Below are positions 1 to 64,000 of a stretch of DNA of 64,000 nucleotides, piece by piece; position 1 is the first letter of the stretch, and every line of letters starts with the position of its first letter. Location: the IMG/VR virus record IMGVR_UViG_3300032893_000037, positions 600 through 64,599 of that record; one strand, written 5' to 3'. The notes beneath the pieces are model-generated. The model made no database searches. It worked only from the letters and a program-made list of their open reading frames with translations, and had not been told where the DNA came from. This stretch comes from a virus. Both the position numbers and the translations under genes were made by a program.

Positions 1-1414
1 CTGCGTGCTGCTGTCCGGCCTGCACGTGCAGCAGGTGTGTCAGCCAATCGCCTTCCCACACATGGGCACCGACGTGTTTCAGGCTGATCGTCGGGTCGAC
101 GTAAACCTTGCCGCCGATAGCACGCCAACGATGGCAGGCAGCAAAGTCCTCACTCTTGTAGCGGCGATGCACCACAATCGGATTGAAGATCGCGTATTCG
201 GGGCGCCCGTCATCGCCCGAGTATTCGAGATCGCGGTAGGCGTCGGCCATGCGGTTCGCCCAGTTCTTCGACGCGAGCGCAAACGCCATTCCGATGTCGG
301 AAACTTCGAAAAGCCCGGTCGCCGCCTCTTGCCGCATTGGCATGGCACGCCCGGCACCATCCGAGTTCTGCACTGCGAACGACGGCGGGAACACCTTGCG
401 CGGACCAGCCGCCGCCACGAAATCGCGCTGGTAGGTAAAAAGCCGGATCACGTCCTGCGGACGCCAGCCCATGTCGTCATCGATTGAGAGAAGATGCGTG
501 CAGCTGGAGCGGTGGAACATGCCGAAGATTTTCGAACGCGCCAAAGCGATGTCGGAGCAATACGGCAGAAACGCGGTATTGACCGACGCGCCGCACTCAC
601 GCAACCCGGCAACCGTACCGTAGAGCGACTGGAGATACACGAGTTCCGGACGACCGGCGCCCATGGGCGTGCCAATCATCACGTTGACGCCGGAGAGATC
701 GGGCAGCGGCTGCGCTACACCGTATCGCAGCAGCAGCTCCCCGATCCTCGCAGCCGCGGCCAAGCGTTCCTGCTCTTTCCAAACGATGAAGGCGCTGTCG
801 TCGTAGGCCCAGAACGAGTTGGTATGCGCCAGCGTGGCGTCCAATCCGTTCGTCCACGAGCCGTGGTCATGCCGGACGAGAATGTCCATGCGGCATTCCC
901 AGATGCCGGTGATCTTGTGCAGCTCTTCCCAGACGTTATCGATGAAGAAGTGCTTGAGCCCTTGGGGAAAGAGATACCCGACTGCGCGCACAAGATCGCC
1001 GGACCAGACCGTCGCGCCGTTGAACTTCTGCGGCGCGTACTTTCCGTCGTCGGTGGAAACGCAATTCCAGCCGGTCAGCGCCTCGATGCACTTCTTGTCC
1101 CAGTCTTGCGTGACCGGAACAAGATCGTCTGCGAGCCAGCCGACCCATTCCATGTCGGCAGTAAAGACTCTTGCCAGCGCTTGTTCTGTCGCATCACGGC
1201 AGCACCCTCCGGGCACTACCAAGATCGACCAGTGTTCTGGCAACGCCAGGGTGTCGTATGCCGCCGCGTTTTTCGCGTGGTCAGCCTCATCTACTACGAC
1301 TACACCCGGCGTTGTCATTCCCGCCCGCATCGCCGCCTCAAAGAATCGAGGCAGGTTGGTGGTCGGTCGGTTGAAAGTCGGAAGGAGCCAAAGCCCCTTT
1401 GCGTTTGCGTCCAT
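1..1414 (-). CDS. Two-domain GT-A (GT2-like) glycosyltransferase, runs off the left edge (absent from ORF track)
   Basis: Manual translation from ATG 1414 (TAATG overlap with upstream stop). Domain 1: LLPTFNRP...WLADDLVP. Domain 2: VMIGTP...LSIDDDMGW...SEDFAACHRWRAIGGKVYVDPTISLKHVG. No stop before position 1. Confidence 0.85.
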   Translation of the reverse strand, partial: MDANAKGLWLLPTFNRPTTNLPRFFEAAMRAGMTTPGVVVVDEADHAKNAAAYDTLALPEHWSILVVPGGCCRDATEQALARVFTADMEWVGWLADDLVPVTQDWDKKCIEALTGWNCVSTDDGKYAPQKFNGATVWSGDLVRAVGYLFPQGLKHFFIDNVWEELHKITGIWECRMDILVRHDHGSWTNGLDATLAHTNSFWAYDDSAFIVWKEQERLAAAARIGELLLRYGVAQPLPDLSGVNVMIGTPMGAGRPELVYLQSLYGTVAGLRECGASVNTAFLPYCSDIALARSKIFGMFHRSSCTHLLSIDDDMGWRPQDVIRLFTYQRDFVAAAGPRKVFPPSFAVQNSDGAGRAMPMRQEAATGLFEVSDIGMAFALASKNWANRMADAYRDLEYSGDDGRPEYAIFNPIVVHRRYKSEDFAACHRWRAIGGKVYVDPTISLKHVGAHVWEGDWLTHLLHVQAGQQHA

Positions 1415-1713
1415 TATTTCGTCCTGTAGGAGAATTCGAGCGCGACGAGCGGGATCACCACCAGCACGCAGTAGATGCCCAAGATCACCGCGGACATCGT
1501 GGTCTGAGAAAGTTCGGTCATTACGGCCAGAGCGAACGCGCCCAGCAGGCTCATGAAGAGCAACATTCGCGCACTCACTGCGAAACCCATCGCGGCGAAC
1601 GCAGCGAGCATGACTTCACCGACACCGGGCTTCTCAACGACGGTGCGGATTTCAATCTGTGGAGGCGGAGGCGTCGAAGGTGTCGGCGGGGAGGAATTCG
1701 ACTCCCGTTCCAT
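1414..1713 (-). CDS. Small membrane protein (2-3 TM)
   Basis: Hydrophobic segments VMLAAFAAMGFAVSARMLLFMSLLGAFALAV and AVILGIYCVLVVIPLVAL; start uncertain. Confidence 0.6.
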   Translation of the reverse strand: MERESNSSPPTPSTPPPPQIEIRTVVEKPGVGEVMLAAFAAMGFAVSARMLLFMSLLGAFALAVMTELSQTTMSAVILGIYCVLVVIPLVALEFSYRTK

Positions 1714-1963
1714 TGTTATTTCTGTGGCGCTTAGTCGTCGTACGTTTGAGCTTTCGCTGGAGGTCTTCAAACTCGGATTTCCTTTCGTCCTCTTCCCCGC
1801 CCAGCTTCAGGCGCGGGTTGTAATATGAGACGACAGCCTGGAACGCGCGGATTTGATCCTGCGGCTCGCAGACAACGAGAGTGCCGTCCTTCGGGAAATA
1901 GCGGTCCAGTAGCGCAATGGCAGCTTCGTCCATGCGCTCCATGAGAGTGTTTTTCTTGCTCAT
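1652..1963 (-). CDS. Hypothetical protein
   Basis: ORF in operon orientation, protein-like composition. Confidence 0.55.
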   Translation of the reverse strand: MSKKNTLMERMDEAAIALLDRYFPKDGTLVVCEPQDQIRAFQAVVSYYNPRLKLGGEEDERKSEFEDLQRKLKRTTTKRHRNNNGTGVEFLPADTFDASASTD

Positions 1964-2033
1964 CTATATCGCTTGAGTGGGATGCGAACCGGGATGCGTT
2001 TCAGCCAAATCGGCAGGCGCGGTTTCCAGCGGT

Positions 2034-4037
2034 TCATTCTGGTGGCGGCGTCTGTTCGTATGCAGCCGGGTTCGCCTGCGCAGCACCGGCGCTGCCGACA
2101 CGCTTGCCCGCCTTCTCCATCATCTGCACGACACGCGACAGCAAGCGCAAAGACTGCGGTCTGGAACGAAGCTCCTCTGCCAGTTCTTTTGGCGGCAACA
2201 TGAGCAGGCGACCAACCTCATCGCGGGCCTCGATGCTCATTGGGCCAGTTTGCATGAATGCAAAGAAGCGGCCCATCTCACGCTTCAAAGCGTCTGCGAG
2301 GCGGAAATTCGCAGCGTGGCCCATGCCGCCCGCCTTATACATCGCGGCATGTGCAAGATCGTTCGCCAGAGCCGTAAACCGACCCTGCTCTTCCCCGGCA
2401 TTGAGCACTTCGCTCGTCACCGATCCGGTGCCGGGCATTGCGCGTTTCTCAAACGCGGCCATGTCGGCTTCAGTCTTGAAGCGACCGATGAGCTGCTGCG
2501 CCCGTTCCTCGCCGTACGTTGTCGCGAGTTTTTCCTTGATGCGCGCCGTTTCCAGCATTGTGGGCTTCAACCTGCCCTGCTGCGCCAGCTCGAAAATCTT
2601 GTTGGCGACGCCGCCCATCAGCGCCTTGTGCTCTGTCGGGTTCATCCGAGCCACGATGTTGCGATAATCGTGCTCGTTCACATTGTCATCAAACAGCGCT
2701 TCAGAGCCTTTGTCGTATGCGTTGCGGGCCTGCATATAATCTGCGGCTTCCGAGCGGGCATGGGCATAAACCGGGTTGAGCTTGTCGACTTCGCCCAGCA
2801 TCGCCGTGCGCAGATCAAGGATCGCTTTGGTTTCCTCATTCATGTTGAGGCGCTGGGTCAGCGGATTCGTATATGGCGGCTCCCGCAAGATGGCATCGAT
2901 CCCGCGCTTGGCTGCGTCCCACGTCCGCCACGTTGGCATTTTCCCAAGCACCGGCTCACCAGCGCCAGTGAACTTGATGATGCCGTACGCACTCGGATCG
3001 ATGCGCTCACCTTTCGCCCGCGCCTCGCGGATGGCGATGTTGATGCCGCGCCGCATTCCCGCCTGCACCAACGGGTCTTCTGCGATGATTTGCAGATGAT
3101 CACTGATACGTTCCGGGTAGAACCATGCGGCTGAATAATACGGGCTCGCATTCTCGCGGCCTTGCTCAACCAAGGCATCGAGGTCACCGCGCGCAACGCG
3201 AGGATCGATGCCGGTTGCGGTCGACACGTCGTGGTAAAACCGCTCGCGCCGCTGGACGATACGATTGAGCAACGCGCCTTCCAGCTTGTCCGCCGTTGCA
3301 CCTTCGCGACGCCCGAGCGCAGTAACAGCCTGATGGCCTTGGCGTCCTACAGCCTCCGCACCCATCACTGGCTTGCCGAACGCCTTGTCGCCGTATGCTG
3401 CGATTTCCTCTGGTGTCTTCTTCGCCTGACTGGCGAGCCGCGACACGTAATCGAGCGCGCGGCCCTTTGCTCCGCGCAGCGCAGGCGACAACGCCGAGCC
3501 CGCTGCGCCAAGCAGATGGTGCGTGGCGCCGCCGCCAAGCATTCCAAGCGTCACATCTCCTGCTACGCCTGGAAGCGAGTGGGAATGGCCGGTGAGCCCG
3601 CCGATAGCGGCGCCTGCCGCCCACGGATTTTCGATTGCGACCGGAAGCGTGGCCGCAAGCTCGCCTGCAAACCGCCCCACTTCGCCGGGCTTGTACTTCT
3701 CTTCTTGATGGGCGAAGTAATTCTGATGTGCGCCTTCAGTCTCTTCCTCTGAGGCGAGACCGATAGAGCGTCCCATTATGTCGATGGCCTCGCCCGCACC
3801 GCCGCCGAACGGGATCGACAGCGTGTTTGCCAGCCATTTCGTGCCTGACGCAGCGCGATCCCAAACATTCACCGCGCCCTCTTCCGCACCAAGCACTTGG
3901 CTCGTCGGCAATTCGGGTGGCGGCAGACTTTCGATCTGCTGCTGGGCATACTCGTAAATCTGATCTTGCGTTGCGCCTGCGGGCGCGTTGACGCGGATTT
4001 TCCGTCCGTCCGGCGAGGTAACGTCGACGGTTGGCAT
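2034..4037 (-). CDS. Internal virion / DNA ejection protein
   Basis: 667 aa, helical and Ala-rich; N-terminus MPTVDVTSPDGRKIRVNAPAGATQDQI is typical of podovirus internal proteins; position after tail genes. Confidence 0.7.
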   Translation of the reverse strand: MPTVDVTSPDGRKIRVNAPAGATQDQIYEYAQQQIESLPPPELPTSQVLGAEEGAVNVWDRAASGTKWLANTLSIPFGGGAGEAIDIMGRSIGLASEEETEGAHQNYFAHQEEKYKPGEVGRFAGELAATLPVAIENPWAAGAAIGGLTGHSHSLPGVAGDVTLGMLGGGATHHLLGAAGSALSPALRGAKGRALDYVSRLASQAKKTPEEIAAYGDKAFGKPVMGAEAVGRQGHQAVTALGRREGATADKLEGALLNRIVQRRERFYHDVSTATGIDPRVARGDLDALVEQGRENASPYYSAAWFYPERISDHLQIIAEDPLVQAGMRRGINIAIREARAKGERIDPSAYGIIKFTGAGEPVLGKMPTWRTWDAAKRGIDAILREPPYTNPLTQRLNMNEETKAILDLRTAMLGEVDKLNPVYAHARSEAADYMQARNAYDKGSEALFDDNVNEHDYRNIVARMNPTEHKALMGGVANKIFELAQQGRLKPTMLETARIKEKLATTYGEERAQQLIGRFKTEADMAAFEKRAMPGTGSVTSEVLNAGEEQGRFTALANDLAHAAMYKAGGMGHAANFRLADALKREMGRFFAFMQTGPMSIEARDEVGRLLMLPPKELAEELRSRPQSLRLLSRVVQMMEKAGKRVGSAGAAQANPAAYEQTPPPE

Positions 4038-5452
4038 TAGTGATCAACCACTGTGTGCGACCAGCCTTTCCATTTCGCAGGATCGGAAGACGGCGCTGGC
4101 GGCTGCTGTTGATGCGGATGCAGACCGGCGAACGCGTTCAGCAAGTCTTGCTGCACATCGCCCGGCGCTTCCTGAAGTACGGTGGCAACCTGATCCGCCT
4201 TCGACAACACGACCTTCAGCACGTAATCCGGGTCGTTGTTTCGGAACAGCGCTTCGGTATCGGTACGCGCCTTGTCTGTCGGCGTGCCGCCGCGGACAAG
4301 AACCTGCGAATATGCGCCGCGGATGTCATTGAGGATTTGGCCGAGGACGCGAGCCCGCGGATCGCCTACGTTGTTCAGGTACGCGTTGATCACCGAGTTC
4401 GCGGTCGGATAGTTCGTGCGCGGCAGCGCCTTCGAAGCATCGAGCGCCATCGGGATCAGACGCTTCATTTCCGACAAGCCGAAGCCTATGCCAGCCGCAC
4501 GCGTACCAACAGCGCGTTCACCGGCTTTCAGTCCTTGGAATTTTGCCTGTGCCGCCGCGATGTCTGCACCCGTTCCGCCCTTTGCCTTGAGGTCTTTCGC
4601 CACTTGCCCTGCAACCATCTGCCGACCCGCAACGCCTATTCCAGCCCCTGCATTCGGCACGCCCGCCTCTGTTTGTTCTGCAACGCTCTTGACTGTATCC
4701 GGGTCAAGCGCGATGCCGGACTGCGCCAAGCTGCCCTTGACAAGTCCTTGCAGCGCCATGAGCTGCTGCACCTTGCTCATTCTCGCCCAGTCCGGAGATT
4801 TCATGAGGCCGATGGCCGCTTGATTGCGGAGATACAGCATCGGAATTTCTTGACTGGCCTTCTCCAATTCCACCTGCAAGCGGCCACTTTCGATCTGAAG
4901 GCGCTTGGCGTCATCGAGCGTGCGGATATACGTTGCATCGGCGCCGAACGCCTTGAAATCAGCATTGAGCGCGGCGCTCCCCGCCTTCTCGTCCGCCTCC
5001 CACAGCTTCACATCTTGGTTCAAGCGGTCCATCTGGAACTTGAACATCTTCTGCATGTTCTCGTTCGACACTTGCCACCGCTGAAACTCTTGCTGCGACT
5101 GCTCAAGATCGCCTTGATGAAACGCGTTCATCACGCCAGCCGCAGCATTCATCGCATTGGTCGCGTGATTGCGCGTCATCAAGCCGCCCAATGCCGCAAC
5201 CATCATCGCAGCGCTGCCCCATGCTTGGGCCGGATTGGTCTGCACTGGCGGCGGCGGTTCACTGAGCTGCGGCGGCTGCATAGCGCGGCCCTGCAAAATG
5301 TCCTGTTCGATGTTGGCGCGCGCGGTTTCGCCAACCGCCTTCGCCTGATCGGCTTCCGAGTGCAGTTCGGCCAGACTGTTTTGCAGCGATCCGCTGCTCT
5401 GCTTCGGCTGGAGTGGCTGTTGTGTTGGCTGAAGTGCGGTTGCCGCATCCAT
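4037..5452 (-). CDS. Internal virion / DNA ejection protein
   Basis: 471 aa Gln/Ala-rich coiled coil, coupled to neighbours. Confidence 0.65.
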   Translation of the reverse strand: MDAATALQPTQQPLQPKQSSGSLQNSLAELHSEADQAKAVGETARANIEQDILQGRAMQPPQLSEPPPPVQTNPAQAWGSAAMMVAALGGLMTRNHATNAMNAAAGVMNAFHQGDLEQSQQEFQRWQVSNENMQKMFKFQMDRLNQDVKLWEADEKAGSAALNADFKAFGADATYIRTLDDAKRLQIESGRLQVELEKASQEIPMLYLRNQAAIGLMKSPDWARMSKVQQLMALQGLVKGSLAQSGIALDPDTVKSVAEQTEAGVPNAGAGIGVAGRQMVAGQVAKDLKAKGGTGADIAAAQAKFQGLKAGERAVGTRAAGIGFGLSEMKRLIPMALDASKALPRTNYPTANSVINAYLNNVGDPRARVLGQILNDIRGAYSQVLVRGGTPTDKARTDTEALFRNNDPDYVLKVVLSKADQVATVLQEAPGDVQQDLLNAFAGLHPHQQQPPAPSSDPAKWKGWSHTVVDH

Positions 5453-5456
5453 GGGA

Positions 5457-6827
5457 TCAGGCCGTTGTTGTCTGGATGAATTGATATGGACGGTTCATGT
5501 TGGCGAGCGAGGACGCGAAGTTCGCAATGCTCGTTCCCCAGTTCTGGTCCTGCTGGATTGAAGTCTGCATCAGCTGGCCCAAGATCGCCGACCCGATCTG
5601 GCTCTGCTGCACGCCCTCTTGATAGAGGTTCTGCGCGACTTGAGCCTTTGCCGCTTCCGCACGAACGGCATTCTCGCCTTGGGTTTGTGCGAGCGACGAC
5701 GAGCCCTCGATGCCCATGCTGGCGTATTGTTGCGCTGCGCCTGCATTCTCTGCTGCAACCGCAGACTTGAAGCCCGCATCGAGGCCCCACGGCAGCGTGC
5801 CGCCGCGCAGATACGACTCCATCTGCTGACCCTGCGAAATGTCTTTGTTCGCCACGGCTTGAAGCTGGCCGTAGCCCGGTGGCTTGCGGTTGCCTTCCAA
5901 CAGGTTCAGGCCAAGTCCGCCGACAGCGAGCAATCCCTGCGGTGATTTCAGAAAGTTTCCGGCCTGCTCACCAAGGCCCGGTGTGCCGCCCGGCGCTGTG
6001 CCGAGCGCGCCAAGCCCTGTTTCCGCTCCCGGCGCAGTCGGTGCGCCAGCTGCGCCAGTCAACGCTTGACCGCCCGCCGCGGCATCAGGATAGCCGGTGC
6101 CCAGCGACTGACCCGTTGGCAGATTTGCGCCACCACCAGATGCCAGTGCAGGGGCGACCGCGGCGCTGCCAACGTTCGTCGGCGCATTCACACCGCTCAC
6201 GTTCGATGCAGCGCCGCTGGCCGCACCGACGCCTTGCGTGCCCGGTGTTGGAGATGTCGCGAGCCCGCCGCCATTCGCCGCGAGTGTTGCGTCCGCGCCA
6301 GGGCCAGCAACAGATGCCGGTGCCGCTGTCCCTGCCGCCGATGCGCCGCCGCCACCTGTAGGCGCGCCCGACGTTGGCGTGGACCCCGGCGACAATGCGC
6401 TTGCTACGAGACCGCTGCCCAATCCGGACAGTGCGCTCGTTGCGAGATTGCGATGCGTTGCGAGCCCGCCAAGAACACCGCCAGCCGTGCCGGTCAGCGC
6501 ATCCGCAGCGGTGGTGCCGATGCCGAGTTCTTGCCCCACAAAGCCCGATGCGCCAAGCGCACCGCCCGTAAGCGCTCCGAACTCCGCGCCTTTAAGCGGG
6601 TTCTTCGGATCAGTGATTGCGCCAAGCGCACCGCCTTCCAACGCGCCCGCGCCGACACCGCCCAGTACATCAGCGGTAGCCTGACCGATGCCGAGCCCTG
6701 CTGGGCCAAGCGCGCCTGCAATCGTCCCGGAGATCGCGGCGTCAGCGGCAGTCGCTGCCGTGCCGACAGCCGCCGCTGCCGAAGAAACCGCGTCAACAAT
6801 GCCTGCAACAACAGCTGAGATGCCCAT
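5457..6827 (-). CDS. Gly/Ala-rich ejection (DNA transfer/pilot-like) protein
   Basis: Gly/Ala-rich hydrophobic N-terminus; first of three ejection-type genes. Confidence 0.65.
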   Translation of the reverse strand: MGISAVVAGIVDAVSSAAAAVGTAATAADAAISGTIAGALGPAGLGIGQATADVLGGVGAGALEGGALGAITDPKNPLKGAEFGALTGGALGASGFVGQELGIGTTAADALTGTAGGVLGGLATHRNLATSALSGLGSGLVASALSPGSTPTSGAPTGGGGASAAGTAAPASVAGPGADATLAANGGGLATSPTPGTQGVGAASGAASNVSGVNAPTNVGSAAVAPALASGGGANLPTGQSLGTGYPDAAAGGQALTGAAGAPTAPGAETGLGALGTAPGGTPGLGEQAGNFLKSPQGLLAVGGLGLNLLEGNRKPPGYGQLQAVANKDISQGQQMESYLRGGTLPWGLDAGFKSAVAAENAGAAQQYASMGIEGSSSLAQTQGENAVRAEAAKAQVAQNLYQEGVQQSQIGSAILGQLMQTSIQQDQNWGTSIANFASSLANMNRPYQFIQTTTA

Positions 6828-6828
6828 G

Positions 6829-7365
6829 TCAGATTAGCTTCTTTGAGTAGCCGATTTCGACTTGATGATGCCCAAGCGCTTGCAGCACAAAGGATGCCTC
6901 CGGATGCTCGCTCTTCAGCGTCGTGTGCATCACCGACACACCCATCCGGCGCAGATGCTCTTCGACTTCCGCAAACATGCGTTTGCCGATGCCCAGCGTG
7001 CGGTAGTCGGGATGGAGCCAGTAGATGTCGGAGATTGCCCACTTGTGCGCCTTGTAGTGATGATGCGGGCGCACGAAGTAGATCGCGTAGCCGACAAGAT
7101 CGTGGTTATTGGTTCGAAGCCCGAAGATCGCGCACATCCCGATCTGATCAGCCCTCGCGTAAAGCGAGAAGTCCGGATCAAGCGGGATGTCTTCGCGGTA
7201 CAGCGCCAGCTCCTTCCAGTGCTCCGGCAGGAGCCGCTGGATGTCGCTGATGATTTCGCCGTACGACTCGCGGAGCAGATGCACCTCAGAGGTGACCGCT
7301 TCTGGCGGCATTAGATGCGCGACTGCCTCCGCTGTTTCTCCGTGATCCGATGACACGTTCTGCAA
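6829..7365 (-). CDS. GNAT-family acetyltransferase
   Basis: ISDIYWLHPDYRTLGIGKRMFAEVEEHL (acetyl-CoA binding motif A), ...LGHHQVEIGYSK. Confidence 0.85.
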   Translation of the reverse strand: MQNVSSDHGETAEAVAHLMPPEAVTSEVHLLRESYGEIISDIQRLLPEHWKELALYREDIPLDPDFSLYARADQIGMCAIFGLRTNNHDLVGYAIYFVRPHHHYKAHKWAISDIYWLHPDYRTLGIGKRMFAEVEEHLRRMGVSVMHTTLKSEHPEASFVLQALGHHQVEIGYSKKLI

Positions 7366-7745
7366 TGCCGTCCTCCGTTCTTATCCATGTATGTGTTGCA
7401 AGGGGTGTATTCATGCCCCTTAGCGCAGTGCGTCTTCGCCACGTTGCGCGACGCGAACGTTTCTCCACGAAGCAGGTTTGTTCTTCTAGTGACTGGCTCC
7501 AGATGCGTAGGATTTACGCAGCAACGGACGCGACACTTATGGTCAAGCTCCAACCCATACGGGATCGGCCCGACGAACGATTCGTAGGAAATCCTGTGTG
7601 CGTAACCGTTACGGCCTTTGCCGAGCGGGAGATCACGGCGCGAATACGCCAACACGCCGTACCCATTCGGACTAACAGCGCCGGTCCACAACCAGCAACC
7701 AGCGTTCATATCGGGCATGACCTTCGAAAGAATTCTTTCGGCCAT
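7311..7745 (-). CDS. HNH homing endonuclease
   Basis: GCWLWTG...AHRISYE...GPIPYGLELDHKCRVRCCVNPTHLEPVT. Confidence 0.9.
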   Translation of the reverse strand: MAERILSKVMPDMNAGCWLWTGAVSPNGYGVLAYSRRDLPLGKGRNGYAHRISYESFVGPIPYGLELDHKCRVRCCVNPTHLEPVTRRTNLLRGETFASRNVAKTHCAKGHEYTPCNTYMDKNGGRHCRTCHRITEKQRRQSRI

Positions 7746-7765
7746 CGCCGCTGTACGGCGCGCCC

Positions 7766-8104
7766 TCAACTCGAAATGCCTAGCCGCTCTTCTGCGTCGC
7801 GATGTTCTTGATAGTGAAGAAACACCCATGCCTCCAGTAGCCGAAGGTTGGTGAGATCGATGTCTTGCAGATTGCTCGCCGTGATGGAGAGCACACCGTC
7901 CATGTCCTCATGGGCCGACTGGTTCTGCTCCAAGAACCATTTCGGCTCATCAAGCGGGATCGGGTAAATCTGATAGACCGGAAGATTGATGGACTTCTGG
8001 TTCTGGATCGCATCACGGATCGCGTCGTGCGACACACGATGGTGCAGAGACCACATGTTCCACTCTTCGAATGTGCGCGGCGTATTCAGGAGAGCGGCTA
8101 GCAT
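7766..8104 (-). CDS. Hypothetical virion-operon protein
   Basis: 112-aa ORF between two HNH genes. Confidence 0.65.
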   Translation of the reverse strand: MLAALLNTPRTFEEWNMWSLHHRVSHDAIRDAIQNQKSINLPVYQIYPIPLDEPKWFLEQNQSAHEDMDGVLSITASNLQDIDLTNLRLLEAWVFLHYQEHRDAEERLGISS

Positions 8105-8580
8105 TTCGCTGTCAGCGCATTTCCTTTACGCAAGTGATACCGTGAGAGATTGCGCGCGCACTTACACTTACGGCACTGTCGGGTATTGCCTTGCATCATC
8201 AGGTTTTGACCCACGAGTTCGTGGCCACGCTTGCAGTGCGTCTTGCGAGCATTCCCTGCCGCTAATGAAACGCCACGGCGGATATTGACTTGACGCGTGA
8301 CGGGCTCAAGGTGCCTGGGGTTTACGCACCAGCGGCAGCGGCACAGATGATCAATATCCAAGCCGAGCGGAATGCTGCCGCGATAAATCTGATACGACAC
8401 CCGATGGGCAAGTGATAGCCGGACGCAATCTTCGGTCTGAAAGTTAGTGTAGAAAACTCCGTAGCCGTTCCGCATGGTCGCGCCTTCCCAAATCCAGCAA
8501 CCAGAGTTTGGCTCACGAAACACTTTTTCTTCGAAGCGCTCCTGCAAACTCTCTCGTCGCGGCCCGGTTTTGAACCGCAT
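8098..8580 (-). CDS. HNH homing endonuclease
   Basis: GCWIWEG...AHRVSYQ...LDIDHLCRCRWCVNPRHLEPVT; paralogue of 7311-7745. Confidence 0.9.
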   Translation of the reverse strand: MRFKTGPRRESLQERFEEKVFREPNSGCWIWEGATMRNGYGVFYTNFQTEDCVRLSLAHRVSYQIYRGSIPLGLDIDHLCRCRWCVNPRHLEPVTRQVNIRRGVSLAAGNARKTHCKRGHELVGQNLMMQGNTRQCRKCKCARNLSRYHLRKGNALTAKC

Positions 8581-8795
8581 TATTCAGCTGTCCTGTTCGC
8601 GTTGGTCCACGCGCCATCTGCCGTAACCTGCGGAGCAGTCGGCCATTTATGGTCGCGATTCCAGCCGCTTTGCGGCCCCGCTTTGCCAGTGCCATTCGGC
8701 GTTTGGCTAGTGAACCCGAGCGGGTTTTGCCCATCTTGAATAATCTGTTCAAACGCGAGTGACTTGCGAGGGCGCTTGCGTGGCATCTTGTCCAT
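8580..8795 (-). CDS. Small hypothetical protein
   Basis: MDKMPRKRPRK...; SD-like gaggtg upstream. Confidence 0.5.
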   Translation of the reverse strand: MDKMPRKRPRKSLAFEQIIQDGQNPLGFTSQTPNGTGKAGPQSGWNRDHKWPTAPQVTADGAWTNANRTAE

Positions 8796-8802
8796 ATTCA
8801 CC

Positions 8803-11628
8803 TCACTGGTAAGCAGTCGTGTCTTGATAAGCGATGACGATGTTCGACAGCACGAAGTCCGGCGATGTCGTGTGCATCTGTGCGGCGAGCGTGCTGAACG
8901 TGAAACCGCCCGTGCCGTTGCCCCATACCGGGAAATAAGGAACCGGCGCCGGGAACTGCGGCTGAGCGAAGAGCACATCCGGAAAGTTCTGCGCTGTGAA
9001 CGTGGCGTTGAACACGCTTTGCGCATCGAAGCCGTCATTCTCTGGCGGCTGCACGGCAATGCCGGAGGCCACCATGTTGACGTTAATGTTGATACCGTCG
9101 TCGCTCTGATCCTGCGCCTGAAGATAGAGGTTCAGGAAATCCTTGAGCATGATCACGCTGTCCGTGCCGTACATCTTGGTCGTTATGCGTTTGACCAGTG
9201 TCGTGGACGGGCGGTTAAACAGCGGGTAGATCGATCTGCCGTCCGTACCCCATGCGAAGCACTGTCCGTTGACTTCCTGCGTACCGATGAACGTCAAGTC
9301 CGGCGTCTGCGAGAAGATGCCCCACGTCTGTGAATTCCATCCCACCAGCACCGTGCGGGCTTGGAACGTCTCCGGATCGGTAATCGTGCAGAGCAGGAAG
9401 TAGTACTTCACGTTGAACACGTCGGCGACAGCGCTGCACGGCGTGACCGCGCCTTGCACTGGCGGAAACACGGCGCTCTGAAACAGCTGCGTGATCTTGG
9501 CCGAAATATTCGTCATCGCGCCGCCGTAGAGGCCGTAAATGCCGGTCGCGTTGGCGCTGACGATGGTGCGTCCAAAGTCCTGCTGACTGTCGCGCCACGC
9601 CATGCCGATCTGCGGATCGACGTTGGCGAATGTGAACGTCGTCGTCGGTGGGTCGCCTGTTGTCTGCACGTTGGAGATCACCGACGCCGACGAGTCGCCG
9701 AAGGCGTAGAGGTAACCGTTCGACTGACGCAGCCCGGTGAAGTTTTTCCGCAGAAACCGATCCGAGTTCAGGAACGCCACGCCACCGTCTGCCGTCGCAT
9801 AGTCGACCAGCGATCCGGCTGCGCTCACAAGCATGTCGCCGCCAGTCGGCACCGTCGTTTTCTGGAACGGAACGACAAGCCAGATGCGGGAATTGAATGT
9901 CTCCGCGTCCGCACCGCTGATGCCGAATGGCATCATCGTCATGATGGCTTGTGCGGCGTTATTCGATCCTGGGTTCACGATCACCGCAGGCGTCTGGGTG
10001 TAACCCGTTCCCTGATTGCTCATGATGACAGACGCAATCGAGGTGCCGGTCAGATAGGCCGTCGCCGTCGCACTCGGAGCACCTGTCGGCAATCCGCCGC
10101 CAGAGAACGAAATGTATGGCGGCAGTGTGTAGCCCGAACCTGCGTTGTTCAGCGTGACGGCGATCACCTGTCCGTTTTCGATAATCGCTGTTCCGGATGC
10201 GCCGGAGCCGTTGGTGTCCGCATTATGGAAGACGACGCCAGGAACGGACGAGTAAGGCCCGCCGCCGCTCGTAACAGCAATGGACGAAATGGATGTCGCG
10301 GTCAGCCGTACGTTCCCGACCGCGCCGACACCGTTGCCACCTTGGATCGTGAGCGGTGGCGGAAAGGTGAAATTCGAACCGCCGTTTATGACATTGATAC
10401 CAGCGACGCTACCACTTGCGAGGAACGCAACCGCAGTCGCATTGATGCCATCGCCGATCAACGCGACAGTCGGCGGCGATGTGTAACCGCTGCCAGGATT
10501 CGTAATAGTAATGGTGTCGACCGCATCGCCAGAGAGCGTTGCAGTGCCCTGTGCTGTCGTTCCAGATGGCGGTGGCGAAATCGTCACTGTCGGCGGCGAT
10601 GTGTAATCCCGCCCGGCATTGGTCGAGTGAATCGCAACAACAAAGCCGTTCTGAATGACAGCGAACCCTGCGGCTTGGTTGCCGCCGCCGCCCGTCACCG
10701 TCACTGTCGGCGCCGTCACATAGCCGCCGCCCGGATTGGTGATGTTGTAGCCCTGAACGGACCCGGCATTGATGATAGCCGTAGCAGTCGCTTGATCGCC
10801 GGTCGGAGCAGAGAACTGGACCGAAACCGTCGAGTAGCCCGAGCCGCCATTCGTGACGCTGGCCGATGCCACGGTCCCGGAAGAGAGCACCGCTTCCAAG
10901 ATCGCGCCGGTATCAGAACCGCCGCCAGAGAACTGGAGCTGCACCTGATCGCCCGGCACATAGCCGCCGCCAGGATTGGTCACGACAACCTGCTGCACCT
11001 GACCGTTGATGACGGTCGGCGTAACCGTGATGCCGCTACCGGCACCGCCGAATGGCGTCACTGTCGGCGTGGACGAGTAGTTCGCGCCGGTCGATTGCAA
11101 CGTGATCTGCGGGCCGACAGTACCGGACTGGTAAAGCAGCGAGCCGTCCCAAATCCAGAAGCCGTTGAAAGCGTTGTTGTTGGCGATGACGATGTACTGC
11201 GTGCCCCATTGCACGCAGACCGGAAGCGACGTGCCGGAGTAGAAGGTGCCAATCGCCGACGAGATCGGCGTAGTTACGCCATCGGACTGGCGAACCTGAA
11301 CGGCAGTGCCGTCCGTGAAGAACGCGGCGACATAATCCGTCGCACCGATGTTGTACCAAAAGAAATACGGCAGCAGCGTCTTGTTGCGCGGCGCCGTGTA
11401 GAAGGCTGCACCCGCATCATAGGCCGTGCGCAGATAACCGTTGCCCAGTCGAAAGAAGTTCTCGCAGTACGAGAACTCCTTGTCATCGATGGCGGGCGGC
11501 GTGTCCTGAAGGTTCAGGCCCGCGAAAGGGAACGCACTCCACAGCTTCGTGCCGGGAATGATGCCAAGCGTCTGTTCTGCTTTCGCGGCGAATTGCCCTG
11601 GAGGCGCCTTCTTTCCTTGCTGGGACAC
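8803..11628 (-). CDS. Tail tubular/nozzle-like protein with inserted GSGYT beta-repeat region
   Basis: 941 aa, directly after adaptor-like gene; central tandem TNxGxGYTSPPTVT units. Confidence 0.65.
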   Translation of the reverse strand: MSQQGKKAPPGQFAAKAEQTLGIIPGTKLWSAFPFAGLNLQDTPPAIDDKEFSYCENFFRLGNGYLRTAYDAGAAFYTAPRNKTLLPYFFWYNIGATDYVAAFFTDGTAVQVRQSDGVTTPISSAIGTFYSGTSLPVCVQWGTQYIVIANNNAFNGFWIWDGSLLYQSGTVGPQITLQSTGANYSSTPTVTPFGGAGSGITVTPTVINGQVQQVVVTNPGGGYVPGDQVQLQFSGGGSDTGAILEAVLSSGTVASASVTNGGSGYSTVSVQFSAPTGDQATATAIINAGSVQGYNITNPGGGYVTAPTVTVTGGGGNQAAGFAVIQNGFVVAIHSTNAGRDYTSPPTVTISPPPSGTTAQGTATLSGDAVDTITITNPGSGYTSPPTVALIGDGINATAVAFLASGSVAGINVINGGSNFTFPPPLTIQGGNGVGAVGNVRLTATSISSIAVTSGGGPYSSVPGVVFHNADTNGSGASGTAIIENGQVIAVTLNNAGSGYTLPPYISFSGGGLPTGAPSATATAYLTGTSIASVIMSNQGTGYTQTPAVIVNPGSNNAAQAIMTMMPFGISGADAETFNSRIWLVVPFQKTTVPTGGDMLVSAAGSLVDYATADGGVAFLNSDRFLRKNFTGLRQSNGYLYAFGDSSASVISNVQTTGDPPTTTFTFANVDPQIGMAWRDSQQDFGRTIVSANATGIYGLYGGAMTNISAKITQLFQSAVFPPVQGAVTPCSAVADVFNVKYYFLLCTITDPETFQARTVLVGWNSQTWGIFSQTPDLTFIGTQEVNGQCFAWGTDGRSIYPLFNRPSTTLVKRITTKMYGTDSVIMLKDFLNLYLQAQDQSDDGININVNMVASGIAVQPPENDGFDAQSVFNATFTAQNFPDVLFAQPQFPAPVPYFPVWGNGTGGFTFSTLAAQMHTTSPDFVLSNIVIAYQDTTAYQ

Positions 11629-11629
11629 G

Positions 11630-11848
11630 TCAGTGCTCCACGCCGCTTATGCGTGAGGCCACAAACGCCGCCGCGTTACTCTCCACTTTGCGAGCAATCG
11701 GGTTGTCTCGTTCGGCCAGCGCAATGATGGTGTCAAGAAGTAGCGCGAGTGTCTGGGTTGGGATTTTGGTTTCAGACAGCGAAACGTCGAGTGACGACCG
11801 CATGGAGCGCGCCAGCGTCCATGTGGATGCAAGCTGGTTGTGGATCAA
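11630..11848 (-). CDS. Hypothetical protein
   Basis: Fills the gap between tail genes. Confidence 0.45.
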   Translation of the reverse strand: MIHNQLASTWTLARSMRSSLDVSLSETKIPTQTLALLLDTIIALAERDNPIARKVESNAAAFVASRISGVEH

Positions 11849-11851
11849 CGA

Positions 11852-12658
11852 TCACAGGCCCCATTGATAGAAGTTCGCTGTCTTGCCCATGTCGACGGCG
11901 ACGCGCGCGATGCCCAAGCGTTCAGTGAACATGTCCATCATGATCTGAGCCTGTGCGTAGCGCCGCGATGTCATGTAGGCGAGCGCCGCCGCTCCGTACT
12001 TGATCGCGTTGGCAAAGCCGTCCGGGATCGCGTCGAAGTCGTCGTCGCTGTAGATGTCGTTCGGGATGCAGAACACGTCGAGTTCGATTTCCATCTGAAA
12101 CGACGGCACCGGAAACAGCCAGATTTCGCCCTCTTCGCCGTCGTTGTAGGTCGACCACCAGTACGGATACGACGTGACGAGCGTGGCGTAGGCCCGGCCA
12201 TACGCTTGCAGGTTCTCCCACGGCATCCACGCCAACGAAGGCCGCGGGCTCGCACTCTGACCCGAACCCCAACACACCGAGCAGGCGATGGTGTCGATGG
12301 CGCTCTTGATGCCCTGGTACTGCGCTTGCAGGATTGGGTTGACGAAGCCGCGATACGGATACCGTTCGACGTTCGGGATCGTCATGAAGCTGTTGGTGGC
12401 CGCGTTGAAGTTCGCGCCAGGATTGGCACCGGGCAACGCGCCCGGCTGCATTCCACCGGGGATAATAGAGTTCGCCTGCGCAGATGCACCGTACGCAGAT
12501 TGACCCGCTACCAAGCGGCGAATGCAGCCAGTACGTTGAGCGGCTTGTCGCCGCGCTTCGTTGATCCAGCGTGTGAGCTGGTTCTGTGACGTGAACGAAT
12601 ACGCTTGGTCGTGGAGAAGCGCGCTCGTATCGTTCTGATAAAAGCTCCACTTCGCCAC
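11852..12658 (-). CDS. Head-tail adaptor-like protein
   Basis: Helical N-terminus (QLTRWINEARRQAA), C-terminal IPDGFANAIKYGAAALAY; position after capsid genes. Confidence 0.65.
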   Translation of the reverse strand: MAKWSFYQNDTSALLHDQAYSFTSQNQLTRWINEARRQAAQRTGCIRRLVAGQSAYGASAQANSIIPGGMQPGALPGANPGANFNAATNSFMTIPNVERYPYRGFVNPILQAQYQGIKSAIDTIACSVCWGSGQSASPRPSLAWMPWENLQAYGRAYATLVTSYPYWWSTYNDGEEGEIWLFPVPSFQMEIELDVFCIPNDIYSDDDFDAIPDGFANAIKYGAAALAYMTSRRYAQAQIMMDMFTERLGIARVAVDMGKTANFYQWGL

Positions 12659-12673
12659 GACTGTGATCCAGTC

Positions 12674-13765
12674 TTAGGTCGTCAAAACAACCGAAACGTC
12701 GTTCTGACCGCCCATCGTTGCCGACAACACGGCGGCAACAGCGCCCGCACCCTGCGGGAACGAGCCAAGCGTGTAGATCGTCGGCTGCGCCGGGTAGATG
12801 CCGCCATCGAGCACAACCTGACCTGTCGCGGTGAACGCGGTGCCGGACAGAGCGCCGACGATGCGAGCCTCGCGGCCCTTCAGCAGCGACGTGCCAATGG
12901 TCGGGTTTGTGCCCGTGCCGGAAAGCGCAGGCGCATAGGCCGTCACGATGACCGGCGTCACATAACCCGAGCCCGCGGTCGTTGCCGACACGGTGTAGGC
13001 CGTGATCGACCAGCACATGATGCCGGTCGCCGCAGCGGACGAACCGCCGCCGCCTGTGATGGTAAGGACCGGAACGGATGTGCCCGAAACCGGAGTGCCG
13101 TGGTCGAGAACGACAATCGCGGTAACTGTCTGAGCGCCCGTGAGTGTGGTAACCGCCGCCGCGTTGTAGCCGATTGTCGTGCCGTTCAGACCTTCACGCG
13201 GGTCGTTCTGGAACGTGACAATCGGCGGGCTCGAATAGCCTGCACCCTGATCGGTGACGGTAACCGTCGACACCGCACCGGCAGAGAGCGTGCAGTAGCC
13301 TGTGGCCTGCACACCGCCAGCCGGAGGGGCTGCGAAAAGAACCAGCGGCGGATAGGTATAGCCGGAGCCGCCGTTCGTAACCGTGACAGAGGTGTTGATG
13401 GCGCCGCCGACGATGGCGCGCAGAACCGGCGAGCCGGATGCCGCTGTGACTGTCGGTGCGGACGTGTAGCCCGAACCAGCAGTCGTCACATAGGCGCCGA
13501 CCATACACCCGGTCTGATTGGCGAGGCGGTAGTTATTGCCGTCGCCCTTGACGCGCTCAAGGCTAGCACTTGTCGAGCCGCCGCCAACCGTACGCCAAAT
13601 CTGCGTGATCGGGTCGTACTCTTGGATGACCGTGTACTTGCCGGGCTTGGCTTCGAACCAGTCGTTGGGAAGCGGATAGACCGCTCCGGCCTGAAGCTCG
13701 ATTACGTTGGTGACGTAACCCTTCAGATCAGGGAGGACGCCATTACCGCCGAAAAACAAACTCAT
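12674..13765 (-). CDS. Head decoration / fibre protein with GSGYT repeats
   Basis: Immediately downstream of capsid gene; repeated AGSGYTSAPTVT motifs. Confidence 0.6.
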   Translation of the reverse strand: MSLFFGGNGVLPDLKGYVTNVIELQAGAVYPLPNDWFEAKPGKYTVIQEYDPITQIWRTVGGGSTSASLERVKGDGNNYRLANQTGCMVGAYVTTAGSGYTSAPTVTAASGSPVLRAIVGGAINTSVTVTNGGSGYTYPPLVLFAAPPAGGVQATGYCTLSAGAVSTVTVTDQGAGYSSPPIVTFQNDPREGLNGTTIGYNAAAVTTLTGAQTVTAIVVLDHGTPVSGTSVPVLTITGGGGSSAAATGIMCWSITAYTVSATTAGSGYVTPVIVTAYAPALSGTGTNPTIGTSLLKGREARIVGALSGTAFTATGQVVLDGGIYPAQPTIYTLGSFPQGAGAVAAVLSATMGGQNDVSVVLTT

Positions 13766-13778
13766 CGGGTACTACTCC

Positions 13779-14849
13779 TTAAATCACAGCTGGCTGCGTG
13801 TTCGGAACGTTCGGCCACGCGGCACCAGTGATGCCGGTGACGTGCGAGCCCGAAGACGGCTTTGCACAGCAAAGGTCGGAAGCGCTGATCAGCACGCCCA
13901 CGTCGGAGATTTGTCCGACCGGGATTTGCGATTCGAAGCCGCTGAACGTCATCGGCGCGAACTCGCTCATGTAGAGCGACAGGTAGCGCGAGTTGATGAA
14001 GTACATGTCTCCGAACGGACAGAACGGATCAGGGAAGATCGGCGTGTCCATGATGCGGATCGCACGGAAGCCCGACGACACGATGTCGTCCTTGTCGTAA
14101 ATCGACTTCGGCTTCGTCGTGAACATTTCGAGGTTCATGAAGTCGCTCATGAGCACGGCCCACTGAGCGGGGTTCATCACCGCGAAGTCCGGAGCTTCAC
14201 CGCCAGCGCCGTTCATGACGCGGGTGAGCAGCTGCGCCATACCAACACGCGTCGTGGGCGCGCCGCCCGCGTTCGTGATGTACTGGCCCTGCCAATACTG
14301 CGTGCCGGTCTTGGTGATGCCGCCGTACGACGGAACGTTCGTGCCGTCGTCATAAGCCTGATACAGCGAGTCCCAAGCCTGGGCGTTCGCGTAGTTATTG
14401 CTGTAGAGCGCCTGCGCGTACGCCTGCTTGATCACCACAGCAGCGTCCGACATCACGGCACGCAGCTTCGGGATCACGACTTCGGACGACTGGAGGATGG
14501 CTTCCATTCCGAAGAAGCCAATCGGCACCATGCCGAGCTTGAGGTTGAACTGCGCGTCTTGCAGCGCTGCCTGATCGGTCGGCAGCGGGAAGTCGCCCGA
14601 GAACGAACCCCAGTTAAACGACACGAAGGACGCGCCCTGGATCGGGAACGTAACCTGCGAAATGCCGCCGCGCGCCGTCTGTGCGTTCGCCATTAGAAGC
14701 GAAAGCAACGGGTGCGCCTGATAAATCTGGACGAAGACGCTGGGCACGAAAGCGCGGCGTGTGATTGCCGCGAGCTGTGCGCCAAGCTGACCGCCCGGAA
14801 CCAGACCGCTGTTAACGACTGGGCCTACTGGTGAAGACGGGAACGCCAC
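13779..14849 (-). CDS. Major capsid protein (HK97-fold)
   Basis: 356 aa after scaffold; AITRRAFVPSVFVQIY, PDFAVMNP, DMYFINSRYLSL patterns. Confidence 0.85.
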   Translation of the reverse strand: MAFPSSPVGPVVNSGLVPGGQLGAQLAAITRRAFVPSVFVQIYQAHPLLSLLMANAQTARGGISQVTFPIQGASFVSFNWGSFSGDFPLPTDQAALQDAQFNLKLGMVPIGFFGMEAILQSSEVVIPKLRAVMSDAAVVIKQAYAQALYSNNYANAQAWDSLYQAYDDGTNVPSYGGITKTGTQYWQGQYITNAGGAPTTRVGMAQLLTRVMNGAGGEAPDFAVMNPAQWAVLMSDFMNLEMFTTKPKSIYDKDDIVSSGFRAIRIMDTPIFPDPFCPFGDMYFINSRYLSLYMSEFAPMTFSGFESQIPVGQISDVGVLISASDLCCAKPSSGSHVTGITGAAWPNVPNTQPAVI

Positions 14850-14881
14850 TTACACTACTCCTTTAGCAACGACGACCGCGC

Positions 14882-15472
14882 TTACGCATTGCCGAACGTC
14901 TCGTTGGTGTATTTCTCTGGATCACTCACGAACTCGCGCAGCTGATCATCGAGATAGCGGCGCGGGTCCTGGTGAAGAGCGGTCCATTGCTCGTCACGCT
15001 TCTGCGTTCCAAAGAGGTTTGATGATTCCGGAAGCCACGTTGGTGTTGTGGTCGGTTCCGGTTTCGGCGTCTGCGAAACAACCCACGCGGCGGCTGCATC
15101 TGCATCGGTGACGTTGCCCGTCTCCTGCATCCGCTTGACCATCTTCTCGTAACCCGCGTCGGTCAGGCCGAATCTCTTGCGCGCATCCGCAAGCTTGATG
15201 CCCATCTCGTTTTCAGCGCGAAGGTCGTTGTCCGCCTTCTCTTTCGCCGCGAGACGATCCAATGCTTCCTTCAGCTGCGTCTTCACCCCATCAAGTTCGG
15301 CTTTGACGGGCGCGATCTCGCGCTCCACCGCCTTGTTGGGGTTCGGCTCCGGAATGTTGGCGTCGGGGTACTTTTCCCGCGCCATCTTCCGCGCCGCCGC
15401 GCCGACTTCATCGTCACGAAGCAAAAGCTCCTTAACGAATTCGATCTCGCGCGGGATTTGCTGGTCAGCCAC
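14882..15472 (-). CDS. Capsid scaffolding protein
   Basis: Charged coiled coil immediately upstream of the capsid gene. Confidence 0.7.
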   Translation of the reverse strand: MADQQIPREIEFVKELLLRDDEVGAAARKMAREKYPDANIPEPNPNKAVEREIAPVKAELDGVKTQLKEALDRLAAKEKADNDLRAENEMGIKLADARKRFGLTDAGYEKMVKRMQETGNVTDADAAAAWVVSQTPKPEPTTTPTWLPESSNLFGTQKRDEQWTALHQDPRRYLDDQLREFVSDPEKYTNETFGNA

Positions 15473-15474
15473 GG

Positions 15475-15663
15475 TTACTTGCTCCCGCTGGCCGTGCCGC
15501 CGACATGATCAAGCCCCATGCCTTCCTTCTTCATGCCCTTCGGCAGACCGGAATTGCGGGCGCCAATCGACAGCGTTTCGAACGGCACGTACTCCATCAT
15601 CGGGTCCTTCTTGACCGTGTTGACGTACGCGCGGGGGAAACGGCCCTTATCGGTGTCAGACAT
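15475..15663 (-). CDS. Small hypothetical protein
   Basis: SD aaggag upstream; in operon. Confidence 0.6.
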   Translation of the reverse strand: MSDTDKGRFPRAYVNTVKKDPMMEYVPFETLSIGARNSGLPKGMKKEGMGLDHVGGTASGSK

Positions 15664-15675
15664 TGTTGATGCTCC

Positions 15676-16062
15676 TTACTGCATGGGCTGTTGCGGCTGT
15701 GCGCCACCACCCGGAGCACCCGGTTGCTGGAACATCTTCTGCAACATCGCCTGTTGAGGGTTCTGCTGTGCTTCGCGCGCGAGCGCGGACAGCGCTTGAA
15801 TCTGTGCGGCGTGATCTTCGTTGCCGCCTGTCATACGGCGGCTGATGTCGGTGACTGCTTTCAGGACGGCGCTATGCAGCTCGCTGCCCATCGGCAACCC
15901 GACGAGCGCTTTCTGCAAAGCTTCAACGCCTGCATGAAGAAGAGAGAGTGCCTGCGCACCTTGTCCGGGCATCGGACGCATCTGCTGCGCCGCGCCTGTG
16001 CCGCCAGCTGGCATCGGAGGCTGCTGCGGCTGTCCCGGAAGTCCTTGCTGCTGCGGGATCAT
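15676..16062 (-). CDS. Gln/Pro-rich hypothetical protein
   Basis: 128-aa ORF in head module. Confidence 0.65.
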   Translation of the reverse strand: MIPQQQGLPGQPQQPPMPAGGTGAAQQMRPMPGQGAQALSLLHAGVEALQKALVGLPMGSELHSAVLKAVTDISRRMTGGNEDHAAQIQALSALAREAQQNPQQAMLQKMFQQPGAPGGGAQPQQPMQ

Positions 16063-16084
16063 AAAATCCTACGCGCCACAGCGC

Positions 16085-16129
16085 GGCCACCGTGCGAACG
16101 TGATGAGGCAAACGTTCGGAACGGTGGCC
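16085..16129. other. Long interrupted hairpin in late-operon leader
   Basis: GGCCACCGT/ACGGTGGCC (9 bp) plus CGAACGT/ACGTTCG (7 bp) with an internal loop. Confidence 0.65.
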
Positions 16130-16135
16130 GAACGC

Positions 16136-16168
16136 TTACTTGCGGCGATGCTTACGGCGACGAGCCAT
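16136..16168 (-). CDS. Basic micropeptide MARRRKHRRK
   Basis: AAGGAGG-5 nt-ATG GCT CGT CGC CGT AAG CAT CGC CGC AAG TAA. Confidence 0.6.
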   Translation of the reverse strand: MARRRKHRRK

Positions 16169-16230
16169 GTGAGCCTCCTTGTGGTGAACGGCACCTGCAT
16201 CAGAGAGACACTCCTGATCTCTGATACGCC

Positions 16231-16249
16231 GTGTGCTGGTTTGGTACTG
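16231..16249 (+). promoter_or_regulatory. GTGC-N7-GTAC motif in capsid/portal divergent region
   Basis: GTGTGCTGGTTTGGTACTG. Confidence 0.45.
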
Positions 16250-16319
16250 CAATAAACTCAAGAATGCAATATGTAGTGCTCAATAATCGCAATAACGCGA
16301 TTAGATGAGATGTAATAGA

Positions 16320-18107
16320 ATGCACGTTCCGTCTTCGAAACTTGAGAAGTTTGTCTCTGAACTTGTCAGCGAATGCTTGGTGTCGCGGCAAACGCGCATC
16401 CAGAAATACGCGGCCTACAAGAACATGTTCTTGATCGGATCGGATAACCCCGACGATGCCGCGATCTACAACAAGACGTTCGCGTACATCGATGATCTCG
16501 AAAGCCTGTTGTATTCGCCGGTCTCGCTGCGCTTTCACATCGGCGAGTACGACACGCCGACACCGCTGGAGACGGCGAAGTTTCGCGTCGCTTCATCGAA
16601 CCTGCACGCGCAAGTCCGTCAGTCGCAGCTCGATACATCCATCAGCGATGCCGTGCAGTGGTCGCTCGTCAAAGGAAAGTGCTTCATCAAGCTGAAGTGG
16701 GGCGCACACGGACTGTCGCCGCACATCGTGCAGCCGGAGATGATGGGCGTGCTGCAAGAGAACCGCATGGTACTCGACAGCGACATGGAGGCGTTCGTCC
16801 ATTCGACTTACATCACGCCGTACCAGTTCCAGCGCCTGATCTGGAACCACCCCAACAAGGCCGCGCTGATCAAGAAATCGAAGCGCTATGTCCGTCCGCC
16901 GAAGGGCCAGGATGTCGGCGACGACCAAGCGATGAAACAGATCATCATCGGCGGGCTCTACCCGTTGCAGGCCGCAGGCAGTCCGAACCCCTCGATGCAG
17001 CGCGGCATCGTGGAGTGGATGCAAGGCGGTCAGCCGGAGCTGTCGCCGAAACTCATGCACTCCATCATGCGGCTCGATGAGCTGTGGGTGTGGAACGATG
17101 AGCAGGACGATTGGTCGACGTTCCAGATCATCGGCGACGACATGCTGATCATGGGCGAGGACTTCGTAACCAACGCCTACGCCTACGACCCGGTTACCAA
17201 GACGAAGGCCGAAGCGCTCGTCGGCCATCACCCGTTCAACGAGTTCTGCCCGAACCGTATCGATAACTACTTCTGGGGCCGCTCGGAGATCGTCAACGTG
17301 GCGCTCTTGCAGGAGTGCATCAACAGTCGCGTCAACGGCATCAACCAGCTACTGCGCCGCCAAGAAGACCCGCCGAAGAAATTCCGCGGCGTGGCCGGTG
17401 TGAACCAGAACGCGCTCGCCAAACTCAACAAGCCGGGCGGCTACTGGAACGACTCCAACCCGAACGCCAACGTGGAAAACATGGCGCCTGAAATCAGTGC
17501 CGATCTCTGGGCATCGCTGCATGAATACGAGCAGATGTTCGATGAGATGGGCGGTTTGCCGCCTATCGCAAAAGGTAAAGGCGAGTCCGGCGTGCGCTCA
17601 CAGGGCCATGCCGAAACACTCGTTCGCATGTTCAGCCCGCGCTTCAAGGATCGCGCACTCTTGGTGGAACGCGGCGTTGAAAGCGTTGGCGGCGCCGTGC
17701 TCGATCTCTGCCGCGTGTATGTGCCGGAACGGATGACGGCTTGGATTGCAGCCCAAGATGCCGGTGTCGAAGTCAACGTGGCGAACAATCCGAAGAACAA
17801 CGTGCTGCGGATGCCGCCAGTCCCCGGTCAGGTGCCGGTCGACTTCGCTTATGCCGATCTGCCCGAGAACGTTCGCGTCACGGTCGACAGCCATTCGTCG
17901 TCGCCCGCGTTCGCGATGGAAGCCCGCGCCCTCGCCTTCGATCTGCTCAAGGTCGGCGCGATGGATGCGGAGCAGCTGGTCGAACATGTCGACGCACCGA
18001 ACCCGGAAGAGCTGGTCGCCGGTATCGAACGCCGTGCGGCCCAACAGGCCCAGTTCCTTGCGCAACATCCGGAAGAAGCCGTGAAGCTCGCCCAGAAAAA
18101 GAAGTGA
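16320..18107 (+). CDS. Portal protein (inverted relative to head/terminase genes)
   Basis: About 595 aa; IYNKTFAYIDDLESLLY, HHPFNEFCPNRIDNYFWGRSEIVNVALLQECINSRVN portal-type pattern. Confidence 0.8.
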   Translation: MHVPSSKLEKFVSELVSECLVSRQTRIQKYAAYKNMFLIGSDNPDDAAIYNKTFAYIDDLESLLYSPVSLRFHIGEYDTPTPLETAKFRVASSNLHAQVRQSQLDTSISDAVQWSLVKGKCFIKLKWGAHGLSPHIVQPEMMGVLQENRMVLDSDMEAFVHSTYITPYQFQRLIWNHPNKAALIKKSKRYVRPPKGQDVGDDQAMKQIIIGGLYPLQAAGSPNPSMQRGIVEWMQGGQPELSPKLMHSIMRLDELWVWNDEQDDWSTFQIIGDDMLIMGEDFVTNAYAYDPVTKTKAEALVGHHPFNEFCPNRIDNYFWGRSEIVNVALLQECINSRVNGINQLLRRQEDPPKKFRGVAGVNQNALAKLNKPGGYWNDSNPNANVENMAPEISADLWASLHEYEQMFDEMGGLPPIAKGKGESGVRSQGHAETLVRMFSPRFKDRALLVERGVESVGGAVLDLCRVYVPERMTAWIAAQDAGVEVNVANNPKNNVLRMPPVPGQVPVDFAYADLPENVRVTVDSHSSSPAFAMEARALAFDLLKVGAMDAEQLVEHVDAPNPEELVAGIERRAAQQAQFLAQHPEEAVKLAQKKK

Positions 18108-18662
18108 TCAGTGCTGGACGGGCTCGCTGCCGACCCGGCGTAGCGCAACCCGTGCGTCCGGCAACACGGCCTTCACATCGAGCGCGCTTGCCTTGTAGGC
18201 CCCGCCAATCGCTCGCCGCATGATGTTCTTCATCTGCGCTTGCTGCCGCTTGTTCGGCGTGCCCTTCGGCGGGCCAAAGAAATTATCTGCCGCCTTCTGC
18301 TGCGCTGGCGGCAACCGCGGCGCCATGGTCTCGCCCTGGCGGATGTTGTCCTTGAGATCAGTCAGACCATAATCGGCCATGACGATGTTCGCGGCCTGAT
18401 CGATCTGTTTGACAACCGCAGCGCCGCCAATACCGGGAGCGCGCTGCTCCGCGATGACGCCCTCGATGCCGTCATGCGCGAGCGGCGGCATAGCCGTTTC
18501 AAACGCATCCCGGCGCTCAACCGTCTTGGCCTTCGTACATTTCGGACAAGGCGGATTGGGAACGTCATCAATCGTCTCGCCCAGCTCGTCATCGACTTCG
18601 ACAAGCCGCTTGTAACGGTGACGGCAATCCTCGCAGCGCAGAACGAGAAGATGCTTCTTCAT
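18108..18662 (-). CDS. Zinc-ribbon protein (FmdB-like)
   Basis: CEDC...CPKC. Confidence 0.65.
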   Translation of the reverse strand: MKKHLLVLRCEDCRHRYKRLVEVDDELGETIDDVPNPPCPKCTKAKTVERRDAFETAMPPLAHDGIEGVIAEQRAPGIGGAAVVKQIDQAANIVMADYGLTDLKDNIRQGETMAPRLPPAQQKAADNFFGPPKGTPNKRQQAQMKNIMRRAIGGAYKASALDVKAVLPDARVALRRVGSEPVQH

Positions 18663-25363: not shown

Positions 25364-27080
25364 ACGAACCCCTACGCGGGCCGGTGTTGAAGCGAAACCC
25401 AACCCAGTCAAGCCCGCTGCCGACCACCACCGCGATGGCACCCAAAAACGGAATGTCGGCAAAACTTCGCGGGCCAAGCCGATCACGAAACCCATACAAG
25501 ATCAGCCCGCAGCTGGAGGCGGCAAAACTGCCTCCAGCAAAAATTCGCGCGCCAAGGCGAGATTGACTCCCATCCCAACCGTGCGCGCTGGCGACCAGAA
25601 TTATGTTGATACCCATGTCAGGCGTGTCGCCAAAAATACGCGGACCAAAGCAGCCATGCTACCCAATGTAGTAGCGTCCGCGCCCCCTAAGCCCGGCCAT
25701 CTTATTGACGGAAACCATGCGCTCATTGCCGGGCAAAAGTCTGCCGACCATCCTACCTACGCGACCCATACTGGACCTGTCGGCAGCTCTCTTTTGCGCG
25801 CCAAAAATATGGAGACATCCATCAACGACCAGCGCGCGCCCGGCCATCCTACTGGCGGAAACCACACGCTGACTGCCGGGCAAACTTCAAAGCGCGCCAA
25901 TGCTGGCGAGAACTCCATGCTCCCCTCGCGCGTTCGCCCGGCCAATCATGAATCGCTACCCACGCAGATAGCGCCGGGCAAATCTTCCAAGCGGGCCAAC
26001 ATGAAAATGCAATCCACTGCACGCCAGCCCGCCTCCGACGCCAAACTCCCCTCGCCACCCACTGGTGATCTGCGTCGGAAAAATTCTGCGGCCAACGCTC
26101 CAGCGACACCCGGAAATACACCGCCGCAGGCGGACGCCACCAACGAGGTGAAGCCCAGCACGATGGCGCGTCCGCACTCTACTCAGGCCAATGGCGAACC
26201 GTTACCCATTGCCGTAACGCCTGACGCCGACGACCAACCAGCAAGCGCGAACCATGCACGCCAAGTCGTCGGCAAATCTTCCCGTCGCCATGCAGCATCC
26301 GCAAACCGTGGAACAAGCGCGACGAATGCCGACGACCACCACCAAGGCGATGTCCACATACGACCTGTCGTCGGCCCTCACTCGCCTGCCGTCGCATTGA
26401 TCCAAGAACTACATCGCGACCGGCAAGGCTTCGCCCGCGCCGAAAAATCTCTCACGCTCCAGATCAGAGCCATCTGCCGTCGTCTCTGCGGCGGCGACAA
26501 GGATGCCGCAGCGCCGCTCTATGCCTCGCTCGATGACGACGACGAAACACATCCGCTGAAAGACGCGGCAACCGCCCGCACCGCGCCGTTCTTCACGGCC
26601 CGCAGCGTCATGAATACCAACCGGCGCGAGCGCGAGAAGCAGATGGAAAAACTCGCGCGCACTCTCCCGGCCTACAAGTTCGTGGAATCCATCCGCGGCA
26701 TCGGCGATCTCAGCTTCGCCCAGATCATCGGCGAAACCGGCGATCTCTCCATCTACCGCAATCCCGCCAAGGTCTGGAAACGTCTCGGTCTCGCCGTGTT
26801 CGACGGTCGCGCCCAGCGCCGCCACAAAGGCATGGACCAAAGCGAAGGCTACTCGCCCGAACGCCGCTCCATCGTCTGGAACGTCGGCGAAGCCATCGTC
26901 AAACACCGCGGCGAACCATATCGATCGATCTACGACGAACGCAAAGCCTACGAGCACGCCCGCAATCCGGAGATCACCAAGATGTGGGCGCATAACCGCG
27001 CCAAACGCTACATGGAAAAGCGCGTCATCCGCGATCTCTTCCGGGCATGGCGCGACGAACTGGAAGCCAAATCCTCTTAA
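25356..27080 (+). CDS. TasA-like Nop/IS110-C-terminal-domain RNA-binding protein without nuclease domain (folded part about 26397-27080)
   Basis: Coiled coil then SIRGIGDLSFAQIIGETGDLSIYRNPAKVWKRLGLAV...YRSIYDERKAYE...AHNRAKRYMEK; no DEDD RuvC, no HNH, no IS110 catalytic SG loop. Confidence 0.85.
   Translation: MLKRTPTRAGVEAKPNPVKPAADHHRDGTQKRNVGKTSRAKPITKPIQDQPAAGGGKTASSKNSRAKARLTPIPTVRAGDQNYVDTHVRRVAKNTRTKAAMLPNVVASAPPKPGHLIDGNHALIAGQKSADHPTYATHTGPVGSSLLRAKNMETSINDQRAPGHPTGGNHTLTAGQTSKRANAGENSMLPSRVRPANHESLPTQIAPGKSSKRANMKMQSTARQPASDAKLPSPPTGDLRRKNSAANAPATPGNTPPQADATNEVKPSTMARPHSTQANGEPLPIAVTPDADDQPASANHARQVVGKSSRRHAASANRGTSATNADDHHQGDVHIRPVVGPHSPAVALIQELHRDRQGFARAEKSLTLQIRAICRRLCGGDKDAAAPLYASLDDDDETHPLKDAATARTAPFFTARSVMNTNRREREKQMEKLARTLPAYKFVESIRGIGDLSFAQIIGETGDLSIYRNPAKVWKRLGLAVFDGRAQRRHKGMDQSEGYSPERRSIVWNVGEAIVKHRGEPYRSIYDERKAYEHARNPEITKMWAHNRAKRYMEKRVIRDLFRAWRDELEAKSS
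25376..26375 (+). ncRNA. TIGR-like stem-loop guide array, 20 units
   Basis: Every unit parses as 5-8 bp stem, CCA/CCG, 9 nt, TG/CG/AG, 4 nt, CCA/CCG, 9 nt, TG/CG/AG, complementary stem, e.g. tggcga CCA gaattatgt TG atac CCA tgtcaggcg TG tcgcca (25589-25632). Confidence 0.92.
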
Positions 27081-27087
27081 CCAGCCC

Positions 27088-27115
27088 TTGGCAAAGTGTG
27101 CTGGGGGTGTACAGT
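27088..27115 (+). promoter_or_regulatory. Sigma70-type promoter with GTGC-N7-GTAC motif
   Basis: TTGGCA-16 bp-TACAGT; near-copy of 24759-24787. Confidence 0.55.
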
Positions 27116-27146
27116 TAACCCTTCTTTAGCCGAAGGGACATCCACA

Positions 27147-27596
27147 ATGGGACTACTGGCATTACTCGCCACTGTGGCAGTCAAGCCTGCGCGGACGAAA
27201 GCCGCCCAGGATGTGCGTCTGTCACCAGCGGCCATCAGACGTAGCCGACTCAATCACTTCGCCGACATCATGGAAAACTACAGCGGCCCACTCCTGCTGA
27301 TGTCGCGCATCGAACTGGCAACCAAAGCGCAGCGGGCGCGAATGCGTCTGCCAAACTCCCCGCTCGCCGTCGCGTACGCCGATCCAACCTTCAAGGCACT
27401 CGGTCTCGCCGACGACAGGTTCGGAACAGGCCGCGTCTTCTTGGGCCTCACCCCCCGTGAAGCCCACGAGCTGGTGTGCGACTGCCACTACTTCGGCCCA
27501 ATCAACGGGCACATGGTGGCGCACCGGGCTCGCTGGATGGCGGATCACCCTTCACTCCTGAAGCGTATCAACCTTTTCTTTGCCCGCTTCGTGTAA
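27147..27596 (+). CDS. Hypothetical protein
   Basis: SD aaggga; HELVCDCHYFG motif. Confidence 0.65.
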   Translation: MGLLALLATVAVKPARTKAAQDVRLSPAAIRRSRLNHFADIMENYSGPLLLMSRIELATKAQRARMRLPNSPLAVAYADPTFKALGLADDRFGTGRVFLGLTPREAHELVCDCHYFGPINGHMVAHRARWMADHPSLLKRINLFFARFV

Positions 27597-27603
27597 CCTT
27601 GAC

Positions 27604-27640
27604 GCCGCGCTCGTCTTCGTTGTTCGGGCGCGGCTTTTTC
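27604..27640 (+). terminator. Intrinsic terminator
   Basis: GCCGCGCTCG/CGGGCGCGGC stem followed by TTTTT. Confidence 0.65.
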
Positions 27641-27653
27641 TCAGGGAGACACC

Positions 27654-27737
27654 ATGACCATCGGTGACGGCATCGGGCTGGCAGGCTTGTTCCTCGCCAT
27701 CGCCTTCATGATCTACGCCGTGATGCGGTGGGGTTGA
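27654..27737 (+). CDS. 27-aa membrane peptide
   Basis: SD agggag; MTIGDGIGLAGLFLAIAFMIYAVMRWG. Confidence 0.5.
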   Translation: MTIGDGIGLAGLFLAIAFMIYAVMRWG

Positions 27738-28027
27738 TGACGCGCGTCCGGCAGCACATTCCTGGCTACGTCACCGGCCTCCAGCCGGAGATCGCCAACG
27801 CCCACTCGCACAGCGAACTGCTCAATCTGCCGTTCGTGTTCGTGTGGACCCGCGATCCCCAGTTCGATCATTGGGAACGCGCTACCGACTACTCACCCGA
27901 CGAATGGCTCTTGGTCGCGAAAATGAAAGATGGCCGTCATTGGGTCGCAGCCTATGTCGGCATGGACCTTAAATCGCCACTGCCCGAATTCCAGATGCAC
28001 CGCGCATCCGTCGACATCACGGTTTGA
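27737..28027 (+). CDS. Hypothetical protein
   Basis: TGATG coupling. Confidence 0.55.
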   Translation: MTRVRQHIPGYVTGLQPEIANAHSHSELLNLPFVFVWTRDPQFDHWERATDYSPDEWLLVAKMKDGRHWVAAYVGMDLKSPLPEFQMHRASVDITV

Positions 28028-28754
28028 GCCGCGACATCATATCGTCAAACACCGACATCGGCGGCTGCTCCGCAATGCGATACAGCTGGCGCAATGCCAT
28101 CGCCTCAAAGGCGCTGATGCTCATGAGGTTCGGCGTATCCAGCCACGTAATCTTCGCGTATTGCGCGCGGTAGCCGTCCTGATGCTCCACGATCTGGCCC
28201 CACAGCTTCACGCGGCCTAAAACCCGAACGCCACCCGAGTAAGCGTACGCCCACGGCTTAAACCGCCACGCATGGATGCCGTGCGTGTTGTGCTGCGTCG
28301 GCAGCACGTCCGCTTCCTTGATCTCTCCAGGGTGCCACACGCACCCCGGAAAGGCACAAGAGCAAAGAAGCGTGTCGGTGCGTTCGTTATGACCGGCACT
28401 GAAATCGTTGTGCCGATTGCTGTTGCCGATCTCCCAGCACCGCCACGCTTCGATCTCGCCTAGGCGTATTCCGGCGTCGTGAAATCCTGAGTAGAGCGTT
28501 TGGATTCCGACTCCGATTGCTTCGCAGGCTGCTGTGGCTCTTGAAGCTTTGAGGCCGAAACGTCCAACGCATTCGATCCATCCACTGCTTCCGTGAGCGG
28601 GATCGCAGTAAATGTCTTCAGCGCTATACCAATCATCATGAAAGAGTTCTCCTGCGTTCGTGATCGGGATGAAGGTTGGCGGTGACGTGTAACCCGAACC
28701 GGGGCTAACCACCCGAACTGTCGGCTGAAACTTCGGGCCACCAAACAGCGCCAT
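28017..28754 (-). CDS. Hypothetical protein, possible ART-like fold
   Basis: SD ggagg; AWRCW...GIHAW...VLGRVKLWGQIVEHQDGYRAQYA. Confidence 0.65.
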   Translation of the reverse strand: MALFGGPKFQPTVRVVSPGSGYTSPPTFIPITNAGELFHDDWYSAEDIYCDPAHGSSGWIECVGRFGLKASRATAACEAIGVGIQTLYSGFHDAGIRLGEIEAWRCWEIGNSNRHNDFSAGHNERTDTLLCSCAFPGCVWHPGEIKEADVLPTQHNTHGIHAWRFKPWAYAYSGGVRVLGRVKLWGQIVEHQDGYRAQYAKITWLDTPNLMSISAFEAMALRQLYRIAEQPPMSVFDDMMSRLKP

Positions 28755-28773
28755 CACCACCTCCGTCCCTTGG

Positions 28774-28792
28774 GTGTACCACACCAGCACAC
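28774..28792 (-). promoter_or_regulatory. GTGC-N7-GTAC motif
   Basis: Minus strand GTGTGCTGGTGTGGTACAC, 20 nt before ATG 28754. Confidence 0.55.
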
Positions 28793-28834
28793 CCGCAAAC
28801 GGCAGGAAAGAGGCTTCAGGAAAAGGGCTGTGGA

Positions 28835-29098
28835 TTAGGCGAACTGAACACGCAGCGCATGGGTCGGGAAGCCCTCGGCCTCACGCACCGCATCGACAGC
28901 GATAATGGCGCGGTTCATCTGTGCCCGCGAAACAAATCCATGCCAAAGCTGTAAACGCCCAAAGTCCGGGTCCTGAAGGATCACCGCGCCACAACAATCG
29001 TCCCAGCTCTTCACCGGCATGATGCTGCTCGCCCGCACAATCGCCGGAGCGCAGATCAGCGCGCCAAGCCCAGTCAGGAGCAAGCGGCGGGTGGTCAT
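28835..29098 (-). CDS. Small protein with Tat-signal-like N-terminus
   Basis: MTTRRLLLTGLGALICAPAIVRASS. Confidence 0.6.
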   Translation of the reverse strand: MTTRRLLLTGLGALICAPAIVRASSIMPVKSWDDCCGAVILQDPDFGRLQLWHGFVSRAQMNRAIIAVDAVREAEGFPTHALRVQFA

Positions 29099-29307
29099 TT
29101 CTCTATTTCCCGAAACGCTTCCTCGATCTCGGCGTCCGTCGTCTCAGGCCGATAACGCAGGATCGTAACCCGTAGCGCGCTACGATATGCGCCGCGCCAT
29201 CGCTTCAACCGCGCGATCTCGTCCGCCGCCGCGTCCAGTATCGCCTCTTCCGAAGCGCCACGCTGGCCTTCGTTCGACATGGCGCGGAGGGTGCGCTCTT
29301 CGGACAT
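29095..29307 (-). CDS. Hypothetical protein
   Basis: Coupled ORF. Confidence 0.55.
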   Translation of the reverse strand: MSEERTLRAMSNEGQRGASEEAILDAAADEIARLKRWRGAYRSALRVTILRYRPETTDAEIEEAFREIEK

Positions 29308-29501
29308 CAGAAGCCTCTGACTATCGGCTCGATGCCGTCCAGCGCCACCCGCAAAATGTCACGCAGATGGCACGCATCTTCGAACGTCAGCTTCAGGCCG
29401 TGCGCACCCTTGATGTTGATCGTCGGCTCAGTGCCAACCCACTCCAGCCTGAACCCGCCAGAATCCGGCTTCACAGCGAACAGGATCGGGATGTCACTCA
29501 T
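29307..29501 (-). CDS. Hypothetical protein
   Basis: Coupled ORF MSDIPILFAVKP. Confidence 0.5.
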   Translation of the reverse strand: MSDIPILFAVKPDSGGFRLEWVGTEPTINIKGAHGLKLTFEDACHLRDILRVALDGIEPIVRGF

Positions 29502-29715
29502 CGAACTCGTCCATGTAAGCGTCCAGATCGTCCAAGCCGATGATCTTGTGATCGGCAATCTGCGGAAACGATACAGGCTCGAATGTCTCAGGAAAGGTGC
29601 AGGGCCGATACCCGTAGCACGCGCACTCTTTGCACTCACCAAGGTGATCGACAGCCGCACCGCGCCAATGATCGTCCCGCGCGTGGCCGCAGAGGCAGAG
29701 GGCAGTAAACTCCAT
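29494..29715 (-). CDS. Small Cys-rich protein
   Basis: CLCGH...CKECAC. Confidence 0.55.
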   Translation of the reverse strand: MEFTALCLCGHARDDHWRGAAVDHLGECKECACYGYRPCTFPETFEPVSFPQIADHKIIGLDDLDAYMDEFDE

Positions 29716-30032
29716 CAGTTCTCACTCGTCCCGATGTAGCCGTGCTTCTTCATGCAGGCTTCAATCGCAGGATCAATCTGGTTCGGCAGCATCGGCGGAT
29801 GCTCCGCATCAGCAGACGCCTTCAACACGCCACCAAGCAGTCCCAGCGGCGCGAAAACACCAAAACCATTGTGCTGCGAGGCGAAATACACGCGGTTTAC
29901 TTCATCACGACATTCATTGAGATCGGCAGAGAGGCGGTCAGATGAGCCGGGACCGTTGGGAATGACAGCGTAGTTATCGTGCGCGCAACCCGTGAGAAGG
30001 GCCAGGAACGGGAGGATAAAGCGTGTGCGCAT
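29715..30032 (-). CDS. Lipoprotein
   Basis: Lipobox LLTGC after hydrophobic signal. Confidence 0.7.
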   Translation of the reverse strand: MRTRFILPFLALLTGCAHDNYAVIPNGPGSSDRLSADLNECRDEVNRVYFASQHNGFGVFAPLGLLGGVLKASADAEHPPMLPNQIDPAIEACMKKHGYIGTSEN

Positions 30033-30046
30033 GGCATGTCCCCTGT

Positions 30047-30065
30047 GTGTGCGCGCAGTGTACAC
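30047..30065 (+). promoter_or_regulatory. GTGC-N7-GTAC motif
   Basis: GTGTGCGCGCAGTGTACAC upstream of the lipoprotein operon. Confidence 0.5.
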
Positions 30066-30373
30066 CGGGGATGCGCGTGGGGGAATTTTTTTGGCGGGGA
30101 GAGGGGTGGTAGCTCGATTTTTTGTATCTCACTCGTCCCATCGGGGGTGCGGGGCGCGAGGGCGGGTCCGATCTGGCACGGGTCCGCCCGCGCACCTAGC
30201 GCGCACCTAACAAAGCGCTAAGGACGCATAACGCTTTGATAAGCCTGGAAGATTTCGAGTGGGCAAACTGTCTTTTACTCAGTTTCCTGGACGATTGCGC
30301 GCGCGTTGCGGGGCGGAAATGGCGCGGAAACGGACGATTTTCGCGGCGGAAACCGCGACGCTAAGCCCCTAAC

Positions 30374-30607
30374 TCACGCAACGTCCGTGAAGCGTTCTCC
30401 GCCTTGGACGACTGGCCGCGGTGTCAAAACACGCGTAGGCGCGAGGGGAACGACAAGCTGCGGATTTACCGGGAGATTTACCGGAAGCGGGTTTGCAGCC
30501 AAAAAGGCGCGCAATGCCGTCTTGAGTAAGCCGCTTTGTGTCATTCCCCGCGCCTTGGCATAGGCTACGGCCGCTTCCCTTTCTCGCCGCGGCAATTTCA
30601 CTGCCAT
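30374..30607 (-). CDS. CopG/RHH DNA-binding protein
   Basis: MAVKLPRREREAAVAYAKARGMTQSGLLKTALRAFL. Confidence 0.65.
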   Translation of the reverse strand: MAVKLPRREREAAVAYAKARGMTQSGLLKTALRAFLAANPLPVNLPVNPQLVVPLAPTRVLTPRPVVQGGERFTDVA

Positions 30608-30693
30608 AGGCGTTACTGCTGCCAAATCAAGCCCCTTGCTAAGTCCTAGGCCCTTGTCCTAATCTGCGGACCTAACCCTAGGAGAATGAAACC

Positions 30694-31041
30694 ATGTCAT
30701 TCATGCAGCAACAAATCACGGCGCGGTGTCTCTGGATCGAAATTGACGGAGACAACGGCACTACGTTCGTTCCCGCTGATGTTGTTGGTGGCGGATGGAC
30801 GGATGGCGAAGAGTTCACGCGCGAAAATGATGCTTTCGACACAAGGCGCGCCATCGTCCGCGATTATTACGAAGGGTCTCGCATTTGGGAAATCAAGACA
30901 CGCATGGGATACGGCGCGCGCCTTTCCGCTCCCGGTTACATGGATTGCACGGAATGGTCCGTCTTCGACACTGAACAAGCCGCGCAAGAGTATTTAGACG
31001 AAACGTACGGGGACGAAACCGAAGACGACACCGACGAATAG
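30694..31041 (+). CDS. Early-region hypothetical protein
   Basis: Preceded by CCTAGGAGA RBS; acidic. Confidence 0.7.
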   Translation: MSFMQQQITARCLWIEIDGDNGTTFVPADVVGGGWTDGEEFTRENDAFDTRRAIVRDYYEGSRIWEIKTRMGYGARLSAPGYMDCTEWSVFDTEQAAQEYLDETYGDETEDDTDE

Positions 31042-31117
31042 TCCGTACACGGTAGGGCGCGCTAACCCCGCGTCCGTCCGCGTGCGAACGGCACGGTAAC
31101 CTAGGAGACCAGAAACC

Positions 31118-31642
31118 ATGTTTAGCGATATCGTTCTAATCGACTACGCAAAGCCGCTTAAGGCGCGCCTTGAAAGCCGCAAATATTGCGGCCCCTATCA
31201 CTGGAAACCGACAGAAGCGGGAAAAGGGCGCGGCTTTTATCAAGCGTCTAGTGGACTACGCGTTGACGCGCACGGCAGTTCCTTTGATCTCCGCTTGGAA
31301 CTGGCAAACGACCATATTCGCCGCAGTGCCCGCTTCCGTTATGTCGAAGGCTACTACTGCGACGAATTCCAAGATTGCACGATGGTTCCGGTTATCGCGC
31401 GCCTACCACACTCGCGCGGCTTTCTAGCGGGCTGGACCATGGGGAACGGTATGTGCGGCTCCCTTGGTGGCACTGTGTACACAACGGCAGAGGATGCGGC
31501 GATTGCGGCGCATAGCGACGCGGAATATGACGCGCAACGTCAACGCGAATTTGAAGAGCAGGAACGTGCGCGCATCGCAGAAGAGGAACGCGAAGCAGAG
31601 GAACGCAACGCCGAAATGGACACGCTAGAACGCGACTATTGA
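31118..31642 (+). CDS. Early-region hypothetical protein
   Basis: CCTAGGAGA RBS. Confidence 0.7.
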   Translation: MFSDIVLIDYAKPLKARLESRKYCGPYHWKPTEAGKGRGFYQASSGLRVDAHGSSFDLRLELANDHIRRSARFRYVEGYYCDEFQDCTMVPVIARLPHSRGFLAGWTMGNGMCGSLGGTVYTTAEDAAIAAHSDAEYDAQRQREFEEQERARIAEEEREAEERNAEMDTLERDY

Positions 31643-31718
31643 CGCTAGCGCATTGCGGACGTTTCACGCGTCCGCCTTGCGGTGTCGTCATGACGCCTAA
31701 CCCTAGGAGACAGATGCA

Positions 31719-32024
31719 ATGCACGTTCACATAGTCGAAAACGAATGGGGACACGTTCAAGACGTAATCCCATTTTGCAGCGATCCTTGCCACAAGGATT
31801 ACTGCGCCACGCACGAAGATATAGGCCCATACAACGGCTGGAACGGCTGCCATGAAGGCGGGGACCTACCGGAATTCTGCGCTAACTGTGGCGTCTATTG
31901 CGGCGGAACCCCGGAATGCTCGCATCAAGCAGACAACGTAGTCGTGAACCGCTTCACCAGTGAAAGCGGCGAGAAGTGCGAACACGGGCACTGGGTACAG
32001 TTACCCGCGAAGATGCTTGCCTAG
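31719..32024 (+). CDS. Early-region Cys/His-rich protein
   Basis: CCTAGGAGA RBS; CSDPC, CANC, CEHGH. Confidence 0.7.
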   Translation: MHVHIVENEWGHVQDVIPFCSDPCHKDYCATHEDIGPYNGWNGCHEGGDLPEFCANCGVYCGGTPECSHQADNVVVNRFTSESGEKCEHGHWVQLPAKMLA

Positions 32025-32100
32025 ACCTTGCCCAAGGGCGCGCACGGGGCCGTGCGCGTCTCTGGCAGGGCCTACCTGCATAACCTAGGAGAACGAAGCT

Positions 32101-32538
32101 ATGGCAACGCACAACGGTAACCCGGAATGCATCTTGCGCCTTATGCAAGCCGGAATTGTGATGGACGACGCTTTCACGTTGCGCCGTATCGCAATGACAT
32201 TGCATCGCTGGCACGAATATGAATGCGGCACGGAAAACGCGTGCATCGTGCGCGGGAAGTGGAACAAGGAAACGGCACAATTCGACTACGATGACAACGG
32301 CGCGCCGCATTGGGAATTCAGCGGCGGTTCCGGACGCTCGCGCTATTCGCGCGTTCCAGACCGTGAGAAGGGCGCGCTAAAGCGTCTCAAGACAGTCATG
32401 GCGCGCTATCCCCAGATGCGCGCGTACATCCAAGGAGACCCGCGCGGCGCGTCTCTGTACATCTTGCGTCCGGGTGATGTCCCGGAAGGGCGCGAAGTGG
32501 ACAGCTGCTACTCAAACGGAATTGCAGTTTACAAGTGA
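32101..32538 (+). CDS. Early-region hypothetical protein
   Basis: CCTAGGAGA RBS; YIQGDPRGASLYI. Confidence 0.7.
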   Translation: MATHNGNPECILRLMQAGIVMDDAFTLRRIAMTLHRWHEYECGTENACIVRGKWNKETAQFDYDDNGAPHWEFSGGSGRSRYSRVPDREKGALKRLKTVMARYPQMRAYIQGDPRGASLYILRPGDVPEGREVDSCYSNGIAVYK

Positions 32539-32612
32539 CCCTTGCCCAAGGGCGCACGGTCTCCCCGTGCGCCTCTGGCAGCGATCAAGCTGCGATCTAG
32601 GAGAACGAGACT

Positions 32613-32813
32613 ATGAGCGAATTGCACGAATTCACGAAAGGCGCACGCGTGCGCTATCACGGCAGCAAGGCAGAATTTGTGGGACGCGACGCAACGGTTA
32701 TCCGGCCCGTCAAGTCCCGCAAAGTTGTCACGGTCGAGTTTGACGGCGCAAACGCGTATTTTGACGCGTTCCCCTCAAACCTCACGATCTTGCGGGAGGA
32801 CCCCCATGCTTAA
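32613..32813 (+). CDS. Small SH3-like early protein
   Basis: CTAGGAGA RBS; KGARVRY...VTVEFD beta pattern. Confidence 0.6.
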   Translation: MSELHEFTKGARVRYHGSKAEFVGRDATVIRPVKSRKVVTVEFDGANAYFDAFPSNLTILREDPHA

Positions 32814-32907
32814 CACCCTCGCCCGCTGGACCGTCTCCGGCCTGAGCAACGGCGCGTTGCCGTTGCTGCTGGCGGTAGCGGTTCTGGCGGGGTTCTGGTT
32901 CCTGTGA
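32806..32907 (+). CDS. 33-aa membrane peptide
   Basis: SD ggagga; hydrophobic C-terminus. Confidence 0.45.
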   Translation: MLNTLARWTVSGLSNGALPLLLAVAVLAGFWFL

Positions 32908-32980
32908 ACGGACGTTAGCGCGCGGGTCTCCACTCGCGCGCGTACGCCCGCACACGGGCAGGAGAACAGGCTAGGAGAAC

Positions 32981-33199
32981 ATGACCCCCGCGCAATTCCG
33001 CACACTGGGCGAGGCACTGTACGCGCCCAACGTCTGGCAACGCGCGGTCGCGCGCGAGCTGGGCAAGAACGAGCGTCAGGTGCGGCGCTGGGTTGCGGGC
33101 GACGCGGCGATCCCCGACGAGGTGTCGGCTTGGATGGTCCGGCGCTGTCACGCCCACGCGCAACGCCTGCTCAAGCTGGCCCGGCTTCACACGGCGTAG
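32981..33199 (+). CDS. HTH DNA-binding protein
   Basis: WQRAVARELGKNERQVRRWVAG. Confidence 0.75.
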   Translation: MTPAQFRTLGEALYAPNVWQRAVARELGKNERQVRRWVAGDAAIPDEVSAWMVRRCHAHAQRLLKLARLHTA

Positions 33200-33403
33200 C
33201 GCCCACACGCGCACGCACGCGCACACTTGCGAAACGAGACGGCTCGCACACGCGGGCCGTTTTCGTTTTGAGGGCCTACGATCAAAATTCTTGCGGCAAA
33301 TTTCGCGCTACGCTGGCGAACGCCCCAAAAACCATCACGGACACGCCCAGAGCGGGAAAGCCGCGTACGGCCTTCCTACGCGCTCTGGCGCGGTGTCCGC
33401 GGA

Positions 33404-33643
33404 TTAGGGCGTTGGTGACGGTGGCGGCGGCGGGTTGAGCGCGGCTTGCGCATTCGCGACCGCGGTATTGAGCGAGGACGCTTGCGCGTTGATGTTGCTC
33501 ACGGCGGTTTCAATCGCGGCGCTGTCGTTACTCGCGAGCGCGGCTTGCAGCGCGCTCAGTTCGGATTGGATTTGTGCGACGGCGCTGGAGACGGCGGAAG
33601 TCAGTCCGGTAACAGCGGCGTTCAGATCGTCAATCGCGGCCAT
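33404..33643 (-). CDS. Ala-rich coiled-coil protein
   Basis: MAAIDDLNAAVTGLTSAVSSAVAQIQSELSALQAAL; SD aaggag. Confidence 0.65.
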   Translation of the reverse strand: MAAIDDLNAAVTGLTSAVSSAVAQIQSELSALQAALASNDSAAIETAVSNINAQASSLNTAVANAQAALNPPPPPSPTP

Positions 33644-33813
33644 GATGCGGGCTCCTTGTTCGAGGATCAGGGGAATCAGGGACAGGTTGCGGAATCGCCA
33701 CACGCGCGGGTCTCCTTGCGGTGGTTTCACGGGTCGATGCACGGCATGGGGCTTGCGCGCGACGGGGACAGCACGGTGGGGACGTAGGTGAGCAGCCACC
33801 CGCCGCCGCGCGC

Positions 33814-33843
33814 AAAGAAAAACCCCCGGAAGGGGTCCGGGGG
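33814..33843 (-). terminator. Intrinsic terminator
   Basis: CCCCCGGA/TCCGGGGG stem followed by TTTTTCTTT on minus strand. Confidence 0.7.
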
Positions 33844-33918
33844 TAAGTGGAGGGGGATCAATCAGGAAGGTCGCATTACTGCGACTGCCGATTTATGTCT
33901 CGTAAAATTCCGGTTCTG

Positions 33919-34587
33919 TCAACACACCTCCGGCGACGCACGCTCGGAAACGCGAGAAACGCTTGCGGCTGTAGCACGAGATGCGATGCGTTGCGGTTTG
34001 ATGAATCCACGCTGCATGTACACCAGTCCGTCCAAAGCCTCACAAATCCGCGGCCATGGCTGTTTGGGATTGAACGGCACACCGGCACGCGCCAAGGCGA
34101 CGGGGGCTGGGTGCATCTCGCCGCAGAACGCTTGCAGGATCGCGAAGTCGTTGCGCGACAGGGTGTGGCGGATGTCGGCGATGCGGTCGGAGGCGAGCTG
34201 TTTGGCTTCGGTCCAGAACAGGCCGGTATAACCGCTGATGCCCATCACGGTGCTGTCGCGCGAGCCTGAGCGGTGCATGACGAACCATGTGCGTTCGAAC
34301 TGTTCGCCCGCATCGAGGCGTTCATCCGCGGCGACGATGAGGCTTTCTGCGAATCCTGGCGGGTAGGTGGTGACGAGATGGCCGCGGTAGAACGCGAGCA
34401 CGAGTGGCGAGTAGCCGATGTTGCGAAAGCGTTTGGCGTAACCGGATTGCATGTCGATCAGCTCGTCCTTGAACACCTGACCGGGGCCGCTCTTGGGCCG
34501 GATCGGTGCATCGCCTTGCGGTGTCGGTGTGCCTTGCTTGACGACTTTTTTCGCGGCCTCGCGACGGCGGCGTGATTTCCTGCTCAT
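33919..34587 (-). CDS. DUF6456-like putative late regulator
   Basis: LVLAFYRGHL...RLDAGEQFERTW...ILQAFCGE pattern at end of replication operon. Confidence 0.55.
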   Translation of the reverse strand: MSRKSRRRREAAKKVVKQGTPTPQGDAPIRPKSGPGQVFKDELIDMQSGYAKRFRNIGYSPLVLAFYRGHLVTTYPPGFAESLIVAADERLDAGEQFERTWFVMHRSGSRDSTVMGISGYTGLFWTEAKQLASDRIADIRHTLSRNDFAILQAFCGEMHPAPVALARAGVPFNPKQPWPRICEALDGLVYMQRGFIKPQRIASRATAASVSRVSERASPEVC

Positions 34588-35042
34588 CGGTCGAACCACG
34601 ATTTTGGAATTTCATCTTCGCGCCAGTGCGGTTGCCAATGTTCGCGTCGCAGCAGCCACCACTGGATCGGGCGCTGCATCAAATCCATGTTGAGATCGCG
34701 CGGTGTTTCCGATGCTGCCTCTTTGGCCTGCGCTTCGATCAGCTTGATGCCGTCGATGATTTGCCCGCTCGTCGGGAAGAACCTGTTCTTGCCATCGCGG
34801 CGGTAATTCTGGATCGAACGCTCGATGAGCCAGATCGGAAAACTGCGCAGATCATCCACGTACATCGCATACAGCTCACGCGCCAGCTCCGGCGTGAATT
34901 CCGGACGCCAGTACAGCAACGACAGCTGCGCCAGCATCTGGATGATCGCGCGGTCCTTTTGCCGGTCAATCTCCGGTTTTGGGGTCTCGGATGAGGCTTG
35001 CGAGTCCGGCAAGGTGGGCTTGGATTGGGGCTGGTCGTCCAT
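34584..35042 (-). CDS. Replication accessory protein (helicase-loader-like)
   Basis: YVDDLRSFPIWLIERSIQNYR...FFPTSGQI directly after initiator. Confidence 0.5.
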   Translation of the reverse strand: MDDQPQSKPTLPDSQASSETPKPEIDRQKDRAIIQMLAQLSLLYWRPEFTPELARELYAMYVDDLRSFPIWLIERSIQNYRRDGKNRFFPTSGQIIDGIKLIEAQAKEAASETPRDLNMDLMQRPIQWWLLRREHWQPHWREDEIPKSWFDR

Positions 35043-35832
35043 GTCGTGTTCCGTTGAGTGCGAGGCGATCTTGTTCCTTGGCGAGCCACTGGTTCATGAA
35101 CCGCGGCATTCCACGTCGCGTCTTGCGCAAGGTTGGATTGTCGATGGCCCAGCGCCGCATCTCGCGCAGCTGCTGTCGGATGTCGACGCCTGGGTAGGTG
35201 CGCTCGTAGTCGGCGACCACGCTTTCGCCAACGTGGAATTCTTCGTTTCCCAAAATCGGGATCACCACGAAGTCGGGCTCGATCACGGCGGGCGGCGGAG
35301 CGGGCTTCGGAGAAGCCGCGACGCAAACACCCGAACGAAGTGAGGGTGTATCTTCTCTTTCTTTCTCTCTCTCTCCCTCTAAGAGCGTTTTCCGGTGGAA
35401 TTCCGCTGGAACTGGTGTTGGAATTCCGCTGGAATTCTTCTCGCGTTTCCGTTGGCGATCCGCCGCTTTTCTGGTCTCGTATCGCTGCCTTCCGGTGAAG
35501 GCGTCACGCGCCATTTCGCACAGGAAGCCGTGGTAGTACCGACCGTCACTGCATAGCGTAAAGCCGTGCATCGCCTGCGACTTTATCTTCCGCCATGTAC
35601 GCAGATCGCGGCCCAGTCCGGCCAAGCTGCACAGCGTGGTGTCATCGTTTGGAAGCGAACCAGCTGGCACCTGATGCCACGCCTTTCCCCACAATGTTAC
35701 CCCCGCTCTCCACGCGGCATCGTTGGTGATGGTGTTGAAGTCAGAATTGAAGAGCGCGAGCAGATCGAGCTTCATCCAGCGGAAGCTGCGGAGATCGAGG
35801 TCGGGTGTTGCGAGTGGTTCCGGCAGGTCCAT
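34966..35832 (-). CDS. Replication initiator (DUF1376/YdaU-like N-terminus)
   Basis: LPEPL...WMKLD...AWHQVPAGSLPNDD..LCSLAGLGRD...CSDGRYYH. Confidence 0.8.
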   Translation of the reverse strand: MDLPEPLATPDLDLRSFRWMKLDLLALFNSDFNTITNDAAWRAGVTLWGKAWHQVPAGSLPNDDTTLCSLAGLGRDLRTWRKIKSQAMHGFTLCSDGRYYHGFLCEMARDAFTGRQRYETRKAADRQRKREKNSSGIPTPVPAEFHRKTLLEGEREKEREDTPSLRSGVCVAASPKPAPPPAVIEPDFVVIPILGNEEFHVGESVVADYERTYPGVDIRQQLREMRRWAIDNPTLRKTRRGMPRFMNQWLAKEQDRLALNGTRHGRPAPIQAHLAGLASLIRDPKTGD

Positions 35833-35885
35833 GGACTGTCCCCCTACCGTTCGCGTGGTACGTCCGCCGCGTGTCGGAAGCAATA

Positions 35886-35909
35886 GAAAAGCCCCGCAAA
35901 ACGGGGCTT
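35886..35909 (-). terminator. Hairpin / intrinsic terminator
   Basis: AAGCCCCG/CGGGGCTT stem with T-run on minus strand. Confidence 0.55.
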
Positions 35910-35911
35910 CC

Positions 35912-35930
35912 CTGTACGCACCATGTTCAT
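35912..35930 (-). promoter_or_regulatory. GAAC-N7-GTAC site (alphaproteobacterial LexA-box-like variant of the motif)
   Basis: Minus strand ATGAACATGGTGCGTACAG upstream of initiator. Confidence 0.45.
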
Positions 35931-35963
35931 CGCATAAGCGCGCTTAACGTTGCAGGAATGCGC

Positions 35964-36233
35964 TTACTGTCTCGTCACGCGATCCAGCAGACAAGCGAGT
36001 TTGACGCTCTTGGGATCGTCGGGGCGGCCTGCTGTAGAAACCACTACAACCTGTTTGCAGGTGTCGCAGGTGATGAGGTACTGGCCGCAACGTGGTGCGG
36101 GATATTTCAGCTGCACCGTGCAAGTCGCGGGAGCGCCGCGTGACGCGTCGATGTCGATGCCATTGGGGTATTCCGGATCGGGCTCGCATTGTGGTGCGCG
36201 CCCGCTGTCAAACCATCTCGCTCGCAACATCAC
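35964..36233 (-). CDS. Small Cys-containing protein
   Basis: CGQYLITCDTC. Confidence 0.55.
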   Translation of the reverse strand: MMLRARWFDSGRAPQCEPDPEYPNGIDIDASRGAPATCTVQLKYPAPRCGQYLITCDTCKQVVVVSTAGRPDDPKSVKLACLLDRVTRQ

Positions 36234-36880
36234 ATTCTCACAGGCGCGTGTCGGTTCGCTGTTCGCAGGAAATGATCCTCATCGTGCTCCAGCAGGAATT
36301 TCTGGATCAACAGCTGGTCGCCCATGGGGATTTCGTGCGCGGCGTGCGCACAAAGCCGGTGGCGCACATTGTCGCCGTCCAGCACATCGACGTTGCCGAT
36401 CAATGAGCCGGAGCGGATGCGATACTTCTGTTTGCTGCGGCCACCTTCAACGACAAAGAAGCCGTGGCGCTGGTATGTCTCGCGTTGTTCGGCAGTAAGA
36501 TGTTCGATCAACAGCTCACGCGCACGTGCGGCGGCGGCATGAGGATCATGCGCCGCGATCCGTGCTCGGACCTCTTGTGCGCGATCTGGCTCACGCACAG
36601 CGGCCCGCGATTCCGTCAGCGCAATGCAATCCTCCAGCGCGATTGCTTCATCCGCGCTTAGACCAAGGTTGGCGTAGTACGGCGCTTGCATGATGGGATA
36701 GCTGGTTGGATAGAGGATGATCGTTGAACTGGTAGTGCCAACGACGGTGTAGGTGAACGTTCCGCCCGTTACGCCACTCGTGACGATCACATTGTTGTAG
36801 TTCGGGTACGTTGCCGGGTGCAGGGTTGGGGCGGTGCCGCCAACCCCGAACCCGAACGGTGCCGTCATCGTGCGCGGCAT
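36230..36880 (-). CDS. Hypothetical protein, partner of the GG-tailed protein
   Basis: RARELLIEHL...RLCAH...PMGDQLLIQKFLLEHDEDHFLRTAN. Confidence 0.65.
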   Translation of the reverse strand: MPRTMTAPFGFGVGGTAPTLHPATYPNYNNVIVTSGVTGGTFTYTVVGTTSSTIILYPTSYPIMQAPYYANLGLSADEAIALEDCIALTESRAAVREPDRAQEVRARIAAHDPHAAAARARELLIEHLTAEQRETYQRHGFFVVEGGRSKQKYRIRSGSLIGNVDVLDGDNVRHRLCAHAAHEIPMGDQLLIQKFLLEHDEDHFLRTANRHAPVRM

Positions 36881-36881
36881 A

Positions 36882-37109
36882 TCAGCCGCCTTGGATGGGC
36901 GGCGTCAGAATCATCTCTTCAACGCTGGGGTCGAAGCGCTCCAGCCTCTTGCCCTTCTCGCCGCCTTCGGAGACGAAGGCCGAGTAGCCCTTGGACTTCA
37001 TCTTGTCGAACGTGGCGCGTGCTGCATTGACTTCATCTTCCTTGTCCGGGTCCCACTGCACGTTCATGTGGCCCGAACGGTCAAGAATATTCATGTCACG
37101 GATGGTCAT
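36882..37109 (-). CDS. Beta-grasp (MoaD/ThiS/ubiquitin-like) protein ending in GG
   Basis: 75 aa with beta-beta-alpha-beta-beta-beta pattern; C-terminus EMILTPPIQGG; SD aaggga. Confidence 0.6.
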   Translation of the reverse strand: MTIRDMNILDRSGHMNVQWDPDKEDEVNAARATFDKMKSKGYSAFVSEGGEKGKRLERFDPSVEEMILTPPIQGG

Positions 37110-37130
37110 AAGAGCGTCCCTTCTCTTCTG

Positions 37131-37167
37131 GTGTACCGATGATGCACACTGTACCAGGCAGGCACAA
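37131..37167 (-). promoter_or_regulatory. Tandem GTGC-N7-GTAC motifs
   Basis: Minus strand TTGTGCCTGCCTGGTACAG and GTGTGCATCATCGGTACAC. Confidence 0.55.
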
Positions 37168-37171
37168 GGCC

Positions 37172-37510
37172 CTAGCCGCCTCCCCTGCTCCGCGCGAGAC
37201 TGTGGTACGCGATCTTGTGCTCTTCGGAGCAAAACTTGGCGTCTGCGCGACGGCCCGCACCGCGACCGGCTTCAAACCTCACACCACAATGCAGGCATTG
37301 CTTAATAGCGGCACGGGAAGCGGCCTTGATAATCAGCCGTGCATTCTGCTCATCATTGGGAAAGCGTGCAAAACTATGCCCGCAATGTTCGAACAACATG
37401 CAGACCCGTTCTCCCTCCGCATCGATAATCATCAGTCCTTCGTGAATGTCAGGGTCAATGCCGCCTTCAAGCCGGACGGTCTCTATGCTCCATGGACGCG
37501 GCGATTTCAT
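37172..37510 (-). CDS. Zn-finger hypothetical protein
   Basis: CLHC...AKFCSEEH; ATGA coupling. Confidence 0.55.
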   Translation of the reverse strand: MKSPRPWSIETVRLEGGIDPDIHEGLMIIDAEGERVCMLFEHCGHSFARFPNDEQNARLIIKAASRAAIKQCLHCGVRFEAGRGAGRRADAKFCSEEHKIAYHSLARSRGGG

Positions 37511-38451
37511 TGTTGCTGCTCTGCTATCCACGCATATGTCTCGCGCAACCCGTTCATCAGGTTCTCCATCGGAGCCCACCCAAGTTTCTCACGGATCAAC
37601 GCGTTGTTGGAAGTGCGCGCACCGACGCCGACCGGCCCTGGCACGTTGTTGTAGCGCAGTCGTTTGCCTGCGATGTCGCAGATCAGCGTCGCGAGCCCAT
37701 TGATCGTGATGATTCGCTCCGATCCGAGATTGATCGGTTCGCTGACATCGGACGACATGAGGCGACGGATGCCCTCGATGCACTCGTGGATATAGAGGAA
37801 CGAGCGCTGCTGTAGCCCGGTGCCCCAGATTTCGATCTCGCCGCCGTCCTTGGCTTCGGCGATCTTGCGGCACAACGCTGCCGGGGCCTTCTCTCTGCCG
37901 CCTTTGAAGGTGCCGTACGGGCCGAAGATGTTGTGGAAGCGGGCGATACGCACATCCATGCCGTCGCGGGCGTGGGCTTGCCACAGACGCTCGCTGTAGA
38001 GCTTTTCCCATCCGTATTCGCTGTCGGGATTGGCGGGGTAAGCCAGTTCCTCGATGCAGTCGGTGATGTTGGCGGGGTAGACGCACGCCGAAGAGGCGTA
38101 GAAGCAGCGTGCGTAGTGGACGTACTTATGGACCGCGGCGGCGACGTTCATGTTGATCAGCAGATTGTTCTGCATCACGGCGAGATCGTTCTCGCCCGTG
38201 AAGATGTAGCCCGCTCCGCCCATGTCGGCGGCGAGCTGGTAGATTTCGTCGGGCTCGCAGGCCATCACGTCGTCGGCACAGTCTTGCTTGCGCAGATCAC
38301 CGATGTAGAACTCGTCGCAAGCCGTCACGCCGAAGTGCGGCATGTGCAGATCGGCGCCGTAGACGCGGTAGTTCTCCAGCTTCAGCCGTTTGACGAGATG
38401 ATAGCCGATGAAGCCGCCGGCCCCGCAGACGAGTGCAGTTTTGGTCATCAC
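37507..38451 (-). CDS. NAD-dependent epimerase, GDP-mannose 3,5-epimerase-like
   Basis: GAGGFIG, QLAADMGGAGYI, YASSACVYP, YGWEK, REKAPAALCRK. Confidence 0.9.
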   Translation of the reverse strand: MMTKTALVCGAGGFIGYHLVKRLKLENYRVYGADLHMPHFGVTACDEFYIGDLRKQDCADDVMACEPDEIYQLAADMGGAGYIFTGENDLAVMQNNLLINMNVAAAVHKYVHYARCFYASSACVYPANITDCIEELAYPANPDSEYGWEKLYSERLWQAHARDGMDVRIARFHNIFGPYGTFKGGREKAPAALCRKIAEAKDGGEIEIWGTGLQQRSFLYIHECIEGIRRLMSSDVSEPINLGSERIITINGLATLICDIAGKRLRYNNVPGPVGVGARTSNNALIREKLGWAPMENLMNGLRETYAWIAEQQQ

Positions 38452-38765
38452 AATCCCTTCTTCAGCTGCAATTCAAACAACGCCAGGATCGCCAGCGTTT
38501 CTTTCTTCTTGGCGGCAGCGAAGCCGGGTGGATAGCCGTACCGCTTGTGGTTGTTCCGCGCGTATGTCCGCGTGTGTTTGCGATATTGCTCAATGGTGAA
38601 GTCGCGGCACCCAGCCTTCACGCGAATCATGCGCGGCCCGGACTTGACCAGAAGAAAGACAAAGCCGTCGCTGCGTGTCGCCACGGACAGAACTTGGTTA
38701 CCGTACCGAGACCACTCCCGCACTGCATTACCAACGGTGTCATCGCCAACATAAAGATCGCTCAT
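38448..38765 (-). CDS. Hypothetical protein
   Basis: ATGA-coupled. Confidence 0.6.
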   Translation of the reverse strand: MSDLYVGDDTVGNAVREWSRYGNQVLSVATRSDGFVFLLVKSGPRMIRVKAGCRDFTIEQYRKHTRTYARNNHKRYGYPPGFAAAKKKETLAILALFELQLKKGL

Positions 38766-39676
38766 TTCCGCTGTTCCTTCTTGATCAACGTGACCTTGGC
38801 TTCCAGTCCGGCGATGTAGCCGGTGAGGTCGTAAGGCCGCGGCACTTGGATGAAATACTCGTTCTCCAGCCACTTCTCGCAGGCCATGACGCAGCGCGCG
38901 CAGAGATCGTTGATGGTATTCCAGTTCGTGCCGCGTCCGCGCCGGGTCGTGCCCAGAATCAGCTCCACGACGGCCTGCACACCGTCCATCTTGCCGTGGC
39001 TGCGTTCGCCGCCATTGCCGAACACCGCAGTCCAGAACGGCACCACCTTCATGCCGTGACGGCGATAGGTCAGGATGAACGCGGCAAGGACGCCGCTCGC
39101 ACACTCCCCAGGTTTGAGGTTGTACGAGTCCAGCGCGAACAGCTCGGTGGCGAACTCATCGATGGCCGCGTAGATGTCGAAGGGCACCTTCTTGATCTTG
39201 CCGTTGCTGTCGCGCTTCTGCTCGTGGCTGGACATGGCGCGCCCGCAATAGACGTTCCACACGCCTTTGAGCGCCGACGAGATGCCGCCCCGCTGGAGCA
39301 GCACCGAGTCCGGATGGAACTTCAGATGGCCGAAGGCGCCGGACACCTTGTCGGCGACGGTTTCGAGCGCTTCCTTGGAGTCGAAGGTGCGATAGAGGTC
39401 CATCGCCTCCGCTTCGTTCTTGACCGGCACCAGATGGCATTCGACGTGGCCGCTGCGGGGCTGCGGAATTTCGTTGCGCTTCCACAGCAGCGCGCGGGTA
39501 TGGCCGTCCAGCTTGACGATCTTGCCGTCCGGAAACTCGCAGGCGAACACGATCCAGTGCGTGGGCTTCGGCGTGTGCAGATGCTTGGCCTTCTGCGCGT
39601 GGCGCTCGGTGTCCCGCTGGATCGGGTTGTCGGGCACCGCGATCCATTCACGAACTGTCATTAGCTTAGTCGGCAT
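38762..39676 (-). CDS. ParB/Srx-like N-terminal domain protein
   Basis: NPIQRDTE...IVKLDGHTRALLW. Confidence 0.65.
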   Translation of the reverse strand: MPTKLMTVREWIAVPDNPIQRDTERHAQKAKHLHTPKPTHWIVFACEFPDGKIVKLDGHTRALLWKRNEIPQPRSGHVECHLVPVKNEAEAMDLYRTFDSKEALETVADKVSGAFGHLKFHPDSVLLQRGGISSALKGVWNVYCGRAMSSHEQKRDSNGKIKKVPFDIYAAIDEFATELFALDSYNLKPGECASGVLAAFILTYRRHGMKVVPFWTAVFGNGGERSHGKMDGVQAVVELILGTTRRGRGTNWNTINDLCARCVMACEKWLENEYFIQVPRPYDLTGYIAGLEAKVTLIKKEQRK

Positions 39677-39693
39677 ACGTCCCTCCGTGCCGG

Positions 39694-39915
39694 TTATTCT
39701 TTCGTTAGATAATCCGTATCGCTCAGCACCCGCAGCGTGACCGCAATGCAAAGCAGCAGAAACGCGACGCCGGAGACAGTCACCAGTCCCAGCAGCCCGA
39801 ACACCTCCAGCAGCCCGATGATCGCGAACAAAGGCACCGCGAGGCACATGCCCAGGAAGCCGACCACGACGACGAACGTCATCATCGCGGCGCCAAGCTT
39901 TTCGGTGATCCTCAT
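39694..39915 (-). CDS. Small membrane protein
   Basis: Two hydrophobic helices. Confidence 0.55.
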   Translation of the reverse strand: MRITEKLGAAMMTFVVVVGFLGMCLAVPLFAIIGLLEVFGLLGLVTVSGVAFLLLCIAVTLRVLSDTDYLTKE

Positions 39916-40334
39916 GGACGCCTCCGAAATAGGTGGGCGGCGATCCTGCTAACCGCCGCCCGGATGCCGCCGTTTCGCAGAGGCATCCACGAGCCCGTTG
40001 TGCTAAGGCTCGGTTCGCCGCCCCCAGTGGTGAGGTCAGCTTTATCAGCCGCCGCTTTATTCGCGGATCGGCCCCGCGCCGCTTGCGCGGCGTAGCCGTA
40101 GAAAGCACCAGTCACGCGCTTGACAATGCTCTGTCTGGCATCGCGCTGGCCCTTCTGGGTGAGATATTCGGGATGGTTGGCGAAAGCATCCCGCACGGCG
40201 CCGTCCGCAATCCGCCACAGCTGCCGATAGGTCGCATCCGGCATCTTCTGCATCTTGGTGCGCTTGGTACGCCGCGCATTGTGAACCACAGCCTTGCCGA
40301 GCTGGTGCGCCGTCAGATCGATTTGCCCACGCAT
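39912..40334 (-). CDS. Hypothetical protein
   Basis: In leftward operon. Confidence 0.5.
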   Translation of the reverse strand: MRGQIDLTAHQLGKAVVHNARRTKRTKMQKMPDATYRQLWRIADGAVRDAFANHPEYLTQKGQRDARQSIVKRVTGAFYGYAAQAARGRSANKAAADKADLTTGGGEPSLSTTGSWMPLRNGGIRAAVSRIAAHLFRRRP

Positions 40335-40494
40335 GCGTCTTTCCTCTTGGCTCTGGGCGCATACCGCCCGATCAGCGCGTCCTCTGGCGGCGGCACCTGA
40401 TCACGATCCACAAACGCGTCGTACCCGAACTTCCACTGCCGCCGCCCGATCTGGAAAGGGCCGCACCATAGGCCCGTCCGTGTGATCCAACGTT

Positions 40495-40818
40495 TCACAG
40501 AAACATTCCCCTTCTTTTCTTCCGGGAATGCAGCGCCAGATGATGTTTGCGGCAAAGCCACTTCACGCGCAGAGGCTTGCCGTAGTCGGGGTGGTGCATT
40601 TCGGCCTTCTTTCCACAGACACGGCATCGCTCGCGCTTCAATCGTCCGCGCTTGAGATACACGTTGGCGTAACTGCGCACGGCATCCTTCCGACGTTGGG
40701 CGGCAGTAAGCGGGTGCTGCTTGCGCCATTCCCGCATGTAGGCCGCGTGGCACGCCTTGCAGTAGCGTTGCCCCTTTGGTCGGTCGTTGTTGCCCCCACA
40801 TCCACCGCATATCCTCAA
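40495..40818 (-). CDS. HNH-like zinc-binding protein
   Basis: CRVCG..KAEMHHPDYGKPLRVKWLCRKHH; TTG overlaps upstream TGA. Confidence 0.7.
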   Translation of the reverse strand: MRICGGCGGNNDRPKGQRYCKACHAAYMREWRKQHPLTAAQRRKDAVRSYANVYLKRGRLKRERCRVCGKKAEMHHPDYGKPLRVKWLCRKHHLALHSRKKRRGMFL

Positions 40819-40991
40819 GCGATCCTCTTTCGCGGCTTGTAGTCGGGGAACTCGATGCCGCCCAAGCGGCAGTAGCGCTCCAGTGTCTTGCGTGAGCGCC
40901 GCATGACCAGCCTGCCGGTACACCATTCGAGGGTCTTGCCCTGAGCGGCGAACCTCCGCAGCAGTTCGATCATGCGCTCACGATGCTTCAC
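40815..40991 (-). CDS. Small hypothetical protein
   Basis: GTGA coupling. Confidence 0.5.
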   Translation of the reverse strand: MKHRERMIELLRRFAAQGKTLEWCTGRLVMRRSRKTLERYCRLGGIEFPDYKPRKRIA

Positions 40992-41416
40992 ACCACGCCT
41001 CCCGCCCGGACGAAGTGGTAACGGCACCAGCGCTTGCGAAAGACGGGGTGGCCGCACATCTGGGCCTTCGCTCCAGGTTCTCCGGCGATCCACTGGCAGT
41101 GCGCGTCCTTGCAGTTCGCCATGGTGATCGGCTTGCCATCGAGGCGCATCGGTTTGGGCTCGCGGTTGCCGCTCAAGAACTCCACGCGTTGCGGGTCCTG
41201 CCGGTATTCACGCGTGGGCCTTGCATCGATCTGCATCACCGGCCAGTTATCGCGCAGCGCCTTCTTGCGCACGGCATCCTTGGTGTAGCCGTGGCCCAAA
41301 GCGTTGGCGATTGCGGTGGGGCCGACGCGTTCAAACCACATCTTCTTGGCACGCTCCGTTGTCGCTGAGTCCCACTTGCGGAAGTCCACTGCCATCTTGT
41401 GTTTTGGCTTGCTCAT
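40988..41416 (-). CDS. GcrA-like regulator
   Basis: N-terminal HTH (W...IANALGHGYTKDAVRKK), C-terminal CQWIAGEP...MCGHP...WCRYH. Confidence 0.7.
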   Translation of the reverse strand: MSKPKHKMAVDFRKWDSATTERAKKMWFERVGPTAIANALGHGYTKDAVRKKALRDNWPVMQIDARPTREYRQDPQRVEFLSGNREPKPMRLDGKPITMANCKDAHCQWIAGEPGAKAQMCGHPVFRKRWCRYHFVRAGGVV

Positions 41417-41891
41417 GCTCTTGCCCCATGTCCGGCTCGTCCGGCGCCCGCGTGCTGGGCACATCGAGCGCCCCTTCGTCCAGGGTTTGCACCCGGACAT
41501 AGATGTGTTCGGGCACCATCGTGTAGCGGCGCACGAAGCTGACACGGGCGATCTGGAGATCGTCGGTGTAGACGATGTGGTTCATCGCATCGGACAGCAG
41601 CTTCAGCACGTTGTCGCAATCGGGCTTGCCGGTGATCCATTTCGTGATGCCGCGTTTCTTCTTCGACCACGACGGCGGCGGGTTCAGCCACATGTTGACG
41701 TGCAGCTCCACCGGCCCTTCCATCTTCGCGACGCCACGCATGGCTTGCGCTGCGAAGTGGCGGACCAGCGCTTCATGGCTGCGGGTCTTCTTGGCGGTGT
41801 AGACGGTGATGCGGCCAAACTTATCCGCCACGGCGCGTCCACGAGCCTTGCCCGCGATCCTGCCGGGTATGGTGAAGCTGATGCTGGTCAT
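41331..41891 (-). CDS. rusA: RusA-family Holliday junction resolvase
   Basis: GKARGR...KPDCDNVLKLLSDAMNHIVYTDDLQI. Confidence 0.85.
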   Translation of the reverse strand: MTSISFTIPGRIAGKARGRAVADKFGRITVYTAKKTRSHEALVRHFAAQAMRGVAKMEGPVELHVNMWLNPPPSWSKKKRGITKWITGKPDCDNVLKLLSDAMNHIVYTDDLQIARVSFVRRYTMVPEHIYVRVQTLDEGALDVPSTRAPDEPDMGQEHEQAKTQDGSGLPQVGLSDNGACQEDVV

Positions 41892-42223
41892 GCTTTGCCC
41901 CCTGTGCTTGTCCGGTACATGACCAATCTGCTAGCCTGCGACTCGCTGCCACGGCTGGGACGTGTCGTGATGCCGGATAAACTCGATGAAATGCGGCCTT
42001 TGCCGCCACTCGACGCGAATCTGATTCTGCTGGCCTGCAAACTGGAGCTGGAACGCAACGAGCGCGGCGCGGGCTGGTGTTTGCAATTCGGCATAGGCGG
42101 ACTGCGCCGCAAGAAACTGGGCATGGTGCCAGGCGACGGCGCTGGCGGTCGTGCGTCGGAACTGCTGCACCAGCTCTGCAAGAGCTGCACGCTCAAGTGT
42201 GTGCTGGCCGGGGAGTAGGTCAC
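41888..42223 (-). CDS. Hypothetical protein (after cro)
   Basis: GTGA coupling; product unclear. Confidence 0.4.
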   Translation of the reverse strand: MTYSPASTHLSVQLLQSWCSSSDARPPAPSPGTMPSFLRRSPPMPNCKHQPAPRSLRSSSSLQASRIRFASSGGKGRISSSLSGITTRPSRGSESQASRLVMYRTSTGGKA

Positions 42224-42438
42224 CGTGACCTCTTCATCTTCGGCGGCTGTCTTACGAAGTGGTGCCAGCGGATGCCGGTCAGCTGTTGCAGCTGCATCGC
42301 TGTTTTCGTGGAGGCGCAGGCAACGCCGCGGCGTATGCGGCTGATCTGAACGCGACTGATGGACTTGAGGCGCTTCGCGACCTCGCCGTCGTTCAGCTTG
42401 TTACGCGTCATCCACTCTTGAAGCTTGGTGTTCGTCAT
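42220..42438 (-). CDS. Cro-like HTH protein
   Basis: GEVAKRLKSISRVQISRIRRG; divergent from repressor. Confidence 0.75.
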   Translation of the reverse strand: MTNTKLQEWMTRNKLNDGEVAKRLKSISRVQISRIRRGVACASTKTAMQLQQLTGIRWHHFVRQPPKMKRSR

Positions 42439-42513
42439 GGCCGCGATGTACGGGGCCAGCACACCTCTGCGCAACAGTCGGTGCGCGTCTATTCACACTC
42501 TTCCCATCCCAAA

Positions 42514-42532
42514 GTGTACATGCTATGCACAC
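42514..42532. promoter_or_regulatory. Palindromic operator in the cI/cro switch
   Basis: GTGTACATGCTATGCACAC. Confidence 0.65.
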
Positions 42533-42569
42533 GAACCTATGGTTAAACTGATGTCCTAGGAGACCACCT

Positions 42570-42926
42570 GTGGTTAAGCATGACGGCCAGCAACCGGCTC
42601 AGAAATTCGGGCCTTATGGCAAGAACTTCATAAGGGCGTGGCGGGAATTCAGAGGTATTGCCGCGCAGGGCGATCTTGCAGAGAAGGCCGGATTGGCGCG
42701 AGAGACAGTCAACCGTCTCGAAAGCGGAAAGCTCGCATATAAGCAGCGTTATCTCGTCTTGCTGGCGAAGGCGCTGGACTGTTCGCCAATGGCGCTCATC
42801 GAGGTCAATCCTTACGAACAGGCTACGATCTTTCAGATTTACGCCAAGCTGCCGGAGGTCAAAAAGCGCAAGGCGCTGCGGGCTTTACAAGCCCTTGCCT
42901 CCCGCAACAGCCCTTCCCTCGACTGA
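42570..42926 (+). CDS. CI-like XRE repressor
   Basis: IRAWREFRG...QGDLAEKAGLARETVNRLESGK; CCTAGGAGA RBS. Confidence 0.85.
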   Translation: MVKHDGQQPAQKFGPYGKNFIRAWREFRGIAAQGDLAEKAGLARETVNRLESGKLAYKQRYLVLLAKALDCSPMALIEVNPYEQATIFQIYAKLPEVKKRKALRALQALASRNSPSLD

Positions 42927-43027
42927 TTCGCGTTCCTGTGCATAAGGACGCATAGCCGTCCCTTTTTGGCGCCCATGACCGCACTCCGCCCTTGCGCGGG
43001 GTGTGCTGGTTTCGTAACTCGCGCCAC

Positions 43028-43267
43028 ATGGTGGACGCGCGACAACAGCAACACGAAAAGTGGCTTCGGCTCGTTTCCGAGCTTGATGCAGCGCGCAAGC
43101 GCTACTTTGCGCACATCCATCCGGGAAATCTGACCGACATCGAACTGCACTCGTGGGAGCACGAAGAGGAAGGGCTCTTCATGCTGATGCAGGCTGCGCA
43201 GATGCGCGTCGATGCCGAAGAGAAAGTCCAAAAACTTCTGGCGGAGGCCGCGCGTGCGGATGGCTGA
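43028..43267 (+). CDS. Hypothetical protein
   Basis: Coiled-coil ORF. Confidence 0.55.
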   Translation: MVDARQQQHEKWLRLVSELDAARKRYFAHIHPGNLTDIELHSWEHEEEGLFMLMQAAQMRVDAEEKVQKLLAEAARADG

Positions 43268-43457
43268 TGACGAACTGCTCAGTGCCAAACAGGTTTGTGC
43301 CTTCTTCGGGAGGATTCATCTCTCCACGCTGTATCGAGGGATGCGCCGTGGCGTTTATCCGTCCCCGATCCGCGTGGGGGAACGCTCAGTGCGCTGGCGC
43401 AAATCGGAATGCGAAGACGCGCTGCAACGGCTCGCATTGATGAAAGGCAAGCAATGA
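43260..43457 (+). CDS. AlpA-family regulator / excisionase
   Basis: LLSAKQVCAFFG..HLSTLYRGMRRGVYPSPIRVGERSVRW. Confidence 0.85.
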   Translation: MADDELLSAKQVCAFFGRIHLSTLYRGMRRGVYPSPIRVGERSVRWRKSECEDALQRLALMKGKQ

Positions 43458-43669
43458 CGGCGATGCGCACACTCATCAATCACGGCCACTTCCTCTGCAC
43501 CTTGGTGGTGTCGGAGCCGGGTTCCGGCACAGGCCCGTACAAGTCGCGGCCCATCGTGCGCCGGGCGCTGGTGCAGATGGTGCCGAACGGCACGATCCGC
43601 GTCATTCGCTCTTCGCTGATCTGGAGCGTCGATGAGATCGCGCACGCCATCAACCAGCTGCGGAGGTAA
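43454..43669 (+). CDS. Hypothetical protein
   Basis: ATGA coupling. Confidence 0.5.
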   Translation: MTAMRTLINHGHFLCTLVVSEPGSGTGPYKSRPIVRRALVQMVPNGTIRVIRSSLIWSVDEIAHAINQLRR

Positions 43670-43671
43670 CG

Positions 43672-43935
43672 ATGGACGACGAGATCGAAACCATTGGGCG
43701 CATCGAGGTCGCGTACTTCGTGCTGGAGCGCCGCGCCTTCGAATGGACGAAAGAGACGTACGTCCACGACGTGTGCCACACCCTGGAGGATGCGGTCGTT
43801 GCTGCCGAACGGCTGAAAACGAAATTCCCAACCCGGCACTTCGGCATCGCCATTCTGCACAGTGAAGCCCACCACGTTGCCAAGCCCGTGCAGATCGTAC
43901 GCGTGCTCGATACCCCGCCAGCGGGAGCCGCATGA
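43672..43935 (+). CDS. Hypothetical protein
   Basis: SD ggagg. Confidence 0.6.
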   Translation: MDDEIETIGRIEVAYFVLERRAFEWTKETYVHDVCHTLEDAVVAAERLKTKFPTRHFGIAILHSEAHHVAKPVQIVRVLDTPPAGAA

Positions 43936-44228
43936 CCGATCTCGTCAAAATGGCCTGTCCGACGTGCGGCATCCTGTTCGGGATTTCCCAAGAGCTGCAC
44001 GAAGCGGCTGAACGCATCCGGGACCGCGGCGATGTTGCGCCGCGCGTGATGTATTGCCCGGAAGGCCACCAGTGGCACCTCCGCCGTCCGGAAAAGGCCG
44101 CGGATGAAACGGCGATGCTCAAGCGCCGCGTCAAGGAACTGGAGCAGAAGCTAGAAGCCGCCGAGCGTGTGATCCGCGATCTGGGCGGCAACGTCACGGC
44201 CTTTCCGAAGAGCAAGGGGGCCGCATGA
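43932..44228 (+). CDS. Zn-finger/coiled-coil protein
   Basis: CPTC...CPEGH. Confidence 0.6.
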   Translation: MTDLVKMACPTCGILFGISQELHEAAERIRDRGDVAPRVMYCPEGHQWHLRRPEKAADETAMLKRRVKELEQKLEAAERVIRDLGGNVTAFPKSKGAA

Positions 44229-44619
44229 TATATGACGAAACGTTCGTGGCCCGGTTTTGGTCGAAAGTAGATCGCAGCGGCGACTGCTGGATTTGGACGG
44301 CAAGTCGGGCCAAGCGCGGGTATGGTCAGCTTCAGGCGCGCAAGATTCAGGCGAGGCCACTACAGGCTCACCCTGCGTTCGCCCGGCACACCTGTTTGTT
44401 GGCACGCGCGCCATCAACAACGCGGATAAAGCAGCAAAGGGACGTGGTTGCGCTGGGGAGCGCCATTACAACGCGATACTCACCGAGCACATTGCAAAGG
44501 AAATTCGGATGAGACACACGCCACGGACGGCAACCTACAAAGAGATTGCCAACGAATACGGCGTGGCGCCGGGCACTGTGTGCAGTCTTCTTTTGGGCAG
44601 AAGCTGGAGACACCTGTGA
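44225..44619 (+). pseudogene. HNH homing endonuclease with internal deletion and frameshift
   Basis: RFWSKVDRSGDCWIWT...LQAH in one frame; PCVRPAHLFVGT...NAILTE HTH tail in another; the usual RVSY...HxCDN segment is missing. Confidence 0.75.
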
Positions 44620-45524
44620 TCACCGCGGACGGCTTGTACTCACTGGACATAGACCTTTATCACACGCAAGCGTGCTGCGACGGCCCGTCCGTATCGTCGT
44701 CGTCATTGCGGGCGATCATGCACGGCTGTCCGCAGAAATGGTACGCGACAAGCGACCTCAATCCGGCGCGGATGAAGAAAAAGGAAACGGTGGCGCTGAA
44801 TTTCGGGCGCGCCGCTCATGCGCTCGTCCTGGGCGAGCCGGAATTCAAGTCGAAGTTCATCATCAGCCCGTACGCCGACTTCCGCACCAAGGAAGCGCAG
44901 CTCTGGCGCGACAGCCAGACCAAGCAGGTGGTGCGCATCGAAGAGATGGAAACGGTCAACGCCATGGCGAAGGCGCAGCGGGAGGCGCCGCAGGTAATGC
45001 GCGCCTTCAGCGAAGGCAAGCCGGAGATGTCGCTGATCTGGAAGGACCCGGAAACCGGCGTGTGGCTCAAGTCGCGGCCCGATTGGCTCCCGACGCACCC
45101 GGCGATCCGCTTCGCCTGCGAATACAAGACGTGCATCAGCATCGAGCCGCGGAAGCTGTCGAACGATGTTTTTAAGTACGGATACGAGATGCAAGCGGCG
45201 CTGGCGTTAGACGGCATTGCGACGGTGCTGGACGTAAAGCCGCTTGGGATGGCGCATGTCGTGCAGGAAAAGGACGTTCCCTATCTGTGCGACATGCGCC
45301 TCTTCACCACGGAGCAGATTGAGTTCGGGCGGATGCAGTACCGCAAGGCGCTGCACATCTTCGCGCGCTGTTTAGAGACCGGCATCTGGCCCGGCTACAC
45401 CACAGAGCCGCGCTACTTCGACACCCCGTGGTGGGTCACTAAGACGATGGAGAATTTTGATGACGACAACGGATACGCCGGAGCAGGATTCGATGACGAC
45501 ACCTCAGAAGGCGCCATCGACTAA
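44616..45524 (+). CDS. RecE/ExoVIII-like PD-(D/E)XK exonuclease
   Basis: SSSSLR..ALNFGRAAHALVL...LKSRPDWL...EYKT...YEMQAALALDG. Confidence 0.85.
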   Translation: MITADGLYSLDIDLYHTQACCDGPSVSSSSLRAIMHGCPQKWYATSDLNPARMKKKETVALNFGRAAHALVLGEPEFKSKFIISPYADFRTKEAQLWRDSQTKQVVRIEEMETVNAMAKAQREAPQVMRAFSEGKPEMSLIWKDPETGVWLKSRPDWLPTHPAIRFACEYKTCISIEPRKLSNDVFKYGYEMQAALALDGIATVLDVKPLGMAHVVQEKDVPYLCDMRLFTTEQIEFGRMQYRKALHIFARCLETGIWPGYTTEPRYFDTPWWVTKTMENFDDDNGYAGAGFDDDTSEGAID

Positions 45525-46494
45525 CCGCAATTCCGTTGCGCTCCAGCTCCGGCAAGGGCTGGAACAGATGCGACCGCAATTCCGCGTGTCGCTGCCGTCG
45601 CACATTCCGCCAGAGCGGTTTGAGCGGGTGGTCATGACCGCGATTGCGAAGGACCCGAACCTGCTCGTTGCGGATCGGCGCTCGCTTTACAACGAATGCC
45701 TGAAGGCGGCGAACGACGGGCTGCTTCCGGATGGCCGCGAAGGCGCGCTGGTCACGTTCAACGACCGCAGCGGCAAGAAAACAGTTCAATGGATGCCGAT
45801 GGTGTTCGGCCTGATTAAGAAGATCAGGCAGTCGGGCGAGATCAGTTCTATCGGGGCGCGCATCGTCTACCAGAAAGAGATCGATGCGGGCCGCTTCCGC
45901 TACGTGATCGAAGACGGCGAGCCAAAGATCAGCCACGAGCCGATGTTGTGGGGCGACCGCGGCGAAAAGGTTCTCGTCTACGCCTACGCCAAGTTCAAGG
46001 ACACCGGCTATGTCGAATATGAGCCGCTTCACAAACTGGATGTAATGAAGCGCAAGAACGTCAGCCGCGCCAAGAACTCCGGACCTTGGGCGGAGTGGGA
46101 AGAAGAGATGTGGAAAAAGACGGCGATCCGCGTTCTCGCAAAGCGGTTGCCGCTGTCCGCAGAAATCATGAAGACCATCGAACGTGAGGATGAGCCTACA
46201 GAGTTCGCGAGATTGAGAGACGCTGCCACGCAAGACGCGGACGTGGCGTTGGCGCAGCTGGGCGCGCCGGAGGATGCCCCACCCTCAGAGGGCGTGCCCA
46301 CTCCCAACGATGCCGGAGCCGGAATGTTAGGGCGACTTATTGACGACGTTCGCGACTTCTCATCGCGCGAAGACCTTGAGGACTTCGCCCTGCGCGGGCG
46401 GGAAATCATCAAGAGCCAAGAGTTTGACGATGAAGACCGGCTGATCGGCGAATTCAATGCCGCAGTGCTCAGCCGCATCAAAGAGCTGACTTAA
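45457..46494 (+). CDS. recT: RecT-family ssDNA annealing protein
   Basis: PPERFERVVMTAI..PNLL...GLLPDGREGALV...GPWAEWEEEMWKKTAIRVLAKRLPLS. Confidence 0.9.
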   Translation: MMTTTDTPEQDSMTTPQKAPSTNRNSVALQLRQGLEQMRPQFRVSLPSHIPPERFERVVMTAIAKDPNLLVADRRSLYNECLKAANDGLLPDGREGALVTFNDRSGKKTVQWMPMVFGLIKKIRQSGEISSIGARIVYQKEIDAGRFRYVIEDGEPKISHEPMLWGDRGEKVLVYAYAKFKDTGYVEYEPLHKLDVMKRKNVSRAKNSGPWAEWEEEMWKKTAIRVLAKRLPLSAEIMKTIEREDEPTEFARLRDAATQDADVALAQLGAPEDAPPSEGVPTPNDAGAGMLGRLIDDVRDFSSREDLEDFALRGREIIKSQEFDDEDRLIGEFNAAVLSRIKELT

Positions 46495-46585
46495 CCGGAG
46501 AGAGGGATAGATGACTGATTTTACCCACAGAACGAATCGTAGACTTTCTGAAAAAGCCCAGCCCGACCAAGGGGGTGGACAAAAG

Positions 46586-46615
46586 GTGTGCCCACCCCGT
46601 ACATTCCGTGTACAG
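46586..46615 (+). promoter_or_regulatory. Triple half-site GTGC-N7-GTAC-N7-GTAC
   Basis: gtGTGCccaccccGTACattccgtGTACag. Confidence 0.5.
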
Positions 46616-46639
46616 TCTCAACGCTCACACGGGCTTAGG

Positions 46640-46978
46640 GTGTCGGATTATCGGTTTCTGAAGGAAGAGAAAGACCCGATTATTGACTTGATAAGAGGGG
46701 AGGCTCAAGACTTCGACGGAGGTCTTACCACAGAGTTCTTGGAGAAGCTGGCGGACAAGGCGGGTGTATCACCGTCGACCCTGCGTAACTGGTTTTTCCA
46801 CGACACTCTAAGACCGCAACACTGCACAGTCCGCAAGGTGCTGGAGGCGCTGGACTGCAAGGTGAAAATCTTCCGTCGCTCAGACAATTCAGAAGTAAGG
46901 GGACCACGAAGCAATGCTAAAGCGCACGCCAATGAAAACCGCAGCAGAAGCAACGGGCGCGTCGCAGCCCACGCGTAA
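46640..46978 (+). CDS. XRE HTH protein
   Basis: KLADKAGVSPSTLRNWF; start uncertain (ORF opens at 46511). Confidence 0.65.
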   Translation: MSDYRFLKEEKDPIIDLIRGEAQDFDGGLTTEFLEKLADKAGVSPSTLRNWFFHDTLRPQHCTVRKVLEALDCKVKIFRRSDNSEVRGPRSNAKAHANENRSRSNGRVAAHA

Positions 46979-47477
46979 GTCGCAAAAGAAGAAGCCGGGC
47001 GCGGGAAAGGCCGGGCGCGCACAGCGGCCACTTCCGAATCTCGCTCCCGAAGTGACGCAGCTGATTGAAAAGCATGGCGGCAACCGTACGAAGGCCGCGG
47101 CGGCGATGGGCTACACGAGTCCGGGCGTGTTCATCCAGCTCAATGACGGGACGACGGCATATTCCGAAAAGATGAAGGAGCGCGTTGAGCGCGCCTTGCG
47201 GGACGAGCCGCCGCTTCCCATGCGCAGCAACCGCTGGGGCGGCGGCAAGCACAGCCACCTCGATGCTGGCAACCTTGGGCTCGCCATCGTCGTGGTCGCC
47301 AAAGACGATCTTGAAGACATCATGGACGCTGCCGGACCAATGCGCGGGAAGATCGTCCTGCGCATGAACCTGATCGGCGATGTGACCCTGTGTGTCTACG
47401 AGTTTGCCAACAAAACGATGATGCACCTGTTCCGGGAATTCGCGCTCGAAAAGGGCGCGGAAGCTCGCACGCCGTGA
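46914..47477 (+). CDS. Hypothetical protein with HTH-like segment
   Basis: GNRTKAAAAMGYTSPGVF. Confidence 0.6.
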   Translation: MLKRTPMKTAAEATGASQPTRKSQKKKPGAGKAGRAQRPLPNLAPEVTQLIEKHGGNRTKAAAAMGYTSPGVFIQLNDGTTAYSEKMKERVERALRDEPPLPMRSNRWGGGKHSHLDAGNLGLAIVVVAKDDLEDIMDAAGPMRGKIVLRMNLIGDVTLCVYEFANKTMMHLFREFALEKGAEARTP

Positions 47478-47827
47478 TGGCGCCACTCTTGGTGTTGGAC
47501 ACGGTGATGGTGAGCATCATCGCCGCGTCCATCCGCTTTTTGTACGCGGTCCACCAAGCCTCTCAGGACCGCATGAGTTTTCTGAGTGCAATCAACCACC
47601 GCCCAGTCACGGGTCCGGCGCTGGTCAAGATGTTCGACGCGGTGCCGTTCCGCCGACACGTCCGGGCGGTGTTCTTCTTTCGTGACCCTTGGCAGCTCTA
47701 CGACCAGCAAATCCGGGACGCGAGAAATAACCCAATCTCGGAGCTGCCGGTCGTGCAGATGGCAGAGATGGGGCCTGACATGCAGATGACGTTCATGCCC
47801 TTTGATCCAGCCGCGACGAAGCACTGA
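47477..47827 (+). CDS. Hypothetical protein
   Basis: TGATG coupling. Confidence 0.55.
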   Translation: MAPLLVLDTVMVSIIAASIRFLYAVHQASQDRMSFLSAINHRPVTGPALVKMFDAVPFRRHVRAVFFFRDPWQLYDQQIRDARNNPISELPVVQMAEMGPDMQMTFMPFDPAATKH

Positions 47828-48081
47828 TGACGAATCCGATCTACGGAAAAGAAATGTGGGCGTGGGTGTTTGACGATCCCATGGGGAAAGACGGCATTCC
47901 GTCCCAGCTGATGGACTTTGGGCTTCCAACGCAGGCGTGGCAACCGCTGATCACATCGAGGGAGCATCTGGCAAAAGGCCCGATGCGCGAGGCCGCCGAA
48001 GAGATGGCGAAAGCGCGCGGGCTCCGTATCGAACTACTGCACTACAAGCTCGACGGCGTGGTGGAAGCCATCGACCCATGA
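47827..48081 (+). CDS. Hypothetical protein
   Basis: Coupled ORF. Confidence 0.6.
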   Translation: MTNPIYGKEMWAWVFDDPMGKDGIPSQLMDFGLPTQAWQPLITSREHLAKGPMREAAEEMAKARGLRIELLHYKLDGVVEAIDP

Positions 48082-48293
48082 CTGAACGTTGCCGCGTCTA
48101 TCTGGTCGCAGAGATGCCCAGCGAGTTGCTGCAACAGTTTCTTCAGGCGCTCCGGGACTTCGATGCAGAGCATGGCGAAGTCTGTGCGGTTGGCGTCACC
48201 ACGGTGTCCGGGATGCCGGTCGAAGAGGTGGTGAGGGTTCTGGGCGACGTGAACCCGCCGATCCCGATCAACATTGTGAGCAAGAAGCACTGA
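48078..48293 (+). CDS. Hypothetical protein
   Basis: ATGA coupling. Confidence 0.55.
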   Translation: MTERCRVYLVAEMPSELLQQFLQALRDFDAEHGEVCAVGVTTVSGMPVEEVVRVLGDVNPPIPINIVSKKH

Positions 48294-48676
48294 TGCGCGT
48301 TCTGATTTTCGGCGGTCGTGACTTTCTCGATTGGCCGCTGCTGTTCGCCTTCATGGACGAAGAGGCAACGCACATTCCGATCACACGCGTGATCCAAGGC
48401 GGCGCGCGCGGCGCCGACACGGGCGGTGCCTTCTGGGCCTTCTGCCGCGGCATCCCGTACGAAACATTCGAGGCCGATTGGAAGCGCTTGGGGCCAAAAG
48501 CGGGGCCGCTTCGCAACCAACGTATGATCGATGAGGGTAAGCTGGACTATGCGGTGGGATTTCCCGGTGGCCGCGGCACGAACGACATGGCGAGACGGTT
48601 GGCCCGCGCTAAAATTAAATGGGCAGCTGTTGGCTGGATGCCAGACTTCATTCAGCAGATACCTACTCTGCTCTAA
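48293..48676 (+). CDS. SLOG-superfamily (YspA/DUF2493-like) protein
   Basis: MRVLIFGGRDF...VIQGGARGAD...AGPLRNQRM...VGFPGGRGTNDM. Confidence 0.8.
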   Translation: MRVLIFGGRDFLDWPLLFAFMDEEATHIPITRVIQGGARGADTGGAFWAFCRGIPYETFEADWKRLGPKAGPLRNQRMIDEGKLDYAVGFPGGRGTNDMARRLARAKIKWAAVGWMPDFIQQIPTLL

Positions 48677-48737
48677 AGCAAACGCCGGGGACATTTCTGT
48701 CACCCGGCGCTTCCCACCCCGAAACTCCCCTAAGACA

Positions 48738-49994
48738 TCAGGCCGCATTGGCGAGCGGGTGGGCTTCGTGGCCGACCAGTTTAGCAAGGAACTCACCCCA
48801 CTTGTCCAGCGCTGCCTTCTTCTCCGCGAGGTAGGTGTTCTTGTTGTAGATGCGGGCGGTGATGCTGGCCTTGGTGACGCTGATGTGGTTCAGGACGTGG
48901 CTGATGTGCAGCTCCGGGATCGCCAGCGCATTTTCCTCCAGCGACATCTGCGTGGCGACCGAGCGGCGCAGATCGTGCGGCGTCCAGTAAGGGATGCCGA
49001 ACTTGCCCATGGGCGCCTTGGCCGTCTTCTTCTGGGCGAGCTGGAGCGCCTTGTTGACGATGTGGTGCGACTGGCAGTCCTCGCCGCTGTCGTCGGGGAA
49101 CAGGAAGCGGCTGTTGGTTTTGCTCATGGCGTCGACCACCAGCTCCATGGCGAGCGCGTTGAGCGGCACCACATGCTCGCGCTTGTTCTTCACCCGCTCC
49201 GCGGGGATCGTCCAGATGCGGGCCTGAAGGTCGATCTCGTCCCGCGTCATGCCCAGCACTTCGCCCACCCGCTGCCCGGTCGCCAGACAGAGCTTCAGGA
49301 TCGTCACCAGAGACTTGGAGCGGGGGAAGACGTGCGGCAGCAGCGCCCACACGGTTTCGATCTCTGCGGTGCTCAGCCAGCGCTCCTTGGCGTTTTCCGG
49401 GGCGGGCTGGTCGGCGTTGGCGATGGGCGAGAACTGGATCGCACCGCGCTTGACCGCGAAGTTAAAGAGGCTGCGCAGATCGGAGAACACCCGGTTGGCT
49501 TGGATCGGCGCGCCGCGCTTCACGATGGGGTCCACGACCGCATTGAGATGTGGATCGATCCTGAACTTCGCGACCGGCACCGAGCCAACGATGGGCTTCA
49601 CGTTGGCGGTGAAGCGGCGAGTGATCTCATCGATGGTGCGACGGCCCTTGGGCTTCAGGCACATTTCCACCCAGTCGCCAAAGATGTCACTGACGGTCTT
49701 CTCCGCGAACTGGAGGCTGGTGGCGACGAGCGCCGGGTCCTCGCCCTTCTCGATGAGGCCCTTGCACTCCGTGGCCTTGATGCGCGCGTCGGCAAGGCTC
49801 AGGCCCGGATAGAGCCCGAGCGACATCCGCGAGCGCTTGCCGTCGACCGGCGACGTGTACGTGAAGCTCCACGTCTTGCGGCCCTTGTCCGTCACGCGGA
49901 TCGACAAGCCAGGGCAGAGCACGTCGAAATAATCCGTCTGCGCTGTCGCCGACTTCGCGGCGTCGATGAACTTGGGTGTGAGGCTGGTTTTCAT
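48738..49994 (-). CDS. int: Tyrosine integrase with N-terminal arm-binding domain
   Basis: ATGQRVGEV, WTPHDLRR, HVLNH, IYN; N-terminal GLSIRVT..GRKTW. Confidence 0.95.
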   Translation of the reverse strand: MKTSLTPKFIDAAKSATAQTDYFDVLCPGLSIRVTDKGRKTWSFTYTSPVDGKRSRMSLGLYPGLSLADARIKATECKGLIEKGEDPALVATSLQFAEKTVSDIFGDWVEMCLKPKGRRTIDEITRRFTANVKPIVGSVPVAKFRIDPHLNAVVDPIVKRGAPIQANRVFSDLRSLFNFAVKRGAIQFSPIANADQPAPENAKERWLSTAEIETVWALLPHVFPRSKSLVTILKLCLATGQRVGEVLGMTRDEIDLQARIWTIPAERVKNKREHVVPLNALAMELVVDAMSKTNSRFLFPDDSGEDCQSHHIVNKALQLAQKKTAKAPMGKFGIPYWTPHDLRRSVATQMSLEENALAIPELHISHVLNHISVTKASITARIYNKNTYLAEKKAALDKWGEFLAKLVGHEAHPLANAA

Positions 49995-50005
49995 GTCGGT
50001 TCTCC

Positions 50006-50287
50006 TAGGTGCGTGGTAGGTGCAAAAGGTGTGCGCTAGTACGCATACGCATCGATCTTTATGCGATGATTTGCGATAGCGTCTAAGGCCCCACCTTACT
50101 GCGTTTTCAACGGGTTATGCGCGGGATTGCGCGATAAGCTGTTGATATTGCAGCACCAAGGATGACTGCTTAGAAGTGATTTGTAAAGAGTTTTCCAAGC
50201 CAGCCGTTTGCAGCGAGAAAACAGGCACTTAGGTAGCGGCTGCGGAGGCGTCGATCCGCCATAGGTGCAGCATAGGTGCGGAGGTGC
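50006..50287. other. Putative attP (arm-type TAGGTGC repeats flanking a candidate core)
   Basis: TAGGTGC at 50006, 50017, 50262, 50273 (11-bp pairs), GAGGTGC at 50281; non-coding, next to int. Confidence 0.6.
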
Positions 50288-50325
50288 GGTTTGCCCGCCT
50301 GTGCCCCCTATGGCACAAGGGGCAC

Positions 50326-50400
50326 GAGCCCATAGCTCAACGGATAGAGCACCGCACTTCTAATGCGGGTATGCCGGTTCGATTCCGGCTGGGCTTGCCA
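50326..50400 (+). tRNA. tRNA-Arg(TCT)
   Basis: Cloverleaf, loop CTTCTAA, CCA. Confidence 0.9.
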
Positions 50401-50405
50401 CGATC

Positions 50406-50672
50406 ATGGAGGACGCTGTGAGCGGGACGGAAGCCTTTCTGGAATTGGATGACAAGAAGCTTGCCCAGCTGTTTCGAGATTTCTGTCGCACCGTCGCGGA
50501 GGCCGCTGGCACCAACCGCTTTCACGTCGTGATGGCCTTCTACACCACGGAAGGCTGCACCTCGATTTGCACAAGTGGGGACAAGATGACCGACCTCGCG
50601 ATCTTGGAGCGCATCATGACCGACATCATGAACGGCGCGGGCGAGCGCGATGTCGGGCCGCTCGATGGTTGA
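50406..50672 (+). CDS. Hypothetical protein
   Basis: 88-aa ORF. Confidence 0.5.
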   Translation: MEDAVSGTEAFLELDDKKLAQLFRDFCRTVAEAAGTNRFHVVMAFYTTEGCTSICTSGDKMTDLAILERIMTDIMNGAGERDVGPLDG

Positions 50673-50747
50673 TGGTTCCCCGTCGTGGTTTCGAACCACG
50701 CTGGCCGGTTTCAAGGACCGGCGACCTCACCAGAAGTCGAACGGGGA
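50673..50747 (-). tRNA. tRNA-Gln(TTG), atypical (C33, Glu-like D arm)
   Basis: Loop CCTTGAA, T1-A72, CCA. Confidence 0.7.
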
Positions 50748-50748
50748 A

Positions 50749-50824
50749 TGGTCCACCCTGCGGGACTTGAACCCAGCTCCTGCGATTTGAAAGACCGCTG
50801 ACCTAACCCATGGTCGAAGGGTGG
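50749..50824 (-). tRNA. tRNA-Glu(TTC)
   Basis: Loop CTTTCAA, CCA. Confidence 0.85.
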
Positions 50825-50825
50825 G

Positions 50826-50901
50826 TGGCACGAGTGCTCGGAATCGAACCGAGGTTTGCGGTTTTGGAGACCGCCGTCGTGAGCCTCTGGACCACACTCG
50901 T
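50826..50901 (-). tRNA. tRNA-Trp(CCA)
   Basis: Loop CTCCAAA. Confidence 0.9.
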
Positions 50902-50903
50902 AT

Positions 50904-50977
50904 TGGAGCGGGTGACGGGAATCGAACCCGTGTCGTCGGTTTGGAAGACCGAAGCTCTACCCCTGAGCTACGCCCGC
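50904..50977 (-). tRNA. tRNA-Gly(TCC)
   Basis: Loop CTTCCAA. Confidence 0.9.
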
Positions 50978-50981
50978 AAGC

Positions 50982-51055
50982 TGGAGCGGATGAGCGGGAT
51001 CGAACCGCCGTACTCGCATTGGCAACGCGATGCTCTGCCATTGAGCTACATCCGC
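50982..51055 (-). tRNA. tRNA-Gly(GCC)
   Basis: Loop TTGCCAA. Confidence 0.9.
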
Positions 51056-51056
51056 T

Positions 51057-51131
51057 TGGAGAGGCGAGCCGGGATCGAACCGGCTCTTGGCGGTTTTGCA
51101 GACCGCAGCGTTCCCATTTCGCCATCGCCTC
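51057..51131 (-). tRNA. tRNA-Cys(GCA)
   Basis: Loop CTGCAAA, U73. Confidence 0.9.
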
Positions 51132-51138
51132 AGTGAAC

Positions 51139-51212
51139 TGGATCAGGGACACGGATTCGAACCGCGATTGCCGCATTCAGAGTGCGGAGTCTTACCGTTG
51201 GACGATCCCTGA
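51139..51212 (-). tRNA. tRNA-Gln(CTG)
   Basis: Loop CTCTGAA, T1-A72. Confidence 0.9.
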
Positions 51213-51213
51213 G

Positions 51214-51288
51214 TGGTGCCGAAGCGTGGAATTGAACCACGTACGCCCGCAGCTTCAGTGCGGCGCTCTACCGATGAGCTACAACGGC
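51214..51288 (-). tRNA. tRNA-Phe(GAA)
   Basis: Loop CTGAAGC. Confidence 0.85.
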
Positions 51289-51366
51289 AGGGAGAACGAG
51301 TGCTGGCTTAGCGCCAACAACCTCGCCCGGTTTCAGGAAATCGTTGCTGTCGATTGAGCGCGCGAA

Positions 51367-51441
51367 TGGCTGCGTAGGTCGGATTCGAACCGACATACTG
51401 CTCGTTAACAGCGAGTTCGCTTACCTGTCGCGCACTACGCA
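51367..51441 (-). tRNA. tRNA-Asn(GTT)
   Basis: Loop CTGTTAA, T1-A72. Confidence 0.85.
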
Positions 51442-51662
51442 TTGAGCCTTCCCATTCGCTGGTGTGTGTGCCGCTGACTACCAACCCCGCTCCAGTACAT
51501 CCGTGTTTGCGAGATCGGCGCAGCGGCCAACGACGGCTTTGTGCCGGAGCCGCGCCAGCGAGTCAAGCGACTCGACTCCAGCCCGCTGTGCTCCTATATG
51601 CACACCCTCACCCGCCGCGGAGGTCAGCCATGACATAGGAAACCTGACAATGAGGACCAGTC

Positions 51663-51845
51663 ATGGCTGGCAATCCTACCCGCAAGGGCGGACGCAAGAA
51701 CCGTAAGCATGGACGCTTCAAGCTGAAGTGCGCGGCATATGCGAGCAGTCACCGCCAAGAGAAGAACAAGAAGCGCAAGCTCCTTCGCCATCTCAAAAAA
51801 CACCCCAACGACAACCAAGCAGAGAGCGCCGTCAAGGCGCTCTAA
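51663..51845 (+). CDS. 60-aa highly basic protein
   Basis: SD gagga; Lys/Arg/His-rich. Confidence 0.55.
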   Translation: MAGNPTRKGGRKNRKHGRFKLKCAAYASSHRQEKNKKRKLLRHLKKHPNDNQAESAVKAL

Positions 51846-52264
51846 CTGCGTTTGGCCCTCTTCACCGCGGGCGCAATCACCGGCTTGTCACGCTTGCCGA
51901 GCCCGGATGCCTTCGCGAGTTCGGAGCGCGTCTTGGCGTAGTTCGGCGCAACAAGAGGATGGTCGAACGCCAACCCGAACCTAGCCCGGTATGCTTCCGG
52001 GGTAAGATCATGCTCGGAACGCAGATGCCGCTTCAGCATCGCGAGGCTCATGCCGCATTCCAGACACGTCACCGTGTCGGTGCCGATTGACTTCTTGATC
52101 GGCACCTTGGGGGCGGCGATGGCGGGCACCGGGTCCTTTCCGAGCCCTGATAGCGTATTGAAGGTCGAAGTAATGAACCCTGGCAGCTCTGCCATCAGCA
52201 GTTTGTTGTTCGCCAGATAGGCCGAAACAATGGCCGCTGTACTGGTCAAGATGTGTTCAGACAT
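51842..52264 (-). CDS. mucR: MucR/Ros-family regulator
   Basis: TAAIVSAYLANN...KKSIGTDTVTCLECGMSLAMLKRHL..EHDLTPEAYRARFGL...VAPNYA. Confidence 0.9.
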   Translation of the reverse strand: MSEHILTSTAAIVSAYLANNKLLMAELPGFITSTFNTLSGLGKDPVPAIAAPKVPIKKSIGTDTVTCLECGMSLAMLKRHLRSEHDLTPEAYRARFGLAFDHPLVAPNYAKTRSELAKASGLGKRDKPVIAPAVKRAKRS

Positions 52265-52337
52265 TGGTTGCCCCTTCGTCCCAAAGAAGTAACCCTTCTC
52301 CAATACAAGGGATTCGCGCCCCAAGTCTAGCGGGGGC

Positions 52338-52421
52338 TGGAGGGCCGTGCAGGAGTCGAACCTGTTGCGGGCGGATTAAAAGTCCGTTGCCGTACCTCAC
52401 TGGCTTTACGCTCACGGCCCT
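52338..52421 (-). tRNA. tRNA-Lys(TTT) with enlarged D region
   Basis: Loop CTTTTAA; 84 nt. Confidence 0.7.
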
Positions 52422-52551
52422 TCAAGGGGCGCGGCCAGCGTGTGTTGTCCGCAGCACACTGGGCGCACCGGAGGGCCTTCCATCCCCCCGGCAGCTCAAC
52501 ATCGGGTTTTTCGTTTCTGCATTGGATGCACAGCATGACACGTCGATGGAG

Positions 52552-52627
52552 TGGCGGGCCGGGTGAGATTCGAACTCACGACCTCCGGATTAAGAGTCCA
52601 GCCTTCTGACCTCTGAATTACCGGCCC
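52552..52627 (-). tRNA. tRNA-Lys(CTT)
   Basis: Loop CTCTTAA. Confidence 0.9.
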
Positions 52628-52632
52628 TGAAT

Positions 52633-52708
52633 TGGCGCACGCGGCAGGAATCGAACCCACGACCCTCGCATTCGTAGTGCGATGCTCTATCCGCTGAGCT
52701 ACGCGTGC
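52633..52708 (-). tRNA. tRNA-Arg(ACG)
   Basis: Loop CTACGAA. Confidence 0.9.
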
Positions 52709-52713
52709 AAAAC

Positions 52714-52790
52714 TGGTGTTCCCGATTGGATTTGAACCAACAACCTGCGCCTTCGGAGGGCGCTGCGCTAATCCGTTGCGCCACGGGAAC
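52714..52790 (-). tRNA. tRNA-Arg(CCG)
   Basis: Loop CTCCGAA. Confidence 0.9.
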
Positions 52791-52791
52791 A

Positions 52792-52866
52792 TGGCGCCCA
52801 CGACGGGAATCGAACCCGCCTCAACGGCGTGACAGGCCGGTATCGTCACCAGACGACAACGTGGGC
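52792..52866 (-). tRNA. tRNA-Asp(GTC)
   Basis: Loop CTGTCAC. Confidence 0.9.
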
Positions 52867-52872
52867 CTAAAC

Positions 52873-52947
52873 TGGTTGTGCGGGAGGGATTCGAACCCAC
52901 GATTAACACCTTATGAGGGTGCAGTTTTACCACTAAACTACCGCACG
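52873..52947 (-). tRNA. tRNA-Met(CAT), initiator-like C1xA72 mismatch
   Basis: Loop CTCATAA; acceptor CGTGCGG/CCGCACA. Confidence 0.8.
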
Positions 52948-53370
52948 CAATCTGGCTTGCTGACGCTTCACGGCACACGAGCGCGAGCAGGCGGGATCGG
53001 TTTTCCCATACGCCCGGCGCGCCGACAGCAAAAACCCTTTCCCGCACACACCGCAGATGAATTCATACATGGTCACCTTTCGGGTCCGAGCGTATTTCTC
53101 GTAGTTCTCCTGCCGTGACAGGATTTGAAAATTATCAATGCGATCATCCGTCTTGTCGTCGTTGAGGTGATCGACGGTTTCTTGTTTTCCCAGTTCCCGG
53201 CCCAAGTTAACTGCCATGATGTAGCGCGCGTATGAGATCGTCTTGCGCTTTTTGCCCGGCACGACCGGAACGAGGCACGCCATGCGCCGCCGCATTTTTC
53301 GGTGTGGCACAACATAGAGAACATAGTCGCCATACGGCGGCTCCGCTGGCCGTCCAATGCTATGCGCCAT
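52933..53370 (-). CDS. HNH homing endonuclease inside the tRNA cluster
   Basis: YARYIMAVNLGREL..QETVDHLNDDKTDDRIDNFQIL; C-terminal CGVC...CSRSC. Confidence 0.85.
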   Translation of the reverse strand: MAHSIGRPAEPPYGDYVLYVVPHRKMRRRMACLVPVVPGKKRKTISYARYIMAVNLGRELGKQETVDHLNDDKTDDRIDNFQILSRQENYEKYARTRKVTMYEFICGVCGKGFLLSARRAYGKTDPACSRSCAVKRQQARLRAVV

Positions 53371-53384
53371 CGCTCTCTCCTATT

Positions 53385-53458
53385 TAGTGCTCCTGTCAGG
53401 AATCGAACCTGCGTCGCGCGATTATCGGTCGCGGGCTTTACCATTAAGCTACAGGAGC
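53385..53458 (-). tRNA. tRNA-Ile(GAT) (C33; 3-prime end CTA)
   Basis: Loop CCGATAA. Confidence 0.8.
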
Positions 53459-53533
53459 TGGTCCCGCCGCCTGGGATCGAACCAGAGGTCTCCGCGTCCA
53501 CAGCGCGGCGCTCTACCATTGAGCTACGGCGGA
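53459..53533 (-). tRNA. tRNA-His(GTG), no G-1, A73
   Basis: Loop CTGTGGA. Confidence 0.9.
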
Positions 53534-53537
53534 GAAT

Positions 53538-53615
53538 TGGTCCGGGTGGAAGGATTTGAACCCTCGACCCCTCGCTCCCAAAGCGAGTGCTCTGCGCAGC
53601 CTGAGCTACACCCGG
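53538..53615 (-). tRNA. tRNA-Pro(TGG)
   Basis: Loop TTTGGGA. Confidence 0.9.
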
Positions 53616-53616
53616 A

Positions 53617-53693
53617 TGGTGCCCCGTGCGACGATTCGAACGCGCGACCCTCGCTGTGTAAAAGCGATACTCTTCCATCTGAGCTAACGGGGC
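53617..53693 (-). tRNA. tRNA-Val(TAC)
   Basis: Loop TTTACAC. Confidence 0.9.
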
Positions 53694-53702
53694 TTGAAGG
53701 GT

Positions 53703-53776
53703 TGGTAGCAGGGGCGGGAGTTGAACCCGCGGAGGTCGGCTTATGAGACCGACGTGAAGACCGCTTCTCCGCTGCT
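53703..53776 (-). tRNA. tRNA with CAT anticodon (Met elongator or Ile2)
   Basis: Loop CTCATAA. Confidence 0.75.
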
Positions 53777-53906
53777 GCGTCGAATCAGGCTGCGCGCGTC
53801 AGACGCGCGGCTTGGGCCGTCGGTGTATCGACGGCATTCGAATATCTCGTGGTTTGAGATGCCTGTTCATGTGCGCGATGTACAACAGCATCACAGCGGT
53901 TGCAAG

Positions 53907-53999
53907 TGGTGGAAGCGAGACGAGTCGAACGTCCAATGTTTGCCCTGTGGGAGCGGATTTACAGTCCGCCGCTACACCGCCGATGGTAGCCGCGCTTCC
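53907..53999 (-). tRNA. tRNA-Tyr(GTA)
   Basis: Loop CTGTAAA, long variable arm. Confidence 0.85.
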
Positions 54000-54007
54000 T
54001 TGAAGAT

Positions 54008-54089
54008 TGGTGCGCCCGGAGGGAGTCGAACCCACACCCCGAAGGACTGGTTCCTAAGACCAGCGCGGCTACCGTTTCGCCACGAGCGC
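54008..54089 (-). tRNA. tRNA-Leu(TAG)
   Basis: Loop CTTAGGA. Confidence 0.9.
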
Positions 54090-54092
54090 AGA

Positions 54093-54170
54093 TGGTGGGG
54101 AAGGTGAGATTCGAACTCACAAGAGAAGCGCGTTTTGAGCGCGCGGCGTCTACCGTTCCGCCACAACCCC
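54093..54170 (-). tRNA. tRNA-Leu(CAA), short variable arm
   Basis: Loop CTCAAAA. Confidence 0.85.
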
Positions 54171-54440
54171 ATGAGGGCGCGGCAGGACCGCGCCCTTCAG
54201 GCGAGTCGTAACAGTCGGTATCGGCGAAGCGAGTTCATGCCGGGCTTGTTGCACGGCGCCGGAGGAATGTCTATACGGAGCATCCGGGGTTTATTTCGGT
54301 TCTCCTAGGAACTGTCGCACCCCCGGACGGCGGGGCCGCTCAGGCGGCTCCGCCACCATCTACAAGGGCCGCGTCATGTACGCACGAACCACCCGAGCCC
54401 GAACGCGGGCGACACGATCAAGTAGCCTTTCCTGATTTTG

Positions 54441-54528
54441 GGAAGGGTGGGTGAGCGGCTGAAACCAGCGCACTGCTAACGCGCCGACCGTAACGGGTCC
54501 GCCAGTTCGAATCTGGCCCCTTCCGCCA
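54441..54528 (+). tRNA. tRNA-Ser(GCT)
   Basis: Loop CTGCTAA, long variable arm. Confidence 0.9.
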
Positions 54529-54532
54529 ATAC

Positions 54533-54622
54533 GGAGAGGTGGCTGAGTCCGGCTTAAGGCAGCGGTCCCGAAAACCGAAGAACCGAAGGGTTCCGTGGGT
54601 TCGAATCCCACCCTCTCCGCCA
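54533..54622 (+). tRNA. tRNA-Ser(CGA) (C33)
   Basis: Loop CCCGAAA, long variable arm. Confidence 0.85.
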
Positions 54623-54632
54623 ACATCAGACA

Positions 54633-54704
54633 GGGCCGGGCACTGGGGTGCAGGTGTGCCTTGCAAGCACGCTGGGGTGGGTTCGATTCCCACTCGGTCC
54701 ACCA
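54633..54704 (+). tRNA. tRNA-Ala(TGC)
   Basis: Loop CTTGCAA, G3:U70. Confidence 0.85.
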
Positions 54705-54705
54705 A

Positions 54706-54779
54706 GCCGGGTTAGCTCAGTGGCAGAGCTGCGGTTTCGTAAACCGTCGACGGGAGTTCGATTCTCCACCCCGGCACCA
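54706..54779 (+). tRNA. tRNA-Thr(CGT)
   Basis: Loop TTCGTAA. Confidence 0.9.
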
Positions 54780-54802
54780 TTTCATGTACACTTCGATTCA
54801 GT

Positions 54803-54878
54803 GCCGGGGTAGCTCAGCAGGTAGAGCAGCGGTTTTGTAAACCGATGGTCGCGGGTTCGATTCCTGTCTCCGGCACCA
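54803..54878 (+). tRNA. tRNA-Thr(TGT)
   Basis: Loop TTTGTAA. Confidence 0.9.
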
Positions 54879-54894
54879 TCTACATCATGGGGCG

Positions 54895-55224
54895 ATGATG
54901 CGTTCGATGGGCGATCCAAACTATGTCTATACGCCGTGGTCGAAAGAGCGACGCCAGCGAGTGCAAGCCGCGCTGCTACGCAATCACGGCACGCCCAAGG
55001 GCCATCACAAGCTCTGGGGCGTCAATGTGCCCGACAAGCTGGTGAAGCAGGTGAGCGCTATCGTCTCCGTCGCACGCTCGCGCACCGACGACATGGAAGC
55101 GTTAGAGCTGCTGATCAAGGTGCTGATCCGGGTCCAGCCGTTGCTGGAGGAAGAGGCGAGGGACAAGCTGTTGCTCGCCCTCGCCCTCACAAAGCTTCCA
55201 AGGCGGAGGAAGCCTCGCGATTAG
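54895..55224 (+). CDS. Hypothetical protein
   Basis: ORF after tRNA-Thr; start uncertain. Confidence 0.45.
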   Translation: MMRSMGDPNYVYTPWSKERRQRVQAALLRNHGTPKGHHKLWGVNVPDKLVKQVSAIVSVARSRTDDMEALELLIKVLIRVQPLLEEEARDKLLLALALTKLPRRRKPRD

Positions 55225-55694
55225 AACTGCGCGATGGTGACGACAGTCATCTTGAGATCGCGCACACGGGCGGGCTCAAGAAACTCTTCCTTGTCCTTGA
55301 CCTTTTTGTTGCGCGTGGCCGTGCGTACGGCGTTGTGCTTCTCCAGCATCGACTTCACGTCGATGTCGAAGAAGAGTTCGTTGTCTTCCAGGTCCGTGAC
55401 CTTCTGATCGCCCTTGTGCAAAATACGCTGCTCAAGCGGCAGATTCTCGTCGGTATCGGCGATGAAGACTTGGACAAGGCGTGTCTTGGAAGGCGTAGGT
55501 GTTGCGGCTGGCACTGGTGCGGCTCCTGCTGTTTCGGCGATGGCGGCTAATAGATGCTCATCGCGCATCTGGTTGATGTCACGGTTACGAAACGGCGATG
55601 CCGACGATGACGCCGCGTAGAAGGCGGACGGGCTGTAGGACGTGTTGAGAGCCCCCAGCGAGTTCGAAAGCATCGTCGGCATCTCGGTGCTCAT
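55221..55694 (-). CDS. Hypothetical phage protein
   Basis: RLVQVFIADTDENLPLE...LEPARVRDLKMTVVTIAQF. Confidence 0.65.
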   Translation of the reverse strand: MSTEMPTMLSNSLGALNTSYSPSAFYAASSSASPFRNRDINQMRDEHLLAAIAETAGAAPVPAATPTPSKTRLVQVFIADTDENLPLEQRILHKGDQKVTDLEDNELFFDIDVKSMLEKHNAVRTATRNKKVKDKEEFLEPARVRDLKMTVVTIAQF

Positions 55695-56056
55695 TGCACT
55701 ACCACCTTCGCCGCCTGCTCCATCATCGTGACGATCTCGTCGGCGGTGCGCTCCGGGGCGTTGTTCCACAGGCAGATGGAATTGCCTTCAGGAACCCCCA
55801 GCCGTGTCGCGATCATCCGCTCAGCTTCGTGAAATGTTGAAAGAGAATGCTCGCTATCTGGCCCCATCCACGCATTGCCAGTCATTGCCTTATAGAGCGC
55901 GCCGTAGATACATAGCCCGCCCCGTTCGTCTTCCATGGTTCCCTTGGCAGTGCCGTACTTCCGGATCAGGCCCGCCGCCTTCATCACCAGCTCGCCGCCC
56001 GGCGTCAGCTTGATCGGCACATCGAGGTGTTCTTCAATCCTCTCCTTCAGGTACAT
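55691..56056 (-). CDS. DUF6197-like hypothetical protein
   Basis: AAGLIRKYG...LCIYGAL...ICLWNNAPERTADEIVTMM. Confidence 0.6.
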   Translation of the reverse strand: MYLKERIEEHLDVPIKLTPGGELVMKAAGLIRKYGTAKGTMEDERGGLCIYGALYKAMTGNAWMGPDSEHSLSTFHEAERMIATRLGVPEGNSICLWNNAPERTADEIVTMMEQAAKVVVQ

Positions 56057-56069
56057 GACGGTTCTCCTT

Positions 56070-56588
56070 TTATGCCATCCGAGCCATGCGGAACGGACCA
56101 CCCGGCGCAGGCTTCTCGGATTTCTCTGGTTTCTTCGGCAGCGTCGCAGTAATGCCCTCGCCCACACGCTCCAAGCGTTCGCTGCCGTACAGCAGCGCCT
56201 CAGGCAGCTCACCATCCTTGTTGAGCGGCGGCTGCACATCGTAATAAACGCACCCGTTCAGGAAGATCGCGCGGGCAAGCACGATGCCGACAAGGCCAGA
56301 CGCCCGGTCCTTCGCCTGCGACCCCAGCTCCAAGTTTGCGAAGTCTGTCGGCTTCTGCGCCGAAGCTGACACACCAGCCCCGACGTACTTCAGCATGTGT
56401 CCATCGAAGCCGCGCGGCTTCGGCGTGTCGGTTGCGCCCTTCTTCATTGGTGGCTGCAACGTGTACTGCGTGTTGCCGTTCATGTGTTCGAACCGGCAGG
56501 CCACGATGCCGCGAAATCCCGACACCAAATCCTGGGCCTCACATCCCAGTACGATCTCTTTCTTTGCTGCTGCACGCTTCGTCGCCAT
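56070..56588 (-). CDS. Hypothetical protein with internal domain duplication
   Basis: GFRGIVACRFEHMNGNTQYTLQPP / GLVGIVLARAIFLNGCVYYDVQPP. Confidence 0.65.
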   Translation of the reverse strand: MATKRAAAKKEIVLGCEAQDLVSGFRGIVACRFEHMNGNTQYTLQPPMKKGATDTPKPRGFDGHMLKYVGAGVSASAQKPTDFANLELGSQAKDRASGLVGIVLARAIFLNGCVYYDVQPPLNKDGELPEALLYGSERLERVGEGITATLPKKPEKSEKPAPGGPFRMARMA

Positions 56589-56783
56589 GGCGTCCCTCCG
56601 TTGGCGGTTGAATGTAATGGCCTCCCAATAGCAGCCGCCGTCCTGAGATCGCCCCGCGAACCGGGCACCTGTCGCATCTCTGCGCCAGTCAGACGTATGG
56701 CGGTTTCTCCACGATCTTTGCCCTTGTCACCTGTCAGCCCTGAAATCCTGAACGCTAACCGTTGACCTTTGAACTTTAATTCG

Positions 56784-56859
56784 CTTGCGCGATCACGGGA
56801 TTCGAACCCGCGGCCTATCGATTATCATTCGATTGCTCTACCAGCTGAGCTAGATCAAG
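56784..56859 (-). pseudogene. Degenerate tRNA-Ile(GAT)
   Basis: Good D and T arms, loop ATGATAA, broken acceptor stem, no CCA. Confidence 0.65.
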
Positions 56860-56920
56860 TCCTGTCGAAGGACGTTCGTTGTCCGCTATTTTCTCACTTC
56901 GCTACCGAAGGCCGAAGCTC

Positions 56921-57463
56921 TTACACCTCCACAATCTGCGTGGTGGCGTTCTTCAGCGAAAGCTGACCGTCGAGCTGGCCCTCGATGTTGACCAGCATCT
57001 CGATGTCCTTCGCCAAATCCTGCTCGTTGATGTTGATGATCACGTCGGACGGCGTGACTGCCTGCTGCCCCTGCGTGACCAAGTTCTGCCCAGAGCGTTT
57101 CGCTTGATCGCGCGTGGCGCTGAGTTTCTGCCGAATCTCGTTCAGGTAGTCCTTACGCGTCGGCAACACGTCGCGCCGCCACACCAGCCAGTCGGCAATC
57201 GACATCTCGATGCCCTCCAGCGTGACCATCGTCGCGTCATTGGCCTTTTGGATGCCGCGCCGCAGCGCGACAAGCCGCTGCTCCAAGTCATCAATCGCCT
57301 GCCGCTCGCGGCGCAAGGCTTCGAACGAGCCGCCGTCACCGTGTAGCGGGTCCTTGAACCCATCTGCGCGCGCAATGTAGGTCAGCACGAAGTTCTTCTT
57401 CGTGGTAATGCGCTTGCTGATGGTTTTGATCTCCGCCAGCGCTTCCGTAATGGTCAGTGACAT
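56921..57463 (-). CDS. Coiled-coil hypothetical protein
   Basis: MSLTITEALAEIKTISKRI...QLDGQLSLKNATTQIVEV. Confidence 0.7.
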   Translation of the reverse strand: MSLTITEALAEIKTISKRITTKKNFVLTYIARADGFKDPLHGDGGSFEALRRERQAIDDLEQRLVALRRGIQKANDATMVTLEGIEMSIADWLVWRRDVLPTRKDYLNEIRQKLSATRDQAKRSGQNLVTQGQQAVTPSDVIININEQDLAKDIEMLVNIEGQLDGQLSLKNATTQIVEV

Positions 57464-57499
57464 GCGTCTCGCCCTTCGTTGGGGCGCGACTCAAACACC

Positions 57500-57518
57500 A
57501 TGTACACGGCCAGCACAA
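57500..57518 (-). promoter_or_regulatory. GTGC-N7-GTAC motif
   Basis: Minus strand TTGTGCTGGCCGTGTACAT; 17 nt identical to the TIGR promoter copy. Confidence 0.6.
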
Positions 57519-57544
57519 GCGTCTTGTGCTGGAATATGCACAGG

Positions 57545-57940
57545 TCAGGAGCGGCGACGGACGATCCAGCGCAGCAGTTCGACCAGCAGCTTGCGCAGCT
57601 CGATGGGGCGGACGCGCTCCCACTGGGTCAGCATTTCCACCGTGTAGGGGCTTTGCAGGATATCGGTGTAAAAGTTTGGCTCAGTCTTGCCGCCGTTGTC
57701 AGGCAGTAAAGGGCCGACCATCCCAAGCACAGTGATGTCCAGCGCCTTGCATATCTGAAGCAATCGCGCCCATGTCACGCGGTCTCTGCCCAGCTCATAT
57801 TTCGAGTATTGCGGCAGCGAAATGTTCAGGACCGCCGCCATCTCTTCCTGCGTCTTGCCGGAGAGCTGCCGCAATGCCCTGATTCGGTGGGCCAATTCCA
57901 AATCTTCTGGCTGTGGTCGTCGGAAGGGCGATTCTGCCAT
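57545..57940 (-). CDS. XRE HTH regulator
   Basis: RIRALRQLSGKTQEEMAAVLNISLPQYSKYELG. Confidence 0.85.
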   Translation of the reverse strand: MAESPFRRPQPEDLELAHRIRALRQLSGKTQEEMAAVLNISLPQYSKYELGRDRVTWARLLQICKALDITVLGMVGPLLPDNGGKTEPNFYTDILQSPYTVEMLTQWERVRPIELRKLLVELLRWIVRRRS

Positions 57941-57964
57941 GGAACAAAATTACAAGCTCCGGGC

Positions 57965-58001
57965 AAAAAGAAAAGCCGCCGCCCCCGGAGGGACGGCGGC
58001 T
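57965..58001 (-). terminator. Intrinsic terminator after lysis genes
   Basis: GCCGCCG/CGGCGGC stem followed by TTTTCTTTTT. Confidence 0.7.
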
Positions 58002-58062
58002 CGCTCTTGTGGTGCGCCCTTGAGCTGAGGGGCTTAGGCGCTCCTTATATATAGCGGCATAT

Positions 58063-58407
58063 TCACCACTTGAGAAGCTTGGTCGCGAGGTAGCCCACCA
58101 GCGGGATCAGCAGGCCATACCCGCCGACCGCCAAAAACCAGAAGCGGTTGAAGACGCTCTTGAACGCATCGGCGTCCTGATCTGCATGTTCAGCGAGCGC
58201 TTCCTTGATCTCGCGGATGCCCTCCGCATTCGTTCGCTTGATCTCGTCCACGGATGCACTCATGCGTACCATGAATTCCTCCATGCGCTTGCGGACTTGT
58301 TCACATACCTGCTCGTGTGCGGTGATCCGGGCGTCATTCTCCGACGCGCGGTCCCGCGCTTGTTGATCGATTGTTTCGGTCACTGGTTTTTTTGTGATGC
58401 GCGGCAT
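58063..58407 (-). CDS. Coiled-coil protein with C-terminal TM (lysis module)
   Basis: C-terminal FWFLAVGGYGLLIPLVGYLA. Confidence 0.6.
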   Translation of the reverse strand: MPRITKKPVTETIDQQARDRASENDARITAHEQVCEQVRKRMEEFMVRMSASVDEIKRTNAEGIREIKEALAEHADQDADAFKSVFNRFWFLAVGGYGLLIPLVGYLATKLLKW

Positions 58408-58598
58408 TGCGAACGTAACGAGATGTAGTCGTGAATCCACCGCACCGTCTCTGGTGGGTTTCCCGCATCGATCAGTTCCTGGCGGACAACGGACTGCTCC
58501 AGATCGCTGTAGGCGATGATCTGGGGGCAGTTAATGGGAGGCGCTGTTGCGCACGCCGATACCATCGCTGCGAACACCAAGACTGCTATACGCTTCAC
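58380..58598 (-). CDS. o-spanin-like lipoprotein
   Basis: GTG start; MKRIAVLVFAAMVSAC lipobox; in lysis cassette. Confidence 0.65.
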   Translation of the reverse strand: MKRIAVLVFAAMVSACATAPPINCPQIIAYSDLEQSVVRQELIDAGNPPETVRWIHDYISLRSQCRASQKNQ

Positions 58599-58897
58599 GC
58601 GTTGCCCTGTCCTAAGTCCTTCAGCACTTGCGCGGTCATCGCGCTTTGGACCGTCGCCGCTTGCACCTGCTTGTCCACGCCGACGACATCGAGGTGATCG
58701 AACACCGCGGACCCGACTGCAATGATCAAGCCAGCAACCGCCGCTGCTATACTGGCCGCATCGGTCAACGAGACACCTTGCTTGACAAGGTAGCCCGATA
58801 CGGCGCCGCCAGCAGCAGCACCGGCCCAACGCAGATACGAAAGGACGTGTGCCCGCAGCACGCCGTCCGGGATCAACATACGCACGAGATTGACCAT
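58595..58897 (-). CDS. Holin-like membrane protein
   Basis: Two TM segments, next to cell-wall hydrolase. Confidence 0.6.
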   Translation of the reverse strand: MVNLVRMLIPDGVLRAHVLSYLRWAGAAAGGAVSGYLVKQGVSLTDAASIAAAVAGLIIAVGSAVFDHLDVVGVDKQVQAATVQSAMTAQVLKDLGQGNA

Positions 58898-58899
58898 GG

Positions 58900-59241
58900 T
58901 TAGAGTGCCGCTATCAGTGCTGCGATGAGCTTTTCCAGCGCCGCATTCTCGATGTCCTTGAGCAGCGTCGGCGCCTGACCGGATGCGGAATTCAGGATCG
59001 CGGTCGCAGCCTGCTCAATGGTCATCGACCCGCTGGTGAGGTCTTTCACGAACGCCTCCAGCTCACTGGAGACAAACGAGACCGCTTCGGCGGAGAATGT
59101 GGAGAGCAGCGACTGAAGCGTTCCGAACAGCGCGCCGATCTCCGCGGCGCCGAATTGCTCAACCTCGCCCCAAGTGTGTTCGATCCACGCGACAAACTCT
59201 GCCCATGTCGTCGGCGCTGGGGCCGACCCGGCTGCACTCAT
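58900..59241 (-). CDS. Hypothetical protein (lysis module)
   Basis: SD aggaga. Confidence 0.6.
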   Translation of the reverse strand: MSAAGSAPAPTTWAEFVAWIEHTWGEVEQFGAAEIGALFGTLQSLLSTFSAEAVSFVSSELEAFVKDLTSGSMTIEQAATAILNSASGQAPTLLKDIENAALEKLIAALIAAL

Positions 59242-59250
59242 ACCGATCTC

Positions 59251-59649
59251 CTATTTCACATTCTTGTAGAAGCGCTGGTTGCCGAACTGCCCGCAGAAGG
59301 TTGCGCCAATGACCCAAGCCGGGGCGGCTTTCATGCTGGTGGCGTAGTAGTGCGTCGCCCCATCTGTCGGGTCCGGCTCCGACGCTGCGGCGATGACGAT
59401 CTCCAGCAGGTTCTGTAAATTCACGTCGGTGTCCGCAAGCTCGCACGCGCCGTCGTAGTTCGGGTCGATGGGGCTCCATCCGGAAAACTGAGCCCGCCAC
59501 AAGCAGACGCTGGCGAGGGTTTCCCCCCATCGACCCGAACGCACGCGGTTCCAGAGCACATGGGCTACTGCGCGCTGGCCCTCTTTCGGCTCGCCACGCG
59601 CTTCTTGCCAAAGCGTGCGCGCTGCCGTGAGTTCATTCCAAGTGCTCAA
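59251..59649 (-). CDS. SleB/Hydrolase_2-family cell wall hydrolase (endolysin)
   Basis: ARTLWQEARGEPKEGQRAVAHVLWNR...QFSGW...DPTDGATHYY. Confidence 0.9.
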   Translation of the reverse strand: MSTWNELTAARTLWQEARGEPKEGQRAVAHVLWNRVRSGRWGETLASVCLWRAQFSGWSPIDPNYDGACELADTDVNLQNLLEIVIAAASEPDPTDGATHYYATSMKAAPAWVIGATFCGQFGNQRFYKNVK

Positions 59650-60953
59650 GCGTTGCTGCTCTTGCCGAAGATGACGACGAGAGCCGCGGACGGATCGCTC
59701 AGTTCGCCGCCCGATCCACCGGCATCGCCGAACGAGACGTTGGCAGTCGGGTTCGCACCGGCACTGATGATCTGGCCCATTCCGATTGCGCCGGGACTGC
59801 CGCCGCCGCTGTTGTCGTTGTTGCCATTCGTTAGCGCCCAGCCGGACGTAAGTGTGATCCCGGTGGTGGCGACCGCATACTTTCCGGCAGATGTCCGGGA
59901 CACGCCCGAGACGTTGAACGAGTCAACGATAGCGCACGCCCCGTTGACGTTCTGGCCGTTGAAAATAACCCATGCCTTGGGCAGCGCCGGGTGAAGCCAA
60001 ACGTTTGCCGGAGTCGCGAAGGTGGTTGCGCTCATCCCGGCTTCCATCTCCGCGTCCGTCGCGGCGGTCGGGATGGATGCTGGCGGGCTTTGTTGCGTGC
60101 TGTTCAGCAGGACCAGAAAATCACCACTGGTCGTGTACTGAAGCAATGCGTACAGCGGCAGTTCGCTGTCCGGCAGCAAGATCGTGTTGTTCACGTCGAC
60201 AATCTGGATCGCCGGGCCGGAATTGACGCTGAGCGTCGGGCCTGGAGAAGTGTTCGTCGTGCTGAACTGGACCAGCAGCAACGTGCCATTGGCGAAAGCG
60301 AACGGCGGCGCGATAGATGCCGTCCATACGTTCGGCCCACCGGACGCAACAGTGAAGTACACGATGCCGGTGCTTGCCGATCCGCCTGAGAACGCGAGCA
60401 GCTGCCACACGCCGCCGCCCAAGTAGATCATGATGACGGACGATCCCGCCGCGGTCGTAAAGTTACCGCCGCCCGGCGTCTGAATGTTGGATGACGCGGT
60501 GATGGTGAGCTGCTGCTCGAAAACGAGCAGATAGTTCGGGCTTCCCTCTGCGGCGCTGGAGCCAAAGCTGGAGATCGTCGTGTTGCCGGTGATGTAGATG
60601 TTGTTGCTGGGATACGAGCCGAGATCGACTGTCGCTGCCGATGCCGCGATCTGGCGCGGCCCAAACGCCGGGCTCATGAAGTCGCGCACCCAGCGCCCGG
60701 TCGTGCCCGCGCCGGTCGGCGCGATGACGTTCATGTTGTCATCTGGTGCGGTCGATGATCCGCTCCAGTAGAACGCGCCAGCTGCGCCATCGCCGACTTG
60801 GCTTTGACCGCGAACCCACACCTGCACGCCGGTCACGCCAATGAAGCCACGCAGCTGCGTGAAGTCGTCACACGTCTGTTCATATGTGTTGAGGTTGTCG
60901 GCAGACACAGAGCCTTGGCCCTGTATCTGTACCGCCAATGCGGGCACAGGCAT
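59646..60953 (-). CDS. Tail fibre/spike-like protein
   Basis: N-terminal VRG...GDGAAGAFYW spike-anchor motif; beta-rich body. Confidence 0.7.
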   Translation of the reverse strand: MPVPALAVQIQGQGSVSADNLNTYEQTCDDFTQLRGFIGVTGVQVWVRGQSQVGDGAAGAFYWSGSSTAPDDNMNVIAPTGAGTTGRWVRDFMSPAFGPRQIAASAATVDLGSYPSNNIYITGNTTISSFGSSAAEGSPNYLLVFEQQLTITASSNIQTPGGGNFTTAAGSSVIMIYLGGGVWQLLAFSGGSASTGIVYFTVASGGPNVWTASIAPPFAFANGTLLLVQFSTTNTSPGPTLSVNSGPAIQIVDVNNTILLPDSELPLYALLQYTTSGDFLVLLNSTQQSPPASIPTAATDAEMEAGMSATTFATPANVWLHPALPKAWVIFNGQNVNGACAIVDSFNVSGVSRTSAGKYAVATTGITLTSGWALTNGNNDNSGGGSPGAIGMGQIISAGANPTANVSFGDAGGSGGELSDPSAALVVIFGKSSNA

Positions 60954-60962
60954 GTGTAACCT

Positions 60963-63053
60963 TTATGGAGGCGGCAGGAGATGCCGGACGGGGCCGATTT
61001 CGGCGAGCCAACGCCGACCGTTCATCGGCGGCGGCGGTGTGGTTGAGAGAGTGAGGCGGAGGAAGGGGGGTGTGATCGGCGCATTGGCGGCGCCCGCTTG
61101 GTTCAACGGCGAGCGGTACGTGAATGCCGGATTGAGGTCGAACATATTTTGGAATGCAGTGAGGTACTGGTTTCCAACGGTGCGACCGCTCCACCAAAAG
61201 GCGTTGTGGGTTGCGTCATAGAGCCCAGCTTCACGCCAGAAGCACATATAGCCGTACTGCGTGTTCTCAATGTTCAGGTCATCGTAAAGCGAGTTCTGCA
61301 CGACATACGGATTGCCAATCGCGGTGGCATAAGTGGTGTAGGCGGAGTCCCACCCTGACTCATCGAAAAACTGCAACAGTGAAGGCGGGCTTCCATACGC
61401 AAACTGGTATTGCGTCATCACCGAAAGCATTCCGTTCGACATGTCCACCACGCCACCAGAAACCGGATAGCAGTCCCAGAAAATCCACCGCTTGGTGTAA
61501 TCGGCGGAATAAGCGTAGTCGCTCTGATCCAGGTACACATCCAGCTCGCGGAAATCCACGACAGCATATGCAGCAGCAGACGGATCATTCGTCGTTGCCC
61601 ACGAAGAAGTCATGTACCCGGTCACGAAGGCCGGGTGATTGTCGTAGGCCGGACTGTTGCCGAGCTGGAGGTTCACACATCCGAACTGCGTGTCCAGGAA
61701 ATCCGTTCCCGGCGTGCCGCCGCTGCCCACGAACTCCTTCAGGCACTTGTAGATGCCGGTCGCACGATTGCTTGTCGGTTGACGCCAGAGCGCCACCAAA
61801 GCGTTGTTCGCTGGCGCGTAACCAAACCAGTCGTTCGTATAGGTGAGCCCAGCCGCATTCGGCCCAGTGGTCGAAGTCCAAGGCGTAATGTCGGTGAAGA
61901 TGCCGGGCGAGACGGTTCCGATTGCTGCGAATGTAGGCGGCTCGTACTTGATGAGGCTGAACAGCAGCCCGTTAGTCGCCATACCACCGGCATTTTGCTG
62001 CACCGTGAAGAAGTACAGATTGCCGTCTGTGCCGAATGTGGCATCGAAGGGCCATACGTCCAGCCCTTGCTCCACATAGGGGAGCTTTTGATCCGCCGTC
62101 ACTTCTTCGGAAGTGATCGAAACGGGCATCAGGACAAGATTTACAAACGTTGACGGATGCAGGATTGGCGCCGTGCAGCAGTAGACCCACGTATCATCGA
62201 GTGCGAACGGTGTCGTAAGCTGTGTTTTGTTGGGGCCGACAATCGAGTAGTCGTAAACATGGAGCGGTGAAATCTCCTGCGCGTAATTCTGTGAAGCGCG
62301 GAGCTGATAGACCTCGCAAGACTCGGCTTCGACAAACACGTCATTGTTGCGCGGGTTGACCAGCACTGGGTTGTTGCCGCCGAACATGCTGAAATCGATT
62401 CCAATGCGCCGCCACGTTCCGTCACTCCCCGTGCCATTGTAGACGATGCCCACAGTCGCGCCCAATCCATCCCCCGTAATCGTGATGGTTGGCTGTGACG
62501 TGTAACCACTGCCCCAATTCGTGATGTACACCCCAATCACAAAGCCGCTGTCGTTCACAACCGCTATGGCCTGCATCCCGGAGCCGCCGCCACCTGTCAC
62601 TGTTGCCGTGGCGTGCGTATAGCCGGAACCAACCGCGCTTACCGATGGCGCGTTGATGGAGCCCACGTTGGCCGGGACGGTCTTCGCGGATGAGTAGGTG
62701 TTGAAGGCGGTGATGACGCCCGTGTCGATGTTCTTCTGGCAAAGCGTCGGCCAAAGGTTGCTGTAGATGCTGATCGAATCGCTCGGCCCGTAAATGCCGT
62801 TAATGCCCTCCCCATCCCACAGAGAGAAGCCTGTCGGGTTCGTGTAGTCGCCGCCGTCGTCGTTCGGCGTCGGCATGAGCATTTCGATGTAGTTTAGCGT
62901 GCGCGTGACGGCATTGAAGCCAGCGCCGACAATCTGGTTGTCGGCCAACGCCGCTTGATAGTTTGGCGCTGTGTTATACGTGCCAGCCAGCAACGCCGAT
63001 GCCGTCGCCGGATCGTAATTCTCCAGCGCTTCCATCACGTAGAACGTGGTCAC
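60963..63053 (-). CDS. Large tail-associated protein
   Basis: GTG 63053 overlaps upstream TGA; one GSGY repeat pair; aromatic/Thr-rich. Confidence 0.65.
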   Translation of the reverse strand: MTTFYVMEALENYDPATASALLAGTYNTAPNYQAALADNQIVGAGFNAVTRTLNYIEMLMPTPNDDGGDYTNPTGFSLWDGEGINGIYGPSDSISIYSNLWPTLCQKNIDTGVITAFNTYSSAKTVPANVGSINAPSVSAVGSGYTHATATVTGGGGSGMQAIAVVNDSGFVIGVYITNWGSGYTSQPTITITGDGLGATVGIVYNGTGSDGTWRRIGIDFSMFGGNNPVLVNPRNNDVFVEAESCEVYQLRASQNYAQEISPLHVYDYSIVGPNKTQLTTPFALDDTWVYCCTAPILHPSTFVNLVLMPVSITSEEVTADQKLPYVEQGLDVWPFDATFGTDGNLYFFTVQQNAGGMATNGLLFSLIKYEPPTFAAIGTVSPGIFTDITPWTSTTGPNAAGLTYTNDWFGYAPANNALVALWRQPTSNRATGIYKCLKEFVGSGGTPGTDFLDTQFGCVNLQLGNSPAYDNHPAFVTGYMTSSWATTNDPSAAAYAVVDFRELDVYLDQSDYAYSADYTKRWIFWDCYPVSGGVVDMSNGMLSVMTQYQFAYGSPPSLLQFFDESGWDSAYTTYATAIGNPYVVQNSLYDDLNIENTQYGYMCFWREAGLYDATHNAFWWSGRTVGNQYLTAFQNMFDLNPAFTYRSPLNQAGAANAPITPPFLRLTLSTTPPPPMNGRRWLAEIGPVRHLLPPP

Positions 63054-63703
63054 GTCGCGGTGCCTACCGAGAACACAAACGTCAGGGCCACATTCGCGCC
63101 GCTCGCATCTTGGGGCGAAGGCCACGTAATCGAGAACTGGTTGCCCGCGACGAAATTCACGTTGCTGGTGAACGTCACCGTCACCACACCCAGCGTGCTG
63201 AACGCAATCGTGCCGATGCTTGTGCCGTTCTTGTTCAGTGTGATGGTGAAGGTCGATGTCGGGTTGACCCCGATGGTGAAGATGCTGCCGGTGAGGTTCG
63301 CTGGCAGATAGACGGCTCGCACCGCGTTGTAGACCGGGTACGTCTCCATGTTGGAGGGCATCCCCTCCATGTAGACCGGCACATCGTAGAACGATGCCGA
63401 CAAGAACGGCGGCAGCTGCTGCGCCCCAATCGGGATCAGCAGCCACGCACCTTTGACACTGCCCACCGGCACAATGACCGTCGTGCCGTTGTCCGCTGCC
63501 GTCGACTGGCTGTTCCAGTAGTAGTTACCGCCGCCGCCATCACCCGCGGTCACTGCGCCGCGGACAAACACCTCGATGCCGTCTACGCCCGTGAAGGCTC
63601 TGAGCTGGGCGATGTTGGTGCAGGTTTGGAAGTACGTGTTTAGGTTGTCGGCACTGACCGAGCCTTGTCCTTGGATTTGGACAGAAAGTGCTGGGAGCGT
63701 CAC
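63050..63703 (-). CDS. Tail fibre-like protein, N-terminus paralogous to 59646-60953
   Basis: LPALSVQIQGQGSVSADNLNTY...GDGGGGNYYW. Confidence 0.7.
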   Translation of the reverse strand: MTLPALSVQIQGQGSVSADNLNTYFQTCTNIAQLRAFTGVDGIEVFVRGAVTAGDGGGGNYYWNSQSTAADNGTTVIVPVGSVKGAWLLIPIGAQQLPPFLSASFYDVPVYMEGMPSNMETYPVYNAVRAVYLPANLTGSIFTIGVNPTSTFTITLNKNGTSIGTIAFSTLGVVTVTFTSNVNFVAGNQFSITWPSPQDASGANVALTFVFSVGTAT

Positions 63704-63710
63704 GTAAACC

Positions 63711-64000
63711 TCATTGCACGTTGACAGCCATTGCCGTCGAAGAAATCGCCGTCCCAACAAGATGACCAGTGTTCGCGGTCGTTAATGTGCCGTCCCCGTT
63801 GGCGTAGTAGCGCGCGTCTGCGGTGAGACCGGAAAGACCTTTGAGAACGCCTGCATTCTGGATCGTGACGGGGTTTCCGTTTGTAGCGCCTGCGGCGGTG
63901 AGGCCGATGGGTGGCGACTTGTTGAGCGAATTGGCTTTGATGACCCGCGCATAGCTCGTTGTTGTCAAATCCTGAAGCAGCGCCAACGCGTGCGTAGCGT
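63711..64000 (-). CDS. C-terminal part of a tail/capsid fibre-type protein (open to the edge)
   Basis: No stop to 64000; PIGLT...VTIQNAGVLKGLSGLTADARYY...LVGTAIS. Confidence 0.6.
   Translation of the reverse strand, partial: ATHALALLQDLTTTSYARVIKANSLNKSPPIGLTAAGATNGNPVTIQNAGVLKGLSGLTADARYYANGDGTLTTANTGHLVGTAISSTAMAVNVQ

Follow-up and report, generated by a model that had tools for sequence, protein, structure and literature searches.

A probable stem-loop TIGR-TasA system with a 20-unit guide array inside the tas reading frame of a temperate tailed phage

TasA is the nuclease-free protein of a system for RNA-guided DNA binding that entered the literature in 2025–2026, and its stem-loop form (stem-loop TIGR-TasA) has been the subject of three reports (Faure et al., 2025, PMC12045711; bioRxiv 10.64898/2026.09.09.750476; bioRxiv 10.64898/2026.08.11.744272). 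[quoted passage not shown] Known stem-loop TasA proteins include PlTasA (from a Peromyscus leucopus gut contig), BlTasA (Bifidobacterium longum) and MbTasA (Minisyncoccota), and published stem-loop arrays comprise a mean of ~7 units (17,756 tigRNAs in 2,559 arrays).

The window analyzed here is a stretch of 64,000 nucleotides (positions 600 to 64,599 of the IMG/VR record IMGVR_UViG_3300032893_000037) of a phage genome from a wetland source, which is complete at 67 kb, with direct terminal repeats and a CheckV estimate of 100%. With a probability of about 0.88, it carries a stem-loop TIGR-TasA system of a temperate tailed phage; the locus is a real example of an already published kind and leaves the picture of such systems unchanged. 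Like the PlTasA, BlTasA and MbTasA systems, it is phage-borne and combines a nuclease-less Nop-domain protein with variable covarying stems, shows no Y/H processing loop, has its units inside the tas frame and carries CUU-type motifs in its linkers. Unlike them, it has 20 units rather than a mean of ~7, the ORF is extended at its 5′ end by 347 codons made up of the whole array, many units follow each other head-to-tail without a linker, and the G is the only fixed nucleotide of box D. It also differs by a coupled conserved upstream gene that is unmentioned in these three papers. Two questions concern this young field, namely which targets the spacers have in nature and how stem-loop tigRNAs are made, and a complete 67-kb phage with 20 guides, five module-less siblings and a conserved coupled gene is a useful natural case; it lets one test guides against sibling phages, the translation of an intragenic array and the need for the partner gene. 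The features of the locus are listed in Table 1.

Table 1. Position of the features of the TIGR-TasA locus (window coordinates) and spacers of each unit
Feature	Position	Strand	Basis	Details
Promoter-like site before the operon	24759..24787	+	Read from sequence, predicted	TTGGCA-17-TACAGA, embeds GTGCTGGCCGTGTAC
Conserved upstream gene	24821..25363	+	tblastn, alignment	180 aa, all-helical
Full tas ORF	25356..27080	+	ORF list	574 aa = 347 array-encoded codons + 227-aa core
Stem-loop TIGR array	25376..26375	+	Regex, alignment, stem pairing, covariance model	20 dual-spacer units
Unit 1	25376..25417	+		Box C = CCG; spacers GTGTTGAAG / ACCCAGTCA
Unit 2	25418..25461	+		Spacers CCACCGCGA / AAAACGGAA
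Unit 3	25469..25510	+		Spacers AGCCGATCA / TACAAGATC
Spacer-less hairpin	25512..25538	+		9-bp stem, in the 36-nt linker that joins unit 3 to unit 4
Unit 4	25547..25588	+		Spacers AGGCGAGAT / TCCCAACCG
Unit 5	25589..25632	+		Spacers GAATTATGT / TGTCAGGCG
Unit 6	25639..25682	+		Spacers AAGCAGCCA / ATGTAGTAG
Unit 7	25691..25734	+		Spacers TCTTATTGA / TGCGCTCAT
Unit 8	25741..25786	+		Spacers TCCTACCTA / TACTGGACC
Unit 9	25795..25838	+		Spacers AAAATATGG / TCAACGACC
Unit 10	25838..25881	+		Spacers TCCTACTGG / CACGCTGAC
Unit 11	25891..25934	+		Spacers ATGCTGGCG / TGCTCCCCT
Unit 12	25936..25979	+		Spacers ATCATGAAT / CGCAGATAG
Unit 13	25991..26032	+		Spacers ACATGAAAA / CTGCACGCC
Unit 14	26034..26079	+		Spacers AACTCCCCT / CTGGTGATC
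Unit 15	26085..26130	+		Spacers ACGCTCCAG / GAAATACAC; sole guide with a 17/18 match in a sibling phage
Unit 16	26130..26175	+		Spacers CCAACGAGG / GCACGATGG
Unit 17	26183..26224	+		Spacers ATGGCGAAC / TTGCCGTAA
Unit 18	26226..26273	+		Spacers ACCAGCAAG / TGCACGCCA
Unit 19	26283..26324	+		Spacers TGCAGCATC / TGGAACAAG
Unit 20	26328..26375	+		Spacers CCACCAAGG / CATACGACC
TasA core	26397..27080	+		Coiled coil + Nop-type C-terminal domain, 227 aa, without nuclease domain
Promoter-like site of the next gene, after tas	27088..27115	+	Sequence, predicted	TTGGCA-16-TACAGT; delimits the tas operon on its 3′ side

A sequence-only reading of this DNA had described 20 consecutive hairpins enclosing the pattern CCR-N9-HG-N4-CCR-N9-HG. 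A search with the expression CC[AG]-N9-[ACT]G-N4-CC[AG]-N9-[ACT]G recovered all 20 cores one after the other between 25381 and 26336, and the unit starts given in that reading are all right; the expression also matches one out-of-register overlap at 25534 and 11 scattered places in the remaining 63 kb. Each unit carries CCR-N9-NG-N4-CCR-N9-NG and measures 42–48 nt, with a G+C-rich stem of 5–8 bp and a loop closed by an invariant C:G pair, and an ungapped alignment of the 20 units shows six invariant columns, that is, both C's of each box C (CCA in 37 of 40 boxes, CCG in 3 of 40) and the G, alone fixed, of each box D. The flanks of the units are variable but palindromic throughout, which is the arrangement of stem-loop TIGR arrays. 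Stem cells are paired in 90.6% of cases compared to 62% after shuffling (0 of 500 shuffles as high) and pairing falls to 27–41% when the partner is slid; 47 stem cells are changed on both sides, and five stem positions are paired in all 20 units with CG/GC/AU/UA swaps. The stems vary, as had been noted, and yet pair in 20 of 20 units by way of compensatory changes, and the 40 nine-mers likewise vary, showing no significant similarity to each other nor any significant duplication-divergence of spacers within the array. Many units stand head-to-tail without a linker and several linkers contain a CUU(C) motif. A covariance model made from the units retrieved no further copy in the window at E<0.3, and a relaxed form of the expression gave no second cluster over the whole 67-kb genome. 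Among 80 related IMG/VR loci, units were detected next to tas in about 50, with at most 12 units per locus, and the array of 20 units is the longest. The relative L001 has a small hairpin between units, similar to the spacer-less one in Table 1.

The core of the protein is, by sequence comparison and in its predicted fold, a Tas homologue. A phmmer search against the PDB gave TasR (9MTY) at 6.4e-13 and TasH at 4e-4, and the AF2 model of the core (pLDDT 95.8) retrieved in Foldseek 9MTY TasR at the top (TM 0.70, E 4e-8), TasH next, IS621/ISCro4 behind them (TM ~0.46 for IS621) and Prp31/Nop5 weakly (TM ~0.37, E ~0.5–0.9). The core can be aligned over its full length with the coiled coil and C-terminal domain of TasR (224 columns). 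Pfam matched it with PF02371 (Transposase_20) only, at 5.6e-6, the PHROG label is 'transposase', and the 227 aa are taken up entirely by coiled coil and C-terminal domain, with no RuvC, HNH or DEDD domain. This nuclease-less core places the protein in the TasA subtype; the fold and the TIGR-Tas assignment, in its TasA form, that had been proposed from the letters alone agree with the homology, the model and the published stem-loop anatomy. The model ends in a helix (residues 195–226 of 227) with no extended C-terminal Y/H processing loop. The core has 3302 relatives in the representative library and 695 cluster representatives at E<1e-30.

TaTasR (9MTY, from a dual-repeat TIGR-TasR system) and SpTasH (9W04, 9VZX) come first among the matches of the core, in sequence as in fold, and share with it the coiled-coil dimer scaffold, the Nop-type RNA-binding domain and the dual-spacer logic. 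They carry RuvC or HNH and cut DNA, whereas the core here has no nuclease; their arrays consist of conserved edge and loop repeats that yield 36-nt tigRNAs, and variable stems replace the edge repeats here. IS110 bridge-RNA recombinases (IS621, 8WT6/8WT9; ISCro4, 9T56) have a homologous RNA-binding C-terminal domain (PF02371) and a split-loop guide, but the present locus lacks a DEDD/RuvC-like domain and a catalytic serine region, and has many short guides in place of one bridge RNA. Membership in the IS110 transposase family was rejected, as there is no DEDD_Tnp_IS110 match and the IS621 fold match is weaker than that of Tas. With box C/D sRNPs (Nop5/Nop56/58) and Prp31 the locus has in common a Nop-type domain, a guide with box C/D and C′/D′ and two guide segments; unlike them, the fold match is weak, no K-turn, L7Ae or fibrillarin partners occur here, and the target would be DNA, judging from what is published on TasA. 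The system would work much as nuclease-free CRISPR effectors do (type IV, type V-M, dCas9-like repression), through RNA-guided DNA binding that stops transcription or replication without cleavage, and such effectors are often borne by mobile genetic elements. They differ in having unrelated proteins, one spacer on one strand, PAM dependence, conserved repeats and usually adaptation genes. A CRISPR-Cas assignment was rejected because Tandem Repeats Finder found no conserved direct repeats in the array and the stems differ between units.

The array lies within the tas ORF on the same strand, and the frame is open from the ATG at 25356 through all 20 units; intragenic arrays had already been reported (Xu, 2026). 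The extent previously proposed for the protein (26397–27080) holds for the Tas core, and the protein is probably longer given this open frame; its 574-aa product is entry P0002 of the public protein library. Any open frame was obtained in only 8 of 5000 dinucleotide shuffles, and a phase test gave P=0.0014. In the related loci, 79 of 104 upstream units are in the tas frame, the other two frames having 34 and 16; among the 14 loci with at least three units, the tas frame is open throughout in 8 and each of the others in 0. The ATG at 25356 overlaps the stop codon TAA (25361–25363) of the upstream gene, an in-frame start at that stop is found in the window and in 17 of the 19 related loci with this gene, and in 15 of these 19 loci a start codon is absent from the vicinity of the core. 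The most likely start of tas translation is therefore 25356, with coupling to the upstream stop, although this ATG has no Shine-Dalgarno of the clarity found in relatives. AGGAGG often precedes the in-frame start in related loci. If started there, translation would turn the array into a basic, disordered N-terminal tail of 347 aa as well. Searches with this part gave nothing in Pfam at E<0.1, nothing in PHROG and neither a feature nor a fold match in the Atlas (TM at most 0.21). The array frame lacks a coding signature (GC3 of 0.61 versus 0.76–0.80 in real genes) and Tas starts right at the core in the relatives L072 and L063; because of these two observations the translated tail may be a by-product.

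In 28 of the 80 related loci, tblastn places a homologue of the upstream gene immediately before tas. The protein of this gene is without relatives in Pfam, PHROG or PDB and without a named one in AFDB, and a PDB profile search, Foldseek against PDB and AFDB, a homologue search and the Atlas gave neither name nor function.

From published TasA work we infer that the locus is expressed and processed and that its products bind DNA and repress. One transcript, probably starting from the 24759 site, would contain the 180-aa gene, the 20-unit array and the tas core. Each 42–48-nt unit would fold into a G+C-rich stem closing a box C/D loop, in the order box C (CCA), 9-nt spacer A, box D (NG), 4-nt linker, box C′, 9-nt spacer B and box D′. 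TasA would dimerize via its coiled coil and bind each unit via the Nop-type domain, while the linkers would be trimmed by host RNases; several linkers contain CUU(C), a motif reported at processing sites. The RNPs are then predicted to recognize 18-bp DNA sites independently of a PAM, with spacers A and B pairing to opposite strands, and, since TasA has no nuclease, to block transcription or replication rather than cut. The sequence-only reading had likewise proposed DNA binding instead of cutting, in line with experiments published for TasA (bioRxiv 10.64898/2026.09.09.750476). The targets would lie elsewhere than in the genome of the phage itself, likely in competitor phages or in the host.

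Several other explanations were weighed against this one. The locus could be a genuine TIGR-TasA relative with an output other than transcriptional repression of foreign DNA, such as an aid to integration or partition (DNA bending, ParB-like), an action on RNA, or recruitment of the upstream protein as an effector. Faure et al. (2025; PMC12045711) raised integrase-aid and ParB-linked roles, this phage has a tyrosine integrase, a conserved gene is translationally coupled to tas in most related loci that have it, and the own and sibling genomes gave no target beyond one weak match. Nevertheless, the only TasA proteins tested are sequence-specific DNA binders and repressors (bioRxiv 10.64898/2026.09.09.750476) and neither Pfam nor fold comparison shows the upstream protein to be ParB-like, which leaves a different output improbable.

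It is less probable still that the locus is a decayed IS110-family insertion sequence, in which a C-terminal fragment of a transposase stands beside REP- or terminator-like hairpins devoid of guide function. The single Pfam match and the PHROG label would suit such a remnant, but sequence and fold are nearer to TasR/TasH than to IS621/ISCro4, no DEDD remnant is left (the N-terminal region being an array-encoded low-complexity stretch) and the clade that includes the protein is large, conserved and nuclease-less. Unlike REP elements, the hairpins combine a fixed box C/D geometry with 40 different nine-mers and covarying stems, and tas relatives in unrelated phages keep the same unit anatomy. 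Just as hard to sustain is the idea that this 1-kb stretch mainly codes for an N-terminal domain of low complexity in the 574-aa product, the hairpins being incidental. A frame open beyond chance and continuous with tas speaks for it; on the other hand, the GC3 bias of coding sequence is absent, the compensatory stem changes and the fixed nucleotide spacing ignore codon phase, the units occur in two phases with lengths not set by multiples of 3, and the same units in relatives also lie outside the ORF or downstream of tas. A stem-loop TIGR-TasA system is thus the reading retained here.

Guide targets were searched with both half-site orders of each guide. In the own 67-kb genome, where the phage's own promoters had been suggested as targets, the best match of all 20 guides has 3 mismatches, equal to the non-physical control orders, and this suggestion is not supported. 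For competing phages, also suggested, there is one weak lead: the unit 15 guide ACGCTCCAGGTGTATTTC agrees at 17 of 18 positions (P ~0.03) with the site ATGCTCCAGGTGTATTTC, which lies in a sibling phage's SSB-like gene. It is the single near-perfect match among sibling phages and a lead only to a candidate target, while the flanks of the 80 relatives showed no enrichment and the 183 distinct guide pairs of these loci gave no excess over controls when compared with all loci and this genome. In the 18-mer searches that had been proposed, an exact scan of IMG/VR returned 0 matches for unit 5 and 2 for unit 9, the latter rejected as chance since both are in unrelated contigs of 34–40% GC. A metagenome scan with AYGCTCCAGGTGTATTTC returned 35 stretches in unrelated contexts (GC 0.28–0.70), with the SSB-like gene only on the already known sibling contig; 18-mers are therefore not unique at metagenome scale and the scan adds no support. 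A wider proposal, which we regard as speculative and rather doubtful, is that the array has a dual use in this TasA subclade: it would be translated from a start coupled to the 180-aa partner, excision of tigRNAs would compete with ribosome passage and so set the protein-to-guide ratio, the partner would be a new component (processing or effector), and the guides would serve inter-phage competition, with unit 15 directed against the SSB-like replication gene of a module-less sibling.

The phage encodes a tyrosine integrase, and the TIGR-TasA module, absent from five complete sibling phages, is probably an accessory island of this temperate tailed phage. A search of genome contigs with a single protein returned one distant MAG contig only and no host clue. 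Membership in a curated Rfam family was rejected, only tRNAs reaching the gathering score in the window. Among public runs, two wetland DNA metagenomes only carry this DNA, and the sequence is identical in both. The promoter-like sites at 24759 and 27088–27115 are near-identical to each other, with spacings of 17 and 16.

The locus belongs, with a probability that we put at about 0.9, to the stem-loop TIGR-TasA modules, a kind of system already published and experimentally characterised. TIGR-Tas was defined by Faure et al. (2025) (PMC12045711, sections 4, 9, 10), who reported expression of stem-loop arrays with TasA and their processing to individual hairpin units. A catalogue of 2,559 stem-loop arrays and 17,756 tigRNAs described arrays that lie within the tas frame, leaving it unbroken and encoding disordered regions, a CUU motif that marks processing boundaries, and experiments in which TasA acts as an RNA-guided transcriptional repressor (Xu et al., 2026, bioRxiv 10.64898/2026.09.09.750476). 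Cryo-EM structures showing a TasA and its stem-loop tigRNA on DNA have also been described (bioRxiv 10.64898/2026.08.11.744272). All the defining sequence features of the family were tested and are present at the locus, and the TIGR-TasA interpretation of the sequence-only reading was correct. What is distinctive here is the 20-unit array (published stem-loop arrays have a mean of about 7 units), which is entirely intragenic and in frame, the conserved coupled partner gene and the occurrence of complete sibling phages without the module. The public runs containing the locus DNA are two wetland DNA metagenomes only, with identical sequences.

Features of the TIGR-TasA locus, its phage and the sibling-phage record L108
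Feature	Position	Strand	Remarks
600-aa ORF	16305-18107		conserved in siblings
terminase-like ORF	19063-20964		conserved in siblings
promoter-like site	24759-24787	+	TTGGCA-17-TACAGA; 5' of 180-aa gene, read from sequence
180-aa upstream gene	24821-25363	+	immediately 5' of tas in 28/80 related IMG/VR loci (alignment A3)
tas ORF	25356-27080		574 aa
array	25376-26375		20 units
TasA core (P0001)	26397-27080		227 aa
promoter-like site	27088-27115	+	TTGGCA-16-TACAGT, near-identical to the first; 3' of tas stop
tyrosine integrase	48738-49994	-	PF00589, 1.2e-23
28 tRNA genes	50326-56859		block adjoining integrase
215-aa ORF	L108:15176-15823	-	phrog_862; SSB-like acidic tail (…EDDIPL)
unit-15 site	L108:15603-15620		codons 68-74 of 215-aa ORF

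The strict expression CC[AG]-N9-[ACT]G-N4-CC[AG]-N9-[ACT]G matched all 20 reported cores serially, head to tail, and also gave one out-of-register overlap and just 11 scattered matches across the remaining 63 kb. Units measure 42-48 nt and carry a G+C-rich stem of 5-8 bp immediately flanking the core; in their ungapped alignment (A2) six columns are invariant, namely the CC of either box C and the G of either box D. Of the 40 C boxes, 37 read CCA, and box D is NG, the nucleotide preceding the G being C, U or A. When pairing was scored over the stem, the C:G closing pair and the G:C pair that closes the 4-nt inner loop, 90.6% of the cells were paired versus 62% in shuffles (0/500 as high) and 27-41% with a slid partner, and five stem positions are paired in every one of the 20 units through CG/GC/AU/UA exchanges. 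The 20-hairpin array first read from the sequence is therefore upheld, with covarying stems. Comparison of the 40 nine-mers among themselves found no relatedness. Since the units conserve structure and not sequence, it is as expected that Tandem Repeats Finder detected no repeat in the array and that Rfam held no family matching it. A covariance model of the units found no further copy in the window at E<0.3, nor did a relaxed expression find a second cluster in the whole genome. Short linkers (0-3 nt) alternate with longer ones (5-11 nt), so that the majority of units form abutting pairs; the longer linkers are A-rich, several with CTTC. The array's single long linker (36 nt) holds a hairpin with a 9-bp stem that has neither boxes nor spacers (25512-25538, + strand), and a comparable small hairpin lies between two units of the relative L001 (about 5925-5945). 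Among 80 related loci the longest array has 12 units. In several relatives, e.g. L011 (the same locus as L001; unit at 5666-5711), the tas ORF still encloses a tigRNA unit at its 3' end, ahead of the stop codon, and more units follow downstream of tas and end at a terminator; in the window no units lie downstream of tas.

The core of the protein had been read as a nuclease-less Nop-type protein, and both its sequence and its fold are TasR-like. Transposase_20 is its sole Pfam match, and among PDB sequences it matches TasR (9MTY, 6.4e-13) and TasH (4e-4). The AlphaFold model (pLDDT 95.8, from an alignment of 40 homologues) has TasR 9MTY as its top Foldseek match (TM 0.70 over 224 aligned columns), followed by TasH entries and the IS621/ISCro4 recombinases (TM about 0.46), with Prp31 and Nop5 far lower (TM about 0.37). 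It consists throughout of a coiled coil and a C-terminal domain, with a long helix at the end and no C-terminal Y/H loop. RuvC, HNH and DEDD domains are absent, which makes it the TasA form. The family is large: a cut-off of E<1e-3 gives 3302 cluster representatives, one of E<1e-30 gives 695.

From ATG 25356 the tas frame runs without a stop across all 20 units, versus 4-10 stops in the five other frames; any open frame arose in just 8/5000 dinucleotide-preserving shuffles, and the chance of all units being open, given the stop-free phases of each unit, is 0.0014. Units occupy two of the three phases, the avoided one placing the TG of box D at a codon start. Among non-redundant relatives, 79/104 contiguous upstream units lie in a stop-free run in the tas frame (34 and 16 in the other frames), and of the loci with at least three units, 8/14 have the tas frame open throughout and none has another frame open. 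The N-terminal extensions of called homologues span 10-340 residues, the window's 347 being the longest among the best 150. ATG 25356 and the stop codon of the 180-aa upstream gene overlap (ATGCTTAA), and an in-frame start overlaps or abuts the corresponding stop in 17/19 related loci having the gene, often with AGGAGG 7-10 nt ahead of it; 15 of these 19 have no start codon at 45 nt or less from the core. In L001, which is 51% identical, the identical ATGCTT start is the sole candidate. Because of this frame and start-codon evidence translation of the array appears likely in the subclade, and in the window the array is probably translated. Against a role at the protein level, the array frame lacks coding bias (GC3 0.61 versus 0.76-0.80 in coding sequence), its product is basic (pI 11), rich in A/P/T/S/R/K and free of Cys, Phe and Trp, with no structural relatives found, and in certain relatives Tas starts at the core. 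For these reasons the translated tail may be a tolerated by-product, or a means of coupling translation to guide production.

Since promoter-like sites precede the 180-aa gene and follow the tas stop, the two genes look like one operon. Both sites contain GTGCTGG-NN-GTGTAC within their spacers and bracket the operon; a phage-wide operator/promoter motif noted earlier is consistent with this pair. The 180-aa protein is modelled as all-helical (pLDDT 86). Searches of Pfam, PHROG, PDB, AFDB, the protein collection and the Atlas yielded no named relative for it, and by Pfam and fold it is not ParB-like. The gene is not mentioned in the TIGR papers (PMC12045711; bioRxiv 10.64898/2026.09.09.750476; 10.64898/2026.08.11.744272); its product is a candidate for a partner, so far undescribed, in this TasA subclade.

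Guide targets were sought with both half-site orders, A+rc(B) and rc(B)+A, always run against non-physical orders and mispaired spacers. In the phage's own genome the best guide match has 3 mismatches, as in the controls, which leaves the suggested targeting of its own promoters by full 18-bp pairing unsupported, and 183 guide pairs of relatives showed no enrichment against all loci. The two 18-mers proposed for searching (units 5 and 9) gave 0 and 2 chance-like matches in IMG/VR, and 18-nt guides are therefore not assignable in very large collections. Against 488 kb of sibling phages the 20 guides gave a single match with 1 mismatch, between unit 15 in the form ACGCTCCAGGTGTATTTC and ATGCTCCAGGTGTATTTC (17/18) in IMGVR_UViG_3300010048_000004 (L108), a phage whose major head protein is 87% identical. 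The 3880 control 18-mers (mispaired-spacer controls) give an expected 0.031 such matches, hence a P of about 0.03. The sibling site is the sole IMG/VR occurrence of the pattern; a scan of metagenomes brought up 35 unrelated stretches and did not bring up another copy of the 215-aa gene, which has no homologue in the window phage or the remaining siblings. A true targeting of the sibling phage by unit 15 is improbable on this evidence, and the match should be taken as a lead and no more than that.

The phage genome, an IMG/VR record of 67,025 bp, has direct terminal repeats (127 bp) and is estimated to be complete. Besides the integrase it encodes a major head protein and carries RecE/RecT-like genes as well as a replication-protein gene; a terminase-like match is weak (E 2.6e-4). 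The 28 tRNA genes are an unusually full set for a temperate phage of 67 kb. Five complete phages whose major head proteins are 68-87% identical lack TasA, and the tested ORFs of about 21.6-31.6 kb, the tas operon included, have no homologue in them. By this gene comparison, the stretch of some 10 kb at about 21600-31600 is a variable accessory island. The phages carrying the most similar TasA have unrelated capsid genes and, as the siblings are module-less, the TIGR-TasA module is a mobile accessory island. Two provirus records of one isolate genome (L018/L019; IMGVR_UViG_2546826724_000005 and _000001) appear to share a TasA module, a likeness that rests on equal identity to the query (50%) and equal spacing of the detected units.
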